64,000 nt of DNA. Source: an uncultured Planctomycetales bacterium (GTDB lineage: Bacteria > Omnitrophota > Gorgyraeia > Zapsychrales > Fredricksoniimonadaceae). Below, piece after piece: positions 1 through 64,000 of this stretch. Where the stretch lies: contig CAZOXU010000009.1 in the NCBI GenBank assembly GCA_964583975.1, positions 3,195 to 67,194 of the forward strand. Reading direction: 5' to 3'. The notes under the pieces are model-generated. The model saw only the letters and a list, made by a program, of their open reading frames with translations, was not told the origin of the DNA and did no database searches. The position numbers and the translations under genes were made by a program. Numbering within the stretch: the first letter of the stretch is position 1; each line of letters begins with the position of its first letter.

Positions 1-3000
1 TTAACTCAACAGGCAGATCAGCCATTAGCGGTTTTTGATACCAAGGAAGCTTTTTGGCGAGCAGCTCCTTTGTCAGGACAAATACTGGAATTAGAACGAA
101 CTCCGATTCAAACCGTTTATATAGCAACCATGGATCGCGAGGTTGCCTTAAGAACCCAACTCGAGGCAGAGGCAGAATCAAATCGAATTTTCAATCGTCA
201 ATCCCAGCTTGTTATTGTGGATGATTCTACCCAGGAGATCTTAAAAGCTAATCAGAAGACTTTGCAAGAGATGTACAAACGCTTTGGATGGCAGTCTTGG
301 CATATTACGCCACAATTAAGAGAGAAAGAATACGATCAATACACCGATGCCATATTAACACGATATCAAGAAGCCTTAGATCTCAATCAATTACGACCGC
401 AAATTCAAAATATTTTAGAAACAAAGCGAATTATAAGTGACGGCAAGATTGATAGAGTGGCTTTGCGAAAATATTTAGAAAAGAATGTGTTTAATCATAT
501 TTCAGGTGTGCGCAATCGAACCTTGCTTAAGGCCAAAGGCGAGTCAACCATTATGAGCATGGATGATGATGCTCCTCCGGAAACCTATGTGGTAGCCAAA
601 TCCCAACGTGAGCAGATTCGTAAAGATCGATTAGAAGTTCGAGAACAACAAATTCATCAGTTGTTACAAGAGGCAGGTGATTTGTTAGGGGAAACGATCG
701 ACACAGAAGAGCAATTGTATAGGGTATTAGCGAATTTAAATGGAAATATGAATTCCAGGGTTGAAGTGTTGATACAAAGATATTTTGGGTACAACCCTGT
801 TAATCGTGCCGGTCGCATTCCCTTGGCCATGGGAGAGATTCAAAAAAGAGACCAACAAATGTTAGATACTAATGGTTGGGGAGCTTATCTTGGAATTAGT
901 CACCAGAGGTACCACGGGCTTATGACGCCTAGTGCGCCCTATATGTTGACCATGAGTGATTTCGTTTATTCAAAACCCAGAACAGAGAAAAAGCAGGGAG
1001 CATTTGAAGTTCTTCCAGTTAATGTGCATCGGATGGGAGATCTTGTTGGGAAAAAGGCTGGGGAAACCGATCTGCCTCTGATGGGTTCTCCTTTAGATGG
1101 TAAGGGAGATTTAAGAGGAACCATGGCTCAGCCAGTGGAAGCTAAACAAAGAGATGCTTTAGGTCAAAGAACAATCACCTATGTGGCGGCTCCCTTTGTG
1201 GAAGATCAAGATACTTCTGCCGTAGCTCAATTTATTCGTTATCTTCAAATTGAGCATAAAAAAGCAGCCAACTTACAGCATGCCAATCAATCAGCCTTGC
1301 TTGTTGGGGGGGTGGGCGGATTTGTAGCGGATACCTATGTGATTTTTAATCGTGCGGCCTTAAGTAATCAAACGGTTTCTCCTTCCATTGGACGTGATCT
1401 TCGATTGGAGGAACCTCCTTATATTGCTTGGGTGAAGTCTCCAATGCTTAAAAATAGTGTGACGGTGGCCTATTCACCAGTTGCTGGTGGACAACAGCGT
1501 GAGATCGCTGAGCGATTATATGACATTAGTCGGCAAGATTATACAGAAGTAGTGGGTGTAGTCGCTAGGGCATCGTATGAACAAGCCGTACGAAGGTTTT
1601 ATCAAGAGCTTGCCAATAGGCTAGATCTACAGCAAGAAGATAAGCATTATGAACGTTTGAGATTGCTGGGGCAGATGTATATTCAAGAGGCAGAACTTTT
1701 TAAAACGACTCCAGAGCAACAAGAATCATTAGATTATCAAAGAAATGCACGAGCCATGATGCTAGGCGAATTATCTTCACAAAAGGCTAATCTAGAGAAA
1801 CAATTGGTGATTGATCCCACCAATTTGCAGTTAGCCCAGGTTATTCGAGATATAGATTTGATTTTTGTTCAATATGCGGAATCATTTACTTTTTATCATG
1901 CTAAAAAATCGAGTGATACAGATTTTGGTCCTAAAACGGATAGTTCGGATTTCTTTTATAGAATTAAAAGACAGGGCAATCGATTGTTCTGGGAGAGGGT
2001 AATACCTTATCTTGAAGTGGTTCCTGAGCGTGGAGTTAAGGTGGCTAGAAAAACACAATGGTTAAAGCATGGTACAAACGAATCAGGTCAAATTATGATT
2101 GATTCATTAATTGCTAAAGAAAACTTTGAGATAGAGGGTGGACGGGCAATTGTTCTAAGCGAAATCCCAAAAGAGGGAGAAGAGTTGATTGTTCCAGTAC
2201 TTTTTAATCAGATGAGAGAAGAATTTATAAGCAATGTTGAAAAGAAAGCTCGCGATCAAATTATTTCGGATGGAGAATTGATGTTGTTTTGGCCTGATTT
2301 GGTTGATGTGGCTATTCCTTGGCGAGAAGAAGCAAAGGATCTTGTAAGAAAACAAGCTGAAGACGATAAAATTATTGCTCGAATTCGTGCTCTTTCTGAA
2401 CAAAAGCAGGCGGCAGGTCCAGACGAAAAAACAATATTAGGGTCATCATTTTATCAGCTACCTAATCGTAGAGTCCAAAAGGGAAAATTCTCTCTACAAT
2501 TTAATCCCGACCGTGAAAAAAGAAGACCATCACAATATCAAGGAGGAGGGATACAACAACCATTTAATCCAGATGGATTTAACTTTAATAAAATAAGTTC
2601 AGAGGAGATTATCAGTGAAGGAGTATTGCAAGGCATGCAAGTGAGTACTATTGTCAATGCTAGACCATTTGCTGAAGGTCATTTTTTGCTGGTACCCCAA
2701 AGACAAGCGAATCATCCGCAATATTTAGACAAACCAGAATATATTCAGATGGTCTTAGAAAGAATGGCCAATGCAGACAAAGATAATTTGAAAATTACTT
2801 ACAATAGCATAGCAGCTTTCGCATCTTTGAATCATTTGCATTTTCAAGGGTTTTATTATGGAGGAGATCTAGAAGGACAGCCGTTATTCAATAATGGGCA
2901 ATTACCCGTTGAGAAAACGCCACGAGAAAAGATTTCCATCTTAAATGATGTGCAGATTTCCAAAGTCCTGGATTACCCTGCACATGCCCTCGCATTTACT

Positions 3001-3525
3001 GCTAAGGATCGAGTTAAATTAGCTCAGGCAGTTTTTCAATATGTCGATATCCTTAATCAGCGAAAGATAGCTTACAATATTCTTTTTAACAAAACTGAAG
3101 TTATTGTCTTTCCTCGACAGTATCAAAAAGTTAATTCCTTGGGGACTGGAACAGCAGTTTTAGAATTGAGTGGAGAATTTATTGTTAACGATCAAGAAAC
3201 ACTCAATCAAACTACGGAAGATGTAATTAAGCAAAACTTACAGGAAGCAACGATTGCAGAAGATTTATTTAAGGAAACTGTGACAGCATTGGTTGACAAA
3301 GCTATGTTAAGTAATACCGGTGGTATCGATCTAACCCCAGCCAAATTAAACCTGCAAACAAATAGCAATGGCGTAATCTCTGCCAAAGGCGGACCAGCCT
3401 CTGACTGGAAATTCAACCTAGATCCTGCCATGCTAAAGCAATTACAAAATTCCCCAGGCTTTGTACCAGTGATCATCAATATCCAGCCATTAAGAGATCT
3501 GAAATCCTTCCTTGATGTTGTCTAA
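1..3525 (+). CDS. Giant protein, 5' partial (frame open to position 1; first in-window start TTG at 70). The C-terminal ~210 aa is a GDP-L-galactose/GDP-D-glucose phosphorylase (VTC2/GDPGP1)-like HIT domain.
   Basis: 1151-aa ORF with no upstream stop before the window edge. The C-terminal region aligns motif by motif with plant VTC2: FNPDGFNFNK, GHFLLVPQ, YNSIAAFASLNHLHFQGFYY (HxHxQ GalT-branch HIT motif), ILFNKTEVIVFPRQ and AVLELSGEFIV. Confidence 0.7.
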   Translation, partial: LTQQADQPLAVFDTKEAFWRAAPLSGQILELERTPIQTVYIATMDREVALRTQLEAEAESNRIFNRQSQLVIVDDSTQEILKANQKTLQEMYKRFGWQSWHITPQLREKEYDQYTDAILTRYQEALDLNQLRPQIQNILETKRIISDGKIDRVALRKYLEKNVFNHISGVRNRTLLKAKGESTIMSMDDDAPPETYVVAKSQREQIRKDRLEVREQQIHQLLQEAGDLLGETIDTEEQLYRVLANLNGNMNSRVEVLIQRYFGYNPVNRAGRIPLAMGEIQKRDQQMLDTNGWGAYLGISHQRYHGLMTPSAPYMLTMSDFVYSKPRTEKKQGAFEVLPVNVHRMGDLVGKKAGETDLPLMGSPLDGKGDLRGTMAQPVEAKQRDALGQRTITYVAAPFVEDQDTSAVAQFIRYLQIEHKKAANLQHANQSALLVGGVGGFVADTYVIFNRAALSNQTVSPSIGRDLRLEEPPYIAWVKSPMLKNSVTVAYSPVAGGQQREIAERLYDISRQDYTEVVGVVARASYEQAVRRFYQELANRLDLQQEDKHYERLRLLGQMYIQEAELFKTTPEQQESLDYQRNARAMMLGELSSQKANLEKQLVIDPTNLQLAQVIRDIDLIFVQYAESFTFYHAKKSSDTDFGPKTDSSDFFYRIKRQGNRLFWERVIPYLEVVPERGVKVARKTQWLKHGTNESGQIMIDSLIAKENFEIEGGRAIVLSEIPKEGEELIVPVLFNQMREEFISNVEKKARDQIISDGELMLFWPDLVDVAIPWREEAKDLVRKQAEDDKIIARIRALSEQKQAAGPDEKTILGSSFYQLPNRRVQKGKFSLQFNPDREKRRPSQYQGGGIQQPFNPDGFNFNKISSEEIISEGVLQGMQVSTIVNARPFAEGHFLLVPQRQANHPQYLDKPEYIQMVLERMANADKDNLKITYNSIAAFASLNHLHFQGFYYGGDLEGQPLFNNGQLPVEKTPREKISILNDVQISKVLDYPAHALAFTAKDRVKLAQAVFQYVDILNQRKIAYNILFNKTEVIVFPRQYQKVNSLGTGTAVLELSGEFIVNDQETLNQTTEDVIKQNLQEATIAEDLFKETVTALVDKAMLSNTGGIDLTPAKLNLQTNSNGVISAKGGPASDWKFNLDPAMLKQLQNSPGFVPVIINIQPLRDLKSFLDVV

Positions 3526-3593
3526 TAATTTATCTTATTTATCTTCTGTATGTGTTCTGATATATTGACTGGATTAATTTTAGAAAGGCTCGT

Positions 3594-4142
3594 ATGGTTT
3601 GGATACTTTGTCTTTGTGTTGTGCTTTTAAGCAGTTGCCAGCAACAACCTCAAGAACGTCATTACACTGAAATAAATATTGAAGCTGTGCAAGTCGCTGT
3701 TCCTAGCGTTTCTGCAGCCGCTGATATGCTCACCTGGGAGATTCCCACGGGCTGGAGGCAAGTGGCTGGCGAAGGGATGCGCGTTGTCACCTTCCAGTTG
3801 ATTTCTGATGCAAAGGCGATAGATTGTTCGATAGTTGCTCTGGGTCGTATGGCAGGCACTTTAGAGGCTAATTTGCGCCGCTGGATGGGTCAGATCCAAC
3901 TTCAAGCATCATCGCAAGAATTAAAAACATTGATAGATGCCGCAGCGAGTGTTCGTATTAAAAGCGGGCAGGAAGCTCACATTTTTGATTTTACAAATTT
4001 GCCATCGGATCAGAGCATGATCGTGTCCATGATCACAATGGAAGATGCTACGGTTTTTGTAAAGATGACTGGTTCAGTTGTCTTGGTTAAAGAAAATAAG
4101 AATGGTTTCTTAAAATTATTAGGGTCAATATCCCGTCGATAA
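3594..4142 (+). CDS. Lipoprotein of unknown function (signal peptide plus lipobox LLSSC)
   Basis: N-terminal hydrophobic segment followed by Cys. RBS-like sequence upstream. Confidence 0.5.
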   Translation: MVWILCLCVVLLSSCQQQPQERHYTEINIEAVQVAVPSVSAAADMLTWEIPTGWRQVAGEGMRVVTFQLISDAKAIDCSIVALGRMAGTLEANLRRWMGQIQLQASSQELKTLIDAAASVRIKSGQEAHIFDFTNLPSDQSMIVSMITMEDATVFVKMTGSVVLVKENKNGFLKLLGSISRR

Positions 4143-4147
4143 ATCAA

Positions 4148-5191
4148 ATGATCAAATTCTTAAGTTCAACACGCCTTACCGTTATTTGCTTGTTTTTGTT
4201 ATTTGTCCTAACCTTCTGGGGAACCATTGCCCAAGTTCATCATGGACTTTATCTTGCCCAAGAACGTTTCTTTAATTCATTCGTCTTTCTAGCCGCAGGG
4301 TGCATACCTTTTCCAGGAGCACAGTTGGTTTTGTGGATTTTGTTTTTTAATCTGTTATGCACATCAATAGTTACCTTTAAGAAATATATACGATGGCCTT
4401 ACGCAGGGTTGCTGATGGTCCATGGAGGGCTTCTTTTATATTTTGTAGCTGCCTTCATGGTGTTTCATGTAGCTGAAGAATCACATGTACGTTTAACTCA
4501 AGGCGAGGCCACCAATGTTTCGACATCCTACTATGACTGGGAGGTGGCGTACTGGCCAGAGGGTAACAATCAGCAGTATCAAGTAACAGCGATTGATACT
4601 ACAGGTTTTAAAGAAGGGTATATCGTTCCTTTTTCAAGCCAAGATTTTGTTTTAAGTGTGAAGAAATTTTATTCCAATTGTGATGATTTTATAAGGCCTA
4701 AACCCATTCTTAAAGAGAGAGAGCAGAATATTGCAGGAGGGACTTTTGATATCACCTTTGAGGGTAAAAGTCATCATTTAATATTGTATGGGGCTGCGCT
4801 GCCGACAAAAGTCAATATAGCTGGGAAAACATATAATTTTATTTTGCGCCATAAACGTTACGTCTTACCTTTTACGATCAAATTAGACAGCTTTAAGGCT
4901 GAATTTTATCCAGGAACGCAGACAGCCAAAAGCTTTGAAAGCTTGGTCAACGTTTCTACAGGAACGCTCCAACGTCAGACGCGTATTTTTATGAACAATC
5001 CTTTGAGGTATAAGGACTACACTCTATATCAAGCCTCCTATGACGTAGATGCAAATGGAAGGGAACATTCGACTTTGGCGGTAGTTAAAAACTTTGCGAA
5101 ATTTTTGCCTTATATCGCCTGTTTTGTTGTTTTTCTGGGGCTGGCTTTGCATTTTTTGATTCAGGCCTTTAGTTCGAGGAATCGCCGATGA
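4148..5191 (+). CDS. ccsB: Cytochrome c biogenesis protein ResB/Ccs1-like (system II), short form
   Basis: N-terminal TM helices, large extracytoplasmic region and C-terminal TM. Its stop overlaps the ccsA start (ATGA coupling). Confidence 0.45.
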   Translation: MIKFLSSTRLTVICLFLLFVLTFWGTIAQVHHGLYLAQERFFNSFVFLAAGCIPFPGAQLVLWILFFNLLCTSIVTFKKYIRWPYAGLLMVHGGLLLYFVAAFMVFHVAEESHVRLTQGEATNVSTSYYDWEVAYWPEGNNQQYQVTAIDTTGFKEGYIVPFSSQDFVLSVKKFYSNCDDFIRPKPILKEREQNIAGGTFDITFEGKSHHLILYGAALPTKVNIAGKTYNFILRHKRYVLPFTIKLDSFKAEFYPGTQTAKSFESLVNVSTGTLQRQTRIFMNNPLRYKDYTLYQASYDVDANGREHSTLAVVKNFAKFLPYIACFVVFLGLALHFLIQAFSSRNRR

Positions 5192-6834
5192 TACTACGTT
5201 TATCTTTAGCGTTAGTGTTGATCTTATTGTTTTCTGGGAATGCTTTGGCTGAATTCAGGATTAATAGTTTTAAGAGTATTCCCGTGCTGGACAATGGCCG
5301 CCTTAAGCCTTTGGATACCTATGCTCGCAGTGTATTAACGCAATTCTCTGGCAGGGACCACTATGGTAAGCAAGAAGCGACCGACTGGTTGGCTTGTGTG
5401 TTCTTTAAATCTCAAACGACAAGTGACGATAAAATCTTTTTAATTAATAACCCTGAGATTGCAACGGCTTTGGGAATCTCTCCGGAAGACCATCGCAGAT
5501 ACGCGCCTGAGCAATTAATCAAATCGTATAGCAAGCTCGAGGTGCTTCACGAAGCAGCGCTGAAGATTCCTGAGCGTGAGCGCAGTCTGGTTGAGAATGA
5601 AATCCTACGTGTATTCGATAATGTTAATCTCTACGCCGAACTTTCGCATTCATTCGTCTTTGCTTTGCCTCAAAAAGATTTTACGATTCTGTCGAGAACT
5701 ACAAAGACAGAGCTTGGTTTGCCGTTAGCACAAGATCAATTTAGTTTTATCGATATTGCCTTAAGAGCAAAGGCCTTACAAAAGTTATTTAAAGGTTTAC
5801 AGAGTAAGTCGCCCTCACAATTTACAAAAGACGAAAGTGAATTGCTGCAAGTCACAGGTAATTTATTCCGTTGGTCTAAAGCTTATAAAGATTTACCTTT
5901 TAATGTGATACCTTCAAGAAATAAAGATCGATGGTTAAGTCCGTGGGATGCGCTGACGTCAGATTTTAGTAATTCCAACACTGTTGAGTTGCTTCTTCTT
6001 TGGAGTCAAATGGCCACAAGTTTTGCTCAAGATAATAAAGCACAATTTGATCTTGTGCTGCGATCTTACCAGAAGATTATTCCTTTAAGCTTGTCTAAGT
6101 CTGAACTAAAGAGTTTTAATAAATTTATCGTGGAATTGTTTTACCATGTTAGCTCTCCATTTACGTGGGCCATTATGTTTTATATTCTTACCTTTGTCTT
6201 TTTTGTCTTCTCATTTTCTTCTTCTAAAAAAATTTGGTATCAATGGGCCATGGCAAGCGCCTTTATAGGTTTTGCCATTCATGTGCTGGGTTTAGCGATG
6301 CGTATTGTGATTATGGGCCGCCCGCCAGTTTCCAGTCTTTATGAAACCTTTATTTTTGTTGGAGCAATCGCTGTCTTTTTAGGGCTAGCCATTGAACATT
6401 TTAATCGACAATGGTTGGGATTTGTGACAGCTGCTATCAGTGGTGCGGTTTTATTATTTATTGCTCATAAATATAGTGCTGAGGGTGACACTTTAAAGGT
6501 ATTGATTGCCGTATTAAATTCTAATTTCTGGTTAGCGACCCACGTAACGAGTATTACTATGGGTTATGCAGCCACCTGTGTAGGAGGAGTGCTTGGGCAT
6601 ATTTGGTTAATTCAGGCTGTTTTTAATAAAGACAGGAAAGTTCTCGATCAAACTTATAAAACAACATTAGGTATTTTAGGTGTAGCCTTGACCTTGACCT
6701 TTCTAGGTACCAATCTTGGTGGTATCTGGGCTGACCAAAGCTGGGGCCGATTTTGGGGGTGGGACCCTAAAGAAAATGGGGCCCTGATGATTGTGCTATG
6801 GATTGCGTTACTATTTCATGCCAAGATTGCTTAA
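5188..6834 (+). CDS. ccsA: Cytochrome c-type biogenesis protein CcsA/ResC. This is the N-terminal 548 aa, ending at an in-frame TAA.
   Basis: Polytopic membrane protein with the WWD heme-handling motif WGRFWGWDPKENGAL near its end. It stops just after the conserved LFHAK segment. Confidence 0.7.
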   Translation: MILRLSLALVLILLFSGNALAEFRINSFKSIPVLDNGRLKPLDTYARSVLTQFSGRDHYGKQEATDWLACVFFKSQTTSDDKIFLINNPEIATALGISPEDHRRYAPEQLIKSYSKLEVLHEAALKIPERERSLVENEILRVFDNVNLYAELSHSFVFALPQKDFTILSRTTKTELGLPLAQDQFSFIDIALRAKALQKLFKGLQSKSPSQFTKDESELLQVTGNLFRWSKAYKDLPFNVIPSRNKDRWLSPWDALTSDFSNSNTVELLLLWSQMATSFAQDNKAQFDLVLRSYQKIIPLSLSKSELKSFNKFIVELFYHVSSPFTWAIMFYILTFVFFVFSFSSSKKIWYQWAMASAFIGFAIHVLGLAMRIVIMGRPPVSSLYETFIFVGAIAVFLGLAIEHFNRQWLGFVTAAISGAVLLFIAHKYSAEGDTLKVLIAVLNSNFWLATHVTSITMGYAATCVGGVLGHIWLIQAVFNKDRKVLDQTYKTTLGILGVALTLTFLGTNLGGIWADQSWGRFWGWDPKENGALMIVLWIALLFHAKIA

Positions 6835-7038
6835 ATGATAGGGCCTTTAGGACTGGCCGTGGGATCCGTGATTGGTATGATGGTTGTCATGTGGGCTTGG
6901 TTTGGTGTTAATCTTTTAAGCGTAGGTCTTCATTCGTATGGATTTACTTCTGGAATTGTAACGACCTTGGTTATTTATGTAATTTGTGAAATAGTTTTTA
7001 TTACCATTACAGTTGGTGTATTAAGCAGGAAGAAATAA
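6835..7038 (+). CDS. ccsA: CcsA C-terminal fragment (67 aa), same frame as 5188..6834 and separated from it only by TAA
   Basis: Contains the conserved ResC/CcsA C-terminal motif FGVNLLSVGLHSYGF and a TM helix. Its ATG immediately follows the TAA. Confidence 0.6.
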   Translation: MIGPLGLAVGSVIGMMVVMWAWFGVNLLSVGLHSYGFTSGIVTTLVIYVICEIVFITITVGVLSRKK

Positions 7039-7047
7039 GGAGTATTA

Positions 7048-7935
7048 ATGTCAGTTCATTTTGCTTTTCGTTTTTATAAATCGGAGAATGTGCGATCCGA
7101 AGAATCTTTAGACTCGGAAGGTAATATTTTCTTTCAAGGGACTAATGGGGCCACGGTTATTCTTATTCATGGATTAACAGGATCGCCACGAGAAACTGCT
7201 TATCTGGCACAGTATTTGAATCGTAAGGGAGGTTATACCGTCCTTTGTCCACGTTTGGCAAATCACGGTCAACCCATGGATATCTTTCGAAAAACAAAGT
7301 GGCAGCAAATGTATGAGTCGGTGCGTAAGGCTTTTTTAGCAAGAGAGGCGGCTGGCGATAAAAATATTTTTGTCTCAGGACTGTCGGTTGGTGCTCTGTT
7401 AGCTTTACTTTTGGCACATGAATTTAAGGGAAGAGTAAAAGGAGTCAGTTGTTTATCTCCCATATTCTTTTTTGATGGATGGAATGCTCCTAAAACGCGA
7501 TTTCTTTTGCCGTTAGGGTTTTATACTCCTTTGAAGTACTATCTCTTCTTTAAAGATGGGTTTCCTTATGGCATTAAAAACGCGATCATCCGCCAAAGGA
7601 TCCATGAATACTATGATCAAAGGACAGTGCATGATTTAGGTGAAGTGACTAAGAATGGCTATCCATTTTATCCTATAGCGTTGCTTTACCAGCATCGGTT
7701 ATTGGTTTCTCATTTGAAACAAAAAATGGCTGACATTGAAGCTCCAGTACAGGTAATTCAAGCCCAAGAGGATGATATGAGCTCGGTTAAGAATGCGCAC
7801 TATGTTTGTGATCGAGTTAAATCCCAAGTTAAAGAGATTGTTTTATTGAAAGACTCCTACCATGTGATTGTTGCCGACCAAGAGCGTGAAAAGGTGGCCT
7901 ACGAATTACAGCGGTTCTTCGATTCTTTAATCTAG
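7048..7935 (+). CDS. Alpha/beta-hydrolase fold esterase/lipase (carboxylesterase or monoacylglycerol-lipase-like)
   Basis: HGLTGSP oxyanion region and GLSVGA nucleophile elbow (GxSxG). About 290 aa. Confidence 0.6.
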   Translation: MSVHFAFRFYKSENVRSEESLDSEGNIFFQGTNGATVILIHGLTGSPRETAYLAQYLNRKGGYTVLCPRLANHGQPMDIFRKTKWQQMYESVRKAFLAREAAGDKNIFVSGLSVGALLALLLAHEFKGRVKGVSCLSPIFFFDGWNAPKTRFLLPLGFYTPLKYYLFFKDGFPYGIKNAIIRQRIHEYYDQRTVHDLGEVTKNGYPFYPIALLYQHRLLVSHLKQKMADIEAPVQVIQAQEDDMSSVKNAHYVCDRVKSQVKEIVLLKDSYHVIVADQEREKVAYELQRFFDSLI

Positions 7936-8010
7936 ACATAATATAATAATCAGTTAAAATGCCATTTTTGTGTAAGCTTTATCCCCCAATAAACAAGGTT
8001 TATTTTAGAA

Positions 8011-9258
8011 ATGACTATAAAAAAGCGAAGAGTGGTAGTCACGGGCTTGGGTGTTTTAGCCTCCAATGGTATTGGTAAAGATCGTTTCTGGGAAGCTAAT
8101 CTTCAAGGCCGTTGCGCTATGGGGCCTATTAGTAAATTTGATGCTTCTGCCTATCAAACCCGCATTGCAGCTCAGCTAACAGGCTTTAATCCTTTAGATT
8201 TTATGCCAGAGGGGGTTGCTAGTAAGGTTGATGAGTTTGCCCAATTTGCTCTAGCGAGTGCCAGAATGGCCCAAAAAGACAGTGGTTTGAAACTCGAGGC
8301 AGAGAATCCTTATCGTTTAGGGGTTGTGATTGGTTCAGGTTTGGGCGGAATGTTTTTTTATGAACGTCAAATTACCGCCGTACTTGAGGCGGGCCCAAAA
8401 AAAGCACATCCTTCTTCGGTCTTACGGGTAATGCCCAATGCTCCTTCGGGAGTTGTTTCTATTGAACTTGGTTTAAAAGGCCCTAATATGACGGTTGCAA
8501 CAGCGTGTGCCTCGGGTAATCATGCCATTGGCCAAGCTTATGAAATGATTTGTCACAATAAGGCGGATGTTATTTTTGCGGGGGGAAGCGAGGCCCCGAT
8601 TGTTCCTTATACCTTTGCTGCCTTTGATAATATGCGCGTTATGTCTAGAAAGAATGATACACCGCTAGAAGCTTCCAGGCCTTTTGATAAGGCAAGGGAT
8701 GGGTTTGTGATGGGAGAGGGATCAGCCATGTTGGTTCTTGAAGAGTTAGAACATGCCCAAAAGAGAAATGCTCATATCTATGCCGAAATCGTTGGCTATG
8801 CTTTGACTTCGGGCGCTCAACATATGGTTATTCCTATTGCTGATGGCGAAGATGCAGCCCGCACCATGCGTTTGGCCTTAGCAGATGCCGGTTTGCAGCC
8901 AACGGAGGTTAGTTATATCAATGCTCACGGAACATCCACCACCGCGAATGATCGAGCTGAAACCCTGGCGATCAAGGAAGTTTTTAAAGAGCAAGCGTAT
9001 AAGATTCCAATTTCTTCTACAAAATCAATGGTTGGTCATACCATTGGGGCTGCTGCAGCTATTGAAGCTGTGGCATGTTGTTTGGCTATTCAAAATAATA
9101 TTGTTCCTCCGACAGCTAATTATCAACAGTCTGACGGGGAATGTGATTTAGATTATGTGCCAGGAGTGGCACGCGCTCATAAGGTGGATGTAGCTTTATC
9201 CAATTCTTTTGGGTTTGGAAGTAACAATGCTACGTTAATATTCAGGAGGTTAAAGTAA
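8011..9258 (+). CDS. fabF: 3-oxoacyl-ACP synthase II (KAS II, FabF-like)
   Basis: Active-site Cys in ATACASGNHAIG, the His motifs HGTSTTANDRAE and MVGHTIGAAAA, and a 415-aa length. Confidence 0.85.
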   Translation: MTIKKRRVVVTGLGVLASNGIGKDRFWEANLQGRCAMGPISKFDASAYQTRIAAQLTGFNPLDFMPEGVASKVDEFAQFALASARMAQKDSGLKLEAENPYRLGVVIGSGLGGMFFYERQITAVLEAGPKKAHPSSVLRVMPNAPSGVVSIELGLKGPNMTVATACASGNHAIGQAYEMICHNKADVIFAGGSEAPIVPYTFAAFDNMRVMSRKNDTPLEASRPFDKARDGFVMGEGSAMLVLEELEHAQKRNAHIYAEIVGYALTSGAQHMVIPIADGEDAARTMRLALADAGLQPTEVSYINAHGTSTTANDRAETLAIKEVFKEQAYKIPISSTKSMVGHTIGAAAAIEAVACCLAIQNNIVPPTANYQQSDGECDLDYVPGVARAHKVDVALSNSFGFGSNNATLIFRRLK

Positions 9259-9522
9259 ATGTCCACAGTAGATCCCGCAGCTATTGAATTAAAAGTGAAA
9301 CAAGCCTTAGCTAAAGTATTAAATATCAAAGAGGATACTATTACAGTAGAAAAGCGATTAGTTGAAGATTTGAATATTGATTCTTTTGGGGCTGTTGAAC
9401 TCGTATTTGAACTTGAAGACTTAACAGGCATTGAAATTCTACAAGCAGACTACATTAATTTAAAAACAGTTGGGGATGTCAGTTCTTTTATTTGTTCCCG
9501 TTTGGCTACTAAAAATGCTTAA
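9259..9522 (+). CDS. Acyl carrier protein (dedicated ACP)
   Basis: 87 aa with a DSFGAVELV phosphopantetheine-attachment Ser motif. Its start abuts the KAS stop (TAAATG). Confidence 0.8.
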   Translation: MSTVDPAAIELKVKQALAKVLNIKEDTITVEKRLVEDLNIDSFGAVELVFELEDLTGIEILQADYINLKTVGDVSSFICSRLATKNA

Positions 9523-10225
9523 GAATAAAAATTCAGAATATAAAGGCTTTCAACCAGCAGATTGTCGTGTTTTTTTTGATTTTGATAACACTATATCGAA
9601 GGGTGATGTGCTTGATGATATCATCCAACGTTTTTCCATCAATCGAGATTGGGTCGCTTTACAAGAGGCCTGGTTGGAAGAACGAATTAGTGCTAAGGAA
9701 TGTTTGTTAGGTCAAATGAAGGGAGTTCGGATTTCTCCTGCAGATTTGAGCCAATATTTGACCACCGTTGTTTTAGATCCACACTTTTCATCATTACTGG
9801 CCTGGTTGCGTAATTATGGCGTTGAGCCTATTATAGTCAGTGATAACTTCCAAACGATCATTGAGCAAGTTTTGCAGTATAATAATATCCACGGATTAAC
9901 GGTTTATGCCAACCATTTGGAATTTTCTAATGACAGTCTTGTTCCTTCTTTCCCATATCAAAATCCCAATTGTCGTTCTTGTGCGCATTGCAAGAAAACA
10001 CATTTTCAGAAAGATGATCCAAGAAGCATCGTTTACATTGGCGATGGACGTTCTGATATTTGTGCAGCCAAAGAATCAGACCGAGTGTATGCTAAGGATA
10101 CGCTTTTGAAATATTTCCAGAAACACAAATTAGCTTGTGTAGAGTTTGCAAATCTTGGCGATGTGCATGAGCATTTAAAGGAGGAGGCCAATGGAACAGT
10201 TGTTACGACGCAACGAAGGGGCTAA
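9515..10225 (+). CDS. HAD-superfamily phosphatase (DxDxT; MtnX/PSP-like)
   Basis: FFDFDNT motif I and IGDGRSD motif IV. I moved the start to the MLKNKN Met so it does not overlap the ACP. Confidence 0.6.
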   Translation: MLKNKNSEYKGFQPADCRVFFDFDNTISKGDVLDDIIQRFSINRDWVALQEAWLEERISAKECLLGQMKGVRISPADLSQYLTTVVLDPHFSSLLAWLRNYGVEPIIVSDNFQTIIEQVLQYNNIHGLTVYANHLEFSNDSLVPSFPYQNPNCRSCAHCKKTHFQKDDPRSIVYIGDGRSDICAAKESDRVYAKDTLLKYFQKHKLACVEFANLGDVHEHLKEEANGTVVTTQRRG

Positions 10226-11597
10226 GGACCAAAAACAAGAAGAGCTTTTAGCTAAAGAAGCCCAATATTGTTCTTGGGGTGATACAGTCCATTATGCCAA
10301 GGAAATTAAGGTTTTCAGCCGAACCGAAGGGATCTATGTTTATGACCGTCAAGGAGTCCAATACCTTGATTTGCAAATGTGGCATTCGGCTGCAAATTTC
10401 GGATATAAAAATGAACGTTTGAATAATATTTTAAAAGACCAGATCGATACCTTACCCCAGCTCAATAGCCAATATTTGCATGAAGAAAAGATTTTGCTTG
10501 CTGAAAAGATTGCTAAAAATGTTGAAAAAACTTTTGGCGTTAAAGGAAGGGTGCATTTTAATGTTGGTGGCGCGGCTGCTATTGAAGATGCGATCAAAAT
10601 TGTCCGTAATTATACAAAGAAAAATGCCATGTTTGCTTTTATGGGTGGTTATCATGGACGCACCTTAGGCGCAACCGCCATTACCTCAAGTTACCGTTAC
10701 CGAGAAAATTATGGAACATTCTCAGATCGGGCCTATTTCATAGAATATCCTTACCGTTTCCGTTGCACCGCTGCTAGTAAAGAAAAATGCTGTGACATGT
10801 CATGTTTCAAAGATTTTGAGAAGCTCTTTGATTCAGAATATTATTCGATCGTTAATCCTAAAACCAAAAATTGTGAATACGGAGCCTTCTTTGTCGAGCC
10901 AGTGCAGGCAACTGGCGGCTATATTGTGCCTCCTAAGGATTATTTTAAACAGCTTAAGAAGGTCTTAGACCGACATCAAGTCTTGTTTGTGGCTGATGAA
11001 GTTCACATGGGTTTCTTTAGAACAGGTAAGATGTGGGCGATTGAACATTTTGGCGTGGTCCCTGATATCATTGTGTTTGGCAAATCGTTTACCAATGGGC
11101 TTAATCCGCTTTCAGGAATATGGGCTAAGGAGCATTTGATTTCTCCAGAAATGTTTCCTGCAGGTTCAACGCATGCCACATTCTCTTCGAATCCTTTAGG
11201 AACAGCCGCTGCGCTGGGTGTCATGAATCTTATTGAAGATTCTGATTTCGCCACATCCGTCCCTCAGAAGGGCGAATATTTTGTCAAACGTCTTAAAAGT
11301 TTGATGAAAAAATACCCGGAAATTGGCGAGGTTGATGGTTTAGGATTGGCTTTGCGTATTGAAATCTGCCAGAAGGATGGCTTTACACCTAATCGTGAAT
11401 TGACCGATAAAATTATGAATATCGGATTAAAAGGTCAATTAACAGCTGGTGGTAAAGAACGTGGATTGCTCTTGAGCATTGGTGGATACTATAAGAATGT
11501 TTTTAATTTGGCTCCATCTTTGTATATTACTAATCAAGAAATAGATTTAGCTGTAGATTTATTTGATGAAGCTTTTACCAAAGCCTTGAAGACCTAA
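10191..11597 (+). CDS. Class-III (PLP, omega-type) aminotransferase
   Basis: AAIEDAIK, GGYHGRT, ADEVHMGFFRTG and FGK (PLP Lys) motifs. A strong RBS, AAAGGAGGAGG, lies upstream. Confidence 0.8.
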   Translation: MEQLLRRNEGAKDQKQEELLAKEAQYCSWGDTVHYAKEIKVFSRTEGIYVYDRQGVQYLDLQMWHSAANFGYKNERLNNILKDQIDTLPQLNSQYLHEEKILLAEKIAKNVEKTFGVKGRVHFNVGGAAAIEDAIKIVRNYTKKNAMFAFMGGYHGRTLGATAITSSYRYRENYGTFSDRAYFIEYPYRFRCTAASKEKCCDMSCFKDFEKLFDSEYYSIVNPKTKNCEYGAFFVEPVQATGGYIVPPKDYFKQLKKVLDRHQVLFVADEVHMGFFRTGKMWAIEHFGVVPDIIVFGKSFTNGLNPLSGIWAKEHLISPEMFPAGSTHATFSSNPLGTAAALGVMNLIEDSDFATSVPQKGEYFVKRLKSLMKKYPEIGEVDGLGLALRIEICQKDGFTPNRELTDKIMNIGLKGQLTAGGKERGLLLSIGGYYKNVFNLAPSLYITNQEIDLAVDLFDEAFTKALKT

Positions 11598-11694
11598 TTT
11601 TGTCGTGTGAATCAAATCAATTGACGAACCTCTCCATACCTTGTACTGTAAGCCGTCATTTATGCATCTTTTTCAACCAAGGCAGGGAGGACGA

Positions 11695-12699
11695 ATGAGA
11701 ATTACCGACGTAGCTCTACTTGTAAAAGGTGCAGTTGAGGGAAATGGTGAAATTGATATTATAGGCTTAAGTGGTCCAACTACGGCTAAGGCTAATGATT
11801 TAACCTTTGCTGTGGATGAATGCAAACTCTTAGTTGCTGAACAAAGCCTAACGGGTTGCATATTAACCACTAACACCGTCAGAAAATCTACTAAACCTCT
11901 CATCCGAGTCCATAATCCAAAGCTTGCTTTCTTAACTCTTTACCATGCATTGTATAAACCAGTTGTTAGGAAGTCTTTTGTCCATCCTACGGCCGCGATA
12001 GGTAATTTTGTAAAATTTGGGAATAATGTCTGGGTAGGTTCCCATGTAACAATCGAAGATAATGTTACTATCAAGGACAATAGTATTATCGAAAGTGGTT
12101 GCATCATTAAAAAGAATTGTTGTATAGGAGTCTCTTGTCATTTATATCCTCGCGTGCTTCTTTATGAAAATATTATATTAAAAGACAATGTCATCCTACA
12201 TGGCGGAGTCGTGGTTGGGTCTGATGGTTTTGGTTATGTGAAAGACCAAGGTGTAATTTATAAATTTCCGCAATTAGGTAAAGTTATTATTGAAGAAAAT
12301 GTCGAGATCGGATCTAATTCTACGATTGATAGGGGTTCTTTAGAGGATACGATCATAGGAGCTAATTCTAAAATCGATAATCTCTGCCATGTTGCTCACA
12401 ATGTGAAGATCGGAAAGAATCTCATTATGGCAGCACAAAGTGGGATTGCAGGAAGCACAGTGATAGGCGACAATGTTACGATCAGCGGACAGGTTGCCAT
12501 TACTGACAATGTCACAGTAGGCTCTAATGCTGTGATCGGTGGAAAAAGCGCTGTTATTGGTGATATCGATGATCGTTCGGTTGTTTGGGGAATTCCTGCT
12601 CGAAGCCTTGCTCAAACAAAAAGACAAATGGCTGTTGCTTCTTGGTTGACCAAGAATTTTTCCATAATTTCAAAGATTGTGAAACAAAAATCCTCTTGA
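11695..12699 (+). CDS. LpxD-like UDP-3-O-acylglucosamine N-acyltransferase (left-handed beta-helix / hexapeptide)
   Basis: N-terminal LpxD-type domain followed by long hexapeptide repeats (IGxNxxI). I set the start at the MRITD Met with a GGGAGG RBS rather than at 11641. Confidence 0.7.
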
Positions 12700-12727
12700 G
12701 AAATAACTTACAGAAGAGGAGTTAATT

Positions 12728-13000
12728 ATGATCCAAGAATTACCTATTCGAACTCCGCCGTTTACTCCGTTCAAATTTAAGAGATATTTTGAATCTAAAA
12801 ATAATAAGATCAGGATTTTTGGTTTATGCGAAGTGACAGGCAAGAATTTTGAAATATTTGTGCCGGTGGAAGGTTTTTTTGTCTATTTGCAGGGCTTTAA
12901 AAATATTGTAGAGGCTTTGTTTAGTTCTTCCAAAGAAGAGCGTGAGTTTATTTTGACAGGAACTTCGCCAGAAGGCTATAGAAGTCGTAGAGATCAATGA
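12728..13000 (+). CDS. Hypothetical small protein (90 aa)
   Basis: Good RBS (GAGGAG). Its stop overlaps the start of the downstream helicase. Confidence 0.35.
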   Translation: MIQELPIRTPPFTPFKFKRYFESKNNKIRIFGLCEVTGKNFEIFVPVEGFFVYLQGFKNIVEALFSSSKEEREFILTGTSPEGYRSRRDQ

Positions 13001-14385
13001 TGGATGCTTCCAAAGATTTTAAAAGTGTAGGTTTAAGTAAGGCCATGCTTGATAATCTCAAGTCCCTTGGTTATTTGGAGATGACACCTATTCAGGAAAA
13101 GGGCTTGCCATTTATTTTAAGTAAGCGGGATTTTATTGGTCAGGCTAATACTGGCAGCGGTAAAACAGCTGCCTTTGCTTTAGGCATCCTAGCCAAATTA
13201 GATTTAACCATTCCGATGCCACAGGCCCTGGTGTTGGTTCCTACGCGCGAATTAGCCGAGCAGGTAGCTAATGAAATCCGTCGCCTGGCACGCTTTACCA
13301 GTAATATTAAGGTGCTGACCATCTGCGGCGGTTCAGAAGAACGTCATAAGGTTAAGTCGCTCAAGCAGGGTGCGCATATCATTGTGGGAACTCCTGGTCG
13401 CATCACCAAATTACTCAAAACAGGAGTACTTATTACCAGTGATCTTAAGGTCTTGGTATTAGATGAAGCCGATCGTTTGCTAGAAATGGGATCAATTGAG
13501 GAAATAAACCGTATTGCCTCATTTACGCCCGTGGATCGCCAAACCATGTTGTTTTCTGCGACATTTCCTCACGGGATTAAAACATTAAGCGCCAGCCTGC
13601 AGGAAGATGCAGCGCAAGTGACTATTGACTCGCAACACCAAAATACAACCATCAAACAATTATTTTTTAAAGTCGAAGATCAAAAGAACGATGCCTTGTT
13701 GCGTCTTTTGGGACACTATAAACCAGAATCCTGCATTATTTTTTGTAATAGCAGGGAAGCGTGTAACACTGTCTCAGGATTGTTACGTACTAAAAAAATA
13801 GATTCTTTACAGATGCATTCAGATTTAGAGCAAGCTGACAGAACACTTATTTTAATCAAATTTGATAATAAAAGTTGCCGTATTATGGTTGCGACTGACT
13901 TAGCATCGCGTGGTCTGGATGTGAAGGATGTAGGTAGTATCATTAATTACGATTTGCCAAGCGACCCCGAGCTCTATGTTCATCGCATTGGAAGAACCGG
14001 ACGAGCGGGGCAAGAGGGGCTGGCGCTGAGCTTGTATACCCATAAAGAACGGGCCACTCTGAGAACGATGGGCACTTATTTAAAAACTGAGTGTATGATT
14101 AAAGAATTAAATGAATTGCATCCTATTCAACTGAGAGCTGACCGTCTTGTGGCAGAAATGTCGACCATTTATATTAGCGGCGGCAGGAAGGATAATATCC
14201 GTCCTGGCGATATCTTAGGTGCTTTGACCAAGGAAGCGGGGCGCAAAGCCCAGGACGTCGGGAAGATTCATATTTTAGAAGTTAATAGTTATGTAGCCAT
14301 CACCCCTGAAAAACAAGAAGAAGCAATCGAGCGACTGAACGCAGGGAAAATTAAAGGCCGAAAGTTTAGAGTTGGAAAAGCTTGA
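12997..14385 (+). CDS. dbpA: ATP-dependent DEAD-box RNA helicase, DbpA-like, with a C-terminal RNA-binding domain
   Basis: Motifs GSGKTAAF, PTRELA, DEAD, SAT and HRIGRTGRAG, plus a C-terminal DbpA RBD (GGRKDNIRPGDILGAL). Confidence 0.85.
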   Translation: MMDASKDFKSVGLSKAMLDNLKSLGYLEMTPIQEKGLPFILSKRDFIGQANTGSGKTAAFALGILAKLDLTIPMPQALVLVPTRELAEQVANEIRRLARFTSNIKVLTICGGSEERHKVKSLKQGAHIIVGTPGRITKLLKTGVLITSDLKVLVLDEADRLLEMGSIEEINRIASFTPVDRQTMLFSATFPHGIKTLSASLQEDAAQVTIDSQHQNTTIKQLFFKVEDQKNDALLRLLGHYKPESCIIFCNSREACNTVSGLLRTKKIDSLQMHSDLEQADRTLILIKFDNKSCRIMVATDLASRGLDVKDVGSIINYDLPSDPELYVHRIGRTGRAGQEGLALSLYTHKERATLRTMGTYLKTECMIKELNELHPIQLRADRLVAEMSTIYISGGRKDNIRPGDILGALTKEAGRKAQDVGKIHILEVNSYVAITPEKQEEAIERLNAGKIKGRKFRVGKA

Positions 14386-14454
14386 TTGATCCCTCCTTTT
14401 GTAGTTAGCAATTCTTTGTAGAATTACATAATTTTATACTCTCCGTAGATTTGT

Positions 14455-14480
14455 TATACCTTAGTACAATTGATTTATTT
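14455..14480 (+). promoter_or_regulatory. Conserved 26-nt motif TATACCTTAGTACAATTGATTTATTT, copy 1, upstream of the RR-HK-RR operon
   Basis: A near-identical copy (24/26) lies at 16887-16912. Contains GTACAA half-sites, repeated at 14489-14494. Confidence 0.45.
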
Positions 14481-14564
14481 GATGCTTTGTACAAAAATAT
14501 GCAAGTACACTAGATTTCTTGACGAGTTTTTGTATCTAATTTTGTTGATTTAAGGAGCAATGCC

Positions 14565-14957
14565 ATGACTTTATATAAAAAAAGAATTTATATTGTAGAT
14601 GATGACGAATCGGTGTGTCGTGCGCTTAAGACACTTTTAATGACTTTTGAGTTTGAAGTTAAAACATTTAATTCTGCACAAAGTTTCTTTGATGCTGTGC
14701 CCTATGATGAGCCTGGTTGTTTAGTTCTCGATATTCATATGCCAGGATTAGATGGATGGGCAACTCAGAAAAAGATTCTTGAATCTGGATCAAAACGTTC
14801 TGTTATTTTTATTTCTGCCGAGAAGCATGAAAATGCTGCGGACCGTGCTTTGGAAGTAGGGGCTGTGGGGTTTTTACAAAAACCGTTTAATGGTCAGACC
14901 TTGGTCGATCTTATTAATGTTGCCTCAGATAATATCGATATGACTGTGAAAAATTAA
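14565..14957 (+). CDS. Single-domain response regulator (CheY-like receiver)
   Basis: DD..D acidic pocket, LVLDIHMPGLDG phospho-Asp and a conserved K. Confidence 0.75.
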   Translation: MTLYKKRIYIVDDDESVCRALKTLLMTFEFEVKTFNSAQSFFDAVPYDEPGCLVLDIHMPGLDGWATQKKILESGSKRSVIFISAEKHENAADRALEVGAVGFLQKPFNGQTLVDLINVASDNIDMTVKN

Positions 14958-14960
14958 AAG

Positions 14961-16241
14961 ATGACTATTAAAATCAAATCAAAAGAAAAAACAACGGTTA
15001 ACCAAAAGAAGGTTAAAAAACCGTTATTGAGAAGAATAACTCGGAATATTTTAGAGGAGAAGGTGCGGCAACAAACAGATGAGCTGAAAATCAGAAGCGG
15101 GCAATTAAAACAAGGGGCCGATAGAGAGAAGATTGCAGAAGAAAAAATTCATATTCGAACCAAGGCTATGGAAGCCACATTAGATGGTATTTTTATTATT
15201 GATGCCAAGAAATCTAATTTTCCCATTATTTATGCCAATCCATCTTTATTGAGTATTACTGGTTATACAAAGAATGATGTCATTGGGCACAACTATTTTC
15301 TACTCTATGGATCAGATGCTGATTTGCGTATTGTTGATGAAATAAAGAAAACTATGTATCGAGGAGAATCGTTTTATGGAGAGATGTTAAATTTTAGGAA
15401 AAATGGCAAGAAATTTTGGAGTTTATTACGTATTGCTCCAGTGCGTGATACAAAGGGAAACGTCACCCATTATGTAGGGATTCAAACGGATACTACACTG
15501 ATAAAGCAAAGAGATTTAGAAATTGAAGAACAGCGCGAAGAGCTTTTGCATGTCACACGGGTAGGAAAGCTTGCGGAATTTGTTTCGTCTTTAGCACATG
15601 AAATTAGCCAACCTTTGACGGCTATTCTTTCTTATGCTCAAGCAGCTCAGCGTCTGTACGCAGGAAGGGAGCCCCAATTACAAGAAATTCTACAGTACAT
15701 TATTAATGATGATCAGAGGGCTGCTGAGGTTATTCGGCGTTTACGGTCGTTGTTAAAAAAGAACAAGCCAGCATTTGAGTATTTAGATATCAATGACCTT
15801 ATTAAGGATACAGTTAAACTTATTATGACCCATATTACTGTTAGGAATAAAATTATCGTATTCGATCTGGATACTAATCTTCCGCACATACAAGGGGATC
15901 GTATACAATTGCAACAGGTACTCTTGAATCTTATTAGCAACAGTTTAGAAGCAATGGATGATCGCACTGGTTCTCTGGAACTGTTGATTAGATCATCGCT
16001 TAAAGATGCCAATATAATTATGGTGGAAGTTAAGGATTCAGGATGCGGCATTCCAAAAGAAAATATGAAGAAGCTTTTTGCGCACTTTTTTACTAGCAAG
16101 CCAGATGGTTTGGGTATGGGTTTGTCGATTAGCCGTTCCATTGTGGAAGAGCATGGTGGTCGTTTAGAAGCAAAGAATAATCGTGATCACGGTGCAACTT
16201 TCCATTTCACAATTCCTGTTTATGTAAAGAAGGATCAATGA
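14961..16241 (+). CDS. PAS-domain sensor histidine kinase (FixL-like)
   Basis: PAS fold (residues ~60-180), a HisKA H-box LAHEISQPLTAI, and the HATPase N, G1 and G2 boxes. Confidence 0.8.
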   Translation: MTIKIKSKEKTTVNQKKVKKPLLRRITRNILEEKVRQQTDELKIRSGQLKQGADREKIAEEKIHIRTKAMEATLDGIFIIDAKKSNFPIIYANPSLLSITGYTKNDVIGHNYFLLYGSDADLRIVDEIKKTMYRGESFYGEMLNFRKNGKKFWSLLRIAPVRDTKGNVTHYVGIQTDTTLIKQRDLEIEEQREELLHVTRVGKLAEFVSSLAHEISQPLTAILSYAQAAQRLYAGREPQLQEILQYIINDDQRAAEVIRRLRSLLKKNKPAFEYLDINDLIKDTVKLIMTHITVRNKIIVFDLDTNLPHIQGDRIQLQQVLLNLISNSLEAMDDRTGSLELLIRSSLKDANIIMVEVKDSGCGIPKENMKKLFAHFFTSKPDGLGMGLSISRSIVEEHGGRLEAKNNRDHGATFHFTIPVYVKKDQ

Positions 16242-16861
16242 GTAATAGTCCTATTATTTATGTTGTTGATGATGATATTTCTGTGTGCAGAGCCTTAAAC
16301 TTATTATTAAAAGCACATGGATTTAAGGTTGAGACATTCATACGAGCCACCGATTTTCTGAATTTTAAACATCCCAAAATTCCCTCATGTTTGGTTCTTG
16401 ATATTCGTTTGCCAGATATCAATGGACTTCTCCTCCAGGAAAGAATGATACAGCAGAGGATTAATATCCCTATTATTTTTATTACAGGGCATGGCGATGT
16501 TCCCAAGAGTGTCAAAGCGATCAAAGCTGGAGCCATAGATTTCTTTATGAAACCTTTTACTGCAACAAAGCTTCTGGATGCCATTGCCCTCGGTATTACA
16601 GAGAGTAAGATCAAAAATAAAAAACAAGCTGAAATAGTGAAGATTTGGCGAAATATTAGAACTTTGTCCCCCAGAGAACTTGAGGTATTTCGCTTGGTAG
16701 TCAATGGGATGATGAATAAACAAATTGCCTCAAAGCGGGGAACAGCCCTTCAGACTATCAAGGTCCATCGTGGCCGGGTTATGCAAAAGATGCAAGCAAA
16801 CACAGTTACTGAACTCATCCATTTTGCTCAAAAAGCAGGCATCACATCCTCCTTAGATTAA
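16238..16861 (+). CDS. Response regulator with receiver plus LuxR/FixJ-type HTH
   Basis: Receiver domain (D at VLDIRLPDINGL) and a C-terminal LuxR HTH (ELEVFRLVVNGMMNKQIASK). Confidence 0.8.
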   Translation: MSNSPIIYVVDDDISVCRALNLLLKAHGFKVETFIRATDFLNFKHPKIPSCLVLDIRLPDINGLLLQERMIQQRINIPIIFITGHGDVPKSVKAIKAGAIDFFMKPFTATKLLDAIALGITESKIKNKKQAEIVKIWRNIRTLSPRELEVFRLVVNGMMNKQIASKRGTALQTIKVHRGRVMQKMQANTVTELIHFAQKAGITSSLD

Positions 16862-16886
16862 GGTTTCCATCGGCGTACCAGCTTAC

Positions 16887-16912
16887 TATACCTTGGTACA
16901 ATTGATTCATTT
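16887..16912 (+). promoter_or_regulatory. Conserved 26-nt motif, copy 2 (TATACCTTGGTACAATTGATTCATTT), upstream of the lipoprotein/entericidin/DUF1328/BON stress operon
   Basis: Matches 14455-14480 at 24/26 positions. Lies in the intergenic region downstream of the FixJ-like RR. Confidence 0.45.
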
Positions 16913-16978
16913 TCAGTTACTGCCTAAACTACTAACAGCAGCTTAAGGAATAAATATATTTTCAATTAGGAGATTCAT

Positions 16979-17374
16979 ATGAAGTTTAAAATTCTTATTC
17001 TTATTATATTGGTTCTTTCGGTTCCACTACTCTCTAGCTGTGCAGCTCTTCTCATCGGTGGCGTGGTAGGTTATGAGGTCAGCGCAGACAGTGTTAAAGC
17101 AGATATCGATACTTCTTATGCTAGAGCCTATGATGCGAGTCTTGAAACCATTCGCGCTATGGGAGGCTTAAGTATAGATAAGAAGACTGAAGGATGGATT
17201 AAGTCTGAGGTGGATAATTACAATGTGGCTGTTCATATAGAGAAACTCACTGAAAAAACAGTGCGAATTGCTGTTTCAGCCAGAAAACATACCTTGCCTA
17301 AATCACAATATGCGCGTGATGTATTGGCAGACATATTAAAGAGACTCAAACAACAACCAATCTGGATGCGTTAG
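16979..17374 (+). CDS. Lipoprotein (lipobox LLSSC) of unknown function
   Basis: Signal peptide plus lipobox. The downstream genes are stress-related. Confidence 0.5.
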   Translation: MKFKILILIILVLSVPLLSSCAALLIGGVVGYEVSADSVKADIDTSYARAYDASLETIRAMGGLSIDKKTEGWIKSEVDNYNVAVHIEKLTEKTVRIAVSARKHTLPKSQYARDVLADILKRLKQQPIWMR

Positions 17375-17385
17375 GGGGGATAGAA

Positions 17386-17523
17386 ATGAAAGTACTTATT
17401 TTAATAGTTATAGTAGCTATATGTTTAACTTCACTTACGGGCTGCAATATGCTTAAAGGTGCAGGAAAAGATGTTGAGAATGCTGGAAAAAGCGTTCAAA
17501 AGACCGTTGATCATAACGATTAA
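17386..17523 (+). CDS. Entericidin-like small lipoprotein (45 aa). Not in the ORF track.
   Basis: [45 protein letters not shown] matches the EcnA/B pattern (lipobox, then G.G.D....G..V). GGGGGA RBS. Confidence 0.6.
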
Positions 17524-17537
17524 GAAAGGAGTGTTCT

Positions 17538-17702
17538 ATGTTGAATTGGGCCGCTACATTTTTTGTGATCGCAATAGTTGCAGCAGTACTGGGATTTACT
17601 GGTATCGCGGGTTCAGCCATTGATATAGCTAAAATTTTATTTTTTGTATTTTTAGTCTTAGCAATTGTTTCTTTTATTTTTGGCAGAAAAGTATCTTCAT
17701 AG
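17538..17702 (+). CDS. UPF0391/DUF1328 (YtjA-like) small membrane protein (54 aa). Not in the ORF track.
   Basis: [46 protein letters not shown] matches the YtjA family consensus. AAGGAG RBS. Confidence 0.6.
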
Positions 17703-17770
17703 TCTCCAACAGATAGGCCTCATTTAGGGGTGATGGATTAAACAGTACGATTAGGGAAGGTGAGTGTTTT

Positions 17771-18544
17771 ATGAATTCGAATTATTTAAGATTATTCTTT
17801 GCAATTATGTCAGCAGTATTAGTCACTGCTTCATCTGTGCGTGCCTCTGAGACGGATGAACGCATTGAGTCATCTGCTCAAAAATCATACGTTTTTAAAA
17901 CTTATCTTAAGGACGATAGTATTAGAACCACATCCAAGGATGGTGTTGTGACATTGACAGGCGCTGTTAAGGAGGTGTCTCATAAATCTTTAGCTCAAGA
18001 GACCGTGGCAAATTTGCCTGGAGTTAAAAGTGTGGACAATCAATTGGTATTCAAAGGTGAACAACCTGCTGAGAATTCTGATGGTTGGTTAAGCATGCAG
18101 GTTAAGAGCGCCTTATTATTCAATCGTAACGTGAGTGCTGTTAAGACTCAGGTTTATGTCAACGATGGTATTGTTACTTTAAAAGGCGAAGCAGATAGCC
18201 AGGCTCAAAAGGATTTAGCTGGTGAATATGCCAAGGATATTGCAGGTGTTAGAGCTGTTAATAACGAGATGAGTATAGTAAAGACTGAAAACAAGAAACA
18301 AGAGACCATGGGCGATAAGATTGATGATGCATCTATTACGGCTCAGGTGAAAATGGCCTTCTTGTCACATCACTCAACCAGCGCTTTCAAGACTGGTGTG
18401 GAGACGAGTAATGGAGTAGTCACTTTAACTGGCGATGCCACTAGCGGTGCTGGAAAAGACATGGCTACCAAGGTAGCAGGCGATGTTCACGGTGTAACCA
18501 ATGTAGTTAATGACATGGTTGTTGTTCCTATTTTGTCTAAATAA
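17771..18544 (+). CDS. OsmY-like periplasmic protein with three BON domains
   Basis: Signal peptide and three repeats of the BON pattern (V.V..GVVTL.G.V.S...K..A). Confidence 0.7.
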   Translation: MNSNYLRLFFAIMSAVLVTASSVRASETDERIESSAQKSYVFKTYLKDDSIRTTSKDGVVTLTGAVKEVSHKSLAQETVANLPGVKSVDNQLVFKGEQPAENSDGWLSMQVKSALLFNRNVSAVKTQVYVNDGIVTLKGEADSQAQKDLAGEYAKDIAGVRAVNNEMSIVKTENKKQETMGDKIDDASITAQVKMAFLSHHSTSAFKTGVETSNGVVTLTGDATSGAGKDMATKVAGDVHGVTNVVNDMVVVPILSK

Positions 18545-18561
18545 TTTTAAAAGGAGATAAT

Positions 18562-18825
18562 ATGGAAAATTTAGAAGATCAATTGAAGAATAAAGGTCAA
18601 GAGAAGGACAAGGAATCTGCTCAAGTAGTAAAACAAGCCATTAAGGATGATCAAGCCCTAGCCCCTGTTGCTAGTGATATTCAGGTTACAGTTAAAGATG
18701 GTGTTATTACCTTGGATGGAGAAGTAGCCACAGAGCAACAAATGAACCTTGCTAGCAATACTGCTAAGGCTCTTGGAAAGGTCGAGAAAGTTAAAAATCG
18801 AATTGAAGTAACACATAATAAATAG
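18562..18825 (+). CDS. Single BON-domain protein
   Basis: IQVTVKDGVITLDGEV...K..A BON motif. Confidence 0.55.
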   Translation: MENLEDQLKNKGQEKDKESAQVVKQAIKDDQALAPVASDIQVTVKDGVITLDGEVATEQQMNLASNTAKALGKVEKVKNRIEVTHNK

Positions 18826-18939
18826 TTCATTTTGATCAATAAATAATTAGTGACAGGCGCTGATTTTCTGCGAATATATAAACGGAAATTAGTATCTGTC
18901 ACTATTATTTAGTAAAGTTTTAAAGAAGGGAGACACAAC

Positions 18940-19431
18940 ATGGATCAAGCTCAATACAAATTATCCTCACCGATCGGGCAATTATATTTGGTGGCTTCCC
19001 CAAAAGGTTTACGAAGTGTTGGTTGGAAGAAACAGGCTGTTCCATTAAAGAAATCATTGAATCGTTTTTCTTCTCAAGAAGAAATCTTAGATAAGGCGCG
19101 CATTCAGTTAACAGAATATTTTGGTGGTAAAAGACGACAATTTGAGATTCCTTTTGATTTAGAAGGGACTTCATTTCAGAAACAGGTTTGGAAGGGCTTG
19201 TTTGAAATACCCTTTGGCAAGACGGTTTCTTATAAAGACATTGCTAAAAGAATTAAGAATCCCAAAGCCGTTCGAGCCGTCGGGTCAGCTAATGGAAAAA
19301 ATCCTGTCTGTGTTATGATTCCTTGCCACCGGGTGATTGCAGCTGATGGATCTATCGGAGGTTATTCGGGCGGCCTTAGCATCAAGCAAAAGCTTTTGAA
19401 GCTCGAGGGTATCATTAAGTCGATCAGTTAG
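18940..19431 (+). CDS. ogt: Methylated-DNA-protein-cysteine methyltransferase
   Basis: PCHRVI active-site motif, YKDIAKRI HTH and a 163-aa length. Confidence 0.85.
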   Translation: MDQAQYKLSSPIGQLYLVASPKGLRSVGWKKQAVPLKKSLNRFSSQEEILDKARIQLTEYFGGKRRQFEIPFDLEGTSFQKQVWKGLFEIPFGKTVSYKDIAKRIKNPKAVRAVGSANGKNPVCVMIPCHRVIAADGSIGGYSGGLSIKQKLLKLEGIIKSIS

Positions 19432-19435
19432 CCCA

Positions 19436-19726
19436 ATGACAAATTTAATAATTATTTCCATAGTTTTTTTCCTTGTTGCTATTTTGTTCTTGGGGCTTTG
19501 GATGGTCTATCACAAGAAGACCAAGGGTTCGAATAAATCTTTCAAAGGACTTCCGATCTTGGCTGCTGCGATCATCTGGGCCATATTCGGGATTTATCTA
19601 TTGAATTTGTTTTTTGTGGCTCAAGCAACAACAGGAGTTAGCCAAATCCGCTTAGAATATCTGGTTGACCTTCCATTTCTTGGCTTGGTAAGTTTTATTG
19701 CCTTTATTAGTTATCTACTTGTATAG
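19436..19726 (+). CDS. Small integral membrane protein (3 TM)
   Basis: Hydrophobic segments only. Confidence 0.35.
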   Translation: MTNLIIISIVFFLVAILFLGLWMVYHKKTKGSNKSFKGLPILAAAIIWAIFGIYLLNLFFVAQATTGVSQIRLEYLVDLPFLGLVSFIAFISYLLV

Positions 19727-20872
19727 CTTGATAATTAACGGATAAACCTCGACACAGCGCATGATGACAAGTCCCACCACCATAAGTATCAATGAACCTA
19801 AAGCCCATCGTTGTCGCTGATAAAATCCGCACAACTCTTTTAATACATAGCAGGCTGTGATGATTCCCAAGGGAGCTAGGAAGATGTAATAACGTACCGA
19901 TAGTTCGTATCGTTCGGTGGGCACATGTCCATAGGTTATGGCTGAGATAAACAGCAGAGTGTTCAGAGAAAGAATCATTAATAGGATGCAAAATAAGAAT
20001 GCATCTGACGCTTTGGCGAGCTTCTTTTGTGTAAGTAATAGCACTGCAAGATAGAAGGTGGCTAGACAGAAAATGTCGGAAGCGACATTGGTTGTAATAA
20101 ACTTCCAAATCGATCCACTAAACCAAAACTGGTCGACGCGTGTATGGCTGTAATAGTATAGACAAATGGCTATTGGAACTATGGAAGAATAAGCATATTT
20201 CTTCCAATTTCTTTCTTTGAATATCCACAGCAGCAAGGTAATGACACTAATTTGTATGGCTGAGAAAATGACTGTAAAACTCAAGAGGAAGTTGACGATG
20301 GTAAAGCCAGTAAACCATGACGGGTAATTTTTCTTTGTGTTTAATAGTTGGGAGAAAATTAGCATCTGCACGGTTGTTAAAAGAAACCACAGCGCATAAG
20401 GTCGAGCTTCAGCCCAATAAGCCCAGACCATAAATGAAGATAGGCACAGCACCAGGGCATAGATTCCTAAACTCCACGAATAAAATCGGGCAAAGAAATA
20501 GAAAAGCAAGGTGATGGCCAGAGACATGCATACATTGGGTGCGATACGCAAAATGAACTGAGCTTTCGGATCAACAATAGTATTCACATCCCACGGTAGA
20601 GGAATTTTAAAACCAGCGATATCTCCAATGCATTTTTGGATGAGATAAAATAGAGGGCAAATATTTCCCTCAGGATTGTGTTCGAAAATAATTTGAGCAT
20701 AAGAGAGTTGTTGGATGCTATTGACTTGCGAGAAAGCTTCATCATTCCACAATGGTTTCTTAGAAGCTAACTGGAAACCAATGCTTAGTAAAGCTAGAAA
20801 AATGACGATAGATGCTACGAGGACAGCTAGAGATTTCTTCATAAAAAAATTATAGTGTGTTTTGAATAACAA
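19715..20872 (-). CDS. Polytopic membrane protein (~11 TM), possibly glycosyltransferase-C/polymerase-like
   Basis: 385 aa, mostly TM helices. No catalytic motif recognised. Confidence 0.4.
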   Translation of the reverse strand: MLFKTHYNFFMKKSLAVLVASIVIFLALLSIGFQLASKKPLWNDEAFSQVNSIQQLSYAQIIFEHNPEGNICPLFYLIQKCIGDIAGFKIPLPWDVNTIVDPKAQFILRIAPNVCMSLAITLLFYFFARFYSWSLGIYALVLCLSSFMVWAYWAEARPYALWFLLTTVQMLIFSQLLNTKKNYPSWFTGFTIVNFLLSFTVIFSAIQISVITLLLWIFKERNWKKYAYSSIVPIAICLYYYSHTRVDQFWFSGSIWKFITTNVASDIFCLATFYLAVLLLTQKKLAKASDAFLFCILLMILSLNTLLFISAITYGHVPTERYELSVRYYIFLAPLGIITACYVLKELCGFYQRQRWALGSLILMVVGLVIMRCVEVYPLIIKLYK

Positions 20873-21077
20873 ATCTATAGCTTATGGTTACTTTCGAATA
20901 GGTGATATAGGAGTAGGGCAATAATAGTCATTGTGCCTAACCGACTAATCAAGTATAGTAACAGCTAAATAGATAACTCTCACCCGACAGATCTCTCGAT
21001 GTTCTTATCTAGAATCTGCTAGCCCTACCTTCTATTGATTATTTATCTTCATTCTGAACAATAAGGGAGGCTTCACC
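20873..21077 (+). promoter_or_regulatory. Long (~200 nt) untranslated leader upstream of the CSD-protein/infA pair (possible cold-responsive 5'UTR)
   Basis: No ORF in the interval. Strong RBS AAGGGAGG at its 3' end. Flanked by convergent/divergent gene ends. Confidence 0.3.
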
Positions 21078-21320
21078 ATGCAGGTAGGAAGCGTTAGTAA
21101 ACTATTTCAAGATAAAGAATATGGTTGTATTAGAACCCAGAATGGGCAAGACATTCATTTTCATAAGCACTGTCTTTGGAATATTAAATTCTCAGAATTA
21201 ACCGAAGGTCAAATTGTAGAGTTTGAAATGCAGCCGTCTTATAAAGGCTATCTTGCCTTTCATATTCGCCCATGTCCTTTAGAAGTTTGTAGTAATGACA
21301 AGAAAGAGACTTATGCCTAA
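21078..21320 (+). CDS. Cold-shock-domain (OB-fold) protein, divergent
   Basis: CSD-like pattern [22 protein letters not shown]...[12 protein letters not shown]. About 200-nt leader upstream. Confidence 0.5.
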
Positions 21321-21534
21321 AGAAGAAGCCATTGAAGTAGAAGGAATTATTTCCAAAGCATTATCGAATGCTCAATTCACCGTGGAAATGCAAAACGGGC
21401 ATTTGATTACCGCTTATCCAGCTGGGAAAATGAAAAAGTTCTTTATCAAAATCCTTCCTGGAGACAAGGTCACTGTGGCCTTATCACCTTATGATTTAAA
21501 AAGAGGAAGAATTACATTTCGACATAAAGCGTAG
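21313..21534 (+). CDS. infA: Translation initiation factor IF-1
   Basis: [13 protein letters not shown]...[39 protein letters not shown] matches the IF-1 consensus. I set the start at the MPKEE Met. Confidence 0.85.
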
Positions 21535-21729
21535 TTTAGGGAAAGGAGAATATTTTGCTTAAAAAGATGGCAACTTCCAAAAAAGGAAGAAAGTGTAAAT
21601 ATCGTGGCTGTACGCATATTCTGAGTATTTACAATCATGAAACTTTTTGTCATGTCCATGCGCAACATTATGAAAAGAAACCAGCAGCCAAGTCCAAGTA
21701 GAATATAAGTGAAGGTGGTTCCTGCTTTT

Positions 21730-22506
21730 TTAAATTCCCAATGCTTGAAGCTTTTCTAATAAAAACCCTTGATTAAAACGGCCGATGTATTGATCGGATC
21801 CTGCCTGTGTGCATAATCTCATTGCTTCTTCAACAGCTTGAATAGATTCGACATCAATCCCCAGATTTTCTGGAAAGTAGGCATAGGTAATAATTTTAGT
21901 TTTAGCAAGATTATTTAAGCAGCGTATGGCGCCAATCAATTCAGGGGTAGAGGCAGTGTCTTGAAATAACACATCCATGATAATGGCGTGTGGAGTCATG
22001 CTTAAAGCTTTAGATAGAATTTCATCCGAACTGTGGGCGCTGAGTACTAAGTATTTCATTCCTTTTAGCACATTGACCATTTGGTCGATTACCACCTTAT
22101 GGCTGCCAGTAACCAGGATTTTGGGATATTTTTTGGCTTCATCCATGTCTTTTTGGACGTTTTTAATTTTCTCTAATAAGATATTTATATTGGTGGTCTT
22201 CTCGACAAAATTAGCAACACCAAGACTGGCGAAGGATTCTTTAAAGATAGCTTTATCAGTCACGATAATAATGGGAATATCTGCTGTTTTGGAATTCTTT
22301 TTAACTGCTTCGTAAAGATCAACGCCATCCATTTTTGGCATAACCACATCAGTGATAATTAGGTCGATGGATTGCTTGGATAAGACTTGCAGGGCTTCAA
22401 TCCCGTTGGCGGCAATATAGACCCAATAACCTTTGGATTCGAGCTGGGTTTTAACTAAAAGGGCGGTGCCGCGGTCATCTTCGGCTAAAAGAATGTTTTT
22501 AATCAT
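21730..22506 (-). CDS. Response regulator with a canonical receiver plus a second degenerate receiver-like domain
   Basis: LLAEDD...LIITDVVMPKMDG receiver. The C-terminal half has a receiver-like fold without clear output. Confidence 0.6.
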   Translation of the reverse strand: MIKNILLAEDDRGTALLVKTQLESKGYWVYIAANGIEALQVLSKQSIDLIITDVVMPKMDGVDLYEAVKKNSKTADIPIIIVTDKAIFKESFASLGVANFVEKTTNINILLEKIKNVQKDMDEAKKYPKILVTGSHKVVIDQMVNVLKGMKYLVLSAHSSDEILSKALSMTPHAIIMDVLFQDTASTPELIGAIRCLNNLAKTKIITYAYFPENLGIDVESIQAVEEAMRLCTQAGSDQYIGRFNQGFLLEKLQALGI

Positions 22507-22597
22507 GATGAAGTTATTATAGGACTAATCGTTAAACTATGTTAAATCATTTTATTATTAGCTAAGCCATTCGCCATGGTGTACACTTGGAATCCTT

Positions 22598-24499
22598 ATG
22601 GCACTGATTAGTCTACAAGAGATTACCTTGGCCTTTGGCGGCCCCTTATTATTTGAGCGATTAAGCCTGCAATTAGAAGCTGGTGAGCGGGTGGCTTTGC
22701 TCGGTCGCAATGGGGTCGGCAAAACCACCTTAATGAAGGTCATGGCTGGGCAAGTTGAAATTGATGGTGGTGAAATTGTCTACCAAAAAGGCATTAAGGT
22801 CACCCATCTGCCTCAGGAAGTGCCCCATGATATTAAAGGAACTGTCTTTGATGTGGTCTTTGAGGGCTTAGGCGAGCGAGCCAAACTCCTTAGTGACTAT
22901 CACCATGTCACTCATCGTTTACATACTGAACATACACCCGCTTTAATGCAAGAGCTTGATCGTTTACAAACTGAAATCGATAAAACCAATGGCTGGGACT
23001 TGGAGAATGAAGTTGAGTATGTCCTTTCCCAGATGAAATTAGACGGCGAGGCAGACTTTGAAAAACTCTCGGGAGGACAGAAACGACGTACCCTCCTGGC
23101 TCGGGCTTTGGTGGTCAAGCCTGAGATCCTGCTTTTAGATGAACCTACCAATCATTTGGATATCGATACCATCAATTGGCTGGAAGAATTCCTAAAAACC
23201 TACCCAGGCACCTTATTTTTTGTGACCCATGACCGTATGTTCATGACGCATTTGGCTACAAGGATTGTGGAGCTGGATCGAGGCAAGATTTATAACTGGT
23301 CGTGTGATTATGCGACATTTCTAGAACGTAAGAAGATGGTGTTGGATATCGAGGCAGCCCAGCGTGCAGATTTTGATAAGAAACTGGCTGAAGAAGAAGT
23401 TTGGATACGTAAAGGCGTTAAGGCGCGTCGTACCCGCAATGAAGGTCGTGTCAAAGCGCTCGAGCGTATGCGTGAAGAAAAGAAAAGCCAGCGTCAGATG
23501 ATAGGCAAGGCACGTATTGTGGCCCAGGAAGCTGAGAATTCTGGCCATCTGGTTATTAAAGCGGCGCATCTAGGGTTTCATTATGGTGAGCAGTGTATTA
23601 TCCGGGATTTCTCTACCCAAATCATGCGTGGCGATAAGATTGGGGTGATTGGGGCTAACGGTAGTGGCAAAACAACACTGCTGAGAATTCTTTTAGGACA
23701 ATTAGCACCGGAAAAAGGCAAGGTACGTTTAGGAACAAATTTAGAGGTGCTTTATTATGATCAATTGCGTGAACAATTAGATGAAGAAAAAACAGTCATT
23801 GAGAATGTGACTAAGGGCAGTGACACGGTGACCATCAATGGCAAGCCGCGCCACGTGATTGGCTACTTGCAGGATTTTTTATTCACGCCAGATCGGGCGC
23901 GTACGCCAGTCAAGGTGCTTTCAGGTGGTGAACGTAATCGACTTTTTCTAGCTCGTCTTTTTACTAAACCTTCTAATTTCTTGGTCATGGATGAGCCAAC
24001 CAATGATTTGGACATTGAGACACAGGAATTATTAGAAGAGCTGTTGATGGAGTATTCGGGCACCTTGATTTTGGTTAGTCATGATCGGGCCTTCTTAAAT
24101 AATGTGGTCACTTCAACCGTTGTGTTAGAAGGTCAAGGCGAAATCTATGAATATGCCGGTGGTTATGATGATTGGTTAGCCCAACGAAAGTCTCAAGCGA
24201 AGCTATCCGTAGCTGCACCTAAAGCAGAAAAGCCAGAGCCCAAGCCTGCCAAGGTCAAAGATATCCGTAAGCTTTCCTATAAAGAAGAAAGGGAATTAGA
24301 GCGTTTGCCAGAACAAATTGAAAAGCTCGAGGCAGAACATGAAGATCTGTATGCAAAATTAGCTGATCTAGGTTTTTATCAAAAAGATCCTAAGGAAGTA
24401 GCTAAAGCGCAAGCAAGAGTTGAGACTATTGGAGAAGAGCTCTTAAGGGCTTATGAACGTTGGGAATATCTAGAATCTTGTAAAAAGTTAAGTACATAA
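22598..24499 (+). CDS. uup: ABC-F family ATPase (Uup-like) with a C-terminal coiled-coil/DNA-binding tail
   Basis: Two ABC cassettes (GRNGVGKTT, LSGGQKRR, DEPTNHLD; GANGSGKTT, LSGGERNR, DEPTNDLD), no TM domain, charged C-terminal tail. Confidence 0.85.
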   Translation: MALISLQEITLAFGGPLLFERLSLQLEAGERVALLGRNGVGKTTLMKVMAGQVEIDGGEIVYQKGIKVTHLPQEVPHDIKGTVFDVVFEGLGERAKLLSDYHHVTHRLHTEHTPALMQELDRLQTEIDKTNGWDLENEVEYVLSQMKLDGEADFEKLSGGQKRRTLLARALVVKPEILLLDEPTNHLDIDTINWLEEFLKTYPGTLFFVTHDRMFMTHLATRIVELDRGKIYNWSCDYATFLERKKMVLDIEAAQRADFDKKLAEEEVWIRKGVKARRTRNEGRVKALERMREEKKSQRQMIGKARIVAQEAENSGHLVIKAAHLGFHYGEQCIIRDFSTQIMRGDKIGVIGANGSGKTTLLRILLGQLAPEKGKVRLGTNLEVLYYDQLREQLDEEKTVIENVTKGSDTVTINGKPRHVIGYLQDFLFTPDRARTPVKVLSGGERNRLFLARLFTKPSNFLVMDEPTNDLDIETQELLEELLMEYSGTLILVSHDRAFLNNVVTSTVVLEGQGEIYEYAGGYDDWLAQRKSQAKLSVAAPKAEKPEPKPAKVKDIRKLSYKEERELERLPEQIEKLEAEHEDLYAKLADLGFYQKDPKEVAKAQARVETIGEELLRAYERWEYLESCKKLST

Positions 24500-24548
24500 A
24501 GTTTGATTCTATTGGATTTTATCTTTATAGTAGATAAATAGATGAAGA

Positions 24549-24622
24549 TTCCTCGGCTAATGGCCTCGGAGATAAACCCGCTTGCCGGCAGGCAGGTTCG
24601 TCCCGTTAAGTTTCGGGACTCA
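24549..24622. repeat. GC-rich intergenic repeat element, copy A. Contains the palindrome CTTGCCGGCAGG and a TCGGCTAATGGCCTC loop motif.
   Basis: Shares TGCCGGCAGGCAGG with 32546-32559 and the TCGGCT..CCTC motif with the copies at 32588-32607 and 59158-59180. Also has the hairpin GTCCCG(n8)CGGGAC. Confidence 0.5.
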
Positions 24623-24637
24623 TTTAGGAGGAAGGTT

Positions 24638-25201
24638 ATGGATGACAGTTTAGCTAAACGTGGACACAGTCTTGAAGAGCTCTTCTTTAGAGAAAGATCG
24701 GCCCAGCTGATTGCCCAACGTCAAAAACTTGAACAAATGCAAAAAACTAAGGAAGATTTGGCCAAGGTGTCTCGGATCCAAAATCCTAAGGTTTTAGATA
24801 AATTAGTCGAACTTGAGATTTCACCCAGTGTTTTAGCATCACTGGCTATTCTTCCTTTGGTAGAGGTGGCCTGGGCTGATGGTCATTTAGATCAGAAAGA
24901 AAAAGATGCTGTTTTAGCTGGTGCAGCTAAAGGCGGAATTACCGAAGGTTCTGTTGATTACGATCTTCTTAATACTTGGCTTAAAGAGCGACCATCTCCT
25001 AAATTCTTAGAGGCCTGGCTTCATTTTATTGCAGGACTTCGTGAAGTTTTATCTCAAAGTGAATTAGATGCTTTAAAATCTGAATTGCTCGCCCGAGCTC
25101 GAAAAGTAGCTGAGGCCCAAGGAGGTATCTTAGGAGCTTTAAAGATATCTAAAGAAGAGCAGGCTGTTTTAAAGAAGATGGAAGATGCCTTCAAACGTTA
25201 A
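24638..25201 (+). CDS. TerB-like (tellurite-resistance/DjlA-N-type) domain protein
   Basis: LPLVEVAWADGHLDQKEKDAVL TerB-type helix pair. I set the start at the Met with a GGAGG RBS. Confidence 0.4.
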   Translation: MDDSLAKRGHSLEELFFRERSAQLIAQRQKLEQMQKTKEDLAKVSRIQNPKVLDKLVELEISPSVLASLAILPLVEVAWADGHLDQKEKDAVLAGAAKGGITEGSVDYDLLNTWLKERPSPKFLEAWLHFIAGLREVLSQSELDALKSELLARARKVAEAQGGILGALKISKEEQAVLKKMEDAFKR

Positions 25202-25208
25202 ATATTGA

Positions 25209-25487
25209 ATGTCTGATCCGTCACAATACCAACAATGGATGATGGAACAAGAAGCGCTCTGGGAAGCACGATGCACACGCTGTGGTGCTTGTTGTGGTTC
25301 TTTAGAAGATCCTTGCGAGAATCTCCGACGTAATGAAAATAATCAGTATTACTGTGCGGTCTATGAACGTCGTTTTGGTGTATGGCATACCATCTCTGGT
25401 AAAGAACTACGCTGCGTTCCTATCCGTCAGAAACTAGCCTTGGGTCAAAGTTGGCCTGGAGATCAACACTGCGGTTATAAACAATGA
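25209..25487 (+). CDS. CxxCxxCC zinc/iron-chelating domain protein (YkgJ/UPF0153-like)
   Basis: CTRCGACCGS motif plus additional Cys. Its stop overlaps the start of the next gene (ATGA). Confidence 0.5.
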   Translation: MSDPSQYQQWMMEQEALWEARCTRCGACCGSLEDPCENLRRNENNQYYCAVYERRFGVWHTISGKELRCVPIRQKLALGQSWPGDQHCGYKQ

Positions 25488-26374
25488 AATATTATTCCCC
25501 CCAACGACAAGATGATGCCCAAACTCGATTTCTTTCGGGTGTGCCGATTGATCCGAATCCACGGATACGCTTGGAGAATGGGTCTGGCGAATTGACCATG
25601 CGAGCGATGGATTTGATTTGTCCGATTGGTATGGGACAGCGTGGATTGATTGTGGCGCCGCCAGGATGTGGCAAAACAACCTTCTTAAAGCATTTGTGTC
25701 AGTCGATTCTTAAAGGTTACCCAGATATAAAATTGCATTGTCTTTTGATCGATGAACGCCCTGAAGAAGTCACTGATTTTACCCGCTCGGTAAAAGCCGA
25801 TGTGCGCAGTTCCTCTTCTGACCAAAGCTACGAACATCATTTGCAAACAGCCGATCAATTGATGCGCGATGTTTTCCAGGAAACAGCCCAGGGCGGCAAT
25901 GTCATGGTAGTGATTGATTCTTTGACCCGTCTGGCTCGGGTGCATAATGCCCAAAGGCCCTCAGGTGGCAGAACCCTTTCAGGAGGTGTGGATGCACGAG
26001 CCATGGAAGTGCCGAGGCGTATTTTTGGTTATGCCCGTAAGATTGAAGGTGGTGGCTCGCTGACAATTTTAGCAACCATCCTGGTTGAAACGGGTAGCCG
26101 TATGGATGAAGTTATTTTTGAGGAATTTAAAGGAACGGGTAATATGGAAATTGTGCTCTCGCGCGAGATAGCTAATCATCGTATTTTTCCAGCTATTGAT
26201 ATTGCCAAGAGTGCAACGCGTAAACAAGAGCTTTTATTTGAGGCCAAGCAGTATCAGCAGCTTGAGAAATTTAGACGTTCGCTCGCAGGGCTTAATAAGC
26301 TCGAGGCAGCCCAAGCGTTAGTTGAAAAGCTAAAAGCTAATCCTACCAACGACGGATTATTGAGTACGTATTAA
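25484..26374 (+). CDS. rho: Rho-family RNA-dependent ATPase lacking the N-terminal primary RNA-binding (OB/CSD) domain
   Basis: Aligns with E. coli Rho from about residue 120 to the end: P-loop [30 protein letters not shown]-loop region, SLTRLARV, R-loop GGVDA...[10 protein letters not shown], and [29 protein letters not shown]. Confidence 0.75.
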
Positions 26375-26377
26375 TTA

Positions 26378-26590
26378 TTATTCGTTTTCTCTTCGAACAT
26401 CCATCGTAACAATTTCTCCACCTCTGATCTTTAGGCATATGACAATAGGTGCGCAGCAGACTTCACAATCCACAATGAGTTCTTGGGTAGAGCCGGCTGT
26501 AAGGTCAAGCAAAAGTTCGTTGTCTTGACTGCAGTAAGGACAAGCAAAGGGTTCAAATTGTTCTAAAGACATACGTATGCAGTGTAACAT
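26378..26590 (-). CDS. CPXCG-motif cysteine-rich small protein
   Basis: FACPYCSQDNELLLD...ELIVDCEVCCAPIV matches the CPXCG family pattern. Confidence 0.55.
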   Translation of the reverse strand: MLHCIRMSLEQFEPFACPYCSQDNELLLDLTAGSTQELIVDCEVCCAPIVICLKIRGGEIVTMDVRRENE

Positions 26591-26691
26591 AAAGTAACAG
26601 AATTTTAAAGTTCAGTTGTAGGGTTATAAATCGTTGCAGCATATGTACTTATGGTATAGTTTTATTTGAATTTGAAATGACGGTCAATTTC

Positions 26692-26719
26692 TTGACAATC
26701 AAGAAATATGTGGTATCTT
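26692..26719 (+). promoter_or_regulatory. Sigma70-type promoter (TTGACA, 16-17 nt spacer, TGgTATCTT extended -10) with an overlapping 9-bp inverted repeat operator
   Basis: TTGACA at 26692-26697 and TGgTATCTT at 26711-26719. The palindrome ATTTCTTGA-caa-TCAAGAAAT spans 26687-26707. Confidence 0.5.
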
Positions 26720-26768
26720 TGCACTAAGTTTTTACCAATTTTTTATACTAATTTTACCCCAAAAATCT

Positions 26769-29700
26769 ATGAAACGTTCGATCGCCATAGGCATCCTTAT
26801 AAGCTTTGTTACTACTATCATCTGTCCAGCCCGTAGCTATGCTGCGCCAGGCCAGTTAAACCTACCTGTTCCTGGAACTATGGTGAATTTGAGCCAAAGC
26901 TTTGCACCCGTGATTTTAAAGGGTGTCAGAGTTTATCCCGATAATCCCTTACGTTTTGATTTTATTCTTGATACCGGAGATTCCAAATTAAAGGGCCAGG
27001 CGCTTAAAGATGAATCCAACCGTTTAATCAAATATTTCTTAGCCTCTTTGACTGTTCCAGAAAAGGATCTGTGGGTGAATCTTTCGCCATATGAAAAAGA
27101 TCGGATTGTTCCTGAATCTTTTGGTGTCACCCAAATGGGCCGCGATCTTTTGGCTGAGGATTATATTCTCAAGCAAATGACCGCTAGTCTTATCTATCCT
27201 GAAGATGAATTAGGTAAGAAGTTTTGGAAGAGAATCTACGAAGAAGCACAAGCCAAATATCACACCACCAATATCCCAGTAAATACCTTTAATAAAGTTT
27301 GGATTGTTCCAGAGCACGCCAGTGTTTATAAGAATGGTACCTCAGCATTCGTCACCAAGGCGCATTTGAAGGTTATGTTAGAGGCTGATTATTTAGCGAT
27401 GAATAAGAATGCCGTGTCTGCACAGGCGCAGGATGCAAATCAAATCGGCTCCCAAATCGTCCGTGAAATTGTCCTACCAGCTCTTGAAAAAGAAATTAAT
27501 GAAGGTCAAAACTTTATCCAACTTAGACAAATCTATAATTCTCTTATCCTAGCCATTTGGTTTAAACGTAATCTGAAGGAAAGTGTGCTTGGTAAAATCT
27601 ACATGGGCCAAAATAAAGTTGGTGGGGTAGATATTCAAGATAAGAATGAAAAACAAAAAATTTATCAATCGTATCTCGAAGCCTATAAAAAGGGCGTTTA
27701 TAACTATATTAAGGAAGACCGTGATCCGGTTACTCAAAAAACAACGCCTCGTAAATATTTCTCTGGTGGAGCTTGGATGTCGCGAGCAACAAATGTTTTT
27801 AGCGATGAAGCGACATTGGGTGATGTGTCGATCGATCCTGATCACGCCATGCTGGTCAAAGCTAATTTAAAAGCCGAAGAAGAGAATATTTCTGCCCCAA
27901 AAGATCGTGCTATGATTGCAGATATTCCTCGGGTGTTGCAAGATAAAGATGTTCCGGCATTCAGAAGTATTCGAGATCGAATTTTGTGGCTTTCTACTCG
28001 GATGATTGAAGAGGCTAATCGTAACAAAGAAGATGTGAATGTGGGCGGACATCAGGCTGCAGCTGCTTCGTCTTTGGATATCATGATGGCCTTAGAATTA
28101 TTTACTATGAATGGCCCTGATTTTGTGGCTCATAAACCTCACGCAGGTCCGGTTTATCATGCAATTCAATACCTTTTAGGAAAATTATCTAAAGAAACTT
28201 TAAGCCGCTTACGTGAAAATGCAATTTCTCCAGATTATAGTTCTCGTTTACAAGAAACAATTAAGGCTCTTCCGCCAGAAGCTGCTGAGCAATTCAGGGT
28301 TTTTCAGTCAAAATTATTAGAAGATCTTCCGCTTAGCGCCAATAGTGATTTAGATAAGGAAGGACTCCATTCATATCCAGGAATGGCAGATCCAGATCGA
28401 GTGCTTATTCCCACAGGTTCAGTGGGTCTTGGTCCTGCTGCAACAATTGCATTAGCACTCTCCTACAAATGGATGAAAGATCATGGGTATAATGTTCCTG
28501 ATCCACGGTTTTATGCTGTGGTTGGAGATTCTGAATTTGGTGAAGGTAATTATCAGGAAATACTGCCTTTAGTGCAGCAATTTGGTCTTAAAAATATAAC
28601 TCACATTTTGGATTATAATCGTCAATCCTTGGATGGTAATACCCAACAATGGCGTTTACAAAATATTAAAGATCGTTATGCAGCCAATGGTTGGAAGATC
28701 ATTGAGTTAAAGTGGGGCAGTAAGCTTAAGGCAGCTTTTGCTGATGGCGGCCAGAAATTCCGAGAAGTGATGGATGCTTTGCCTCAGGAAGAATATCAAG
28801 ATATGACGGGTAAAACTGGAGCAGAGATTCGAGAATATTTGATCAATAAAGAAACTTCATTAGCTAGATTTTTGGAGAAATATAATGATGAACAGCTTTA
28901 TGATCTATATACGGATTTGGCAGGACATGATTTGCAGGTATTAACTTCAGCATTGCAAGAAGCAAAGATCAGCGGACAATCGGTTGCTATTATCGCCCAT
29001 ACAATTAAGGGAAAAGGTTTAAGGCCATTGATTGGTCAGCCTGGCAATCATTCGATGCGTTTAACTCCAACTGCACTGGAAGATTTGCGTAAAGAAATGG
29101 GAATATCCGAAGTTGAACCTTTTCCTGCCTTTGATGCAGAATCTGTAGAAGGTAAGCTATTAAATAATCTAAAAGATAGGATCGATTTAGAACGTCAGGC
29201 TGCAGCAGAACTTATCAGTTCTAATTCTGGTGCTAATAAAACATTTGATGTAAGTAATATTCCAAGTCGTATAACACCATCTTCTGCGATAGTTCCTACA
29301 GGACTCTCCAATGTGTCTACCCAGGTTTGGTTTGGGTATATCATTTCCATGCTTCGGGGAATTTCTCAAAAGTCTGAGGCTGAATTAACTGATGAAGAAC
29401 GTTCTTGGTTGCCGATTGCTAAAAGAATTGTAACCATTTCTCCGGATGTGGCTACTTCCACAGGTGTTGGTAAAAAAGGAAAATTGGCAGGGTATGGACC
29501 TGATAGCTTAGAGGATACACATATTCGTCTGGGTATTGAAGAAATGAATGCTCTGACGGTTGCTGCAGCTTTAGGAAAAATGAGAGATTTCATGGGCCAA
29601 TCAATTCTGCCCGTTGTAACCATTTATGACATGTTTTTGTTTCGTCGCGCCTTAGACCCAGCATTTTACGCTCAATATTGGAAATCGCGTGTTCTTATGG

Positions 29701-31055
29701 TTGGAACACCATCAGGATCAACTCTTGCACCAGAAGGAGCTCAGCACCAGTCGATTACTTCAGCCGTTATTGGCGGGGCTTTGCCGAATACCATTGTTTG
29801 GGATCCAGCTTTCGGTGTTGAACTTGAATACATATTAGGCGATGAATTAAAAAGAACCTTAAGCGGTGACTATGAGGGAAGAAATGTAATCTATTTGCGA
29901 GGCTCAACCTTGGATCAAAGTCGTAAGGAATTAGCCGCTCGTTTGGCTGTTCAAAAACGTTTTAAAGGCCGTGAGATTTCAGAGAAGAATTTGCCGGAGG
30001 AATGGTCAGAAGACCTTTTAAAAGGCGGATATCGTTTGGTTGATTATACGGGTTACGCGGCTTATGATCCTAATGTGAATGTGGTTAATATTATTACCGT
30101 TGGCCCAATGGTCAAAGAGGCGCTCAGGGCTTCCGATAAACTTTTAGAACGAGGTATTTATGCGAATGTGATTGTAGTGAGTAGTTCATCGCTTTTACAT
30201 GGGAATTTAGGAAGAAAAGATAATTATCAACATCTAAGGAAATTGATTCCTGTTAACGAAACGTTTCTTACTCCAACAGTTGCTGTTGCTGATGCTTCTC
30301 CTGATTATTTGGCTGGGATCGCCGGTATTCTTGGTTTAAATTTGGAAATGCCAACCTTAGGTTTGCGTAAAAATGGAGTTTCAACTCGAGGAACAGCTCG
30401 TATTTATATTCATCATGGAATTTCGTTTAAAAATATTGCTGAAACAGCTTTGGCCGAGATTCGCCATAGAGATAGTGGTCATAGTCCCAAGGTTCAGATG
30501 ATGCAGCAGTGGGCTAGTAAACAATGGCAGGCAAAAATATATGCTGAAATAGCTCGTCTTGAAGATCTTTTAGAGAAAACATCATCTTTTGGTGGGGCAT
30601 ATATTCGTCAACAAATTGCGTTTTATGAAGAATTGCTAGAGAATGGAACTTTAGATGCAGCCATGAATGCCGCATTAAATGACCGATTAACAGAGTTGCG
30701 GTCTGTAATGGAAACAGCAGGGGATCTTACAGTGCGAACTATTTTGCAAAATGAAATTGATGGATTAGGTCATTTTGTGTCTGAAAAAGATTCTGCGCAA
30801 ACCGTAACCAAGAAACAAGAGCTTGGAGGTATCGACTTAAACGCAGCTAAGATGAATATTAAAGAAGAAGGTAATGATATTTCCGCCAGAGGCGGATCCG
30901 CCTTTGGCGGAAAACTTCCACCGGTGGACTTAAAAGCCTTTGAAAACAAGAATTTCAACGGCTTTACTCCAATTATTATTGAAATTGTTCCTATCAAAGA
31001 TCTTCCCATGGTTCTTGGAGCATCGCAGCCGCAAGAGAAACTTGCTTCAGTCTAG
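26769..31055 (+). CDS. Giant (1428 aa) signal-peptide protein containing a complete pyruvate dehydrogenase E1 (AceE-type, homodimeric TPP) domain, flanked by ~350-aa N-terminal and ~190-aa C-terminal extensions
   Basis: Sec signal MKRSIAIGILISFVTTIICPARSYA-AP. E1 motifs: VGGHQAAAASS, EGLHSYPG, GSVGLGPA, TPP-binding GDSEFGEGN...LDYNRQSLDG, and IIAHTIKGKG, plus a transketolase-like C-terminal domain. Confidence 0.75.
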   Translation: MKRSIAIGILISFVTTIICPARSYAAPGQLNLPVPGTMVNLSQSFAPVILKGVRVYPDNPLRFDFILDTGDSKLKGQALKDESNRLIKYFLASLTVPEKDLWVNLSPYEKDRIVPESFGVTQMGRDLLAEDYILKQMTASLIYPEDELGKKFWKRIYEEAQAKYHTTNIPVNTFNKVWIVPEHASVYKNGTSAFVTKAHLKVMLEADYLAMNKNAVSAQAQDANQIGSQIVREIVLPALEKEINEGQNFIQLRQIYNSLILAIWFKRNLKESVLGKIYMGQNKVGGVDIQDKNEKQKIYQSYLEAYKKGVYNYIKEDRDPVTQKTTPRKYFSGGAWMSRATNVFSDEATLGDVSIDPDHAMLVKANLKAEEENISAPKDRAMIADIPRVLQDKDVPAFRSIRDRILWLSTRMIEEANRNKEDVNVGGHQAAAASSLDIMMALELFTMNGPDFVAHKPHAGPVYHAIQYLLGKLSKETLSRLRENAISPDYSSRLQETIKALPPEAAEQFRVFQSKLLEDLPLSANSDLDKEGLHSYPGMADPDRVLIPTGSVGLGPAATIALALSYKWMKDHGYNVPDPRFYAVVGDSEFGEGNYQEILPLVQQFGLKNITHILDYNRQSLDGNTQQWRLQNIKDRYAANGWKIIELKWGSKLKAAFADGGQKFREVMDALPQEEYQDMTGKTGAEIREYLINKETSLARFLEKYNDEQLYDLYTDLAGHDLQVLTSALQEAKISGQSVAIIAHTIKGKGLRPLIGQPGNHSMRLTPTALEDLRKEMGISEVEPFPAFDAESVEGKLLNNLKDRIDLERQAAAELISSNSGANKTFDVSNIPSRITPSSAIVPTGLSNVSTQVWFGYIISMLRGISQKSEAELTDEERSWLPIAKRIVTISPDVATSTGVGKKGKLAGYGPDSLEDTHIRLGIEEMNALTVAAALGKMRDFMGQSILPVVTIYDMFLFRRALDPAFYAQYWKSRVLMVGTPSGSTLAPEGAQHQSITSAVIGGALPNTIVWDPAFGVELEYILGDELKRTLSGDYEGRNVIYLRGSTLDQSRKELAARLAVQKRFKGREISEKNLPEEWSEDLLKGGYRLVDYTGYAAYDPNVNVVNIITVGPMVKEALRASDKLLERGIYANVIVVSSSSLLHGNLGRKDNYQHLRKLIPVNETFLTPTVAVADASPDYLAGIAGILGLNLEMPTLGLRKNGVSTRGTARIYIHHGISFKNIAETALAEIRHRDSGHSPKVQMMQQWASKQWQAKIYAEIARLEDLLEKTSSFGGAYIRQQIAFYEELLENGTLDAAMNAALNDRLTELRSVMETAGDLTVRTILQNEIDGLGHFVSEKDSAQTVTKKQELGGIDLNAAKMNIKEEGNDISARGGSAFGGKLPPVDLKAFENKNFNGFTPIIIEIVPIKDLPMVLGASQPQEKLASV

Positions 31056-31118
31056 CCAATAATAATTTAATCCAGTAGTTTCTATCCACATGTATGTGCT
31101 TTCGTCAAATGAAAGGCA

Positions 31119-31146
31119 TTGCACATCAAGCGGGTTCTGTTACAAT
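31119..31146 (+). promoter_or_regulatory. Sigma70-like promoter for the rhlE-like helicase (TTGCAC, 16 nt spacer, TACAAT)
   Basis: TTGCAC at 31119-31124 and TACAAT at 31141-31146. Confidence 0.45.
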
Positions 31147-31179
31147 GAGCACCTATTTTAAACAAGAAAGAGGATTTTA

Positions 31180-32523
31180 ATGACAAAGCAAAACAACCAT
31201 GAACACAATGTCGCACCGGATAACCAGAACGGATTTTTTGGTTTAGGAATTGCCCCCAAGATTCTGGAAATCTTAGAGCGATTAAAGTTTAAATCACCTA
31301 CCCCTATTCAGCGTAAAGCTATTCCCATTGCCATTGAAGGTAAGGACGTTATTGGAATCGCCCAAACAGGGACTGGAAAAACCCATTCATTTGCCATACC
31401 AATGATCCAACAATTGGCCCAAAGAGATACAGTAGCGTTAGTTTTGGCCCCTACCCGAGAATTAGCTGTTCAGATTGATGAAGCTGTGAAAGTTTTAGCT
31501 CATCCTTTTGGGATGAGAACAGCTTGTTTAATTGGCGGTATGCCCATGCGCCCTCAAACCGAAGCTCTTCGCCGACGTCCACAAGTGATCATTGCCACTC
31601 CTGGTCGATTAATTGACCATATGGAAAACCAGAATTTCTCTTTAAGCAAAATAGGTATGTTTGTCATCGATGAAGCTGATCGTATGTTGGATATGGGTTT
31701 TGCGCCTTCAGTTGAGCGCATATTTAAAAGCATGTCCAAGGAACGTCAAACCATGCTATTTTCAGCGACCATGCCACAAGAAATTATGCGTTTGATTAAT
31801 ACGCATATGAAGCTTCCTGTGCAAATTGAAATGGCTCCTCCAGGAACCACGGCAGAAGGGATCACTCAAGAGCTTTATATTGTTAAACACGAAGCTAAAA
31901 TTGCTTTGTTAGATAAAATTCTAGCTAGCCGTCAAGGTTCGGTACTTTTATTTGCCCGTACCAAGCATGGGGCCCGTAAAATCACCAAATCTATCCGTGA
32001 TATGGGACACCGTGCTACCGAAATTCATTCTGACAAATCGATGTCGCAACGCGCTGATGCCTTAAATGGTTTTAAAGCGGGCCGTTTCCGTATTTTGGTT
32101 GCAACCGACATTGCTTCTCGAGGGATTGATGTGAGTAAGATCGAAACTGTTATCAATTTTGATCTACCGGATGATGTGGAAAATTATGTGCATAGAATTG
32201 GTCGTACTGGTCGAGCAGGAAGTAAGGGAGTGGCTATTTCTTTTGCGACTCCAGACCAGAAACGTGATGTTGATAATATTGAGAAATTAATCCGTAAACA
32301 ACTTCCTATCCTTAAACATCCGGATGTTCCTGCAGCTGATTTTCAACACGGGCACAGGGGAGGATCAGGCTCATCATTTCGTCCACGTCGTGCTGGTGGT
32401 GGAGCGAATTTTGGCCGTCATCACAGGTCTTCGTCATCGTCTTCTCACAAGAGTGGCTCTTCTCATAAATCTCCTCATAGCCATTTAAAGCTAAAAAGAG
32501 AAATTCAAAGAAGAACTAAGTAA
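31180..32523 (+). CDS. rhlE: ATP-dependent DEAD-box RNA helicase (RhlE-like) with a Gly/Ser/His/Arg-rich C-terminal tail
   Basis: Motifs AQTGTGKTHSF, PTRELA, DEAD, SAT and HRIGRTGRAG. Low-complexity basic tail. Confidence 0.8.
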   Translation: MTKQNNHEHNVAPDNQNGFFGLGIAPKILEILERLKFKSPTPIQRKAIPIAIEGKDVIGIAQTGTGKTHSFAIPMIQQLAQRDTVALVLAPTRELAVQIDEAVKVLAHPFGMRTACLIGGMPMRPQTEALRRRPQVIIATPGRLIDHMENQNFSLSKIGMFVIDEADRMLDMGFAPSVERIFKSMSKERQTMLFSATMPQEIMRLINTHMKLPVQIEMAPPGTTAEGITQELYIVKHEAKIALLDKILASRQGSVLLFARTKHGARKITKSIRDMGHRATEIHSDKSMSQRADALNGFKAGRFRILVATDIASRGIDVSKIETVINFDLPDDVENYVHRIGRTGRAGSKGVAISFATPDQKRDVDNIEKLIRKQLPILKHPDVPAADFQHGHRGGSGSSFRPRRAGGGANFGRHHRSSSSSSHKSGSSHKSPHSHLKLKREIQRRTK

Positions 32524-32540
32524 AATATCGTCATCTTAAG

Positions 32541-32612
32541 AGGCCTGCCGGCAGGCAGGAACGAAGGATCTCAACTAAAAGAGATTCTTCGGCTTCGCCT
32601 CAGAATGACAAA
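32541..32612. repeat. GC-rich intergenic repeat element, copy B, between the convergent rhlE-like and pilU genes
   Basis: Perfect 12-bp palindrome CCTGCCGGCAGG (32544-32555). ATTCT-TCGGCTTCGCCTC-AGAAT stem-loop, 28/31 identical to the copy at 59155-59185. Confidence 0.5.
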
Positions 32613-32629
32613 ATTATTTGAGTTTTTCG

Positions 32630-33673
32630 TTACATGAATCTACTTTTGTCGATAGCTTTGAAGTAGGCGTCTTGTTTGGCGACCTTGCCTTGAGTGACTA
32701 AATCCATGAGGCAGTTATCCATCAGAATCATTCCTGCAGCTTTATTGACTTGAATTTCATTAGAGAGTTTATTGACTTCACCATTTTGAATCAAATTGCT
32801 AATGGCTGAGGTTTGAATGAGTATTTCATAGGCACCCCAACGGCGGCCTCCTTTGATATCGGGTAGCAGTTGTTGGGCGACGATGGCGCTTAAGTTATTT
32901 GCTAGAATAGTACGAATCTGGTTCTTACGATTGGTTGGAAAGGTATCAATAATACGGTCGATGGTTTTTGCCGCGCAATTGGTATGCAAGGTAGCAAAAA
33001 CCAAGATGCCCATTTCTGAAGCATTAAGAGCTAGCTCCATAGTCTCGCGATCACGCATTTCACCCACCAGAATCACATTGGCATCACTTTTGATAGCGGT
33101 GCGCAGTCCGTTGGCAAAGCTTTGTGTGTCACGTCCCACTTCTCGGTGACAGATAATTGATTTTTTATTTTGATGCACGAACTCGAGCGGCTCTTCGAGC
33201 GTAATGATTTTATATTCATAGTTGGTGTTAATGTAGTCAATGAGTGCCGCGAGCGTGGTTGATTTTCCACTACCTGTAGGCCCTGTGACAAAGACCAGAC
33301 CTTTACGAAACTTGGCGAAATCTTTGATTTTCTCAGGGAGGCTTAATTCTTCAAACGAACGAATCACCGAGGGGATAAGTCTAAAAATGGCCCCTAATCC
33401 AAAGAAGTGTCGAAAATAATTTGCACGAAAGCGGGCCGAGCTGCCCAGCTCATAAGCAAAATCCAAATCTCCATGCTGGGTAAAGTATTGCCAACGATGT
33501 TCAGGTAGAATTTCTGACAACAGTTTTTTGATGCGCTCAGGCGAAAGGACTTCATCGGCAATGGGAGTCAAATGGCCATTGATGCGAGCCAGAGGCTGCT
33601 TGCCTTGTTGTAAATGAAGGTCAGAACCTTTGCGATCAATTAAAATTTGAAATAGTGCGTCAATTTCAGCCAT
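32630..33673 (-). CDS. pilU: Type IV pilus retraction ATPase, PilT/PilU family (second copy)
   Basis: PilT N-terminal domain, Walker A GPTGSGKST, and Asp and His boxes. 347 aa. Confidence 0.75.
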   Translation of the reverse strand: MAEIDALFQILIDRKGSDLHLQQGKQPLARINGHLTPIADEVLSPERIKKLLSEILPEHRWQYFTQHGDLDFAYELGSSARFRANYFRHFFGLGAIFRLIPSVIRSFEELSLPEKIKDFAKFRKGLVFVTGPTGSGKSTTLAALIDYINTNYEYKIITLEEPLEFVHQNKKSIICHREVGRDTQSFANGLRTAIKSDANVILVGEMRDRETMELALNASEMGILVFATLHTNCAAKTIDRIIDTFPTNRKNQIRTILANNLSAIVAQQLLPDIKGGRRWGAYEILIQTSAISNLIQNGEVNKLSNEIQVNKAAGMILMDNCLMDLVTQGKVAKQDAYFKAIDKSRFM

Positions 33674-34823
33674 TCGATAACACCTGAGGATTTTTAACGC
33701 GTTCTTTAGCTTGTTCCATGGATATTTTTCCTTCAGTCAGTAATTGCTTGATAGCATTATCCATCAACTGCATACCAGCAGCCTTACCGGTTGCCATCGC
33801 ATTGTTAATTTGCATAATTTTACCTTCACGAATCATGCTTGAGACTGGCGCGGTGACCATTAAGACTTCAAAGGCAGCGACCATAGATTTACTATCTACA
33901 GAAGGAATCAATTGCTGGCAAATCACCCCACGTAGAGATTCAGAAATCATGTTACGGATAATAGGCTGTTCGTCCGCTGGAAACGAGTCAACAACTCTGG
34001 AAATAGTCTGGGCTGCGCTTAAGGTGTTCATAGTACCGATGACCAAATGACCGGTCTCTGCTGCTGAAATGGCTAGCTGAATGCTTTCAAGATCGCGCAA
34101 TTCACTAACCACAATCACATCAGGGTCTTCGCGCATGGCAGCCCTCAGGGCATTTTGTTGATTGTGAGTATGTAAGCCTATTTCGCGTTGGGTAAATTCG
34201 CAATGATGTGGTTTGTAGACGATCTCGATCGGTTCTTCAATGCTGATAATATGGTCATGACGGTTCTGGTTGATCATCTCAACTAAGATGCCTAAGGTTG
34301 TTGTTTTGCCGCAGCCGGCCGGACCAGCGACAATGACCATGCCCTGGGCCCATTTGGTTAAACTGGCACACGAGGCAGGCATGCCGCTTGTTTCAAAAGA
34401 GGGAATGCTAGTAGAAATTAAGCGTATGGTTGCATCAATTCCAAGTCGTTGGCGCACCATGGCCATGCGGCATCGGCCAAAACCTTCAACCGTATGAACG
34501 TACTCTTTATCACCCGTTTGTAGAAGCTCTTGCATCACGGGCGCAGGCAGTGATTTGTTTAAAATTTTGGCGATAGCTTCATCCGTCAGCCGGGCAGTGC
34601 CAATTTTCTTTAGTTTTCCTAATTGACGAAAAATAATTGGTTCTCCAATCGTTAAATGAATATCGCTGGCGCCAGAAGCGCGAGCAAAGGCAATGATCTC
34701 ATTAAGTGAATTGGAGGGAGAAATTTCTGTGGGTACACTTAAAGCCGTAGAGCCTAATCCCGTCGAACCAATGAATTGTTCTGGGAGGGATTTAAGATTG
34801 CTTGGATTGTGTTCATGGCTCAT
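33666..34823 (-). CDS. pilT: Type IV pilus twitching-motility ATPase PilT
   Basis: GPAGCGKTT Walker A, GTMNTLSAAQTISR His box and an MIREGK-type C-terminal motif. Confidence 0.75.
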   Translation of the reverse strand: MSHEHNPSNLKSLPEQFIGSTGLGSTALSVPTEISPSNSLNEIIAFARASGASDIHLTIGEPIIFRQLGKLKKIGTARLTDEAIAKILNKSLPAPVMQELLQTGDKEYVHTVEGFGRCRMAMVRQRLGIDATIRLISTSIPSFETSGMPASCASLTKWAQGMVIVAGPAGCGKTTTLGILVEMINQNRHDHIISIEEPIEIVYKPHHCEFTQREIGLHTHNQQNALRAAMREDPDVIVVSELRDLESIQLAISAAETGHLVIGTMNTLSAAQTISRVVDSFPADEQPIIRNMISESLRGVICQQLIPSVDSKSMVAAFEVLMVTAPVSSMIREGKIMQINNAMATGKAAGMQLMDNAIKQLLTEGKISMEQAKERVKNPQVLSNG

Positions 34824-34921
34824 GAGAAAAATCTTAACAGATTATTGGTCAGGGACAATAGCCATTATAAATTTTGAACGAGGCTTGACAATCGCATTCT
34901 AAATGTTACTATTAAAGTAAC

Positions 34922-35335
34922 ATGAACAAGGATCTAAGGCTGTCTTCAGCCATTCATATTTTGGTTGCCTTGTATTACATGGGAAGTTCTTTGGATAGCA
35001 AGAAACTTGCTGTTAGCCTGCAGACCAATCCTGCTCTGATTAGAAGGATCTTATCGCAGTTGTCTAAAGCCGGACTCATCAGTACTGAAAAAGGCAAAGG
35101 CGGAGGCAGCAAGCTAGCCAAAAAGCTTTCCCAGATTACCATTGGTGATGTTTATCAAGCCTTGGGACAAACAAGGATATTTAAGTCTTTCGATAAGAAG
35201 CCTTTTGAGAAATGCAAGGTCAGCTGTTGTATGAAAGATACCTTGGACCATTTGTATGAAGATATTGAAAGCACCATGCTTAATCGCATGCATAAAATCA
35301 CCTTGGCTCAGGTGATTAAGGATATTGAGCGTTAG
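34922..35335 (+). CDS. Rrf2-family transcriptional regulator with three clustered Cys (likely Fe-S binding, IscR/NsrR-like)
   Basis: N-terminal wHTH (SSAIHILVALYY...) and the C-terminal cluster CKVSCC. Confidence 0.65.
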   Translation: MNKDLRLSSAIHILVALYYMGSSLDSKKLAVSLQTNPALIRRILSQLSKAGLISTEKGKGGGSKLAKKLSQITIGDVYQALGQTRIFKSFDKKPFEKCKVSCCMKDTLDHLYEDIESTMLNRMHKITLAQVIKDIER

Positions 35336-35442
35336 GACGTGTTTTCGAGGATATATTTTGGCATTTAACTCAAAAATAGTGTATCTTTAATACCAGTTTT
35401 ACACAGGTTTTATAAAATTAGTAGGGTGTCAGCCCTTAACAA

Positions 35443-36642
35443 ATGAAAGAGAGTTTTATGGAATTTCTTAAGCGATATACCGGGGTCATTGTGTTGGTAG
35501 TCGTCACGGCCTCGTTAGCTGTTTGGATTATTTTACCTCATAAGAATGCCCGTGCTTCTGCTCCAGCTGCTGCTCCTGCAGCTGTGCCTGTGACAGTGGC
35601 CACAATTGTGGAAAAACCCGTACGTACCTGGTCAGAGTTTTCTGGCCGCCTGCAGGCCGTAGATTTCGTAGAAATCCGTCCCGAGGTCAGCGGTACTATT
35701 ACAGAAATTAAATTTCAAGATGGGCAAATGGTTAAGGCTGGCGATGTTTTATTCGTGATCGACCCTCGAACCTATGAAGCTGCTGTAGCCAAAGCTCAAG
35801 CGGATTTAAATTCAGCTAAAACCAATGCCGAATTTTCTAAGACGGAATTTGAACGTGCTGAAGAGTTAATTAAGACCCAGGCCATCCCTGGTCGTGTCTA
35901 TGATGAACGTTCTAATGCTAATCGAATGGCCCAAGCCGCTGTGGCTGCAGCTCAAGCCAATTTAGAGCAAGCCCAAATTTCTTTAGATCATGCTAATTTA
36001 AAAGCACCCATCTCAGGCCGTGTATCACGTGCCGAGATTACCGTAGGCAATTTAGTAAATGCTAGTTTTAATGCTCCTGTATTAACCACTATCGTTTCGA
36101 ATAACGGCATTTATGCGGATTTCGAAGTCGATGAGCAAACCTATTTACAAAATATCCGTGCCTCGGCCAACGGTAGTGAAGAGGAACGTCAAATCCCCGT
36201 GCAATTGACCTTACAGGGGGATAAAGAACATTCGTATAAAGGCACAATCCATTCGTTTGATAATAAAATCAATCCTTCTTCTGGTACGATTCGTGCCCGC
36301 GCTAAGTTTGATAATGAAGATGGCCGTTTAATGCCAGGCATGTTTGTATCGATTAAATTAGGCAGCAGTGCTATGAATGATGCTTTGCTGGTTCCTGAGC
36401 GAGCCGTAGGCAGTGATCAAAATAAGAAATTCGTTTATGTGGTTGGTAAAGATAATAAGGTCATCTACCGTGAAGTCCAATTAGGGACCCAGGTTGATAA
36501 TCAGCGTATCGTTAATTCAGGTTTAAAATCAGGTGAGCGCGTGATTGTAGATGGTCTGCAGCATGTTCGACCTGATGCCTTGGTTGATCCCAAAGAAGCT
36601 GTTCCTAATGGCTCCAAAACCCCATCGGTGGAGTCAAAATAA
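35443..36642 (+). CDS. RND efflux membrane fusion protein (AcrA-like)
   Basis: Signal/anchor, lipoyl/hairpin/beta-barrel MFP pattern. The RND gene follows immediately. Confidence 0.8.
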   Translation: MKESFMEFLKRYTGVIVLVVVTASLAVWIILPHKNARASAPAAAPAAVPVTVATIVEKPVRTWSEFSGRLQAVDFVEIRPEVSGTITEIKFQDGQMVKAGDVLFVIDPRTYEAAVAKAQADLNSAKTNAEFSKTEFERAEELIKTQAIPGRVYDERSNANRMAQAAVAAAQANLEQAQISLDHANLKAPISGRVSRAEITVGNLVNASFNAPVLTTIVSNNGIYADFEVDEQTYLQNIRASANGSEEERQIPVQLTLQGDKEHSYKGTIHSFDNKINPSSGTIRARAKFDNEDGRLMPGMFVSIKLGSSAMNDALLVPERAVGSDQNKKFVYVVGKDNKVIYREVQLGTQVDNQRIVNSGLKSGERVIVDGLQHVRPDALVDPKEAVPNGSKTPSVESK

Positions 36643-36644
36643 CA

Positions 36645-39600
36645 ATGAATCTTTCGACATTTTTCGTTAACAGGCCTATTTTTGCAGGAGTTATCTCGGT
36701 CATGATTTTCTTGGCGGGGTTAATCTCCATGATACAACTGCCCATTTCTGAATATCCAGAAGTGACCCCACCATCAATTGTAGTCAGCGCCCAGTATCCT
36801 GGAGCTAATCCAAAAACAATTGCCGAGACTGTAGCTACACCGCTAGAAGAACAGATTAATGGTGTAGAGAATATGCTTTACATGCAATCTCAAACTTCTT
36901 CTGATGGAACCATGGCTCTGACGGTGACATTTAAAATAGGAACCGATGCTAATCTGGCCCAGCAACTGGTGCAAAATCGTGTGAATCAAGCTTTGCCTCG
37001 TTTACCAGAAGTAACGCGCCAATTAGGGCTCATCACTGTCAAAAGCTCTCCTGATTTAACCATGGTGGTGCATATAAAATCTCCTAGTGAGCGATACAAT
37101 GAATTGTATTTGAGAAATTATGCGGTGTTAAATGTCAAAGACCAATTGGCTAAAATTGAAGGAGTTGGCACCGTTCGGGTCTTTGGTTCTGGGGATTATG
37201 CCATGCGCATTTGGGTGAATCCCGACAAAATTGCCGAACGTGGGCTTACAGCAACCGAAGTAGTTAATGCCATTCGTTCTCAGAATGTTCAGGTGGCTGC
37301 TGGAGTCATCGGTGGTCCTCCTTATACGCAGAAGAATGAATTTCAAATGACCATCAATGCTCAAGGGCGTTTAACAGAGCCAGAGCAATTCGGTGAAATT
37401 ATTATTAAAAGAGAGAATGATGTCATCACTCGTCTTAAAGATGTGGCTCGTATTGAACTCGATTCTTCCATCTATAGTTTGAGATCTTTGTTGGACAATA
37501 AGCCCGCAGTCGCCGTTGCTATTTTTCAAGCTCCAGATTCCAATGCGATTGAAATTTCCAATCGTGTTCGTCAATCAATGAAGGAACTCAAGAAAAACTT
37601 TCCTGAAGGGGTGGATTTTTCCATTGTCTACGATCCAACGGTTTTCGTGCGAGGTTCCATTGAAGCTGTAATTCATACCATGCTTGAAGCGATTGGGCTG
37701 GTCGTCTTGGTGGTGATTTTATTTTTGCAAACCTGGCGCGCTTCGGTTATTCCACTCTTGGCCGTTCCTATTTCCATTATCGGAACCTTTGCCATCATGC
37801 ATTTGTTTGGTTTTTCTATTAACGTGCTTTCCTTATTCGGGATGGTTTTGGCAGTAGGGATTGTCGTTGATGATGCTATTGTAGTTGTTGAAAATGTGGA
37901 ACGTAATATTGAAAATGGGCTTTCCCCTCATGATGCAACCATTAAAGCCATGGGGGAGGTTACAGGACCTATTATTGCAATTATGTTGGTATTGTGTGCG
38001 GTGTTTATTCCGATTGCCTTTATCAGTGGTTTAACAGGACAATTCTATCGTCAATTTGCCTTAACCATTGCTTTTTCAACGATCATTTCCACATTCAATT
38101 CTTTGACCCTATCTCCAGCTCTTTGTGCTGTCTTACTTAAAGGTCACGATGCTCCCAAGGATAAATTAACAATTATCATGGATAAGATTTTTGGCGGATT
38201 TTTTGGATGGTTTAATCGTTTCTTTAAATCAAGTTCCACACAATATAGCAAGGGTGTAGGCGGTGTTATTCATCATAAGTCTAAGACGATTGGCGTTTAT
38301 CTGTTGCTTCTGGGGTTAACCTATGTTGGTTTTAAACACGTACCATCTGGATTTGTGCCTCTTCAAGATAAACAATATTTAATTAGTTTTGCCCAATTGC
38401 CTGAAGGAGCAACCCTTGATCGCACGGAGAAAGTTATTCGTGAAATGTCAGAAATTGCCATGAAAGAACCAGGCGTGCAAAATGCAGTTGCCTTTCCGGG
38501 GCTTTCTATTGCTGGATTTATGAACAGCTCTTCCGCAGGGATTGTTTTTGTGCCTTTGACATCTTTCGAAGAACGAAGAGGTAAACATCTTTCAGGTTTG
38601 GAGATTTCTCATAGTTTGCAAATGAAGTACATGGGCATAAAGGATGCCTTTATTGCAATTTTTCCACCTCCACCAGTTAGAGGGATTGGAACCATGGGAG
38701 GATTTAAATTACAAATTGAAGATAGAACTGATCTAGGCTATGAAGTTTTGGCAAGTACTGTACAGAAAATTACAGGAAAGGCTTATCAAACACCTGAACT
38801 GACCGGAGTCTTTTCTTCTTATAAGATTACTGTGCCTCAATTGTATGTGGATTTAGATCGCACCAAGGCCATGCAGTTGGGTGTGAATATTAAAGATGTC
38901 TTTGATACGATGCAGATTTATTTAGGGTCCATGTATGTGAATGATTTCAATAAATTTGGTCGTACCTATCAGGTGGTTGCCCAGGCAGACCGCGAGTTTC
39001 GTTCGACCAAGGAGGATATTCTTAAACTAAGGACCCGTAATGATAAAGGAGAAATGGTGCCCTTAGGTTCTGTGGTGCAAATCCAAGAAATGACAGGTCC
39101 AGAAACTGTGACTCGTTACAATGGCTTTCGTGCAGCTGATATTAACGGCGGTCCAGCCCCAGGCTTTTCTTCAGGTCAAGCCCAGGAAGTTATTACCAAG
39201 ATTCTTGATGAGAACTTGCCTAAAGGAATGACCTACGAATGGACAGATTTGGTGTATCAACAGATTTTGGCTGGAAACACTACCTTATTGGTTTTTCCAC
39301 TGTGCGTATTGTTGGTGTTTTTAGTGCTCTCAGCGCAGTATGAAAGCTTTGTTTTGCCCTTAGCGATTATTTTGATTGTACCGATGTGTCTATTCTCAGC
39401 GATTATGGGGGTTTGGGTCACAGGTGGAGACAATAATATTTTTACACAGATTGCTTTGTTTGTTTTGATTGGGCTAGCGTGTAAGAACGCGATTTTAATC
39501 GTGGAATTTGCCCATCAATTGGAGCTTCAGGGAAAAGAAACATTGGCTGCGGCCATTGAAGCTGCTCGGTTACGATTAAGACCTATTTTGATGACGTCTT

Positions 39601-39800
39601 TTGCTTTTATCATGGGGGTAACGCCGCTGGTATTGTCGCATGGAGCTGGTGCTGAAATGCGTCATGCTATGGGAATTGCAGTATTTGCTGGGATGTTAGG
39701 TGTCACCTTTTTTGGAATATTTTTAACCCCACTGTTTTATGTGATTTTAAGAATTTTAGAAAAACGCGTGAAGGGCCAGGGTCAGATCAAGCACGCTTAA
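36645..39800 (+). CDS. RND multidrug efflux transporter (AcrB/HAE1 family)
   Basis: 1051 aa, 12 TM with two large periplasmic loops. Begins with the MNLSTFFVNRPIFA motif typical of AcrB. Confidence 0.85.
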   Translation: MNLSTFFVNRPIFAGVISVMIFLAGLISMIQLPISEYPEVTPPSIVVSAQYPGANPKTIAETVATPLEEQINGVENMLYMQSQTSSDGTMALTVTFKIGTDANLAQQLVQNRVNQALPRLPEVTRQLGLITVKSSPDLTMVVHIKSPSERYNELYLRNYAVLNVKDQLAKIEGVGTVRVFGSGDYAMRIWVNPDKIAERGLTATEVVNAIRSQNVQVAAGVIGGPPYTQKNEFQMTINAQGRLTEPEQFGEIIIKRENDVITRLKDVARIELDSSIYSLRSLLDNKPAVAVAIFQAPDSNAIEISNRVRQSMKELKKNFPEGVDFSIVYDPTVFVRGSIEAVIHTMLEAIGLVVLVVILFLQTWRASVIPLLAVPISIIGTFAIMHLFGFSINVLSLFGMVLAVGIVVDDAIVVVENVERNIENGLSPHDATIKAMGEVTGPIIAIMLVLCAVFIPIAFISGLTGQFYRQFALTIAFSTIISTFNSLTLSPALCAVLLKGHDAPKDKLTIIMDKIFGGFFGWFNRFFKSSSTQYSKGVGGVIHHKSKTIGVYLLLLGLTYVGFKHVPSGFVPLQDKQYLISFAQLPEGATLDRTEKVIREMSEIAMKEPGVQNAVAFPGLSIAGFMNSSSAGIVFVPLTSFEERRGKHLSGLEISHSLQMKYMGIKDAFIAIFPPPPVRGIGTMGGFKLQIEDRTDLGYEVLASTVQKITGKAYQTPELTGVFSSYKITVPQLYVDLDRTKAMQLGVNIKDVFDTMQIYLGSMYVNDFNKFGRTYQVVAQADREFRSTKEDILKLRTRNDKGEMVPLGSVVQIQEMTGPETVTRYNGFRAADINGGPAPGFSSGQAQEVITKILDENLPKGMTYEWTDLVYQQILAGNTTLLVFPLCVLLVFLVLSAQYESFVLPLAIILIVPMCLFSAIMGVWVTGGDNNIFTQIALFVLIGLACKNAILIVEFAHQLELQGKETLAAAIEAARLRLRPILMTSFAFIMGVTPLVLSHGAGAEMRHAMGIAVFAGMLGVTFFGIFLTPLFYVILRILEKRVKGQGQIKHA

Positions 39801-39807
39801 AGGTAGA

Positions 39808-41217
39808 ATGATGAATAAGAAATTTTTATATTTAACTGTAATAGTTGGTTTTTTAAGCTCATGTGCTTCGCCTCATGTCTGGCAAGCATCCGGGGTTGAG
39901 ACGCCTTCTAAGTGGAGCCGATGGTTCGCTCCTAAGAAATCAAACAATTTGGATGCAACGCTGGTGGTCGATGACAAAGTACAAGTGGAGCATCACTGGT
40001 GGCGACATTTCAACGATCCTGTGCTCGATCAATTAATTGAGCAGGCAGTGGCTAATAATAAAACATTAGCGATGGCCAAGGCGCGCGTGGAGCAAGCCCG
40101 AGCCACCGTAGGTTTTGCTCGAGCTAATCAATTGCCTCAATTTGATTTGATTGCCAAACCTAAGCGTGGCTATGAAGGGCTCACCGAGGACGATAAGCCT
40201 AGAAACACCTTGGATGCTAATATTCAAGCCACCTGGGAAATTGATATTTTTGGACGTAATCTTCCAAGAAAGGCCCAGGCTCAGACCATTTTGCAATCTC
40301 AAGAAGCGAGCCGGCAGGCTGTTTTAGTAGGGCTCTTGGCTGAGGTGGGACGTAACTATTTTGATTTACGTAATTACGAACAACAAATTGCCATTACCAA
40401 AAAGAATTTGGAAAATCAACGTAAGACCTTGGACTTGATTAAGGCCCAGCTCAAGGGGGCTCTAGTCAGTGATTTTGATGTTCAGCGTGCAGGGGCCCAG
40501 GTTTCCACGACTGAATCCCAACTTCCATTATTACAAGGGGCTTATGAAGCAACCTTGAATCGTATCAATGTGCTCTTGGGTTCAGCGCCTGGCTCTAAAG
40601 ATGATTTAATTAAACCTCAAACGTCTCAAGGGGATTTGGATCAACATATTCTTGTGGCTGCTCCAGCAACGGTATTAGCCAATCGTCCAGATGTGGAAGC
40701 TGCCGAACGTTCTTTTGCAGCGAGCATCTCTAACAAGGAAGCAGCCCAGCGGCAATTTTTTCCAAAGATTTCTTTATTGAGTTTTTTTGGTGTTCATGAG
40801 TCTAATTTAATATCAAGCAATCCCTGGAGTGCGGGAATAACCTTGGTGCAGCCTATTTTAGATTTTGGAAGAATCCGTTCGGACATCAATCTAGCCAAGG
40901 CCCAAGAACGAGAAGCTTTTCTCAATTATCAACAAACCGTATTAGAAGCACTTGAAGATATGGAGAATGCTTTATCTGCCTATAAGAATGAAATGCTGCG
41001 TAATGCTTCACTCAAAACTTCCGTCGAACAAAATCGTAAAGCTGCCGATTTGGCTGAGCAACAATTCCAAAGCGGTTACACTGCGCTTTTAGATGTGCTG
41101 GTGGCTCAACGCAGCGTTTTGGATGCAGAATCTAATTTCGCTGACTCGCAAGCTAAGATAAGAAAGAATTTGATTGGGATCTATGCTGCTTCAGGTGGCG
41201 GTTGGCTGGTTGAATAG
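39808..41217 (+). CDS. Outer membrane factor lipoprotein (NodT/OprM family)
   Basis: Lipobox LSSCAS. Duplicated OEP helical/beta-barrel repeats. Confidence 0.8.
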   Translation: MMNKKFLYLTVIVGFLSSCASPHVWQASGVETPSKWSRWFAPKKSNNLDATLVVDDKVQVEHHWWRHFNDPVLDQLIEQAVANNKTLAMAKARVEQARATVGFARANQLPQFDLIAKPKRGYEGLTEDDKPRNTLDANIQATWEIDIFGRNLPRKAQAQTILQSQEASRQAVLVGLLAEVGRNYFDLRNYEQQIAITKKNLENQRKTLDLIKAQLKGALVSDFDVQRAGAQVSTTESQLPLLQGAYEATLNRINVLLGSAPGSKDDLIKPQTSQGDLDQHILVAAPATVLANRPDVEAAERSFAASISNKEAAQRQFFPKISLLSFFGVHESNLISSNPWSAGITLVQPILDFGRIRSDINLAKAQEREAFLNYQQTVLEALEDMENALSAYKNEMLRNASLKTSVEQNRKAADLAEQQFQSGYTALLDVLVAQRSVLDAESNFADSQAKIRKNLIGIYAASGGGWLVE

Positions 41218-41471
41218 TTGAGTTTTGCTTTAAGTTGATCCTTGACCTTTTGGGGCAAGGATTTTTCTTTTTGTGGTTGATAATTGCGTAAGAGATTGCG
41301 CATAGCATTAATTTGTTTTGAAAATTGAACACAAAGCGAACAAACAGTCCAATGTAGTTTTAAATCGAATGTTTCTTTAATAGAAAGTTTGCGTTCCATA
41401 GCCAGTGATGATAATCGGGTAGCTTCTTGGCAGGATACTATTGGTAATAGGTTTAATAATTTATTAATCAT
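41181..41471 (-). CDS. Zinc-finger anti-sigma factor (zf-HC2, ChrR-like), small
   Basis: H..C..C motif (LHWTVCSLCVQ). Its start overlaps the ECF sigma stop. Confidence 0.5.
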   Translation of the reverse strand: MINKLLNLLPIVSCQEATRLSSLAMERKLSIKETFDLKLHWTVCSLCVQFSKQINAMRNLLRNYQPQKEKSLPQKVKDQLKAKLNYSTSQPPPEAA

Positions 41472-42033
41472 GTGTGAACCAGTTTTTTTCTAGGCATGCT
41501 CGTAATTGAATACGTGCGCGATGTAGTAATACCCACAAATTAGTCGAAGAAATTCCTAAAACCTTACAAATTTCAGATGATTTCATAGCTTCAATTTCAC
41601 GTAACGCAAAAGCTTGGCTGGTTTTCTCAGGCAAACGACTTAAACAATTATTAAAGGTTTCCCAAAATTCTTTATTTTCCATTAAAACAGTAGGGTTAAA
41701 TTTCCAAGCCGTAGGTTCTTGAGCTAAATGACCACTTTGGCTATCAAAGAACCCTTCGATGGTTTTGTCGTCATCAATGAGTTGGGAGGCAGGAATTTCT
41801 TTATATTTAGCTCTTAAGTGATCAGTGATTTTATTTTTGAGGATACCAATCAGCCATGTTTTTTCAGAAGATTGGCTAGAGAAGGTGTGGTGATTTTTAA
41901 GTGCAGCTAGAAAGGTTTCTTGGATAAGATTCTGAGCTACATCATCCTGAGGGATAAACTTTAAAGCAAAGCAATAGAGGTCATCAGAATATAAATCTAC
42001 CCATTCAGTTGGAGTGCTTGGAACATTAAGCAT
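41464..42033 (-). CDS. ECF (sigma-70 family group IV) sigma factor
   Basis: Region 2 (LIQETFL) and region 4 HTH (SEICKVLGISSTNLWVLLHRARIQLR). Confidence 0.75.
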   Translation of the reverse strand: MLNVPSTPTEWVDLYSDDLYCFALKFIPQDDVAQNLIQETFLAALKNHHTFSSQSSEKTWLIGILKNKITDHLRAKYKEIPASQLIDDDKTIEGFFDSQSGHLAQEPTAWKFNPTVLMENKEFWETFNNCLSRLPEKTSQAFALREIEAMKSSEICKVLGISSTNLWVLLHRARIQLRACLEKNWFTHD

Positions 42034-42174
42034 GGAGTTAATTTAGCAGTTTTAATTCCATTGACAAGATTAAAAAAGATTGTAAGGTTTTAATGATTCG
42101 TACGACTAATTCATAACAAGGGCAGGGGCTCTGAAAAGAAAAGGTCAAAGAACAATGTACAAAGGGGAGGAAGT

Positions 42175-42786
42175 ATGAAAGGTATTGCATCAGTTTTCTC
42201 AGTAATGATTTTAGGATTAGGGCTCATATTGCCAGTATTATCAAGAGCAGAGATGAAAGATACAATGGCTAAAGATGTTTCTGTAAAAGCCGAGGCTCTT
42301 AAAGCTGATTCTGTAGTCGCTGTTAATGATGTGGCTCAAAATGTGAATACTTCACCAGCCTTGGATGGTTTTTGTGCCACCTGCATTATTAACGGGAACA
42401 AAACAATGGGTAGCGCAGAGTTTACATCAGTATATGAAGGCAAAACCTATATGTTTTCCTCTGCAGAAACAAAGAAAGTTTTCGATGTAAACCCAGCCTT
42501 AAATTCAAAATTAGCTGAGTTAAAATATGAAGCTATGAAAAATGAAGGAGCGAATGGTGGGGCTATGCAGGCGAAAGATGGCGTGATCAATCTTGGAGAC
42601 CTGTTGAAAGCTCAAGCCAAGAAAGATGGCGATCAAATGAAGCAAGAAGTTGCAAAAGATGTTGAAGGTATGAAGGATGCGATGAAAAAAGATGTAGATA
42701 TGATGAAAAGCGAAATGAAAAAAGAGGCCGGAACAATGGATTCTGTATTGACTGATGCGAAAACCAAAGAAGAAGTGAAGAAATAA
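42175..42786 (+). CDS. Periplasmic YHS-like domain protein with a Met/Lys/Asp-rich repetitive tail (putative Cu/metal binding)
   Basis: Signal peptide. DGFCATC...YEGKTYMFSSAETKKVFDVNPA (YHS-like). Tail DVEGMKDAMKKDVDMMKSEMKK. Confidence 0.5.
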   Translation: MKGIASVFSVMILGLGLILPVLSRAEMKDTMAKDVSVKAEALKADSVVAVNDVAQNVNTSPALDGFCATCIINGNKTMGSAEFTSVYEGKTYMFSSAETKKVFDVNPALNSKLAELKYEAMKNEGANGGAMQAKDGVINLGDLLKAQAKKDGDQMKQEVAKDVEGMKDAMKKDVDMMKSEMKKEAGTMDSVLTDAKTKEEVKK

Positions 42787-42845
42787 GAATTAAAGAATGG
42801 GGCTGGCTTAACAGCCAGCCCTTTAAATTTTTTAAGAGATCACTT

Positions 42846-43919
42846 ATGGTATCACAATTCATAGCTTTCTATTTTGCAGGGTTGGCTGTCAATCTGACAC
42901 CATGTGTTTATCCCATGTTGACAGTGACGGCGTCTTTGTTTAAACCTAAGAAAGATTCCCAAGAGACCATCAGGCATTCATTTTTAAAAGCCTTTATTTA
43001 CGTCCTTGGCATTGTTTTGATGTACAGCATCTTGGGATATTTGGCGGCTTTTGGGGGCAAATTATTTGGTTCAGCGCTTCAAAGTAGATGGGTTTTGGGA
43101 GCCGTCTCTTTGATGATGTTTGCACTAGCCTTATCCATGTTTGGATTGTTCCAAATTAGAATTCCTCAAGAATTGCTTAATAGCCTAAGTGGATTTAGAA
43201 AAGCTAATTATTTGGGATTGTTTATTTCCGGGATTCTGGTGGGTTATTTCGCGGCCCCCTGCATCGGTCCGCCAGTGCTTGCTTTATTAGCTGCGGTTGC
43301 CAATAGTGGAGATCCTAACTTTGGTTTTTGGGCCTTCTTCGTTTTTTCTTGGGGACTAGGAACTCCCTATTTATTATTAGGAACATTTTCAAAGTTAATC
43401 ACTAAATTGCCTAAAGCTGGACGATGGCTTGTTTGGGTTGAGCGATTTTTTGGGGTGGTGTTATTAGGTTTTGCATTTTGGTATTTATTCTTAGCCTTAC
43501 ATATCAGCGGTCCTAAAACCTCTAAGGAAGAAATTTTTAAGCCCTACACGCAAACGACGCTGGAACAGTTGATCAAAGAGCATAAGCCTGTTGTTTTAGA
43601 TTTTTATGCTGATTGGTGCATTGGTTGTATTGAAATGGATAAGAAAGTTTTTTCAAATCCCGCAATTAAACTAAAGCTTTCACAAATTACGACTCTTCGT
43701 GTTGATGCAACGAATATTGATGCTCCGGAAACTTCAAAGATCATTGATCAATTCGGCGTTATTGGCCTTCCAACGATTATTTTTTTAGATACAAACGGTC
43801 AAGAGATCAAAAGTGCAAGAATAGAGGGCGAGGAATCAGCCAAGGGTTTCCAGAAAGCATTAGATCTTTGGGCCCAGAAGGTCGGAGTTAATTTTTCGCC
43901 ACAGGCGGACCAGCCTTAG
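42846..43919 (+). CDS. dsbD: Thiol:disulfide interchange protein DsbD-like (CcdA-type TM domain plus C-terminal thioredoxin domain)
   Basis: TM Cys pair (LTPCVYP, APCIGP). C-terminal thioredoxin fold with WCIGC. Confidence 0.75.
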   Translation: MVSQFIAFYFAGLAVNLTPCVYPMLTVTASLFKPKKDSQETIRHSFLKAFIYVLGIVLMYSILGYLAAFGGKLFGSALQSRWVLGAVSLMMFALALSMFGLFQIRIPQELLNSLSGFRKANYLGLFISGILVGYFAAPCIGPPVLALLAAVANSGDPNFGFWAFFVFSWGLGTPYLLLGTFSKLITKLPKAGRWLVWVERFFGVVLLGFAFWYLFLALHISGPKTSKEEIFKPYTQTTLEQLIKEHKPVVLDFYADWCIGCIEMDKKVFSNPAIKLKLSQITTLRVDATNIDAPETSKIIDQFGVIGLPTIIFLDTNGQEIKSARIEGEESAKGFQKALDLWAQKVGVNFSPQADQP

Positions 43920-43942
43920 GTTGGTAATATTAGGATGCGGTC

Positions 43943-44476
43943 ATGCACAAGTTATTCTTGATTGCTGTTTTTCTTTCAGCGGGTTTATTGATGGCGCATG
44001 CCAAGGGGGAAAATATGAATATTATAAAGGCCGGCAAAATTCGTATTTGGGATGTTAAAAGCAATTCTTATCAAGAAGTTGATAAGATTATTAAATCTGA
44101 TGCAGAATGGAAAAAGATTTTAACTCCCCAGCAATACGAAGTTACACGCGCGCATGGAACTGAGCGTGCTTTTTGTGGGCTTCCCACCAAAGATCATAAA
44201 AAAGGGATTTATAAATGTGTTGGCTGTAATACCGACCTTTTCAAGGCTGGTGAGAAATTTGAATCAGGCACAGGTTGGCCATCTTTTTGGCAGCCGCTCA
44301 ATGAAGCCAATGTCGGTTACACTGAAGATTTTGATTTTGGTATGCATCGTACTGAGGTGCATTGTGCTCGATGTGGAGGGCATTTAGGTCATGTGTTTGA
44401 TGATGGTCCTCCACCAACCGGTAAACGATATTGTATTAATTCAGTGGCGCTGAAATTTGTGCCGGATGGAAAATAG
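43943..44476 (+). CDS. msrB: Peptide-methionine (R)-S-oxide reductase MsrB, periplasmic (signal peptide)
   Basis: CxxC pairs, GTGWPSF and HLGHVFDDGP motifs. Confidence 0.85.
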   Translation: MHKLFLIAVFLSAGLLMAHAKGENMNIIKAGKIRIWDVKSNSYQEVDKIIKSDAEWKKILTPQQYEVTRAHGTERAFCGLPTKDHKKGIYKCVGCNTDLFKAGEKFESGTGWPSFWQPLNEANVGYTEDFDFGMHRTEVHCARCGGHLGHVFDDGPPPTGKRYCINSVALKFVPDGK

Positions 44477-44484
44477 GAATTCCT

Positions 44485-45099
44485 ATGCGGCTACCATTTT
44501 TATTTTTAGCATTATTAATATTTAGTACTGTATCGGTTCACGCCAAGGAGGAAGGTATGAAGCAGGATCAATTACAGAAAGCTACATTTGCAGGAGGATG
44601 CTTTTGGTGTATGCAACCTTTTTTTGATCGTCTTAAAGGAGTGAAGCAAAGTTTAGTAGGTTACACAGGCGGACATACCAATAATCCCACTTACGAAGAG
44701 GTTTCTATGGGCGATACGGGGCATGCAGAGGCCATTGAAATTACCTTTGATCCCAAAGAGACAAGCTATGAGCAATTGTTAAATATTTATTGGCGCAATA
44801 TTGATCCAACGGTTGAGAATGCCCAATTTGTAGATCATGGCACACAGTATCGAAGTGCTATTTTTTATCACAGTGAGGAGCAGAAGCGTTTAGCAGAGTT
44901 TTCTAAAAAAGAATTGGCTGATTCGGGTCGATTTGATAAACCAATCGTCACCCCCATTGTGCCTGCGACTAAATTTTATCCTGCCGAAGATTATCATCAG
45001 AAATACTATCAAAAAAGTCCTATCAGGTACAAGATGTATCATGACAATTCAGGCCGTGATGAGTTCTTGGAACATATTTGGGGTAAGCAGTCCCACTAG
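44485..45099 (+). CDS. msrA: Peptide-methionine (S)-S-oxide reductase MsrA, periplasmic (signal peptide)
   Basis: GCFWC active-site motif. 204 aa. Confidence 0.85.
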   Translation: MRLPFLFLALLIFSTVSVHAKEEGMKQDQLQKATFAGGCFWCMQPFFDRLKGVKQSLVGYTGGHTNNPTYEEVSMGDTGHAEAIEITFDPKETSYEQLLNIYWRNIDPTVENAQFVDHGTQYRSAIFYHSEEQKRLAEFSKKELADSGRFDKPIVTPIVPATKFYPAEDYHQKYYQKSPIRYKMYHDNSGRDEFLEHIWGKQSH

Positions 45100-45166
45100 G
45101 GAACTTTTGGGGAAGTTTTTGTGTCTAAGCTAATGAAGACTAGCACAAAAACCTAGGAGGTAGAAT

Positions 45167-45781
45167 ATGTTAGCGTTCAAGAAATTCTTATTCGTTGTTT
45201 CTTTTGCAGCCTTAGTTTTATTAGCCCAGTCATCTCAGGCTCAGGCTTCTTCATGGTCTGTTAATATTGGTGTAGGAGATCATCATCACAGGCAATATCA
45301 AAGCCATTGCCGTGTTTTACCACATGGATATCATCCTGTGAGAGGTTTTGGAGGACATCGTTATTACTATTATGATGGAGTTTATTATCGAGGATATCCA
45401 GGAAATTATGTGCTCATTTCAGCTCCTGTAGGAGTAGTTGTTTCGTCGATCCCTTGGGGGCATCATAAGGTATGGATTGGTGGTAGATATTATTACGAGT
45501 ACGAAGGAACCTATTATCAGCCTATTGCAGGCGGCTATCAAGTTGTTCAGTCCCCAGTAGTTGTCCAATCTCCGGTGCTGGTCAGCAGCCCTACGACAGC
45601 CCCATCAAATGTTGTGACCGTTGATGGACAGGAAGACCTAACAGTTAATGTGCCTAATTCGCAAGGCGGCTTTACACCTGTTATACTTAAAAGGTCAGGA
45701 GAAGGTTTTATTGGACCCCAAGGAGAATTTTATACGCAATTTCCAAAGATAGCTCAACTGAAGGTTATGTATGGAAAATAA
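45167..45781 (+). CDS. Secreted Tyr/Gly-rich repeat protein of unknown function
   Basis: Signal peptide. Repeated YYYYDGVYYRGYPGNY and GGRYYYEYEGTYYQP segments. Confidence 0.4.
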   Translation: MLAFKKFLFVVSFAALVLLAQSSQAQASSWSVNIGVGDHHHRQYQSHCRVLPHGYHPVRGFGGHRYYYYDGVYYRGYPGNYVLISAPVGVVVSSIPWGHHKVWIGGRYYYEYEGTYYQPIAGGYQVVQSPVVVQSPVLVSSPTTAPSNVVTVDGQEDLTVNVPNSQGGFTPVILKRSGEGFIGPQGEFYTQFPKIAQLKVMYGK

Positions 45782-45793
45782 TAGGAGGAGCAG

Positions 45794-46021
45794 ATGAAAA
45801 CAAAATTGATAGGATTATGGACCGTGGGTATACTGGCTTTATCAATCCCTGTTGTTTATGCCTGTGGCGGCAATGGAGGTAACTTTGTAGGTGGACAATC
45901 TAATGCTGGACATGACAGATCTGTGAGCGATACGCATAAAAAACATGGAAAAGCCAAACATGATTGTCAGCTGGCTAGCCAATCGAAAAAAGACTGCGGT
46001 TGCAAATCCCGCCATAGATAA
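45794..46021 (+). CDS. Small secreted His/Cys/Lys-rich protein
   Basis: Signal peptide. 75 aa. Confidence 0.3.
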   Translation: MKTKLIGLWTVGILALSIPVVYACGGNGGNFVGGQSNAGHDRSVSDTHKKHGKAKHDCQLASQSKKDCGCKSRHR

Positions 46022-46056
46022 TTTGTGCTTCTTAAAGTCATGCAAAGAAACTACTT

Positions 46057-46081
46057 AGGCCTAAACGCAATGTTTAGGCCT
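46057..46081 (+). terminator. Perfect 10-bp stem-loop (AGGCCTAAAC-gcaat-GTTTAGGCCT) downstream of the small secreted-protein gene. Terminator-like with a weak U tract.
   Basis: Inverted repeat read directly. Followed by TTGCTGTAAAAAC. Confidence 0.35.
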
Positions 46082-46224
46082 TGCTGTAAAAACATTAATT
46101 CTTAATAAAACCTGCCTTGTTTAGCAATTCCTAAAATATTTCATTTTGGGGTTGCGTATATATACATTCACATTTAATATAAAAATACATTTTTGATAAA
46201 ATTTCCTAACTAGGGAGGAGTTTC

Positions 46225-47880
46225 TTGAAAAGACCATTCAGGTTTCTGTGTATTTTATCGATGGTTTTTGCTGTTTTTCTGCACCAATCCCCATTGCATG
46301 CTTTAGACGCTGCAATGCCTCTCGAATCGAAGAAAATATCTTTAGACTACAAGAATGCTGAATTGACCGATGTGCTCAAAGCCATGTCTTATTCTTACAA
46401 TCTTAATATCGTGGTGGCTAAGGACATTACCGGCAAAGTATCAGCCCAATTAAAAGACGTGACCGCTGAAGAAGCTTTAAATGCTATTTTGACCGGCAGC
46501 AGTTATGCCTATATGCGTAAAGGTGACATTATTTACGTCCAGTCTAAAGAAGAGATGGATCTGGTGACGGAAACCCTCGTTTTGAATTATATTCCCCTCG
46601 AACAAGCCCAAACGTTATTAAGTGGTGCTATCACTCGATTAAAAGCTAACATTCAGGTCAATAAAGATGCCAATGCTTTGGTGGTGACAACCAATCCAGG
46701 AGATTTAGAAAAATTAAAAGTGATTTTGCAGGGCATTGACGTTCCTCCGATTCAGGTCTTAATTGAAGCCCAGATCGTCGATATTAATAGATCTGATATT
46801 CAACAGATTGATAGCGCTGTTAGTCTGATTTATTCAGCTAATCAAGTGGGAGGGACGTTCTCCAAATTTAGTCCCAACGTTACAGCAGGATCTGCCTCTA
46901 ATACAGCAGCGACAAGCACATCTAACACTTCATCTTCATCCACATCTTCCACTTCAGGAGATCAGGGTGTGTTTTCTTTTGCTAATAACAATTATTCTCA
47001 AATGTCTATTACAGCCTTAGTTAATCAACATAAAGCACGTGTTATCGCTTCTCCGTCGATTGCAACTCTTAATGGCCATGAAGCTAGCATTGTGATTGGG
47101 GAGAAATATCCTGTTGTGACCTCAACGTCTTCGGCTGGAGGGACGGGTGGCAGCATTGTCAATCAAACTACCACATCTTATATCGATATTGGAACCAAGC
47201 TTAAAGTCACTCCTCGCGTTTCACCAGATGGTTGGATTACTATGAAAATTGAACCCGAAGTTTCTTCCGTGTTAGGTGTAACGTCCAATGGAAATCCTAA
47301 CATTGCGACCCGTTCAGCCAATACAGAGGTTCGGGTGAGAGATAATGAAACGATCGTGATAGGGGGCCTAAAAAGTAAAAGTGATTTGCGAGATAAAAAT
47401 GGTATTCCAGGCTTAAAAGATATCCCCATTCTTGGAGCTTTATTTCAAAGTCATAATAAATCCTTGGTTGACGGGGAATTGACTGTTTTAATTACACCAC
47501 ATGTCATCCCTATGGTCCATCCAGAGAAAGCAAAAAATCCTCCACCAAGGAAAGTTATGACAGGTGAAGATAGCGTACTGGTCCATAACATCTTGAATTA
47601 TATTGATACTCTCGAGGCAGATAGGTCTAAGGATCGGGCTAAAAATCTTTACCTAAGCGGGGAACAAATTAAAGCTTACAGAATGCTTTTGCAGGAATTT
47701 CCTGCTTCGGGTAAAGGAGATTATTGCCTTTATAGAATTGCTTTGAAATATGCTAAGGACTTTGGTAATTGCAAGGCAGCTAAAGAAACTTTTGCGGAGT
47801 TACAGGAGTTGTTTCCCACAAGTTCTTTTATTCCTGTGACAGAATCTTTGGTCGATGCTTGTACAGCTGTGCAGCTTTAA
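46225..47880 (+). CDS. pilQ: Type IV pilus secretin PilQ-like (TTG start)
   Basis: Signal peptide, N-terminal secretin-N domains, an S/T-rich linker, and a C-terminal secretin domain (ATLNGHEASIVIGEKYPV..., GGLKSK...IPILGALF). Confidence 0.8.
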   Translation: MKRPFRFLCILSMVFAVFLHQSPLHALDAAMPLESKKISLDYKNAELTDVLKAMSYSYNLNIVVAKDITGKVSAQLKDVTAEEALNAILTGSSYAYMRKGDIIYVQSKEEMDLVTETLVLNYIPLEQAQTLLSGAITRLKANIQVNKDANALVVTTNPGDLEKLKVILQGIDVPPIQVLIEAQIVDINRSDIQQIDSAVSLIYSANQVGGTFSKFSPNVTAGSASNTAATSTSNTSSSSTSSTSGDQGVFSFANNNYSQMSITALVNQHKARVIASPSIATLNGHEASIVIGEKYPVVTSTSSAGGTGGSIVNQTTTSYIDIGTKLKVTPRVSPDGWITMKIEPEVSSVLGVTSNGNPNIATRSANTEVRVRDNETIVIGGLKSKSDLRDKNGIPGLKDIPILGALFQSHNKSLVDGELTVLITPHVIPMVHPEKAKNPPPRKVMTGEDSVLVHNILNYIDTLEADRSKDRAKNLYLSGEQIKAYRMLLQEFPASGKGDYCLYRIALKYAKDFGNCKAAKETFAELQELFPTSSFIPVTESLVDACTAVQL

Positions 47881-47919
47881 GTAATGACTCTATAACGTAG
47901 AAACCCTAGAAAGATTTTT

Positions 47920-48297
47920 ATGACCGATCAAGTAAAGAAAAAGGTGCTGGTTGTTGATGATGATCCCATGATTGTGACTTTAATGGTTAAAACGTTAGAG
48001 TCTCTAGGTTTTGAAGTGCTAAAAGGGACTAATGGGGTCGAAGCATTAGCGATAGTTAAACAAACAATTCCTGATTTAATCATCCTTGATCAAATGATGC
48101 CTAAAATGGATGGTATAAAAGCCTGCGCTCTGCTCAAAGCAGATAAACGATATTTAAATATCCCGATCATTATGTTTACAGCCAGCGCCGATGAAGCTGA
48201 TAAGCAACTTAGTAAGCAGATGGGCGCCAATGAGTATTGTAATAAGCCTTTAAATGTGGCTGAGCTAAAACAAAAAATCGAACTATTGCTTAAATAA
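47920..48297 (+). CDS. Single-domain response regulator (PilH/PilG-like) within the pilus operon
   Basis: VVDDDP...IILDQMMPKMDG receiver motifs. Confidence 0.7.
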   Translation: MTDQVKKKVLVVDDDPMIVTLMVKTLESLGFEVLKGTNGVEALAIVKQTIPDLIILDQMMPKMDGIKACALLKADKRYLNIPIIMFTASADEADKQLSKQMGANEYCNKPLNVAELKQKIELLLK

Positions 48298-48308
48298 ACA
48301 AAATCGTT

Positions 48309-49934
48309 ATGAGTAATTACGTTAAAAAATCGATGGGAGAGTTATTGTTGGAAAAAGGCTACATCTCCGGGGCCCAATGGGAAGAGGTGCGTAGCGAACA
48401 ACAAAAAACCGGAGAATCGATTTTTAGAATATTGCCAAGACTAGGATTTATTACACAAGAAACCATGGTTGATTTTATTGCCGAACAAAGCGGGGTTACT
48501 CGACTTGATTTAGCTAGTATGATCATTGACCCTAAAACTGTTGAACTAGTACCTGAAGAGATGGCCCGCAAGCATCTGGTCATTCCTGTTTTAAAAATAG
48601 GAGGTTCTTTAACATGTGCCATGGTCGATGTTTTTAACATTTATATGCAAGATGAGTTAGCAGCAAAAACAGGTTTAACGATCGATCCGGCTATTGCTAC
48701 TGAGAATGAAATTACCAAAGCCATTAATCAGTTATACACAGTTAAAGGTGATGTGCAGGATATCATCAAATCTTTTGATGAAGCCAAATCTGAGAATAAT
48801 CAGACTGATGATGCTGAAGTTCATCGTTTGCAGGTGACTGGCGGGCAAGACGATGCTCCCGTGGTTAAATTTGTCAATTTGATGATTGTTCAGGCCGTTT
48901 CGGATGGTGCTTCCGATATTCATATTGAACCCGAAGAAAATACATTAGCCATCCGATTTCGTGTTGATGGGGTTTTACGTAAACAGACAGCTCCACCTAA
49001 GCAATTTCAAGCTGCGCTGATTTCTCGTATTAAGATTTTGGCTAAACTCGACATTTCTGAAACGCGTAAACCGCAAGATGGACGCATTCAAATTAAAATG
49101 GAAAATAAACGTGTCGACATTCGTGTGTCTTGTTTGCCGACGGTTTATGGGGAAAATCTTGTCTTAAGACTTTTGGATACCAGTAATATTCTCATCGGTC
49201 TTGAACAAATTGGTTTTGAGAAAGAAATTTTAGAGAAATATAAAAGTCTTTTGTTTAGACCTAATGGGATTGTGTTGGTGACGGGTCCTACAGGAAGTGG
49301 AAAAACAACAACCCTGTATTCATCTTTAAGTACCATCAATGATCCGAGCAAGTCCATTGTCACGATTGAAGATCCGGTGGAATACCGTTTACCTGGGATT
49401 CGCCAAACCCAGGTCAATCCAAAGGTTGATTTGACCTTTGCTAATGGATTGCGTTCTATTCTTAGACAAGATCCCAATGTAATCATGGTCGGGGAAATTC
49501 GTGACGTAGATACAGCGCAAATTGCCATTCAAGCTGCGTTAACAGGACACCTTGTATTAGCAACGCTGCATACTAATAATGCGGCCGGTGCTGTGACCCG
49601 TCTTTTGGATATTGGGGTAGAACCATTTTTATTGGCTTCCTCGATCATTGGAGTTTTAGCTCAACGTTTGGTGCGTTTAAAGTGTAAAGACTGTGCCGGT
49701 AAAGGTTGTAAAACTTGCGGTGAAACAGGCTATAAGGGCCGAACCAGCATTTTTGAATTACTTGTTTTTAATGAACAAATACGCGCTTTGACTTTAAAGA
49801 AAGCTTCGGCAGATGAAATTCACCGTTTGGCGGTTTCCGAAGGAATGAAAAGTATGCGCGATAATGGTATGGATAAGGTGGCTAAAGGACTTACAACCCA
49901 GGAAGAAATTATTAGGGTTACCCAATTAGAATAA
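48309..49934 (+). CDS. pilB: Type IV pilus assembly ATPase PilB (GspE family)
   Basis: N-terminal GSPII domain, Walker A GPTGSGKTTT, a tetracysteine motif (CKDCAGKGCKTC) and Asp/His boxes. Confidence 0.85.
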   Translation: MSNYVKKSMGELLLEKGYISGAQWEEVRSEQQKTGESIFRILPRLGFITQETMVDFIAEQSGVTRLDLASMIIDPKTVELVPEEMARKHLVIPVLKIGGSLTCAMVDVFNIYMQDELAAKTGLTIDPAIATENEITKAINQLYTVKGDVQDIIKSFDEAKSENNQTDDAEVHRLQVTGGQDDAPVVKFVNLMIVQAVSDGASDIHIEPEENTLAIRFRVDGVLRKQTAPPKQFQAALISRIKILAKLDISETRKPQDGRIQIKMENKRVDIRVSCLPTVYGENLVLRLLDTSNILIGLEQIGFEKEILEKYKSLLFRPNGIVLVTGPTGSGKTTTLYSSLSTINDPSKSIVTIEDPVEYRLPGIRQTQVNPKVDLTFANGLRSILRQDPNVIMVGEIRDVDTAQIAIQAALTGHLVLATLHTNNAAGAVTRLLDIGVEPFLLASSIIGVLAQRLVRLKCKDCAGKGCKTCGETGYKGRTSIFELLVFNEQIRALTLKKASADEIHRLAVSEGMKSMRDNGMDKVAKGLTTQEEIIRVTQLE

Positions 49935-49941
49935 TTTAACC

Positions 49942-51201
49942 ATGAGCAAATATTCTTATAAAGCCAGAAATAATGAAGGTCAGTCGGTCACAGGGATATT
50001 GGAAGCGACTTCTGAGCAAGAGGCTCTTTTTCAGTTAGGAAAGATGCAGTACACTCCTATTTCTATTGTACTTAACGAAACAGCTGCAGCATCTGGTAAA
50101 GAGCAGTCTAAGGGTTTTTGGGATTTTTCTTTTAGTTCTTTTGGTACTGAAACAAAGGTCAGCGTTAAAGATGTTATGGCGTTTTGTTCTAATCTTTCAA
50201 GTATGACGTCTGCCGGGGTACCGTTGTTGGGGGCGATCACAACCATTGCCGAGCAATTTCAAAATCCAACGATGACTAAGACTTTACGTAAGGTTGCTCA
50301 ATTAGTCTCGCAGGGATCTTCCTTCTCAGAGGCCTTGGCCATTTTCCCAAAAGTTTTTTCACCTTTCTTTGTCAGCATGGTGAAGGTAGGGGAAATGTCA
50401 GGTACCTTGGAAGAAACACTCAACGCTTTAAGTGTTTATTTGGAGAAACAAGAGCGTCTAAGACAAACAGTCCGAGGTATCTTAATTTATCCTTCTATTT
50501 TATTAGTGGTGGGAACAGCAGTCGTGGTTTTGATCGTAGTCTTTTTAATGCCTAAATTTGTGGATATCTTTACTAAAGCCGGTGTAGAGCTTCCTATTCC
50601 TACCAAAATGCTTTATGCTTTAAGTCTTTTTTTAAAGATGTATTGGATATGGACTGTTCTTACGATAGCTGCTTTGGTTTTTGGGATTAGAATGTCTTTT
50701 ATGAAAGAAAAAACGCGGGCACTGTGGGACCGTTTATTTATAAAATTGCCTTTGGTTGGAAGTCTTTTGATCAAAGTTCAGGTGGCCCGTTTTTGTAGAA
50801 CTTTAGGGATCATGGTGAATTCAGGGGTTTCTATTTTGGTCGCTTTGAACATGGTTAGACAAGTTTTAAGTAATGTTGTCTTTGTTGAAATTTTAAAAGA
50901 AGTTTATGATAGTGTGGAAAAAGGCGAAGGGATCCACAAGCCATTAATTCCTCGCAAAGAGATCCCCAAAGATGTGACCTATATGATCTCTGTAGGTGAA
51001 CAATCTGGTAATATTGGTCAAATGCTGAACAAAATAGCTGATTTTTATGAATCTAAGGTGGAATTTGAAGTTAAAGATCTTGTTACTTTGATTGAACCAA
51101 TATTTATTTGTATTTTAGGTGCTGTAGTTGGGGTTATTATGGCTTCCATGATTTTACCAATGTTTGACATGATTAAAACGATCGAAATGAAACATCATTA
51201 A
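49942..51201 (+). CDS. pilC: Type IV pilus inner-membrane platform protein PilC (GspF family)
   Basis: Two GspF repeats. About 419 aa with 3-4 TM. Confidence 0.8.
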   Translation: MSKYSYKARNNEGQSVTGILEATSEQEALFQLGKMQYTPISIVLNETAAASGKEQSKGFWDFSFSSFGTETKVSVKDVMAFCSNLSSMTSAGVPLLGAITTIAEQFQNPTMTKTLRKVAQLVSQGSSFSEALAIFPKVFSPFFVSMVKVGEMSGTLEETLNALSVYLEKQERLRQTVRGILIYPSILLVVGTAVVVLIVVFLMPKFVDIFTKAGVELPIPTKMLYALSLFLKMYWIWTVLTIAALVFGIRMSFMKEKTRALWDRLFIKLPLVGSLLIKVQVARFCRTLGIMVNSGVSILVALNMVRQVLSNVVFVEILKEVYDSVEKGEGIHKPLIPRKEIPKDVTYMISVGEQSGNIGQMLNKIADFYESKVEFEVKDLVTLIEPIFICILGAVVGVIMASMILPMFDMIKTIEMKHH

Positions 51202-51234
51202 ACCAAGAGTTTACAAAAAACAAAAGGAGATAAA

Positions 51235-51675
51235 ATGAAAAAAGGTTTTACTATATTGGAATTGTTGGTTGTTGTGTCGGTGTTGGTTATCCTGATTGGC
51301 ATAGCCATTCCAAGATTCAAGGGTATGCAAGATGCTGCAAGGGTAGCTCAGGCCAAGGGTGAATTACAAACCATGCAGTCTGCTGTTGAAACATATTATA
51401 TGAATGTGACACCAAAGGCTTACCCAGTAAACAGTGCAACGGTGGGTGCAAGCGTGTTATCTACAGCAACGCCACAGGTTATCACCACAACTCCTCCGTA
51501 TGATCCGTTTGCGGCAGCGAATGTGGAATACAATTACAAAGTAGCAGCTGACGGTAAGTACTATGTGCTTAGTTCTGTGGGAGCAGCTGGTACTGGTACA
51601 ACGAGTATTGTCAGTGGTGGGACAGTTACGATTGCTAACAATGCTTTATGTGTAACTAATGGTGGTGGTTGTTAA
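51235..51675 (+). CDS. pilA: Type IV (major) pilin, copy 1
   Basis: Prepilin leader MKKG/FTILELLVV (G-1, F+1, E+5). C-terminal disulfide loop CVTNGGGC. Confidence 0.8.
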   Translation: MKKGFTILELLVVVSVLVILIGIAIPRFKGMQDAARVAQAKGELQTMQSAVETYYMNVTPKAYPVNSATVGASVLSTATPQVITTTPPYDPFAAANVEYNYKVAADGKYYVLSSVGAAGTGTTSIVSGGTVTIANNALCVTNGGGC

Positions 51676-51701
51676 CTTTAATATTATTAACGGAGGATAA
51701 A

Positions 51702-52142
51702 ATGAAAAAAGGTTTTACTATATTGGAATTGTTGGTTGTTGTATCGGTGTTGGTTATCCTGATTGGTATAGCCATTCCAAGATTCAAAGGTATGCAAGAT
51801 GCTGCAAGGGTAGCTCAGGCCAAGGGTGAATTACAAACCATGCAGTCTGCTGTTGAAACATATTATATGAATGTGACACCAAAGGCTTACCCAGTAAACA
51901 GTGCAACGGTGGGTGCAAGTTTGTTATCAACCGCAACACCACAGGTTATCACCACAATTCCTCCGTATGATCCGTTTGCGGCATCGAATGTGGAATACAA
52001 CTACAAGAGATCTGCAGATGGTTATTATTATGTTCTAACTTCTGTTGGAGCAAGCGGCAATGGAACAACAACAATTGTCAGTGGTGGGACAGTTACGATT
52101 AGTAATAATGCTTTATGTGTAACTAATGGCGGTGGTTGTTAA
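51702..52142 (+). CDS. pilA: Type IV (major) pilin, copy 2. Tandem near-identical paralog.
   Basis: Same leader and ~90% identical to copy 1; differences cluster in the C-terminal half. Own GGAGGA RBS. I moved the start from 51669 to the MKKGF Met. Confidence 0.8.
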   Translation: MKKGFTILELLVVVSVLVILIGIAIPRFKGMQDAARVAQAKGELQTMQSAVETYYMNVTPKAYPVNSATVGASLLSTATPQVITTIPPYDPFAASNVEYNYKRSADGYYYVLTSVGASGNGTTTIVSGGTVTISNNALCVTNGGGC

Positions 52143-52151
52143 GCAAGGACA

Positions 52152-52523
52152 ATGAAAATTAGAAAAATTTTCAAAAGCAGAGGCTTTACTCTCTTGGAAA
52201 TTGTACTTTCCACCGTTCTCATTACGATTGGTGTGACTGCAGTTGTTCGAGTTATTTCAACAGGCATTTATACAGACAATGCTAGTGAAGGGAAAATCAT
52301 CGCGTTAAATTATGCCGTACAGAAGATGGAAGACCTATTAAATACTTCTTATAGTAGTCTTTCTTCTAGTTCAGATACGCCTACCACAGGTTTTACAAGA
52401 ACTTGGACAATCACTGATAATACAAATTATAAGACGCTCAAGGTGACAGTCAGTTGGTATTATAAAAGAGTTCAAATGTCGGTTAATTTAGCGAGCTATC
52501 TTGCCAATGTTACTACTTCCTAA
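52152..52523 (+). CDS. Minor (pseudo)pilin, PilV/PilE-like
   Basis: Leader ...KSRG/FTLLEIVL. Confidence 0.65.
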   Translation: MKIRKIFKSRGFTLLEIVLSTVLITIGVTAVVRVISTGIYTDNASEGKIIALNYAVQKMEDLLNTSYSSLSSSSDTPTTGFTRTWTITDNTNYKTLKVTVSWYYKRVQMSVNLASYLANVTTS

Positions 52524-54738
52524 TCGAATAAGAAACAAAGTAGGCTTTTCCTTGGTTGAAATTGTGGTGGTTATGGGTATGCTGGTTTTTTTAACAGTGT
52601 CCATAACCAAGGTTTTTACAGGGACCTTCCGAGCTTTTGGTTTTAGCCAAGACCGCGCTCAAGCAACTAATCGCATCTCCCTAGCATTTCAGAAAATGGT
52701 AGATGAACTCCAGCAGTCAGATGGAATTAAGTCCTGTGATGGTTTAAGTGTTACATTCTCCTTGGCAGGTTCTTTTTATAAATATCAAGTAAGCTCAAAT
52801 CAATTACAAAGAATAGATCCTAACAATAGAAAAGAAATATTAGTTAACTATGTGAAAACTCCTGGTTCTGGCGGGGCATATTCTTTGCCATGGTTGTGTT
52901 CAGGAGGAACGGTAAGGATTGATTTGACTACCTATAATCCTGCTTTTAGTTCAACCTTGACAACTAATAATACATCACATTTTGTAACTACTGTTACACC
53001 TAGAGGAATTCCTTATGGTTTAGTGTATTGGTGGAAGTTAAATGAAGGCACAGATACAACACTTTATGATTTAGGTGGCAGATACCCAAGTGGGAATATG
53101 GATGGTATTCCAGCATATTTAACGGGTGATTCTGGGGGACCCGCTTGGACTACGGGGATAGCAAATGGGGCTTTAACTTTTACAGCATCTAATAATGACT
53201 ATCTTTATTTGAATGAACCTATTGGGGGTTATGGAGAGCTTAATGGGCATAATTCTTGGACTGTAAGTTTTTGGTTTAAGGCGACTACTCTTAAAGCATA
53301 TGCTAGTGGGCAATCTCCAGGAATGTTCATTGCTTCTAGAGGAGCGCCAGCGGGAATATTTATATCCACAGATAATTGGATATATCGGGGTGCAGATGAT
53401 GCGGATAATACAGTCGCAACAACGACAAGTGTGGGCTGTTGGTATCATTTGGCTATGAGCTTTGATGCTTCATCTGGTAGTGTGATGGTTTATAAGAATG
53501 GCGATCTTTTAGGTACCATCACCCATCAGGATTCATTGGAAAATAGTGGGTATTATTTCGATACCATTGGAACTGATTATACGAACTATTTTAATGGAGT
53601 TATGGATGATATACGTTTTTATAATTATGTTTTAAGTAATGATGAGATAGCCAAGCTATCTCGATACTTGCCCTATTATAGTTCTTCGGCCCTTGCTATT
53701 GCTGATATTTATACAGATGCTAATAATTGCGGAGCTATCGGCACCGTCTGTGCAGGGGGTACTTCATGCTATAGCGGAAAATGTTGTACAACAGGTTACA
53801 CCAATTGCAGCACTACTGGTGGACTCTGTGGAACTTGCTATTCGATGGCTAGCAGCTCCACTAATTGTGGTAATTGTGGCAACGCTTGTGCGGGAGGTAA
53901 AAGTTGTTCAGATGGGTATTGCTGTACTACAGGTTTGACCAATTGTTTCACGGGAGTAAATGCTTGTCAAAATTTGACCAATGATTCTAGTAATTGTGGA
54001 TCTTGCGGGAATGCTTGTGGGGTAGGAACTCCAACATGTTGTTCTTCTTCTTGTGTGAATACTACAACTAATTCAAGTAACTGTGGATCTTGTGGGAATG
54101 CTTGTACTTCAGGAACAACGCCTGCCTGTTGTAGCTCATCGTGTGTTGACGAATATGTGAATACAAGTAATTGTGGTGCATGTGGTACAACTTGTGGTGG
54201 GGGGACTCCATATTGTTGCCATGGATCGTGTAGTGCTCTGGCTCCTACAGGTACTGTCTGTACAGTAAATGGAGAATGTTGTAGTAACGTATGTTCATGT
54301 TTTACCTCTGGAACTAAGGTTTTACTGATTAATGGCAAAAAGATTGCCATTGAAAAACTTAAGGTGGGAGACGTATTGTTGGGTTCAAATAGAACTCATA
54401 ATAAAGTCATTCGACTAGACGTAAGACCTAAAGAAGTAAGAAAAATTTATTCTTTCAATGATGGGCGTTATTTTGTGACGGAAAATCATCCCTTTATGAC
54501 CAAAGAAGGATGGAAGGCCCTTAATCCTCAATTGGCCCAATTAGAACAAAGCCAGATTAAGATAGGTCAACTTAATATTGGAGATGAGATTGTAACCCAG
54601 AAAGGTTTTGTTAAACTTAAAAAGATTAAATTTAAAACTATAAATACAGTTGTGTACAATCCTCAATTAGATGGCAGTCATGATTATTATGCAGATGGTT
54701 TTTTAGTGCACAATAAAGGAGCTAAACATTGCACATAA
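52501..54738 (+). CDS. Large pilin-like protein: prepilin N-terminus, LamG/ConA-like domain, tandem Cys-rich modules, and a C-terminal Hint (intein/hedgehog-type) domain
   Basis: Leader ...NKVG/FSLVEIVVV. LamG signature ...DDIRFYNYVLSNDEIAKL. At least four repeats of NCGxCGNAC..G....CC..SC. Hint begins CFTSGTKVLLINGK..., has block-B-like VTENHPF, and ends GFLVHN plus 6 aa. Confidence 0.7.
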   Translation: MPMLLLPNRIRNKVGFSLVEIVVVMGMLVFLTVSITKVFTGTFRAFGFSQDRAQATNRISLAFQKMVDELQQSDGIKSCDGLSVTFSLAGSFYKYQVSSNQLQRIDPNNRKEILVNYVKTPGSGGAYSLPWLCSGGTVRIDLTTYNPAFSSTLTTNNTSHFVTTVTPRGIPYGLVYWWKLNEGTDTTLYDLGGRYPSGNMDGIPAYLTGDSGGPAWTTGIANGALTFTASNNDYLYLNEPIGGYGELNGHNSWTVSFWFKATTLKAYASGQSPGMFIASRGAPAGIFISTDNWIYRGADDADNTVATTTSVGCWYHLAMSFDASSGSVMVYKNGDLLGTITHQDSLENSGYYFDTIGTDYTNYFNGVMDDIRFYNYVLSNDEIAKLSRYLPYYSSSALAIADIYTDANNCGAIGTVCAGGTSCYSGKCCTTGYTNCSTTGGLCGTCYSMASSSTNCGNCGNACAGGKSCSDGYCCTTGLTNCFTGVNACQNLTNDSSNCGSCGNACGVGTPTCCSSSCVNTTTNSSNCGSCGNACTSGTTPACCSSSCVDEYVNTSNCGACGTTCGGGTPYCCHGSCSALAPTGTVCTVNGECCSNVCSCFTSGTKVLLINGKKIAIEKLKVGDVLLGSNRTHNKVIRLDVRPKEVRKIYSFNDGRYFVTENHPFMTKEGWKALNPQLAQLEQSQIKIGQLNIGDEIVTQKGFVKLKKIKFKTINTVVYNPQLDGSHDYYADGFLVHNKGAKHCT

Positions 54739-54753
54739 TATTTTAATATTAGT

Positions 54754-55947
54754 ATGAAGAAAATGGCTATTTTGCATAAAAATGGAATACTTTTAGTTTC
54801 GCTATCAATCATGATGACACTCATGACCTTGGCCATGGTTTTTATTCAAAGGGTTTTAGGGACAGCTAAAACAGCTCAGGCTGAGGTGGATCGAATACAA
54901 GCTTTATATGCAGCTGAAGCAGGCTTACAAAAAGCTATTTATTATCTTAACTATACAGCTCCAGATAGTACAATAGGAGGGTCATATAGAATTGGTACTG
55001 CTTCTAGTACGGCCTGTCCTTCAACAGGAGGATCAGCAGGTTTGTCAGAAACATTAACCATATCTACTGGCAATACAGCGACCTATACTATGTGCATTGA
55101 AAACTCAGGTTACAATGTTCAAATTACTTCAACAGGCACGGTCGTTAGCGGTATTAATGGAAATGTGAGCCGAACAGTTCAAGCTAAAACATCACAACCA
55201 CTTCTTGCAACAACCAGTGGGGGAGTCAATGCTGCCAATTTATTTGCACGTTGGGATTTGGCTTTGATAGTTCCTGGTTTAGGAACAACAGATGTTAGTG
55301 GTAATGGTTATACAGCATGGTTTGGGGGTAGTCCTACATCGTCTACAGCAGCATTAAATGATGGGGTAACACATAATACTTTAACTTTTGATTCAGCTGC
55401 GTATGCTTTGACCTACACACCAGCGATAAAAGGTTCATTTACAGTTACTGGATGGATCAAGCCAACAAATGCTTGCCTGGCAGGTGGAGCTGCAATTGGT
55501 TTTTTTGGAAATTCCTATGCAGCAAGTTCATTGGGGATGGGGTATCATCTAGTTTTTGATAATACAGTATTAGCTTTAAAGATTGAAGCCTCCAATGGAA
55601 CAACTTATTCTTGTTCAAAAAGTGTTGCAGCATGGAACAATACAACATGGTATCACTTTGCAGCAGTGTATGATAATACAATTCAGTATGGAACAATGTA
55701 TCTTAATGGTGTAGCTGGTACATCGGCGGCTATGAAGAATTCTTATCGCCATTCTTGGTATTATTATCTTGGTGTAGGTGTTTTTTGGGGTAATGATCCA
55801 GATACGCCATATACCAATAAGTTTTCTGGTTCTTTAGCAGATCTTCGAATTTATGATCGAGCTTTAAATGCGAATGAGATTGCACAAATCTATAATGGTT
55901 ATGGTTCATCTATCAAAATGTTAAAAGGATCGTTTAAGGAATTATAA
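54754..55947 (+). CDS. PilX-like minor pilin with a LamG/ConA-like lectin domain (putative tip adhesin)
   Basis: N-terminal hydrophobic pilin-like helix (HKNG/ILLVS...). C-terminal LamG signature SLADLRIYDRALNANEIAQIYNG. Confidence 0.6.
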   Translation: MKKMAILHKNGILLVSLSIMMTLMTLAMVFIQRVLGTAKTAQAEVDRIQALYAAEAGLQKAIYYLNYTAPDSTIGGSYRIGTASSTACPSTGGSAGLSETLTISTGNTATYTMCIENSGYNVQITSTGTVVSGINGNVSRTVQAKTSQPLLATTSGGVNAANLFARWDLALIVPGLGTTDVSGNGYTAWFGGSPTSSTAALNDGVTHNTLTFDSAAYALTYTPAIKGSFTVTGWIKPTNACLAGGAAIGFFGNSYAASSLGMGYHLVFDNTVLALKIEASNGTTYSCSKSVAAWNNTTWYHFAAVYDNTIQYGTMYLNGVAGTSAAMKNSYRHSWYYYLGVGVFWGNDPDTPYTNKFSGSLADLRIYDRALNANEIAQIYNGYGSSIKMLKGSFKEL

Positions 55948-55948
55948 T

Positions 55949-57625
55949 ATGGCAGTGTCGATTAATAATAGATCGGTCATAGGGATTGACATTGATGCTA
56001 CTAGCATCAATGTGGTGCAGCGAATCTCTGCCCAAGGTCAAGTTAGGATTACAAAACTTGTCATTGAGAAAATCCTTTTTGAACAAAATAAAACTAAAGA
56101 AGCTGTCATTGTTGAGGCGCTTGCTAGGGCCGTTGCGAAGTTTAAGATTCAGAATTCAGATGTCATTTGTACCATATGCGACCAGAAATTTATCTTAGAT
56201 CACATCACCTTGCCTGTGATGCCCCCCGAAGAGCTTGCTCAGGCTGTTAAATTACAAGCCAGCAATTCTCAACACTACCCCATCGATAATCCTGTTTATG
56301 ATTTTGAAGTTCAAGGACGGATCATGGATAAGGGGGTTGAGAAAAACAATGTAAAATTAGCTGCTCTGGCGAAAATTTCTTTAGACAATTTTATTAATCG
56401 ATTCAAATTGCCTGTCAATGATGTTACCGGACAATTAAGAAAATTATTACGTGTTGATAGCTTGATGGGTTTAAACATTGCTCGTGTGATTCCTCTTTCT
56501 TTAGCAATCGGTAATATTGTTCAGTATTCCAAGAATTCAAAAGTGGTTGCTGTGTTCTATATGGGATCATCTAATGCTGAGTTGAATATCTATCGAGAAA
56601 TGAAGTTAGAATCTTCTAGAAAGATTAATGTTAATGGCAGTGATTTTACCAAGGCTTTAACCGGCGCTTTGTTTTCTGACAGCGGAAAGACAGAATTAAA
56701 CATCGCTGAAGCTGAGAATCTCAAAAAAGAATATGGTATTCCAACTGCTGGAGATAATTTCTTAATTAGAGGAAAGATTACAGCTAATCAGGCGCTGTCA
56801 TTGCTGCGACCTCGAGTAGAACAGTTGAGTCGGGAAATTAGCCGCTCTTTTGATTATTATTATGATCGAAATCAGGTTAAGAAAATAGACGAGATCGTAT
56901 TAATGGGTGAGGCTGCCCATCTTAAGAGATTAAATGAAGTTTTAAATGCTGAACTTGGAATTCCTGTGGTCGTGGGCAATCCTTTAGAAGGGTTGAATGT
57001 TTCTGATGAGGCGGCTTCTCAAATGAATGCAGAGAACATCCAATCTCTTATACCTGCACTGGGCGCATCTTTAGCAGATCCATCCACTGGGATTAATCTT
57101 CTTCCTGCAGATTTAAGGAATGTTGAGAAAAAATTCAAAGAGCGAATTTGGATGGTTTTGACAGGTTTGGCCATTGTAGGCATATCCCTAGCTTTTTGTT
57201 TGGTGTTATTTATGCAATGCCTAATCACTGGGCAGCAGCTTGCTAAATCCAAGAAAGCATATCAAGATACGACCATAAAGATTAAAGATTTGAAAAATAG
57301 ACTTTATCTCGAACGTGATATTAAACATCGTATGAAAATAGGCGCATTTTTAATGAATTTAAGCCATTTGCCTAGCAGGGTGAGCTTAACGCAGTTAAAA
57401 ATGGAAAATGGTAATTTGGAATTATTTGGAATGGTCGGTGCGCAGAGCGCTGATCCTAAAGTGATATTGGATGAATTAGTTCGGGAAATTAGCAAGAATG
57501 CTTTTTATGATGTCAAAGTGGCATCTGTGAAAGGTGATGAATCTAAGGATGAATTCTTAGAGTTTGTCATTAAGGGGAATTACAAAATGGAGAAATACAC
57601 GCATGAAGATCCAGTTCAAAATTGA
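55949..57625 (+). CDS. PilM-PilN fusion protein (actin-like ATPase PilM fused to the bitopic PilN)
   Basis: PilM-like region (residues ~1-375). Then the PilN hallmark INLLPADLR followed by a TM helix and a periplasmic coiled/ferredoxin-like part. Confidence 0.7.
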   Translation: MAVSINNRSVIGIDIDATSINVVQRISAQGQVRITKLVIEKILFEQNKTKEAVIVEALARAVAKFKIQNSDVICTICDQKFILDHITLPVMPPEELAQAVKLQASNSQHYPIDNPVYDFEVQGRIMDKGVEKNNVKLAALAKISLDNFINRFKLPVNDVTGQLRKLLRVDSLMGLNIARVIPLSLAIGNIVQYSKNSKVVAVFYMGSSNAELNIYREMKLESSRKINVNGSDFTKALTGALFSDSGKTELNIAEAENLKKEYGIPTAGDNFLIRGKITANQALSLLRPRVEQLSREISRSFDYYYDRNQVKKIDEIVLMGEAAHLKRLNEVLNAELGIPVVVGNPLEGLNVSDEAASQMNAENIQSLIPALGASLADPSTGINLLPADLRNVEKKFKERIWMVLTGLAIVGISLAFCLVLFMQCLITGQQLAKSKKAYQDTTIKIKDLKNRLYLERDIKHRMKIGAFLMNLSHLPSRVSLTQLKMENGNLELFGMVGAQSADPKVILDELVREISKNAFYDVKVASVKGDESKDEFLEFVIKGNYKMEKYTHEDPVQN

Positions 57626-58121
57626 GGAGTATTTTCCATACCTTATTGTGCTAGGGTTTTTGTTTTTTGTTTTGGTGATTGTTTTTGTTAGCAAACCCAT
57701 GCTCAAAAATATTAAACAAAATAAGGAACAGTCTCAAGAATATATCAAAGAGGCAGCATCTTTAAACAAATTGTCACAGGAAGGTCAAAACAAGTCTGCT
57801 ATTAATTTAATTACTGAACAACAAGGCAGAGAGCTCCAAAGTAAGATCAAGAACATTGCTGTTAAAAACAAGATTTACTTAAGTTTCAAGAATTTGGGTG
57901 TGGTGGGTGAGGTTCAGATGACCTCAGATTTATATAAATTGTTAATGTTCGAAGGTAAGGCTTCAGGAAACTATAAGAATTTTGCTACTTTTTTAACTGA
58001 AATTAGAAACATTTCAGAAGGATTTATTGACGTAGAGAAAATAGCGATTATTGGTGATTCGACAGCGACTTCCAATATTACAGCACAGATAACATTGTCC
58101 ATTTTTATAGCAAACACATGA
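57603..58121 (+). CDS. PilO-like pilus assembly protein (TM plus coiled coil)
   Basis: Position and architecture. I set the start at the MKIQF Met. Confidence 0.5.
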   Translation: MKIQFKIEEYFPYLIVLGFLFFVLVIVFVSKPMLKNIKQNKEQSQEYIKEAASLNKLSQEGQNKSAINLITEQQGRELQSKIKNIAVKNKIYLSFKNLGVVGEVQMTSDLYKLLMFEGKASGNYKNFATFLTEIRNISEGFIDVEKIAIIGDSTATSNITAQITLSIFIANT

Positions 58122-58684
58122 TAAAGATAAACAAAACCCTCATTGTCTATATTGTTTTGATCGTTATTTTTGTTGGTGGTGTGGTGTCTATTTTTTCAAA
58201 TTCTGGTTATAAAAGTGCTCGGGTAACGCCTCCGGGGGCAGATAGAGAATTAAGAGATTTAATGTCAGTTCAGGAGGATGAATTAGATGTTTCATCTAAG
58301 GGGAGTACCAGAAATCCTTTTGTCATCTCCTATGTTAAAGAAGAAAGTGGTTTTAAATTCTTAGGAATATTCTGGGGTTCTGAAACTCCCAGTGTAATTA
58401 TTAATAATAAAGTTTATGGTCTGGGAGATGCGGTTGATGGGATGAAAATTACCGAGATTAAAGATGGAGAGCTTGTCTTAACGGACGAGTCTGGTGCGCA
58501 AAAGATTTTTTCATTGAAAGAGAATGCTCCTGTAACTGAACCTAAGCTTGAGGATAATGCTACTGCACAAGCTGATCAAAAGAATCCTAATCGATTACCA
58601 TTAAATAAAAGAAAACCTAATCAATTGCCTAGGTCTTTAAATCCAGCTGATTTTGTTCCTGCGAATGAATTAGCACCTAAGTAA
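58118..58684 (+). CDS. PilP-like pilus assembly protein (N-terminal TM/anchor plus beta domain)
   Basis: Position after the pilMNO-like genes. Membrane anchor. Low sequence specificity. Confidence 0.4.
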   Translation: MIKINKTLIVYIVLIVIFVGGVVSIFSNSGYKSARVTPPGADRELRDLMSVQEDELDVSSKGSTRNPFVISYVKEESGFKFLGIFWGSETPSVIINNKVYGLGDAVDGMKITEIKDGELVLTDESGAQKIFSLKENAPVTEPKLEDNATAQADQKNPNRLPLNKRKPNQLPRSLNPADFVPANELAPK

Positions 58685-58699
58685 TAATCATAAAATTCT

Positions 58700-59149
58700 A
58701 TGAGAAATAGTTTAGTTTTTATCTGCGTCTTTTTTTTGTTGTTACCAAGTTTAGTTTATGCCAAGAGCCAAAGAGTTCATTTAAGTACGGTTGAAATCGA
58801 ACGGTTAGAGAAATCCAAGCAAGTGCTAGCAGAGGTGGATGAAAAATCGTTGAAACAATCGATCGCAGAGCTAGAACAAGCTGCTAATCCCAGAGTCGCT
58901 TTACTAATTAAAGAAGCTATGGCCAAGACCTATGCTGATATCGTAGTTGAACAAAAAGTGGTAGGCTTAAGCAAAAAGAGATGGCTGTATAGTATGGTGG
59001 CCCTCAATATGGCGTATTTACAGTTTGAAGGCAGTAAAGATTCTGCCGGCAAAACTTCTAATCTTAATAAACTCATTCGTTATAAATTAAAGAAATATCT
59101 TCCTGCTAATATATTTGACCAACCAGGGTTTCATAGTTCCTTAGGCTAA
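58700..59149 (+). CDS. Secreted protein of unknown function, last gene of the pilus operon
   Basis: Signal peptide, ~149 aa, helical. Confidence 0.35.
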   Translation: MRNSLVFICVFFLLLPSLVYAKSQRVHLSTVEIERLEKSKQVLAEVDEKSLKQSIAELEQAANPRVALLIKEAMAKTYADIVVEQKVVGLSKKRWLYSMVALNMAYLQFEGSKDSAGKTSNLNKLIRYKLKKYLPANIFDQPGFHSSLG

Positions 59150-59154
59150 AATTA

Positions 59155-59214
59155 GATCCTTCGGCTACGCCTCAGGATGACAGAAGTAACAAAAATAGGG
59201 AGCTGTCCCTAATT
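59155..59214. repeat. GC-rich intergenic repeat element, copy C, plus a terminator-like hairpin between convergent genes
   Basis: ATCCT-TCGGCTACGCCTC-AGGAT stem-loop, with base pairs covarying relative to copy B. AGGGAGCTGTCCCT hairpin; on the minus strand it is followed by ATTTTTGTT. Confidence 0.5.
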
Positions 59215-60699
59215 TCCAATTAAAGGGGAAGTCTGCAGAGCTTCTAGGAAAACGTCGACAATGTCTTGGTCGATTTCATTTTTCATAGTGCGCAGAATAT
59301 GCATGGCCTCGAGTTTGGTTTTCTTGGCACGGTAAGGGCGTTCAGTGGTAAGGGCATCATAGACATCGGCTACGGTTAGAATACGCACCAGGGGAGAAAT
59401 TTCTTCAGCTTTTAATCTGTCCGGATAACCAGTACCATCTAGTTTCTCATGGTGATGTCGGATAATATCGCATAAAGGCTGTAGCGAATGGACAGGTTTG
59501 ATAATGCTTTCGCCAATTTCAGGATGACGCCGCATAATAATCCATTCCTCAGGGTTTAACTCGCCTTCTTTACGTAGAATTTCATCAGGAATGCCAATTT
59601 TCCCTAAATCATGAAGTTTAGCTGCATCACGCAGGGTGTTTAAATCCTCAGTATCAAGCCCTAGTTTTTTACCAATTAAAGTGACATAATCGGCTACACG
59701 ATCAAGGTGTCCTCGAGAATATCTGTCTTTTGCATCAACAGCTAAAGCCAAAGCCGAAATTGTTTCGAAATAGGTTTTTTCAATATCGTTGTTAAGTTTG
59801 GAGTTCTCCAAAGCAACTGCTGTTTGGGAAGCAAGATTAAAAACTAGATTGATATCATCTTTGGAAAAATCTTCATGATTACCTTCAGCTTTTGTAATGG
59901 TTAAAATGCCATTGGCCTTATCACGATAGACCAAGGGAACGCAAAGGATGGTTTCACCAAAGAGTTTAGAGAGTTGAGGGTTATTTAAGTCTTGTAAGAA
60001 TATTCCAGAGACCGTGGTGGGTTGTTTCTTTTCTAAAGTTTTTAAGAAAGGAGAACCTTGAAAGAGTTTAATGTGTAGCGGGTCATGAATTTGAGGGTCA
60101 TAATCGCTGCCGTAAACGGTATTAATGACAAGGTCTGTTTTCCGATCATTTAAAAGCATAAGTGTAGAAACTTTGCCATTAAGAGCATTGGTCATGGTCT
60201 CAAGAATGAGATTGAGGAAGGTGTCGATCTTTTCCATGTTGGAAATGCCTTGCCCAACTTTCTCCATCACCGATTGCAGTGTTTTTTTAGCTGCTTCTAA
60301 GCTTTTAATATTATCTTCAAGTTGATTAGTGACTACTGAAAAAGAACGGCTCAGTACCGCAATTTCGTTTTCTCCCTGATTTAGCTGTTTCATGGTTTCA
60401 GGTGAAAGGACTTTCTCCAAGGACTTACGATTTTGCTCAGTAATGCTAATGACTTTCTTAAGCATCGCGCGCATGGAGTAATAACCTACAAAAACCCCCA
60501 AAGCCATAAAAAACATGGCTAATCTAAAGTTTTCCTCGGATAAATCAATATGCCCGCTCTTATTGTGTTGAAAATAAATAAAATAGAGTAAGGCCATTGG
60601 AACGATCGAAGCCAAAAGAAAAAGAATCGTAAATTTACGAATGATAGAGGCGTCTTCGAAGGAAGAAATATAAAAGAGTTTTTTGTCGTTTTTGTTCAT
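59209..60699 (-). CDS. HD-GYP c-di-GMP phosphodiesterase with an N-terminal 2-TM sensor region and a GAF domain
   Basis: HD motif (HDLGKIGIP), HHEKLDGTGYP (GYP), GAF-like region (residues 160-300), and two N-terminal TM helices. Confidence 0.75.
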   Translation of the reverse strand: MNKNDKKLFYISSFEDASIIRKFTILFLLASIVPMALLYFIYFQHNKSGHIDLSEENFRLAMFFMALGVFVGYYSMRAMLKKVISITEQNRKSLEKVLSPETMKQLNQGENEIAVLSRSFSVVTNQLEDNIKSLEAAKKTLQSVMEKVGQGISNMEKIDTFLNLILETMTNALNGKVSTLMLLNDRKTDLVINTVYGSDYDPQIHDPLHIKLFQGSPFLKTLEKKQPTTVSGIFLQDLNNPQLSKLFGETILCVPLVYRDKANGILTITKAEGNHEDFSKDDINLVFNLASQTAVALENSKLNNDIEKTYFETISALALAVDAKDRYSRGHLDRVADYVTLIGKKLGLDTEDLNTLRDAAKLHDLGKIGIPDEILRKEGELNPEEWIIMRRHPEIGESIIKPVHSLQPLCDIIRHHHEKLDGTGYPDRLKAEEISPLVRILTVADVYDALTTERPYRAKKTKLEAMHILRTMKNEIDQDIVDVFLEALQTSPLIGN

Positions 60700-60811
60700 A
60701 AGGTTTTGGAATTAGAAGGACAAGTAAAATATAACTTTAATGTTACCTCTTGCAAAGCAAAAACTTGTTTAAATCTTATATTGTTATTGAAAACAATATT
60801 ACCCGGGGGTA

Positions 60812-62500
60812 TTGTTAATAAATATGAACCGACCTTTCGAACCAAAATTAATTACTGTTTTTCGTGAAGGCTATACTTTTCAGTTATTTAAGCAGGATCT
60901 CTTGGCAGGGATTATTGTTGGAATAGTGGCCATTCCCTTATCAATTGCTTTTGCAATAGCTTCTGGCGTGAAACCTGAACAAGGTCTTGTTACCGCAGTC
61001 ATAGCAGGTTTCTTGATTTCATTTTTGAGTGGAAGTCGTTTCCAAATAGGAGGACCAACAGGAGCTTTTATTGTTATTGTTTATGGGATTGTTCAGAAAT
61101 ATGGCTATGACGGTTTGGCTTTGGCCTCCATTATGGCCGGTGTCATGCTTATTATTTTAGGAATTTCCCGTATGGGAGATGTGATTAAGTATATTCCTTA
61201 TCCTGTGACCATTGGATTTACCGCAGGCATTGCGTTAATCATTTTTACAACAGAGATAAAGGATGTTTTGGGGTTGCATTACACAATGCCTGCGGAACAT
61301 TTTGTTGATAAATGGTTGGCCTATATTCTGAGTATTGGAACGTTTAATGTTTATGCTTTTGCTATTGGGGCTTTGACTATTGTTATTGTCTTGTATTGGA
61401 GAAAGGTCACAGATCGCCTGCCAGGCCCTTTGGTGGCCATTTTAACAACAACCCTGCTGGCTCGATGGTTAAATTTGCCTGTTGATACTATTGGTTCTCG
61501 TTTTGGTGAGGTGCCCAATCATTTTGCTCTTCCACATTTTCCTCCTGTGAGTTTGGAATTGTTAATTAAAATGTCGCAACCAGCTTTTGCCATTGCTTTA
61601 TTGGCGGGTATTGAGTCGCTGCTTTCAGCTGTTGTGGCCGATGGGATGACAGGACGGCGTCACCGTTCTAATATGGAGTTAATCGCCCAAGGGGTGGCCA
61701 ATATCATAACACCGATTTTCCAAGGTATCCCCGCTACAGGTGCTATCGCACGCACGGCGACCAATATTAAAAATGGGGGACAGACCCCTATTGCAGGAAT
61801 TATTCACGCCATTACAGTTTTAATTATTTTTTTATTTTTCGGAAAACTGGCTTCCTATATCCCCATGGCCTGTCTGGCTGGTATTTTGATTGTGGTAGCT
61901 TTTAACATGAGTGAATGGCCATTATTTATTGGTTTATTCCGTGGGCCTAAAAGCGATGTGATGGTTTTGTTGATCACCTTTTTCTTGACCGTTCTTATTG
62001 ATTTGGTGGTGGCTATAGAGGTGGGGGTTATTTTAGCTGCTTTTCTTTTTATGCGAAGGATGATCGAAGTTACCCAGGTTAATAATTTGAATGAAGCTTT
62101 GGAGGACGAAAGCGTTTTAGATCCAGAGGCGATCCATAAAGAAGATATTCCTCAGGGTGTAGAAGTTTTTGAAATCAATGGACCGTTCTTTTTTGGAGCT
62201 GCTGATAAATTTGAGGACAATATACGACAGATGAAAAGAAGGCCAAAGGTTTTGATCTTACGCCTGCGGTTTGTTCCGGCCATTGATGCTACAGGGTTAC
62301 ACGCTTTAGAGAATTTATTAAAAAGAACACAAAAGGACAAGGTGGAAGTCATTTTCTCAGGAGTACATGCTCAGCCTTTAAAAACATTAAAAGAAGCAGG
62401 AATTATTGAAAAGTTGGGTGAAGATCATTTTTATTGGGATATCAAGAAGGCTCTTGAGTTTGCTAAAGGGCTTTTAAATAGGTCTGCTTCAAGAATATAA
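60812..62500 (+). CDS. SulP-family anion (sulfate/bicarbonate) permease with a C-terminal STAS domain
   Basis: SulP TM core and STAS (...VLILRLRFVPAIDATGLHALE...). Confidence 0.8.
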   Translation: MLINMNRPFEPKLITVFREGYTFQLFKQDLLAGIIVGIVAIPLSIAFAIASGVKPEQGLVTAVIAGFLISFLSGSRFQIGGPTGAFIVIVYGIVQKYGYDGLALASIMAGVMLIILGISRMGDVIKYIPYPVTIGFTAGIALIIFTTEIKDVLGLHYTMPAEHFVDKWLAYILSIGTFNVYAFAIGALTIVIVLYWRKVTDRLPGPLVAILTTTLLARWLNLPVDTIGSRFGEVPNHFALPHFPPVSLELLIKMSQPAFAIALLAGIESLLSAVVADGMTGRRHRSNMELIAQGVANIITPIFQGIPATGAIARTATNIKNGGQTPIAGIIHAITVLIIFLFFGKLASYIPMACLAGILIVVAFNMSEWPLFIGLFRGPKSDVMVLLITFFLTVLIDLVVAIEVGVILAAFLFMRRMIEVTQVNNLNEALEDESVLDPEAIHKEDIPQGVEVFEINGPFFFGAADKFEDNIRQMKRRPKVLILRLRFVPAIDATGLHALENLLKRTQKDKVEVIFSGVHAQPLKTLKEAGIIEKLGEDHFYWDIKKALEFAKGLLNRSASRI

Positions 62501-62509
62501 GAAATTGTT

Positions 62510-63211
62510 ATGGTTGATTATATAAGAGATATTTTCTCCAGTGGTTCTCTTGGAAAAATTATGATTGCTGTGGCCCTAGCCGGGGCTGTGGCTTCGTTGA
62601 CCTCCTGCACCATTGCTCGATTGCCCGTACTGTTGGGACTTGTCAGTAATAGAGGAAAATCACAACCGCGTGAATTTCATCTGGCCCTGGCTTTCTGTGG
62701 CGGTTTAATTATTACCTATACTATCTTTGGTTTCTTATTTGGTTTAGTGGCCCATTTAGCTTCTGGGCTTATAGGGATTAGTTCGTACCTTTATTTAACT
62801 ATGGGGGTACTTATGCTAATAGGCGGTGCTTTTTTTGCTGGATTGATCCCTCATTCAATCGGATGGTTCAATGCACGCTGTGAGCAGATGGTTAAAGGAG
62901 GCAGGACAGTACCTTCAGCCTTTGGTTTTGGGATTGTTTTTGCTTTTTTAGAGATGCCAGCGTGTGCTTGTTGCGGCTCAGTGATGCTGTTGATTGCCAG
63001 TATGGTTGCTATAAAAGGTTCTCTAATCTTTTCAGGAGTAGTTTTCTTTAGCTTTGCCGTAGGTCAAAGCCTGCCAATTTTAATTTTAGGGTTCTCAGCT
63101 GGTTTGCTTAAAAATGTTATTCCTATAACTCAAAAACTTGAAGGGATAGTAAGTTTTGTAGTTGGAAATATTTTGATGATCACAGGTATCTTTTTAATTT
63201 TAATTTCTTAA
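62510..63211 (+). CDS. Polytopic membrane protein with TM-embedded Cys motifs (DsbD_2/CcdA-like or metal-transport-like)
   Basis: LTSCTIARLP in TM1 and EMPACACCGSV in a later TM. About 6 TM. Confidence 0.4.
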   Translation: MVDYIRDIFSSGSLGKIMIAVALAGAVASLTSCTIARLPVLLGLVSNRGKSQPREFHLALAFCGGLIITYTIFGFLFGLVAHLASGLIGISSYLYLTMGVLMLIGGAFFAGLIPHSIGWFNARCEQMVKGGRTVPSAFGFGIVFAFLEMPACACCGSVMLLIASMVAIKGSLIFSGVVFFSFAVGQSLPILILGFSAGLLKNVIPITQKLEGIVSFVVGNILMITGIFLILIS

Positions 63212-63214
63212 AGT

Positions 63215-63856
63215 ATGACATCTAAAAAACACCCCCATGAATGCTGTCAACACGATGATCACTGCCATGATCATCCTCAAATGAGTCTGCCTACACGATG
63301 GTTGATAAGCTTGGTAATTATTGTCGTTGCCTTGATTTTCTTACGAAGTTTCATTTTAGAACAAATGTTTGTCCGCGTTACTTCCTATGCCTCGTATAAT
63401 TCCTCTGATGAAGTGATTCGTCTGTGTAAGAAGATAATCTTTGTTGATAAAGGCAATATACAAGCATGGACATCTTTAGGTTATGCGTATCTGGATAAGA
63501 AAGATATGAATGCGGCCATGGGGGCCTTTAATCAAGTTGTTGTATTAAATCCACAGGATAGAGGAGCTGCTACCTTTGAACTGGCCAAGATTTATTTTTA
63601 CAAGGATGATTTTGCTAAGGCCAGATTTTATTTTGAATCAATCAGATCTTCGAGCGTTCGCGCAGGGGCATTATTAGATGCTGATATTTTGAAATATCGC
63701 CATGGGGCTGCTAGTTTTCGCAGTTTAAATAGCATGCAGAATTTGCTTGGCATGTTAATGGAGTGTTACGAGCAACTTGGAGATAAACTCAATGCCCAAG
63801 AAGTTAAAAAAGAGTATGAATTGTACAAAGCCAAAGGCCCCCGAAAGTTCTTTTAG
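63215..63856 (+). CDS. TPR-repeat protein with an N-terminal His/Cys-rich metal-binding motif and one TM helix
   Basis: HPHECCQHDDHCHDHPQ, then a TM helix, then TPR-like repeats. Confidence 0.45.
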   Translation: MTSKKHPHECCQHDDHCHDHPQMSLPTRWLISLVIIVVALIFLRSFILEQMFVRVTSYASYNSSDEVIRLCKKIIFVDKGNIQAWTSLGYAYLDKKDMNAAMGAFNQVVVLNPQDRGAATFELAKIYFYKDDFAKARFYFESIRSSSVRAGALLDADILKYRHGAASFRSLNSMQNLLGMLMECYEQLGDKLNAQEVKKEYELYKAKGPRKFF

Positions 63857-63923
63857 TAGTTCGTATAAAAAATATATTTGACATTTGTTTTTTTTAAGCT
63901 ATAAATAGAAACCATTTTTATTT

Positions 63924-64000
63924 ATGAACACAACCCATATTGCCAAACTCAAATCACAGAAATTAAAACTGACGCCTAAACGCAAGGCGATCTTGGATTG
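63924..64000 (+). CDS. Fur-family transcriptional regulator, 3' partial (runs off the window)
   Basis: MNTTHIAKLKSQKLKLTPKRKAILD resembles the Fur N-terminus (LKKAGLKVTLPRLKILE). Promoter TTGACA-16-TATAAA at 63878-63905. Confidence 0.4.
   Translation, partial: MNTTHIAKLKSQKLKLTPKRKAILD

Follow-up and report, generated by a model that had tools for sequence, protein, structure and literature searches.

The DNA analyzed here is a 64,000-nucleotide stretch (hereafter the window), and it opens on a long open reading frame (ORF) whose neighbors are housekeeping genes, i.e., cytochrome c assembly, FabF, LpxD and helicase genes. Three parts are visible in the ORF: ~780 aa of a ~1080-aa module, a complete GDPGP1/VTC2-type HIT domain and a ~70-aa C-terminal tail. 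The ORF is the C-terminal part of a multi-module protein, probably of Omnitrophota, since for each of the three parts the closest relatives that carry a name are from Candidatus Omnitrophota. The features of the ORF are as follows.

Nucleotides 1-3525, forward strand: 5'-truncated ORF of 1174 codons plus stop, with frame 1 open from nt 1 and the stop codon at 3523-3525.
Nucleotides 4-2331, forward strand: last ~70% (aa 2-777) of a conserved module of ~1080 aa, identified by profile match and homologues.
Nucleotides 112-600, forward strand: predicted Rossmann-like, GT-A-type nucleotide-sugar-binding subdomain (aa 38-200), with four strands and an invariant DDD directly after the fourth.
Nucleotides 496-516, forward strand: invariant HISGxRN motif (aa 166-172), from the homologue alignment.
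Nucleotides 553-588, forward strand: invariant M..DDDA..ETY block (aa 185-196; DDD at aa 188-190), from the homologue alignment.
Nucleotides 2332-2469, forward strand: linker of low conservation (aa 778-823) that joins the module to the HIT domain, from the domain envelopes of the profile search.
Nucleotides 2470-3282, forward strand: GDPGP1/VTC2-like two-lobed HIT domain (aa 824-1094), identified by profile match and matches to named phosphorylases.
Nucleotides 2563-2592, forward strand: motif FNPDGFNFNK, read in the window.
Nucleotides 2677-2700, forward strand: motif GHFLLVPQ, read in the window.
Nucleotides 2794-2859, forward strand: motif ITYNSIAAFASLNHLHFQGFYY, which contains HLHFQ.
Nucleotides 2833-2847, forward strand: HLHFQ, the HxHxQ catalytic motif (His945, His947 and Gln949; aa 945-949), from alignment with homologues.
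Nucleotides 2956-2997, forward strand: motif ISKVLDYPAHALAF, read in the window.
Nucleotides 3154-3186, forward strand: motif AVLELSGEFIV, read in the window.
Nucleotides 3304-3516, forward strand: Omnitrophota C-terminal tail (aa 1102-1172), GGIDL...F.LDPAML.QLQN.PGFVPVIINIQPL.DLK.FL.

An earlier note on this DNA had counted 1151 aa, which matches the earliest possible start, a TTG at nt 70, and had claimed that a frame open to the first base implies a larger protein. The latter was confirmed with a profile of the upstream module, 1086 positions long and built with the window and its relative P0041 left out: window residues 2-777 fall on its positions 302-1082. Because this alignment begins at profile position 302, at least ~300 aa of the module lie upstream of the window, and the gene is truly 5'-truncated.

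What the earlier note had described as an unknown N-terminal region of ~830 aa is a recognizable conserved module with homologues in several phyla. The module was detected with an E-value of 2e-277 by hmmsearch with a profile built without the window, has 15 homologues of 35-68% identity with 60 invariant residues across the 16 sequences, and was found at 19 + 5 further loci. It stands alone or lies within ORFs of >7000 aa (>7400 aa in metagenome-assembled genomes of Omnitrophota), and most homologues stop near the start of the linker, after ...SDGE.I.LWPDL. No Pfam or NCBIfam family matched the module. In structure it is most similar to MtdL, a GDP-L-galactose/GDP-L-fucose mutase that also has a DDD motif, and the invariant DDD of the module is a candidate metal/diphosphate-binding DXD, a role taken from GT-A enzymes (PMC9937993). 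The module differs from the GT75 NDP-pyranose mutases (MtdL, Hyg20 and plant RGP/UAM) in that it is three times longer and in that its invariant core (aa 300-530), which is poorly modelled, is without a GT75 counterpart. Pfam RGP did not match the module at E ≤ 1, the module profile found no PDB sequence, MtdL included, and hhalign of the module against an approximate RGP1 sequence returned a probability of 0.1. Sequence or profile similarity of the module to the RGP family, in which Arg159, Asp195, Gln229, Arg257, Asp260 and His287 are conserved, was not found.

The HIT domain was recognized with an E-value of 6.9e-97 by hmmsearch with a profile from which the window and P0041 were excluded. 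A phmmer search with aa 815-1100 against 1.84 billion representative proteins returned 870 matches at E ≤ 1e-3, 327 of them at E ≤ 1e-10. Among the matches are named GDP-hexose phosphorylases: GDP-L-galactose phosphorylase 1 of Gossypium (P0224; E 2.2e-19) and of the diplonemid Diplonema papillatum (P0269; E 6.1e-16), GDP-L-galactose phosphorylase 2-like of Asparagus (P0284; E 2.7e-15) and GDP-D-glucose phosphorylase 1-like of the mite Varroa (P0307; E 1.2e-14). In a pairwise BLASTP comparison, the domain is 27% identical to P0224 over 300 columns (E 5e-35), with all motif blocks aligned. The HLHFQ of the window is aligned with the HLHFQ of Gossypium GGP1 and the HKHLQ of yeast Apa2, and HxHxQ is present in 220 of the 283 homologues. 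Thus the GDPGP1/VTC2 HIT domain that the earlier note had placed at the end of the protein is upheld by matches to named phosphorylases at E-values of 1e-14 to 1e-20, the five motifs it had quoted all lie where it had put them, and its reading of HxHxQ as aligned with the catalytic motif agrees with the Gossypium alignment. The Pfam HIT match on the window (aa 870-948) is weak, at 22.4 bits for the sub-sequence and 20 for the whole protein against a cut-off of 21.5. Precomputed matches to Pfam GDPGP1_N (PF26217) and GDPGP1_C (PF26216) are found on the relatives P0041, whose HIT domain is 64% identical to that of the window, and P0181, a member of the clade of HIT domains from long proteins. 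Pfam positions and the family profile reveal a two-lobed architecture, with a HIT-like N-terminal half and a C-terminal half related to the C domain of Ap4A phosphorylase. By sequence, the domain is a member of the GDPGP1/VTC2 branch of the HIT superfamily (GalT branch) with HxHxQ intact. His947 is the predicted nucleotidylated residue, because the role of the central His in HxHxQ follows from HIT/GalT enzymology.

In the literature searched, VTC2/GDPGP1-type GDP-hexose phosphorylases are presented as enzymes of plants, animals and protists, and a characterized prokaryotic member of the family was not apparent in it. The earlier note had called the family essentially eukaryotic and suggested horizontal acquisition. 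The family is not essentially eukaryotic, since it includes many bacterial stand-alone proteins of ~350 aa and a separate large clade in long Omnitrophota proteins, and acquisition from eukaryotes is not supported. A search with the family profile yielded 806 proteins; among the 120 matches listed, nearly all are ~350-aa stand-alone proteins, Pfam GDPGP1_N is recorded for every one, and the few named ones are bacterial (Thiodiazotropha and Chromatiales). One such ~350-aa relative sits on a chromosome-size record of 4.79 Mb (CP019936.1), and at the one locus of such a protein that was examined no sugar-related neighbors were found. These ~350-aa proteins belong to the same family as the window domain, are 26-34% identical to it over ~90% of the domain and mostly keep HxHxQ, but they are stand-alone, carry an extra N-terminal extension of ~100 aa and fall in the other half of a rough neighbor-joining (NJ) tree. 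The closest relatives of the window copy are domains within long proteins named Candidatus Omnitrophota. The NJ tree places the window next to P0041, P0179 and P0175 in a large clade that consists almost entirely of domains from proteins of 900-6500 aa, several with the Omnitrophota tail, while the plant, diplonemid and animal sequences are in the other half. As far as sequence relationships can tell, the HIT domain of the window is a native, recurring building block of long Omnitrophota multi-enzyme proteins.

The domain resembles plant VTC2/VTC5 and animal GDPGP1 over its whole length, with all motif blocks, including NHLHFQ, and two lobes, and it is predicted to share their chemistry, in which a His-NMP is resolved by phosphate. 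It differs from them in context: the eukaryotic enzymes are stand-alone proteins of ~330-450 aa, whereas the window copy is bacterial, is the second-to-last module of a protein that spans 1174 aa or more, followed by the Omnitrophota tail, and belongs to a separate clade embedded in long proteins. Stand-alone architecture is a trait of the characterized VTC2/GDPGP1 members and not a catalytic requirement.

The lineage-specific C-terminal tail (core pattern of about 65-70 aa, GGIDL...DPAML.QLQNAPGFVPVIINIQP...FLG) was recognized on the window with an E-value of 1.8e-32 by its profile. It is common to dozens of otherwise unrelated Omnitrophota proteins and lies at the extreme C-terminus in 48 of 48; in one search, 39 of 40 matches were to the tail alone. 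A second copy ends another ORF of the window (26769-31055), and the carriers include a transketolase-like protein in the same window as well as HPr, DnaJ, XRE, GGDEF and PEP-utilising proteins. The three tail proteins whose N-termini were read (DnaJ P0007, HPr P0029 and P0035) have no signal-peptide-like start; such starts occur in some relatives (P0337, which has HIT and tail, P0044 and P0048). The tail probably serves as a tag for addressing or assembly.

The order of module and then HIT domain was found in three independent sequences, i.e., the window, P0041 (68% identical) and L013 (39% identical in the module and 26% in the HIT domain). The HIT domain is thus present in only 3 of the ~35 instances of the module, which counts against the function proposed below. 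Relatives of both occur in ORFs of 2000-7400+ aa with many sugar enzymes. In long proteins, the HIT domain is joined to UDPGP (P0178), NUDIX (P0177), radical SAM and GFO/IDH/MocA (P0176 and P0184), and also to starch synthase/GT4, NTP-transferase, HAD, ROK, fucose pyrophosphorylase and PMI; partners of the module in giant ORFs are fucose pyrophosphorylase (three ORFs), NTP_transferase, PMI, PGM/PMM, GT5/GT1 and GH130. Given the direct fusion in three sequences and the shared nucleotide-sugar-enzyme partners (GDP-fucose pyrophosphorylase, NTP-transferase, phosphomannose isomerase, PGM/PMM, NUDIX and GT4/GT5), it is probable that the two work on one common pool of nucleotide sugars, the module as well as the HIT domain.

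We therefore propose, as the likely function, that the HIT domain carries out phosphorolysis of an NDP-hexose via a His947-NMP intermediate within a multi-enzyme nucleotide-sugar protein. The domain would take a nucleoside-diphosphate hexose, His947 would attack the alpha-phosphate to release hexose-1-phosphate, and the His-NMP intermediate would be resolved by inorganic phosphate to give an NDP, with the Gln that replaces the third histidine favoring phosphate over water. The phosphorylase would probably recycle or proofread the NDP-sugar bound by the upstream module. GDP-hexose is the most likely substrate, although the choice over an ADP- or UDP-sugar or a dinucleoside polyphosphate is a guess, because it is taken from the eukaryotic members. 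Most Omnitrophota long proteins are predicted to be membrane-associated or exported, according to a preprint (bioRxiv 10.64898/2026.06.07.730766). This prediction and the relatives with signal-peptide-like starts speak against the proposed function, as an NDP-sugar phosphorylase would hardly be expected outside the cytoplasm.

It is also conceivable, but in our judgment unlikely, that the HIT domain is an Ap4A/dinucleoside-polyphosphate phosphorylase (Apa1/Apa2-like, ATP adenylyltransferase) or an ADP-glucose phosphorylase that clears alarmone-type nucleotides and does not act on a GDP-sugar. Besides HIT, the only Pfam matches are a weak one to ATP_transf (aa 1007-1082; 19.6-22.3 bits, E 1.7e-4) and, in relatives, Ap4A_phos_N, in a local Pfam set without GDPGP1 models; JGI labels several ~350-aa bacterial relatives "Ap4A HIT family hydrolase" or "ATP adenylyltransferase"; and yeast Apa2 (PDB 4I5T/4I5V) is the only solved structure matched full-length. 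The family profile matches chain residues 12-307 of Apa2 (E 5.6e-14) with the HxHxQ motifs aligned (the 4i5v sequence reads HKALQ, with Ala for the central His of HKHLQ), which shows that both share the two-lobed fold and the class of chemistry, NMP transfer to phosphate, and which also supports the phosphorolysis proposed above. However, the relationship is seen with the family profile only: the window sequence alone does not match Apa2 at E ≤ 10, yet it finds named GDP-hexose phosphorylases in a 10,000-fold larger library. In addition, ATP_transf scores below its cut-off of 23.5, Ap4A_phos_N does not match the window, newer Pfam gives close relatives GDPGP1_N/C, and the fusion partners are sugar enzymes. 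Apa2 differs from the window domain in its predicted class of substrate.

A broader reading, quite improbable at present, is that the tail is a phylum-specific address tag that sends its otherwise unrelated carriers, enzymes and regulators alike, to one destination and that the DDD module and the GDPGP1-like domain form an undescribed pathway unit of the GDP-L-galactose/GDP-L-fucose type. Carriers of the tail could in this way dock onto the giant scaffold proteins or be exported into a host cell by a route that needs no signal peptide; if the tail were such an export tag, the earlier note's idea of an effector would be right for a different reason. There is a small chance that the domain catalyzes GalT-like nucleotidyl exchange (NDP-hexose A + hexose-1-P B to hexose-1-P A + NDP-hexose B) and so interconverts activated sugars for neighboring transferase modules without net phosphorolysis. 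GalT is of the same HxHxQ branch, a small guanylyltransferase activity accompanies the main reaction of plant GGP (PMC11066809), and fusions with pyrophosphorylase and transferase modules would fit a sugar-activation line; the transferase activity is, however, minor in characterized family members (PMC11066809), and sequence does not discriminate exchange from phosphorolysis.

The effector or toxin role advanced in the earlier note, in which a eukaryote-derived domain of a giant secreted protein would act on host GDP-sugars or nucleotidylate host targets, is very unlikely. In its favor, Omnitrophota are considered host-dependent, and export or membrane anchoring is predicted for most of their long proteins; P0337 begins with a signal-peptide-like segment, and the conserved tail could be an export tag. 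However, the domain lies within a deep bacterial clade apart from the eukaryotic sequences, its partners and genomic neighbors are of the housekeeping type, the same tail ends DnaJ and HPr proteins without a signal-peptide-like start, and no hydrophobic segment was found within the visible 1174 aa. Of the earlier interpretation, the family branch, the intact HxHxQ and the truncated long protein thus stand, and the eukaryotic origin, the effector role and the unknown nature of the N-terminal region are not supported. That the HIT domain has lost catalysis and serves as a structural or binding module is hardly credible, for although clade members P0299 (INLDVA) and L013 (SKHYQ) have degenerate motifs, the window keeps NHLHFQ, the His of the upstream GHFLLVP and the N, P, E and G residues that hardly vary across the family.

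The protein is probably one of the long and giant multi-enzyme proteins of Omnitrophota, in which many sugar-metabolism domains are tiled in one polypeptide (bioRxiv 10.64898/2026.06.07.730766; also West-Roberts et al., 2023, as cited there); the window displays two enzyme-like modules and the tail. The preprint names HIT and NUDIX among the contents of its longest example, and the passages of it that were searched do not single out the GDPGP1-type domain, the ~1080-aa module or the C-terminal tail. No established view is overturned, as Pfam already puts bacterial sequences under GDPGP1_N and the preprint already lists HIT content. Plants commit to vitamin C synthesis at the step catalyzed by VTC2, and GDPGP1 serves nucleotide-sugar quality control in animals (PMC11066809). 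Our results show that the GDPGP1/VTC2 family has a large, uncharacterized bacterial side and a distinct radiation that serves as a building block of long Omnitrophota multi-enzyme proteins and was repeatedly joined to nucleotide-sugar enzymes, three times to the ~1080-aa module. They also highlight two unannotated conserved elements, the module and the tail, and provide a testable handle on the job of some of these puzzling long proteins, namely nucleotide-sugar processing.

The open reading frame (ORF) that opens the window runs on the forward strand in frame 1 from nt 1 to a stop codon at nt 3523-3525 (1174 codons), so that it is indeed open to the first base, as the earlier note had read it; the 1151 aa counted there correspond to a TTG at nt 70, which was chosen as the start by the ORF listing. 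All five motifs quoted in that note are found where it placed them, with HLHFQ at nt 2833-2847. The parts of this ORF, and a second ORF with the same C-terminal element, are:

1..3525, + strand: 5'-cut ORF, 1174 codons
4..2331, + strand: upstream module, aa 2-777
2470..3282, + strand: GDPGP1/VTC2-like HIT domain, aa 824-1094
3304..3516, + strand: C-terminal tail, aa 1102-1172
26769..31055, + strand: second tail-bearing ORF, transketolase/PDH-E1-like, 1428 aa, with the tail at about nt 30810-31020

Given its family matches and the retained HxHxQ motif, the HIT domain belongs, in intact form, to the GDPGP1/VTC2 family, and this part of the earlier interpretation stands. When aa 815-1100 were searched by phmmer against a set of 1.84 billion representative proteins, 870 matches reached E<=1e-3, and 327 of them E<=1e-10. 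Among them are proteins named by their sources as GDP-L-galactose phosphorylase 1 of Gossypium (P0224, E 2.2e-19) and of Diplonema papillatum (P0269, E 6.1e-16), GDP-L-galactose phosphorylase 2-like of Asparagus (P0284, E 2.7e-15) and GDP-D-glucose phosphorylase 1-like of Varroa (P0307, E 1.2e-14). By BLASTP, the domain and the Gossypium protein are 27% identical over 300 columns (E 5e-35), and all the motif blocks are aligned, the HLHFQ blocks among them, which confirms the proposed alignment of HxHxQ with the catalytic motif. Precomputed Pfam matches to GDPGP1_N (PF26217) and GDPGP1_C (PF26216) are found on P0041, the closest homologue (64% identical in the HIT domain), and on P0181, a member of the same clade. 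Among 283 homologues, HxHxQ is found in 220 and HxHxH in 40. A profile of 49 family members gave one full-length match to solved structures, the yeast Ap4A phosphorylase Apa2 (4I5T, E 5.6e-14), whose HKHLQ motif aligns with NHLHFQ of the family.

Our own Pfam scan found two weak matches, one to HIT at aa 870-948 and one at aa 1007-1082 to ATP_transf, which is the C-terminal domain in Ap4A phosphorylase. The Pfam set used contains no GDPGP1 models; in it, an approximate VTC2 sequence matched no family, and the matches of P0001, P0056 and P0173 were limited to weak ones with HIT or Ap4A_phos_N. The NCBIfam scan yielded a sub-threshold HinT match and nothing more, a phmmer search of the domain against PDB sequences found nothing beyond HIT proteins at E>0.1, and an AF2 model of the HIT domain plus tail, built from the single sequence, was unusable (pLDDT 31.6). 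The sequence comparisons place the domain in the HIT branch in which a His-NMP intermediate hands its NMP on to phosphate.

The GDPGP1/VTC2 family is described as essentially eukaryotic in the literature searched (PMC11066809), where a search for prokaryotic GDPGP1 gave nothing relevant, and horizontal acquisition from eukaryotes had accordingly been suggested in the earlier note. Neither the range nor the origin holds against the sequence databases, which contain both stand-alone bacterial proteins and domains of long Omnitrophota proteins. The family profile search retrieved 806 proteins; among the 120 matches listed, nearly all are stand-alone proteins of ~350 aa with GDPGP1_N, and the few that are named are bacterial, from Thiodiazotropha and Chromatiales MAGs. 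One stand-alone relative sits on a chromosome-size NCBI record of 4.79 Mb. The best matches of the window domain are neither the ~350-aa stand-alone proteins nor eukaryotic ones; they are domains in long proteins, such as P0178 (1762 aa), P0181 (2070 aa), P0184 (2940 aa), P0185 (3108 aa), P0176 (3426 aa), P0193 (4621 aa) and P0254 (6513 aa), and the source name, wherever one is given (P0177, P0178, P0252), is Candidatus Omnitrophota. In a rough neighbour-joining tree with midpoint rooting only, the window copy groups with P0041, P0179 and P0175 in a large clade made up almost entirely of long-protein domains, while the plant, diplonemid and mite sequences are found in the other half alongside short stand-alone proteins. 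This tree suffices for rejecting a recent eukaryote-to-bacterium transfer of the window copy.

A toxin- or effector-like role, also suggested earlier, is not supported by the company that the domain keeps, which consists of ordinary sugar and nucleotide-sugar enzymes, or by the ordinary chromosomal genes downstream. Pfam partners in the long HIT-bearing proteins include UDPGP (P0178), NUDIX (P0177), radical SAM together with GFO/IDH/MocA (P0176 and P0184), starch synthase/GT5, GT4, HAD, ROK, ribulose-phosphate epimerase, PPDK_N, fucose pyrophosphorylase and phosphomannose isomerase. These proteins belong to a class of long proteins in Omnitrophota, the 'multi-enzyme metabolic' one, which is described in a 2026 preprint with a longest example that contains NUDIX and HIT (bioRxiv 10.64898/2026.06.07.730766). 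Downstream of the ORF are genes for ResB/CcsA cytochrome c assembly, an alpha/beta hydrolase, FabF, a HAD phosphatase, an aminotransferase, an LpxD-like protein, a DEAD helicase and a histidine kinase. No neighbourhood is shared with P0041, behind which lie a 183-aa DUF6680 gene, unrelated to the 182-aa gene downstream in the window, and resolvase and recombinase genes. Scanning nt 3400-4300 for promoters and terminators gave no match.

The ~830-aa N-terminal region, described earlier as unknown, is for the most part a conserved module with homologues. Fifteen homologues with 35-68% identity are found in MAGs of Omnitrophota, Zixibacteria and 'Proteobacteria', and 13 of them stop right after the module, without a HIT domain. 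Further module loci were found in genomes taken one per species (19) and in JGI metagenomes (5), the additional MAGs being labelled Omnitrophota, 'Planctomycetia', Myxococcota, Woesearchaeota and Thermoplasmata. The homologues in MAGs labelled as Woesearchaeota and Thermoplasmata archaeon (L012, L014, L018) reflect either a cross-domain distribution or mis-binned contigs. In five loci (L001, L007, L009, L010, L016), the module lies within ORFs of 4800 to >7400 aa; those of L001, L007 and L009 extend past both ends of the 22-kb loci and are therefore true giant genes. In two Omnitrophota MAGs, the module is tandemly duplicated within single ORFs of >7400 aa (L001, CAWHFJ010000013.1; L007, JBDRMG010000065.1). 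Partners of the module in giant ORFs are fucose pyrophosphorylase (three ORFs), NTP_transferase, PMI, PGM/PMM, GT5/GT1, GH130 and HEAT repeats.

Sixty residues are invariant in 16 module sequences, including HISGxRN (aa 166-172), M..DDDA..ETY (aa 185-196), PF..D.D.S..AQ, LQH, Y.IFNR and IG..LR.EEPP. The AF2 model from the 16-sequence alignment (mean pLDDT 66.6, pTM 0.63) has good quality over aa 40-190 and 510-800, and the invariant core, aa 280-510, is poorly modelled. It predicts a four-strand Rossmann-like unit at aa 38-190 with the invariant DDD directly behind strand 4. MtdL, a GT75 enzyme with a GT-A fold and a DDD motif, acts on GDP-L-galactose and GDP-L-fucose and converts each between its pyranose and furanose forms (PMC9937993). 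GDP-L-galactose is also handled by VTC2 enzymes, which makes the predicted likeness to MtdL suggestive, as a fold-level lead only. We do not assign the module to GT75, since Foldseek of the model against PDB gave no match below E 0.05, the module profile matched no PDB sequence, Pfam RGP did not match and hhalign with an approximate RGP1 sequence gave a probability of 0.1; a literature search for MtdL plus transglycosylase gave nothing relevant. We refer to the module, on the basis of its model, as 'GT-A-like'.

Three sequences have the order module, short linker and HIT domain: the window, P0041 (68% identical) and L013, a 6.7-kb contig with one open frame (module aa 587-1782, HIT domain aa 1857-2114). 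Fusion to a HIT domain is not the rule for the module, as it occurs in only about three of about 35 instances. L013 is 39% identical to the window in the module and 26% in the HIT domain, and the nearest relative of its HIT domain is the Omnitrophota protein P0252. This points to a link that is old or else has arisen twice.

Residues 2-777 of the window align to positions 302-1082 of a 1086-position module profile built without the window, and the module homologues have ~300 additional N-terminal residues; the window thus lacks at least ~300 aa of the module. In the search for this missing part, a scan of genome contigs revealed no close relatives, an exact 42-mer from the window start was absent from the metagenome contigs, and a look-up of the downstream gene led to Logan contigs of 0.9-2.9 kb only. 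Exact copies of the gene at 3594..4142 are found in runs SRR12487046 and SRR20074301 (L029 and L030), from which the missing part could be obtained; in L030, a 107-aa gene fragment lies directly upstream of this copy, the place of the ORF end in the window. The gene for P0041 is itself 5'-cut by an IS: on L020 (contig ena:ERZ27280223:k141_938989, 1-120), a transposase C-terminus, ending in YNCKRTHSTLGYLSPLQYEKKHAVCLN and a stop, terminates just before the annotated start.

Of the 40 matches in the first search, 39 were confined to the tail. The tail has the pattern GGID[LF], variable loop, GI[KQ]FH.DPAML.QLQNAPGFVPVIINIQP..DL..FLG and forms the extreme C-terminus of all 48 proteins fetched. 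Carriers include GGDEF, XRE-HTH, DnaJ, HPr, PEP-utilising and methyltransferase proteins and several long HIT proteins, and at least two proteins within the 64-kb window. A D/N/E-x-A-M motif lies 8-25 residues upstream in about half of the copies, and the variable loop of some copies contains low-complexity inserts that keep the frame, such as MDSRFRGNDKEGNGND. Pfam and NCBIfam models gave no match, and the literature search found no mention of it. Our guess is that the tail is an address or assembly tag.

No hydrophobic segment is found in the visible 1174 aa. Hydrophobic starts resembling signal peptides or anchors are found in P0337, P0044, P0048, P0053 and P0054, which are long HIT-plus-tail and stand-alone module proteins, and raise the question of whether the sugar-nucleotide-type domains of these relatives are perhaps extracytoplasmic. 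Most long Omnitrophota proteins are predicted to be membrane-anchored or exported, according to the preprint (bioRxiv 10.64898/2026.06.07.730766). Elsewhere in the window are a secretin gene (46225-47880) and a 745-aa ORF (52501-54738, + strand) with Laminin_G_3, Stig1-like and weak Hint (Hom_end_hint) matches, possibly a self-processing surface protein.

Family membership, an intact catalytic motif, two lobes and sugar or nucleotide-sugar fusion partners are established for the HIT protein, and a mechanism can be proposed from the enzymology of the HIT/GalT branch and a review (PMC11066809). His947 would attack the alpha-phosphate of an NDP-hexose, hexose-1-phosphate would be the leaving group, and the His-NMP intermediate would react with phosphate to give NDP, with Gln949, which replaces the third histidine, favouring phosphate over water. 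GDP-hexose is most likely the substrate class, judging from family membership; ADP/UDP-sugars or dinucleoside polyphosphates may be the substrates instead. Because fusion is repeated and partners are shared, we propose that the HIT domain may be coupled to the GT-A-like module, for example by recycling or proofreading an NDP-sugar bound there. The enzyme family is known and the protein class was recently described; the architecture and lineage of this member are new. The finding draws attention to the many uncharacterised bacterial members of the GDPGP1 family, an unannotated module of ~1080 aa and a phylum-specific tail.

Follow-up and report, generated by a model that had tools for sequence, protein, structure and literature searches.

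A recurrent five-gene module of lipid-related enzymes and a probably separate lpxD block lie side by side in an Omnitrophota genome

The run of six genes at positions 7048–12699 of a 64-kb window (the whole stretch of DNA analyzed, from a genome of Candidatus Omnitrophota) probably consists of two separate units set side by side by a lineage-specific rearrangement: a lipid module (unit 1, 7048–11597), and an ordinary LpxD block (unit 2, 11695–14385) that begins with the sixth gene. The first five genes, encoding an esterase, a KAS II, a divergent ACP, a HAD phosphatase and a class III enzyme, form a recurrent module that was found in eight other Omnitrophota loci in two gene orders. The features discussed are the following, with bit scores and, where given, cut-offs of the profiles.

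7048..7935, + strand: alpha/beta hydrolase of the Est30 / monoacylglycerol-lipase type (Pfam Hydrolase_4, 61 bits)
8011..9258, + strand: beta-ketoacyl-ACP synthase II, FabF type (TIGR03150, 547 bits, cut-off 493.75)
9259..9522, + strand: divergent acyl carrier protein (PF00550, PP-binding domain, 38.6 bits)
9515..10225, + strand: MtnX-like HAD-IB phosphatase (TIGR01489, 106.5 bits, cut-off 81.55)
10191..11597, + strand: atypical class III (fold-type I) PLP enzyme (PF00202, 265 bits, cut-off 30.5)
11695..12699, + strand: canonical LpxD, UDP-3-O-acylglucosamine N-acyltransferase (TIGR01853, 305.1 bits, cut-off 242.5)
12728..13000, + strand: orf90, a small conserved protein encoded alongside lpxD and RNA-chaperone genes
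12997..14385, + strand: DbpA-type DEAD-box RNA helicase (NF008744, 609.6 bits, cut-off 524)

Profile searches confirmed all six ORFs on the + strand, each with the domain claimed for it in the original prediction. The junctions, described there as tight or overlapping, are so only in part. The ATG of the ACP directly follows the fabF stop codon (0 bp), exactly as predicted, the ACP and HAD genes overlap by 8 bp, and the HAD and aminotransferase genes by 35 bp; but 75 bp with a promoter-like site inside lie between the hydrolase gene and fabF, and 97 bp between the aminotransferase gene and lpxD. Among the six genes, tight coupling is limited to fabF, ACP, HAD and aminotransferase, which form a translationally coupled series in this order. 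On its other side, lpxD is only 28 bp from orf90, which overlaps dbpA by 4 bp, and lpxD is therefore bound more tightly to the genes downstream. Co-direction is weak evidence here, because the + strand carries approximately 50 of the approximately 56 large ORFs of the window (about 90%), and junctions with overlaps are frequent elsewhere in it too. The true evidence of linkage is conserved synteny, and this is valid for the five genes and not for lpxD.

When the neighborhoods of 53 aminotransferase-orthologue loci were surveyed by tblastn and ORF clustering, the partner found most often was the HAD gene (33 loci), followed by the hydrolase (29), small EamA proteins (21), a FemAB-like GNAT (17), an arginase-like protein (14) and FabF (12); lpxD was a partner in none of them. 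The results showed that the conserved core consists of the alpha/beta hydrolase, the MtnX-like HAD-IB phosphatase and the atypical class III PLP enzyme, and that FabF and ACP often join this core in Omnitrophota. In the eight other Omnitrophota loci with the same five genes the set is kept while the order is shuffled (abh-fabF-acp-had-at or fabF-acp-abh-had-at). The hydrolase-HAD-aminotransferase synteny is shared by Omnitrophota, Alphaproteobacteria, Binatia and Betaproteobacteria, and even in Bathyarchaeota, where the orthologues adjoin an APH-family kinase, the HAD-aminotransferase pair is kept. The same operon was found on 34 PLSDB plasmids from Rhizobium, Agrobacterium, Bartonella, Phyllobacterium, Sinorhizobium and Xanthomonas, the cluster being carried by megaplasmids in Rhizobium, Agrobacterium and Bartonella. 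An orthologous operon of Rhizobium leguminosarum is found on pRL23b4 (HA463_RS38105–RS38065). Only generic RefSeq names were given to the genes in the one annotated plasmid operon that was read whole, and in the annotated aminotransferase hits.

Fuller clusters add an arginase-family protein, two small ArnE/F-like EamA proteins, a FemAB-like GNAT and a two-component system, and two-component systems flank many clusters; FabG/FabZ, PagL, DegT, a fatty acid desaturase or CFA synthase occur as occasional extras. The lipid and LPS genes near relatives of the module comprise FabG/FabZ, PagL, an LpxL-family acyltransferase, ArnT-like PMT_2, Wzy_C, the desaturase and CFA synthase. In locus L019 the hydrolase directly upstream of HAD is replaced by PagL, which in L026 is found between FabF and HAD. 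Conversely, one clade of close aminotransferase orthologues (L002–L009, approximately 80% identity) stands alone without partner genes, and the 64-kb window contains no FemAB-like, EamA or arginase-like gene anywhere.

The best conserved gene of the module, and a member of its core, is that of the PLP enzyme, the orthologues of which are 54–86% identical across phyla. The subclassification by profile that had been proposed for it succeeded at the level of PF00202, but the enzyme passed no NCBIfam equivalog in the profile search. The catalytic PLP-binding Lys (FGKS) is kept in all 53 orthologues. The family signature is EPxQ[AG]TGG and GGYYKNVF[T/N]LAPSL, in contrast to the Glu and Arg of GabT-type enzymes; the enzyme of the window reads EPVQATGG and NVFNLAPSL, and its closest solved homologues QG[ED][AG]G and NV[IL]R. 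With the canonical positions read off aligned archaeal homologues, the family consensus is Thr/Asn at that of the alpha-carboxylate-binding Arg and Thr at that of the gate Glu, which we take to be R398 and E211 in GabT numbering. The enzyme is thus probably not a standard transaminase, because these two residues are missing from its sequence, and it does not match the canonical 2-oxoglutarate- or amino-acid-dependent class III transaminases (GabT, ArgD, OAT type). A class III phospho-lyase (ETNPPL 6tor, Arthrobacter 5g4i) was also considered. The loss of the gate Glu is common to the present family and 6tor, but the solved phospho-lyases have Lys at the Arg position (NVLKIKPPM in 6tor, NVLKMRPPL in 5g4i) and the present family Thr/Asn.

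The HAD-IB phosphatase, likewise a member of the core, directly adjoins the aminotransferase in 33 other loci among the 53, from Omnitrophota to Bathyarchaeota. The prediction of a DxDxT phosphatase held: the translation contains DFDNT and GDGRSD motifs together with a Cys-rich cap, and TIGR01489 is exceeded. ATG at 9515 is a better start than TTG at 9470. The protein also matches PF06888 (57.8 bits), the family of PHOSPHO1-type phosphoethanolamine/phosphocholine phosphatases. It was rejected as MtnX proper, the methionine-salvage phosphatase, with scores of 69.8 against 303.2 (TIGR03333) and 84.7 against 292 (NF007103). The third core member, the alpha/beta hydrolase, lacks a signal peptide and carries the nucleophile motif GLSVG; its top PDB matches are the Est30 carboxylesterase and thermostable monoacylglycerol lipases, and its orthologues adjoin the HAD and aminotransferase genes in about 29–30 of the 53 loci compared.

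FabF is an accessory member of the module, and is catalytically intact by alignment to B. subtilis FabF 4ls5, with the triad Cys (ATACASG), His (NAHGTST) and His (VGHTIG) in place. Its relatives (56–73% identity) are all found in non-canonical lipid contexts and two are followed by an ACP, while none of the four examined belongs to a canonical fab operon. Outside the closest aminotransferase-orthologue locus (L001), the closest FabF-ACP pair (73% identity) has as neighbors a hydrolase, an EamA protein, a FemAB_like-EamA fusion, ArnT-like PMT_2, a polysaccharide deacetylase and an LpxL-family acyltransferase. The ACP retains the phosphopantetheine-site Ser (DSF motif) but is below every NCBIfam ACP cut-off in the profile search: it scores 53.7 against 70.45 for TIGR00517, and 58 against 71 and 56 against 66 for other housekeeping AcpP models (the test covering TIGR00517 and PRK00982). 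Because of these scores and of the 39% identity to E. coli AcpP over 46 residues, the designation ‘private ACP’ is reasonable.

The protein encoded by the sixth gene looks like an ordinary lipid A enzyme outside the module, heading an lpxD-orf90-dbpA block. The acyltransferase, for which a choice between LpxD and other left-handed beta-helix types had been left to profile searches, was typed as LpxD by TIGR01853 and NF002060 (308 against 207). In alignment with E. coli LpxD 3eh0, His239, Asp232 and Asn233 (E. coli numbering) are kept, as is the GxDGFGY motif, which aligns with GADGFGYA. The N-terminal uridine-binding domain PF04613 scores 21 bits against a cut-off of 30.8, the region aligning with E. 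coli LpxD from residue 2. The gene orf90 has no Pfam or NCBIfam match, and the helicase has the DEAD, Helicase_C and DbpA domains.

The surroundings of lpxD in relatives are of the same kind. Six contexts of LpxD orthologues (63–87% identity) carry a CSD (CspA-like) protein, IF-1, an RRM protein, an orf90 homologue or a DEAD/DbpA helicase, and none of them, including those of 87% and 83% identity, has an aminotransferase upstream of lpxD. An orf90 homologue (83% identity) is found in L085, in an RRM-CSD-IF1-LpxD-DEAD neighborhood, and the contig P0003 has an 89-aa ORF between RRM and DbpA. In one relative two lpxD copies flank CSD and DEAD helicase genes, while the window has a single lpxD. 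The position of lpxD away from fabZ-lpxA, which had been read as a sign of specialization, is none here, because lpxD is normally a stand-alone gene in Omnitrophota. Nor did the role of LpxD as the N-acyltransferase of the pathway find support: lpxD is absent from the vicinity of the aminotransferase orthologue in all 53 loci, even the closest (L001, 86%), and the protein is a standard orthologue. The adjacency of LpxD and module occurs only in this genome. Thus, of the specialized lipid pathway originally proposed, the dedicated lipid-related module of five genes is retained, but not LpxD as its last step.

Unit 1 is probably a reduced copy of a widespread, uncharacterized envelope-lipid module. 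In such a module the dedicated ACP would carry an acyl chain that FabF builds or extends, the pair of phosphatase and PLP enzyme would make or process a phosphorylated amino-alcohol or amine head-group precursor, and the hydrolase could release, transfer or remove an ester-linked acyl group. The product would be an amine-bearing lipid or a decoration of LPS or another outer-membrane lipid; in complete clusters the FemAB-like enzyme might add an N-acyl group to it, and the EamA pair might carry it across the membrane. Since all members of the module and of the extended cluster are uncharacterized, we can only infer what the pathway makes and whether it serves synthesis or remodeling. Unit 2 is probably an ordinary set of LpxD, orf90 and the DbpA helicase, of the kind typical for Omnitrophota, where lpxD occurs with cold-shock and RNA-chaperone genes.

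The reduced module of the window includes no obvious acyltransferase, which leaves room for the original model with all six genes, in which the LpxD-like enzyme N-acylates a sugar or amine, using the chain made on the ACP or the amine made by the aminotransferase, to give a modified lipid A or an aminolipid. The gene lpxD does follow the aminotransferase gene on the same strand; the 97-bp spacer contains no terminator-like site and no stable hairpin, and it lacks the promoter-like element that is conserved upstream of lpxD in three relatives (L081, L085 and L086), so read-through from the aminotransferase gene into lpxD is possible. Relatives of the module also occur near lipid A genes (PagL, LpxL-family acyltransferase), and in L086 a module-type HAD gene (53% identity) lies two genes after lpxD. 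However, with the adjacency in none of the 53 aminotransferase loci and none of the six LpxD contexts, an orthologue that keeps the catalytic His and the substrate-binding motifs, and a tighter link of lpxD to an orf90-dbpA block conserved in relatives, we regard this model as very unlikely. Even harder to accept is that no pathway exists at all, and that housekeeping genes have come together by chance in a compact, gene-dense and nearly one-stranded genome. The strand bias and common overlaps described above would fit this, as would a FabF above the housekeeping equivalog cut-off, the apparently dispersed fab genes of Omnitrophota (as in the four FabF contexts) and the close aminotransferase orthologues that stand alone; but the core synteny spans phyla, FabF and ACP join it repeatedly in differing orders, the ACP is under all AcpP cut-offs, and rhizobia carry the cluster on accessory replicons.

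It is also possible, although we think it unlikely, that the core trio serves to break down lipid head groups instead of making them. In that case the MGL-like hydrolase would deacylate a glycerolipid or an LPS acyl ester, a phospho-amino-alcohol such as phosphoethanolamine would be disposed of by the PHOSPHO1/MtnX-like phosphatase together with the PLP enzyme, the latter as an amino-alcohol-phosphate lyase, and FabF and ACP would re-supply acyl chains, with the two-component system switching the process on under envelope or nutrient stress. A kinase with a class III phospho-lyase is a known arrangement in amino-alcohol catabolism, and the APH-family kinase beside the Bathyarchaeota orthologues is consistent with it, as are the match of the HAD protein to PF06888, the loss from the PLP enzyme (as from 6tor and 5g4i) of the Glu and Arg by which the 2-oxoglutarate/glutamate co-substrate is bound, the ability of PagL, a deacylase, to replace the hydrolase, and the two-component systems at many clusters. 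Against this, both solved phospho-lyases have the Lys (NVLK) that is Thr/Asn here, one of the two enzymes would be superfluous if phosphatase and lyase shared a substrate, and the recurrent FabF, FabG, FabZ, ACP, GNAT, CFA synthase and desaturase are a better fit to synthesis or modification. Two units, a lipid module and an ordinary LpxD block, remain our preferred reading.

The module resembles several known systems in part. The acpXL-fabZXL-fabF2XL-fabF1XL-lpxXL cluster of Rhizobium, for very-long-chain secondary acylation of lipid A, likewise pairs a dedicated ACP with an adjacent KAS II paralogue away from the fab operon; one module relative (L050) completes the set with FabG and FabZ, and another (L089) has an LpxL-family acyltransferase nearby. 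The window, however, has FabF and ACP only, of the FabZ/FabF paralogues and LpxXL that mark such clusters, and an acpXL-type lipid A cluster was rejected: Lip_A_acyltrans, FabZ and FabG were absent from the annotated large ORFs of the 64 kb (a few ORFs of 120–160 aa lay outside the scan), with no LpxL/LpxXL-type acyltransferase, the ACP is above no specific ACP family cut-off, and acpXL clusters contain nothing that corresponds to the module core (hydrolase, HAD-IB phosphatase, class III PLP enzyme). With the Arn system (PmrHFIJKLM; L-Ara4N on lipid A) the module shares the presumed cytoplasmic introduction of an amino group, the small EamA/SMR-like pair (ArnE/F-like), putative two-component control and, in one relative, ArnT-like PMT_2 with an ArnD-like deacetylase; but ArnB is of the DegT family and the module PLP enzyme of class III, ArnA and ArnC homologues are missing from the module, and the window is without any membrane components.

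Ornithine lipids (OlsB/OlsA) and other aminolipids are similar in the proposed outcome, acyl-ACP-dependent N-acylation of an amine head group, and the full cluster has a predicted GNAT-type acyltransferase and a predicted ester-forming or -cleaving enzyme, but these are FemAB_like PF04339 and an alpha/beta hydrolase, as opposed to PF13444 in OlsB and the PlsC-type OlsA. Pairs of aminotransferase and HAD phosphatase, for example NtdA/NtdB for kanosamine, convert phosphorylated keto precursors to amino-alcohols or amino-sugars, and the PLP enzyme and HAD phosphatase of the module are likewise an invariant adjacent pair; NtdA, however, is DegT-type, and the module PLP enzyme is without the usual co-substrate-binding residues. 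For the LpxD block only, Francisella LpxD1/LpxD2, which are temperature-specific, and the cold-induced E. coli LpxP offer a possible parallel to Omnitrophota lpxD, which lies among cold-shock-type genes; the relative with two lpxD genes is like Francisella, unlike the window with its single copy.

We tentatively raise the possibility, doubtful as it is at present, that the core with its recurrent partners (FabF-ACP, arginase-like protein, EamA pair, FemAB-like GNAT, two-component system) is an undescribed pathway for a new amine-bearing envelope lipid or LPS decoration, horizontally shared between Omnitrophota, rhizobial and agrobacterial megaplasmids, Bartonella and Xanthomonas, with the PLP enzyme representing a new class III reaction or specificity without the carboxylate-binding Arg. 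Dedicated-ACP pathways of the acpXL type, Arn, PagL and ornithine lipids influence how permeable the outer membrane is, how well stress is tolerated and how the cell interacts with a host, and the module appears to be an uncharacterized relative of these systems, very widely distributed and with a PLP enzyme that is unusual. The presence of culturable plant-associated bacteria among its carriers makes genetic study feasible. For Omnitrophota, which are mostly known from metagenomes, an lpxD gene away from fabZ-lpxA and beside cold-shock-type genes is the norm and does not mark a specialized paralogue, while the module points to accessory envelope chemistry.

We first considered the genes themselves. 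All six ORFs of the original prediction were present on the forward strand, and profile searches upheld the domains claimed for them:

7048-7935, + strand: alpha/beta hydrolase of the Est30/monoacylglycerol-lipase type (type from PDB matches)
8011-9258, + strand: FabF, above the equivalog cut-off, with the Cys-His-His triad intact
9259-9522, + strand: ACP
start most likely ATG 9515, + strand: MtnX-like HAD-IB phosphatase of 236 aa, with DFDNT near the N-terminus
10191-11597, + strand: class III PLP enzyme
11695-12699, + strand: LpxD, with His239 and the surrounding motifs of E. coli LpxD kept

The HAD gene most likely starts at ATG 9515, since this start yields a 236-aa protein with an N-terminal DFDNT, matching the 236-aa orthologue in L001, the closest related locus. 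The predicted tight or overlapping junctions were found between fabF and the ACP gene (0 bp), the ACP and HAD genes (8-bp overlap), and the HAD and PLP enzyme genes (35-bp overlap), but not between the hydrolase gene and fabF (75 bp) or between the PLP enzyme gene and lpxD (97 bp). As judged from these reading frames, fabF and the ACP, HAD, and PLP enzyme genes are translationally coupled. The 75-bp gap holds a promoter-like site. Neither spacer contained a terminator-like site or folded more stably than shuffled sequence, and no Rfam family was found in the window. Downstream of lpxD, 28 bp separate it from orf90, which overlaps the DbpA helicase gene by 4 bp. Co-direction and close spacing are weak evidence here, since about nine-tenths of the large ORFs in the window lie on the forward strand and overlapping genes are frequent.

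Searching the window by tblastn with its own FabF, ACP, and LpxD, and with E. coli AcpP, revealed no second fabF, ACP, or lpxD gene, and no lipid A or fab genes were recognised when most of its remaining large ORFs were annotated with Pfam. Among these other ORFs, a 1151-aa frame (70-3525) had no Pfam matches, and a 1428-aa protein (26769-31055) had transketolase/E1-like domains confined to its C-terminal two thirds, preceded by an N-terminal extension of approximately 530 aa without a match. The CcsA-like cytochrome c assembly gene (5188-7038) has an in-frame TAA at 6832-6834, after which the frame continues for about 68 codons, including the conserved WAWFGVNLLSVGLHSYGF C-terminus, to a stop near 7038; the intact CcsA of a relative has 622 aa. 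The TAA may reflect a nonsense mutation (a pseudogene), a gene split in two, or faulty assembly.

To compare the module across relatives, we collected 80 loci that encode relatives of the PLP enzyme, mapped the window proteins onto them by tblastn, and clustered all ORFs from the 53 loci with a PLP enzyme orthologue (54-86% identity), the closest of which came from Omnitrophota MAGs. The window itself belongs to a Candidatus Omnitrophota genome. The HAD gene adjoined the PLP enzyme gene in 33 of the 53 loci, the hydrolase gene was nearby in 29, and FabF, mostly accompanied by a small ACP, was encoded in 12. The complete five-gene set of the window was found again in eight Omnitrophota loci and in two gene orders, a pattern typical of functionally linked genes. 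The other recurring partners were an arginase-family protein, a FemAB_like/GNAT protein (PF04339), a DegT aminotransferase, one or two EamA proteins as small as ArnE/F, and an OmpR-type two-component system. Arginase-like, EamA, and FemAB-like genes were absent from all 64 kb of the window, and the window copy is a reduced five-gene version of the module.

Single clusters contained further lipid-related genes. FabG and FabZ were encoded in one (L050) and PagL in two others: in L019 directly upstream of the HAD gene, replacing the hydrolase, and in L026 between the genes for FabF and HAD. The FabF-ACP pair nearest to that of the window, L001 aside (73% identity), was surrounded by genes for a hydrolase, EamA, a FemAB_like-EamA fusion, an ArnT-like PMT_2 protein, a polysaccharide deacetylase, and an LpxL-family acyltransferase. 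The synteny crosses phyla. Plasmids of Rhizobium, Agrobacterium, Phyllobacterium, Sinorhizobium, Bartonella, and Xanthomonas, 34 in all, carry the same operon, extended by genes for a fatty acid desaturase, a CFA-synthase-like methyltransferase, and MipA/OmpV. R. leguminosarum pRL23b4 has the single annotated operon that was read from end to end; its RefSeq names were all generic, and the names of the aminotransferase matches on other annotated plasmid records were equally so. On this conjugative plasmid (NZ_CP050090.1, 106980-126299), the complete 10-gene cluster begins with the HAD-IB gene and ends with the CFA-synthase-like gene, beyond which lies the convergent MipA/OmpV gene. Given these lipid- and LPS-type partners, the associations of the module agree in indicating chemistry of envelope lipids or LPS.

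The PLP enzyme was also encountered in other settings. A clade of orthologues approximately 80% identical to the window enzyme (L002-L009, e.g. L003 6953-11140) has no HAD or hydrolase neighbours, and its genes lie between a PPK2 kinase gene and BamE-like and O-antigen-ligase genes; the MAG nDJH2bin18 carries both a stand-alone (L009) and a module-linked copy (L052). In two Bathyarchaeota loci (L044 2134-5155 and L051 369-3348), the gene pair for the PLP enzyme and HAD-IB phosphatase (54% identity) recurs with an APH-family kinase gene next in line; lipid genes are absent there.

The original prediction had made LpxD the final member of a six-gene acyl-lipid pathway leading to a modified lipid A or an aminolipid. 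This most striking element of the claim failed. None of the 53 PLP orthologue loci, L001 included, had lpxD within the flanks compared (up to 8 kb per side), and none of the LpxD orthologues with 87, 83, 75, 71, 70, and 63% identity had the PLP enzyme upstream. Their neighbours were instead cold-shock-domain proteins, IF-1, RRM RNA-binding proteins, and DEAD/DbpA helicases, and one locus (L085) had, by lpxD, an orf90 homologue 83% identical to that of the window. In the 83% LpxD relative, the order was LpxD-RRM-orf89-DbpA, then ResB, CcsA, and Ogt, three genes that the window also has, though in a different arrangement. Together with the lpxD neighbourhood in relatives, this shift makes a recent rearrangement the best explanation for lpxD lying next to the module. 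The acyltransferase passed the LpxD model TIGR01853, and the orthology evidence marks it as the standard enzyme of the phylum.

The possibility that the module and lpxD are functionally coupled has a small probability. It is favoured by a promoter-like element that three relatives share upstream of lpxD and that the 97-bp window spacer lacks, and by L086, where a module-type HAD gene lies two genes past lpxD. The element (approximately TGTAAGCACATCTTAAGTATTTATAATCA, including TATAAT) is located at L081 7900-7960, L085 4790-4850, and L086 7940-8000, and the window spacer showed no alignment with the regions preceding lpxD in relatives. The L086 phosphatase (11212-11922) is 53% identical to that of the window; its gene follows those of a histidine kinase and a response regulator, with no PLP enzyme adjoining.

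As read at window 11695-14385 and around position 8000 of L081, L083/L084, L085, and L086, lpxD of Omnitrophota is a stand-alone gene, found repeatedly among CSD, IF-1, RRM, orf90-family, and DEAD/DbpA genes and not with fabZ-lpxA. On the L083/L084 contig, two lpxD copies flank CSD and DEAD helicase genes. By analogy with LpxD1/LpxD2 of Francisella, this setting among cold-shock-type genes suggests that lipid A acylation may be temperature-linked.

The ACP missed every curated ACP cut-off and was distant from AcpP, in agreement with the private carrier originally proposed. FabF, with its intact triad, is catalytically ordinary and may be either a dedicated or a housekeeping synthase. Four of its relatives (56-73% identity) were all in non-canonical contexts, namely with ACP and lipid-modifying genes (two), with a hot-dog thioesterase (one), or fused to a receiver domain (one), and no canonical fab operon surrounded any of them. 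Many close FabF relatives (56-68% identity; see also L091 7001-8602) were fused to a response-regulator receiver domain (P0138, P0158, P0165, P0173, P0181, and others) or to a PilZ domain (P0144, P0162, P0164, P0172), which implies that these putative KAS II paralogues are under direct signalling control.

The PLP enzyme is the best-conserved gene of the module, with Omnitrophota sequences 54-59% identical to those of Alphaproteobacteria or Bathyarchaeota. Its class III assignment stood, but no NCBIfam equivalog was passed, and its nearest solved homologues were archaeal racemases and omega-aminotransferases at approximately 200 bits. The motifs Q[A/G]TGG and NVF[T/N] occur in each of the 53 orthologues, as opposed to QG[E/D][A/G]G and NV[IL]R in the archaeal homologues, and the catalytic Lys is kept. 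The replaced positions are the gate Glu and carboxylate-binding Arg of GabT-type enzymes. The enzyme is thus probably not a standard amino-acid:2-oxoacid transaminase, and its motifs place it in a distinct predicted subfamily. The loss of Arg and Glu prompted a phospho-lyase reading. The canonical Glu and Arg are likewise missing from the two class III phospho-lyases of solved structure, but these have Lys at the Arg position, a signature absent here, and the reading is retained as a rival only. A methionine-salvage role for the HAD protein was rejected, as its scores fell below the MtnX equivalog cut-offs. BioC/BioH/BioA-like logic (esterase, FabF/ACP, a BioA-like enzyme, and the methyltransferase encoded upstream in L001) was rejected because the methyltransferase is not conserved, BioF is absent, and the BioA score is far under the cut-off.

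We propose that FabF would lengthen an acyl chain carried by the dedicated ACP, while the HAD protein and the PLP enzyme would make or process a phosphorylated amine or amino-alcohol head-group precursor, and the hydrolase would free, transfer, or strip an ester-linked acyl group. Complete clusters may add FemAB-like N-acylation, membrane translocation by the EamA pair, and two-component control. The product could be an amine-bearing lipid or an outer-membrane/LPS decoration. The main rival is that the same core serves salvage or remodelling.

Full-text literature searches turned up no relevant account of the cluster or of its FemAB_like/COG3146 component; the single mention of COG3146 encountered was an invalidated prediction. 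Among dedicated-ACP and envelope-modification systems, the module stands as an uncharacterised variant, and it is neither a known pathway nor the six-gene LpxD pathway of the original prediction. Its enzyme families are familiar; its attractions are its broad distribution, its odd PLP enzyme, and culturable hosts that make it testable, with the pRL23b4 cluster as a tractable system for experiments.

Follow-up and report, generated by a model that had tools for sequence, protein, structure and literature searches.

In models of Rho loading, the N-terminal primary binding site (PBS) locates rut sites, drives ring closure and touches RNA polymerase (RNAP). The window, the 64-kb stretch of DNA analysed here, contains an ORF on the forward strand (25484..26374) that encodes 296 aa and comprises the C-terminal RecA-type motor domain of Rho only (hereafter named short Rho, sRho). 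This raises the question of whether the gene is a specialised Rho paralog or a degenerate one, the two options left by the original prediction, and of how such a motor might engage RNA. sRho can be regarded as a natural experiment on the abilities of a Rho motor without its loader.

A Rho motor domain without the N-terminal domain

sRho spans the equivalent of E. coli Rho residues ~118-419 and begins with a 15-aa N-terminal tail of net charge +1. Its membership of the Rho family is far above chance. The NCBIfam model NF006886 matched with E=1e-109 over model positions 128-411 of 413 and scored 367 bits, above the cut-off of 315, while TIGR00767 gave 353 bits, below its cut-off of 509, and the PF00006 profile matched with E=1e-20. 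A phmmer search of the PDB aligned residues 16-292 with residues 133-412 of E. coli Rho (E=3e-81). The AF2 model was confident over the full length (pLDDT 90.8), and its Foldseek superposition on E. coli Rho gave a TMq of 0.92 and an rmsd of 1.3 Å over 283 columns. The motor residues K184, T185, E211, R212, D265, R269, T323 and R366 were kept in the window protein, and Walker A (GKT), E211, R212 (the Arg valve), D265 of Walker B and the Arg finger R366 were invariant in 32/32 short Rhos including this one. The secondary RNA-binding site, consisting of the Q-loop (K283, T286) and the R-loop (T323, K326), was also present with the conservative changes K283R, T286S and K326R, and the latter two occur in canonical Omnitrophota Rho as well. 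Apart from M219F, the residues of the bicyclomycin pocket are conserved too. The original prediction of a Rho family member with intact motor motifs was confirmed: each motif quoted in it occurs in the translation, and the protein begins at about E. coli residue 118.

A profile check for the missing region had been proposed, and neither Rho_N (PF07498) nor Rho_RNA_bind (PF07497) was detected in sRho at E<=0.1; a tblastn search with full-length Rho, covering all frames of the 64-kb window, likewise failed to find an N-terminal domain (NTD). The in-frame TAA (25478-25480) located two codons 5' of the sRho start and the overlap of the sRho ATG (25484-25486) with the TGA (25485-25487) of the upstream 92-aa ORF, forming ATGA, were both seen in the sequence as described. 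The accompanying claim that no simple frameshift restores an NTD also held and applies equally to a sequencing error, because the same truncation is seen in more than 85 relatives whose upstream genes are unrelated. Such proteins are automatically annotated as 'transcription termination factor Rho', a name that hides the missing N-terminal domain.

A conserved short-Rho family alongside canonical Rho

sRho represents a conserved, real gene family. The members are 284-329 aa long with 70-90% identity and are mostly labelled Candidatus Omnitrophota; every one of the best 120 database matches to the window protein was a short form, of 284-327 aa and 72-100% identity, and the short-Rho-specific motif was confirmed on 270 metagenomic stretches. 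The window protein, with FLSGVPIDP...[17 protein letters not shown], fits the family signature defined here, F-L-x-G-x-P-[IV]-D-P ... [18 protein letters not shown]-terminal segment. Alignment of short and canonical Rhos showed that the linker is the start point of all short forms. In the tree, the short Rhos formed a single long-stemmed clade that falls outside that of canonical Omnitrophota Rho, and at 23 positions where canonical Rho is invariant they carry a fixed substitution specific to their clade. Their N-terminal tails measure 28 aa (median), with Arg making up 17% and a median net charge of +4, and the distant tail-plus-CTD representatives P0354 and P0360 display very basic tails. 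A scan of contigs with the whole protein retrieved mostly canonical Rho, owing to the universal motif MDEVIFEE, together with one short-Rho locus (L001).

The dN/dS values across the short Rhos were 0.03-0.07, showing strong purifying selection on the motor, and the catalytic and RNA-channel residues have been held over the long term in a motor-only clade alongside normal Rho. The option of a degenerate gene was refuted by these values and by the retention of all catalytic and RNA-contact residues. Truncated length alone speaks for a degenerate remnant or for a sequencing or assembly artefact hiding a fused NTD; the selection values, the hundreds of independent instances with the same start region, the lack of anything resembling an NTD in all frames searched and the confident full-length model refute this reading.

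The other option, a specialised paralog, was supported. Canonical full-length rho and sRho were found on one contig in each of two relatives (L157 and L168), which derive from independent datasets and have unlike gene orders, so that the short form is a paralog of canonical Rho, with ~50% identity to the co-resident canonical CTD. These two relatives sit in another sRho subclade than the window protein. Proximity of the two genes is not the rule, since sRho was absent within 10 kb of canonical rho at two of the three canonical loci examined (L167 and L170). No canonical rho was found by tblastn in the 64-kb window, and the canonical-rho neighbourhood (coaE-rho-rpmE-prfA...), sought as a scar of rho loss, shared no synteny with the window or with the sRho loci.

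Gene neighbourhood of sRho

The sRho gene is surrounded by three small ORFs. The 92-aa ORF (25209..25487, + strand), whose stop overlaps the sRho start, contains the predicted CxxCxxCC cysteine cluster (CTRCGACC, within CTRCGACCG); it reached 20 bits with NF003504 (YcgN family) against a cut-off of 150 and had no Pfam match. Further upstream, between an ABC-F gene and the CxxCxxCC ORF, lies a 219-aa ORF (24542..25201, + strand), whose probable true start at 24638 is preceded by AGGAGG. Downstream, a 70-aa ORF (26378..26590, - strand) is convergent with sRho, the stop codons being 3 nt apart. The labels given earlier to the two latter ORFs fared differently: the CPXCG zinc ribbon was corroborated by PF14255 (Cys_rich_CPXCG; 52.7 bits, cut-off 25.2, E=4e-14), whereas the resemblance of the 219-aa ORF to TerB/DUF533 was weak and below threshold (PF05099; 15.2 bits, cut-off 24.4, E=0.028).

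The CxxCxxCC protein, or else the TerB-like or CPXCG neighbour, had been proposed as an adaptor or regulator of sRho, and co-occurrence in relatives had been named as a check. The ATGA overlap is real, and L171, whose sRho is 90% identical, retains both this junction and the convergent CPXCG gene. However, it is the only relative with the same junction: among the 85 other short-Rho loci, homologs of the CxxCxxCC, TerB-like and CPXCG proteins were found at 0/85, 0/85 and 2/85, respectively, and in relatives at 79-85% identity the upstream gene is an unrelated one, encoding Sod_Cu, PHP, MORN, ADH or a 300-aa protein. Besides, overlaps of 4-8 nt are common in the window (5188/5191, 16238/16241 and 58118/58121 on the + strand; 33666/33673 on the - strand), and the upstream gene abuts sRho within 10 nt in 39/61 short-Rho genes, so the overlap says little about function. 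An adaptor or regulatory role for these neighbours is thus highly improbable. The CxxCxxCC ORF is a neighbour of the immediate lineage and no conserved partner, and the ATGA coupling probably reflects local gene packing in a compact genome rather than functional pairing. Between 21.5 and 27 kb, predicted promoters and terminators were no more numerous than in shuffled sequence, and an Rfam search of the window returned no match.

Other genes recur at a distance from or next to sRho in the family. A kdpABCDE operon together with a secreted 350-aa protein is near sRho in about 48% of loci, and about half of the loci have sRho as the final gene of kdpABCDE-F1, 2 nt past the preceding stop, an arrangement that implies conditional co-expression. 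This linkage suggests that RNA-motor activity has an unrecognised tie to K+ or ionic stress. An Uup-like ABC-F ATPase (22598..24499, + strand; ABC_tran x2, ABC_tran_Xtn and ABC_tran_CTD) precedes the TerB-like ORF in the window, and ABC-F genes lie <=4 genes from sRho in 14/41 loci >6 kb, recurring across subclades. A divergent cold-shock-domain (CSD) ORF of 80 aa (21078..21320, + strand) is located 4.2 kb upstream of sRho; it matched PF00313 with E=2.9e-9 (37 bits, cut-off 27), and its RNP1 motif is degenerate (KEYGCI). CSD genes were present at 21/85 sRho loci vs 0/81 canonical-rho control loci, and in loci >=8 kb at 14/43 vs 0/71 (Fisher p=2.5e-7, a value inflated by the phylogenetic non-independence of the sRho loci). 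They are placed 158-221 nt upstream of sRho in L133, L135, L141 and L144 and 201 nt downstream in L130, and the gene order in the kdp subclade is sRho-ABCF-CSD. The end of the window CSD ORF is overlapped by infA (21295..21534, + strand; translation initiation factor IF-1, PF01176 E=4.5e-21). A DEAD-box RNA helicase is encoded at 31180..32523 (+ strand), and a DEAD-box helicase adjoins sRho on the two contigs with both rho genes too. Between sRho and this helicase lies a 1428-aa ORF (26769..31055, + strand) whose N-terminus resembles a signal peptide and which combines a ~340-aa N-terminal domain with a core similar to transketolase/PDH-E1. The ~340-aa domain recurs near sRho in seven loci (L096, L099, L110, L116, L125, L144 and L158), and in the first three of these a large ORF is directly 3' of sRho.

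Possible roles of sRho and comparison with known systems

We cautiously favour the view that sRho is a functional, motor-only Rho paralog acting as an auxiliary, ring-shaped RNA translocase whose loading does not depend on rut recognition. The family would have arisen when rho was duplicated long ago and one copy lost both N-terminal subdomains (the helix bundle and the OB fold with its primary binding site) but retained the full ATPase/translocase core and the secondary RNA-binding site, while the coexisting canonical full-length Rho presumably carries out rut-dependent termination. sRho may assemble into a Rho-like hexameric ring that uses ATP to pull RNA through a central Q-loop/R-loop channel. 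Lacking the PBS, it would be unable to select C-rich rut sites, so non-specific loading is proposed. In most family members loading could be aided by the short basic Arg/Pro-rich tail, which is nearly absent in the window protein, or by a partner; the candidates offered for recruitment of a PBS-less motor are the basic tail, mixed rings with canonical Rho and a CSD protein in trans. The suggestion that a basic tail loads RNA is weaker for the window gene because its tail has just 15 aa and a net charge of +1. The role of sRho may be that of an auxiliary RNA-remodelling or termination motor for particular conditions. In E. coli Rho, an occupied PBS favours closure of the ring and loading of RNA, and a PBS-less homohexamer may for this reason be a poor motor.

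Alternatively, sRho may be a modulator subunit, forming mixed hexamers with canonical Rho that have fewer PBS clefts and tune or damp rut-dependent termination when sRho is induced, for instance with the kdp operon. The co-residence of canonical Rho on the same contig in L157 and L168, the identity of the interface nucleotide-pocket residues (P-loop, R366, R347 and R353) with those of canonical Rho, and the conditional co-expression implied by the terminal position in kdpABCDE-F1 are in line with this idea, and hetero-hexamers have already been proposed in PMC11347177 for N-terminally truncated second Rho copies. Yet ~50% identity and 23 fixed substitutions fit an independently evolving ring as well as a shared interface, and a mere poison subunit could do without so tightly conserved a Q-loop, R-loop and set of catalytic residues, although these might be required if a mixed ring hydrolyses ATP sequentially. 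A modulator subunit is a conceivable but doubtful explanation.

Two other proposals concern how termination or RNA binding might be organised around sRho. A split Rho, in which a stand-alone CSD protein docks on the sRho ring and replaces the OB-fold RNA binding in trans, is suggested by the enrichment of CSD genes at sRho loci in arrangements varying by subclade, by the CSD-like OB fold of the Rho PBS itself, by the CSD ORF upstream of sRho in the window and by a faint match of the L144 CSD to Rho_RNA_bind (E=0.18). Apart from the inflated p-value, this proposal is weakened by the neighbouring CSDs being plain 66-aa CspA-type proteins without a docking extension and by the window CSD being divergent, with a degenerate RNP1, apparently paired with infA and five genes removed from sRho (infA, an oppositely oriented response-regulator gene, ABC-F and the TerB-like and CxxCxxCC ORFs lie in between); CSD, infA, DEAD-box and ABC-F genes together could merely mark a cold-shock/RNA-metabolism neighbourhood. 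We regard it as quite unlikely. That sRho is the sole Rho of its organism, with canonical rho lost in the window subclade and termination left to the PBS-less motor, would agree with the 64 kb devoid of canonical rho or an NTD and with the coexistence contigs coming from another subclade; but a highly conserved canonical Rho is widespread among Omnitrophota, sRho forms an old clade of its own and is no recently truncated ortholog, and the absence of canonical rho covers 64 kb of genome, which makes a sole Rho unlikely. The broader scenario of a split or re-wired Rho with a CSD supplying RNA in trans, or of a sole Rho in some Omnitrophota lineages, deployed with kdp and cold-shock-type RNA-metabolism genes, is similarly unlikely; if true, it would mean rut-independent, condition-specific termination or RNA remodelling.

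With the auxiliary motor as the preferred reading, sRho can be compared with the known members of the superfamily. Like canonical Rho (E. coli, PDB 1PV4/3ICE/5JJI; NF006886 and TIGR00767), it has the P-loop, Glu211/Arg212, Asp265, the Q-loop, the R-loop and R366, with 46-52% identity across E. coli residues 133-412. Unlike canonical Rho, it lacks residues 1 to ~117 and thereby both the N-terminal helix bundle and the OB-fold primary RNA-binding site, leaving no rut-recognition surface and no NTD contacts to RNAP/NusA. FliI/T3SS ATPases and the catalytic subunits of F1/V1 ATPases (PF00006) share the ASCE/RecA-type hexameric ATPase fold with sRho but not the Rho-specific Q-loop and R-loop motifs, and a FliI-type identity was rejected at 92 bits at most vs 367 for the Rho model NF006886.

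Second, shorter Rho copies have been described as 'Group B' (D'Heygere et al. 2013, cited in PMC11347177) and as 'Type 4'/subtype 2d (PMC11347177). These copies and the NF041509 Rho2 resemble sRho in being extra, N-terminally reduced forms beside canonical Rho, notably in the PVC group, with conserved catalytic residues; the Group B/Type 4 proteins, which lack Rho_N, keep the RNA-binding (OB) and ATPase domains, whereas sRho is without the RNA-binding domain. The NF041509 model ('paralog_Rho2, short form') includes an N-terminal RNA-binding part of ~72 residues before the motor that has no counterpart in sRho, and identity with Rho2 was rejected since the window protein scored 310 bits vs a cut-off of 628 and matched model positions 73-358 only. 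PMC11347177 also counts 'Rho-like' single-domain sequences from 421 species, and by its definition sRho, with only one Rho domain detected, is 'Rho-like' and not a 'functional Rho'. For such 'Rho-like' proteins, its main text offers neither a characterisation nor a clade definition, and neither selection nor genomic context is analysed there; the term 'Omnitroph' is absent from it. NTD-less paralogs are likewise not mentioned in a 2025 review of Rho.

Identity and conservation of the short Rho

The 296-aa product of the ORF at 25484-26374 (+), hereafter short Rho, belongs beyond doubt to the Rho family, as shown by profile, PDB sequence and structure comparisons. The NCBIfam Rho model NF006886 matched it with E=1e-109 over model positions 128-411 of 413, a PDB sequence search aligned E. 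coli Rho 133-412 with residues 16-292 of the product (E=3e-81), and the AlphaFold2 model (pLDDT 90.8) superimposed on E. coli Rho chains with a TMq of 0.92 and an rmsd of 1.3 A over 283 columns. The predicted absence of the N-terminal RNA-binding domain was borne out: no Pfam match to Rho_N or Rho_RNA_bind was obtained in the product, and tblastn over all frames of the 64 kb, with full-length Omnitrophota Rho and E. coli Rho as queries, revealed no similarity to the N-terminal domain (NTD). The ORFs of the original prediction were recovered exactly; the ATG of short Rho (25484-25486) overlaps in an ATGA the TGA (25485-25487) of a 92-aa CxxCxxCC ORF (25209-25487, +, carrying CTRCGACCG), and an in-frame TAA lies ahead of it at 25478-25480.

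The best 120 database matches were each 284-327 aa long and 72-100% identical to the window protein, with names, where given, of the type 'Candidatus Omnitrophota/Omnitrophica ... transcription termination factor Rho'. A metagenome scan added 270 further stretches confirmed by a short-form-specific motif (…[17 protein letters not shown]), 80 of whose loci were retrieved. Aligned with canonical (full-length) Rho, a set of 32 of the database matches all start in the linker between the NTD and the C-terminal domain, at about E. coli residue 118-130, and the sole sequence ahead of the linker is a variable tail. Tail length and net charge have medians of 28 aa and +4, Arg and Pro account for 17% and 13%, and the tail of the window protein (15 aa, charge +1) is among the shortest.

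Pairwise dN/dS among short Rhos was 0.03-0.07. The motor-defining residues (K184, T185, E211, R212, D265, S266, R269, R272, T323, G337, R347, R353 and R366 in E. coli numbering) are all invariant, the Q-loop and R-loop lysines are swapped conservatively (K283R, K326R), and 23 clade-specific substitutions are fixed. Neighbour-joining of motor domains grouped all short forms as one monophyletic clade on a long stem, excluded from the canonical Omnitrophota Rho clade. The short Rho of the window is a genuine, conserved paralog of Rho reduced to the motor. A degenerate gene, which the original prediction had left as a choice, was rejected, as was a one-off, in view of the family-wide truncation, the low dN/dS and the invariant motor residues, and a pseudogene or artefact is extremely improbable.

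In the short Rhos of two relatives whose contigs also carry canonical rho (L157:9632-10621 and L168:20196-21083), the residue preceding the catalytic Glu is Asn instead of Asp (E. coli D210), giving LLVNERPEEV and LLINERPEEV versus [10 protein letters not shown]; the other 32 aligned short Rhos and canonical Rho have Asp there without exception.

Coexistence with canonical Rho

Canonical Rho is widespread in Omnitrophota, with a length of 415-478 aa, Rho_N and Rho_RNA_bind domains and 79-94% conservation. Both forms occur on one contig in two independent cases. The JGI contig L157 (20.3 kb) carries coaE, canonical rho (420 aa), prfA, prmC, murA, trmD, rplS, rnhB, guaA and short Rho (329 aa), and L168 (NCBI MAG GCA_964478015.1, 30.8 kb) repeats this block except that a DEAD-box helicase separates guaA from short Rho (295 aa). 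Both short copies share 70-71% identity with the window protein but just 51% with the canonical Rho on their own contig; short Rho is thus a paralog of old origin that coexists with canonical Rho, which supports the specialised paralog that the original prediction had entertained. The canonical rho locus is highly syntenic within this Omnitrophota subclade (L167, L168, L170 and L157), in the order gatA-gatB-...-tsaD-polA-glgA-coaE-rho-(rpmE)-prfA-prmC-murA-rpsP-trmD-rplS-rnhB-guaA, and only two of these four loci have short Rho inserted, following either guaA or the DEAD-box gene.

Canonical rho was absent from the 64-kb window by tblastn. It probably lies elsewhere in the same genome. The short Rhos of L157 and L168, the two contigs with both forms, fall in a different subclade of the tree from the window's. 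That the window's lineage lacks canonical rho, leaving short Rho as its sole Rho, is unlikely, and this question is separate from that of mechanism.

Genomic neighbourhood

The original prediction proposed three neighbours as candidate adaptors or regulators, namely the coupled CxxCxxCC protein, a TerB-like ORF (24542-25201, +, 219 aa, with the formerly proposed start at 24638 preceded by AGGAGG) and a CPXCG ORF (26378-26590, -, 70 aa) convergent with short Rho. The CPXCG assignment is solid (PF14255, E=4e-14), the TerB match fell below threshold (E=0.028), and profile searches gave the CxxCxxCC ORF only a faint YcgN-family match. When the neighbours were compared by tblastn with 85 other short-Rho loci (824 kb), homologs of the CxxCxxCC and TerB-like ORFs were found in none and those of the CPXCG ORF in two. 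The upstream genes of relatives with 79-85% identity are unrelated (Cu/Zn-SOD, PHP phosphoesterase, MORN protein, zinc ADH and a 300-aa protein), and only L171, a 90% identical relative, shares the last 14 nt (…CGYKQ*), the ATGA junction and the convergent CPXCG gene. Genes overlapping by 4-8 nt are frequent in the window's genome, and short Rho starts at most 10 nt from the preceding same-strand gene, whatever its identity, in 39 of 61 cases. The coupling is therefore real, but it occurs only among the closest relatives and says nothing about function, and a metal-binding adaptor role, unsupported by this census, is very unlikely.

Clustering of the ORFs of all loci yielded three recurring associations, with a kdp block, an Uup-like ABC-F ATPase and a CspA-type cold-shock domain (CSD) gene. 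The kdp block ends in short Rho in about 48% of non-redundant loci (L089:185-10849; also L096, L100, L106, L115, L118, L124, L149, L152, L166 and others), in the order kdpA-kdpB-kdpC-kdpD-kdpE, a protein of 344-351 aa bearing a signal peptide and matching NHL weakly, sometimes a DUF347 membrane protein, and short Rho, usually after a spacing of 2 nt. These loci form a derived subclade in the tree, and no kdp genes occur in the window; finding a Rho-type motor in one operon with genes for K+ uptake is unexpected. Among the 41 loci exceeding 6 kb, 14 have the ABC-F gene within four genes of short Rho; in the window it is found three genes upstream (22598-24499).

With two DEAD-box RNA helicases (12997-14385 and 31180-32523, one of them DbpA-type with a C-terminal RNA-binding domain), short Rho, a CSD ORF, infA and the ABC-F gene, the region is rich in RNA metabolism. 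No Rfam family reached its gathering score on either strand of window 1-64000. A 1428-aa ORF (26769-31055) combines a signal-peptide-like start, an N-terminal domain of about 340 aa that recurs near short Rho in seven other loci, and a transketolase/PDH-E1-like core; its last segment of about 65 aa shares 46% identity with the C-terminus of ORF 70-3525 (1151 aa, without a Pfam match) and may act in sorting or anchoring. A type II secretion/type IV pilus-like cluster with a secretin (46225-47880) and a T2SSE ATPase (48309-49934) includes a 745-aa ORF (52501-54738) in which Laminin_G_3 is combined with a Cys-rich region of STIG1 type and a weak match to the Hint domain.

Putative activity and relation to known Rho forms

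In short Rho the Rho motor is complete and under strong constraint, the secondary RNA-binding channel is intact, and the primary binding site (PBS) is missing. As a best estimate, which we regard as somewhat probable, short Rho would assemble into a Rho-like ring translocating RNA with ATP, would be unable to recognise rut sites, and would serve as an auxiliary motor for RNA remodelling or termination, either non-specific or partner-guided. Mixed hexamers of short and canonical Rho that tune termination, already suggested for other truncated Rho copies (PMC11347177), are a rather doubtful possibility.

A third reading, in which a CSD protein provides the OB fold in trans, starts from the presence of a CspA-type CSD gene in 21 of 85 short-Rho loci and in none of 81 canonical-rho control loci (14/43 versus 0/71 for loci of at least 8 kb; Fisher p=2.5e-7, inflated by shared ancestry). 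The link is of note, since the PBS that short Rho has lost is an OB fold resembling a CSD; the match of the L144 CSD to Rho_RNA_bind (E=0.18) is a faint echo of this resemblance. The arrangement varies by subclade: the gene lies directly upstream in L133 (4088-4285), L135, L141 (333-530) and L144 (9541-9738), 201 nt downstream in L130 (11044-11241), and in the order sRho-ABCF-CSD in the kdp subclade; a further example is L085:8295-8495. In the window, a divergent CSD ORF of 80 aa (21078-21320; PF00313, E=2.9e-9; RNP1 motif KEYGCI) precedes infA, whose start it overlaps by 26 nt. Provision of the fold in trans is quite improbable; this model or the sole-Rho model, if true, would clearly raise the significance of short Rho.

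Compared with canonical Rho, short Rho is predicted from its sequence to work like the C-terminal domain, but it lacks two defining features of the family, Rho_RNA_bind and Rho_N, and it scores above the curated cut-off of NF006886 and below that of TIGR00767. Membership of the 'Rho2 short form' (NF041509) was rejected (310 versus 628 bits), as was that of 'Type 4/Group B' Rho, in which the RNA-binding domain is still present. A few other proteins outside the main clade that consist only of a basic tail and a motor were present among the 50%-identity representatives: P0354 (61% identical), P0357 (Candidatus Sericytochromatia MAG), and P0360, a cluster on 4.4-4.9 Mb contigs with a very basic 45-aa Arg/Gly/Gln tail. 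The motor-only architecture is therefore not unique to Omnitrophota. Candidatus Sericytochromatia is a relative of Cyanobacteria, which to our knowledge are generally without Rho. PMC11347177, whose main text does not contain 'Omnitroph', counts 421 species with a single-domain 'Rho-like' class whose discussion is confined to the supplement, and short Rho fits the definition of this class as it is worded there.
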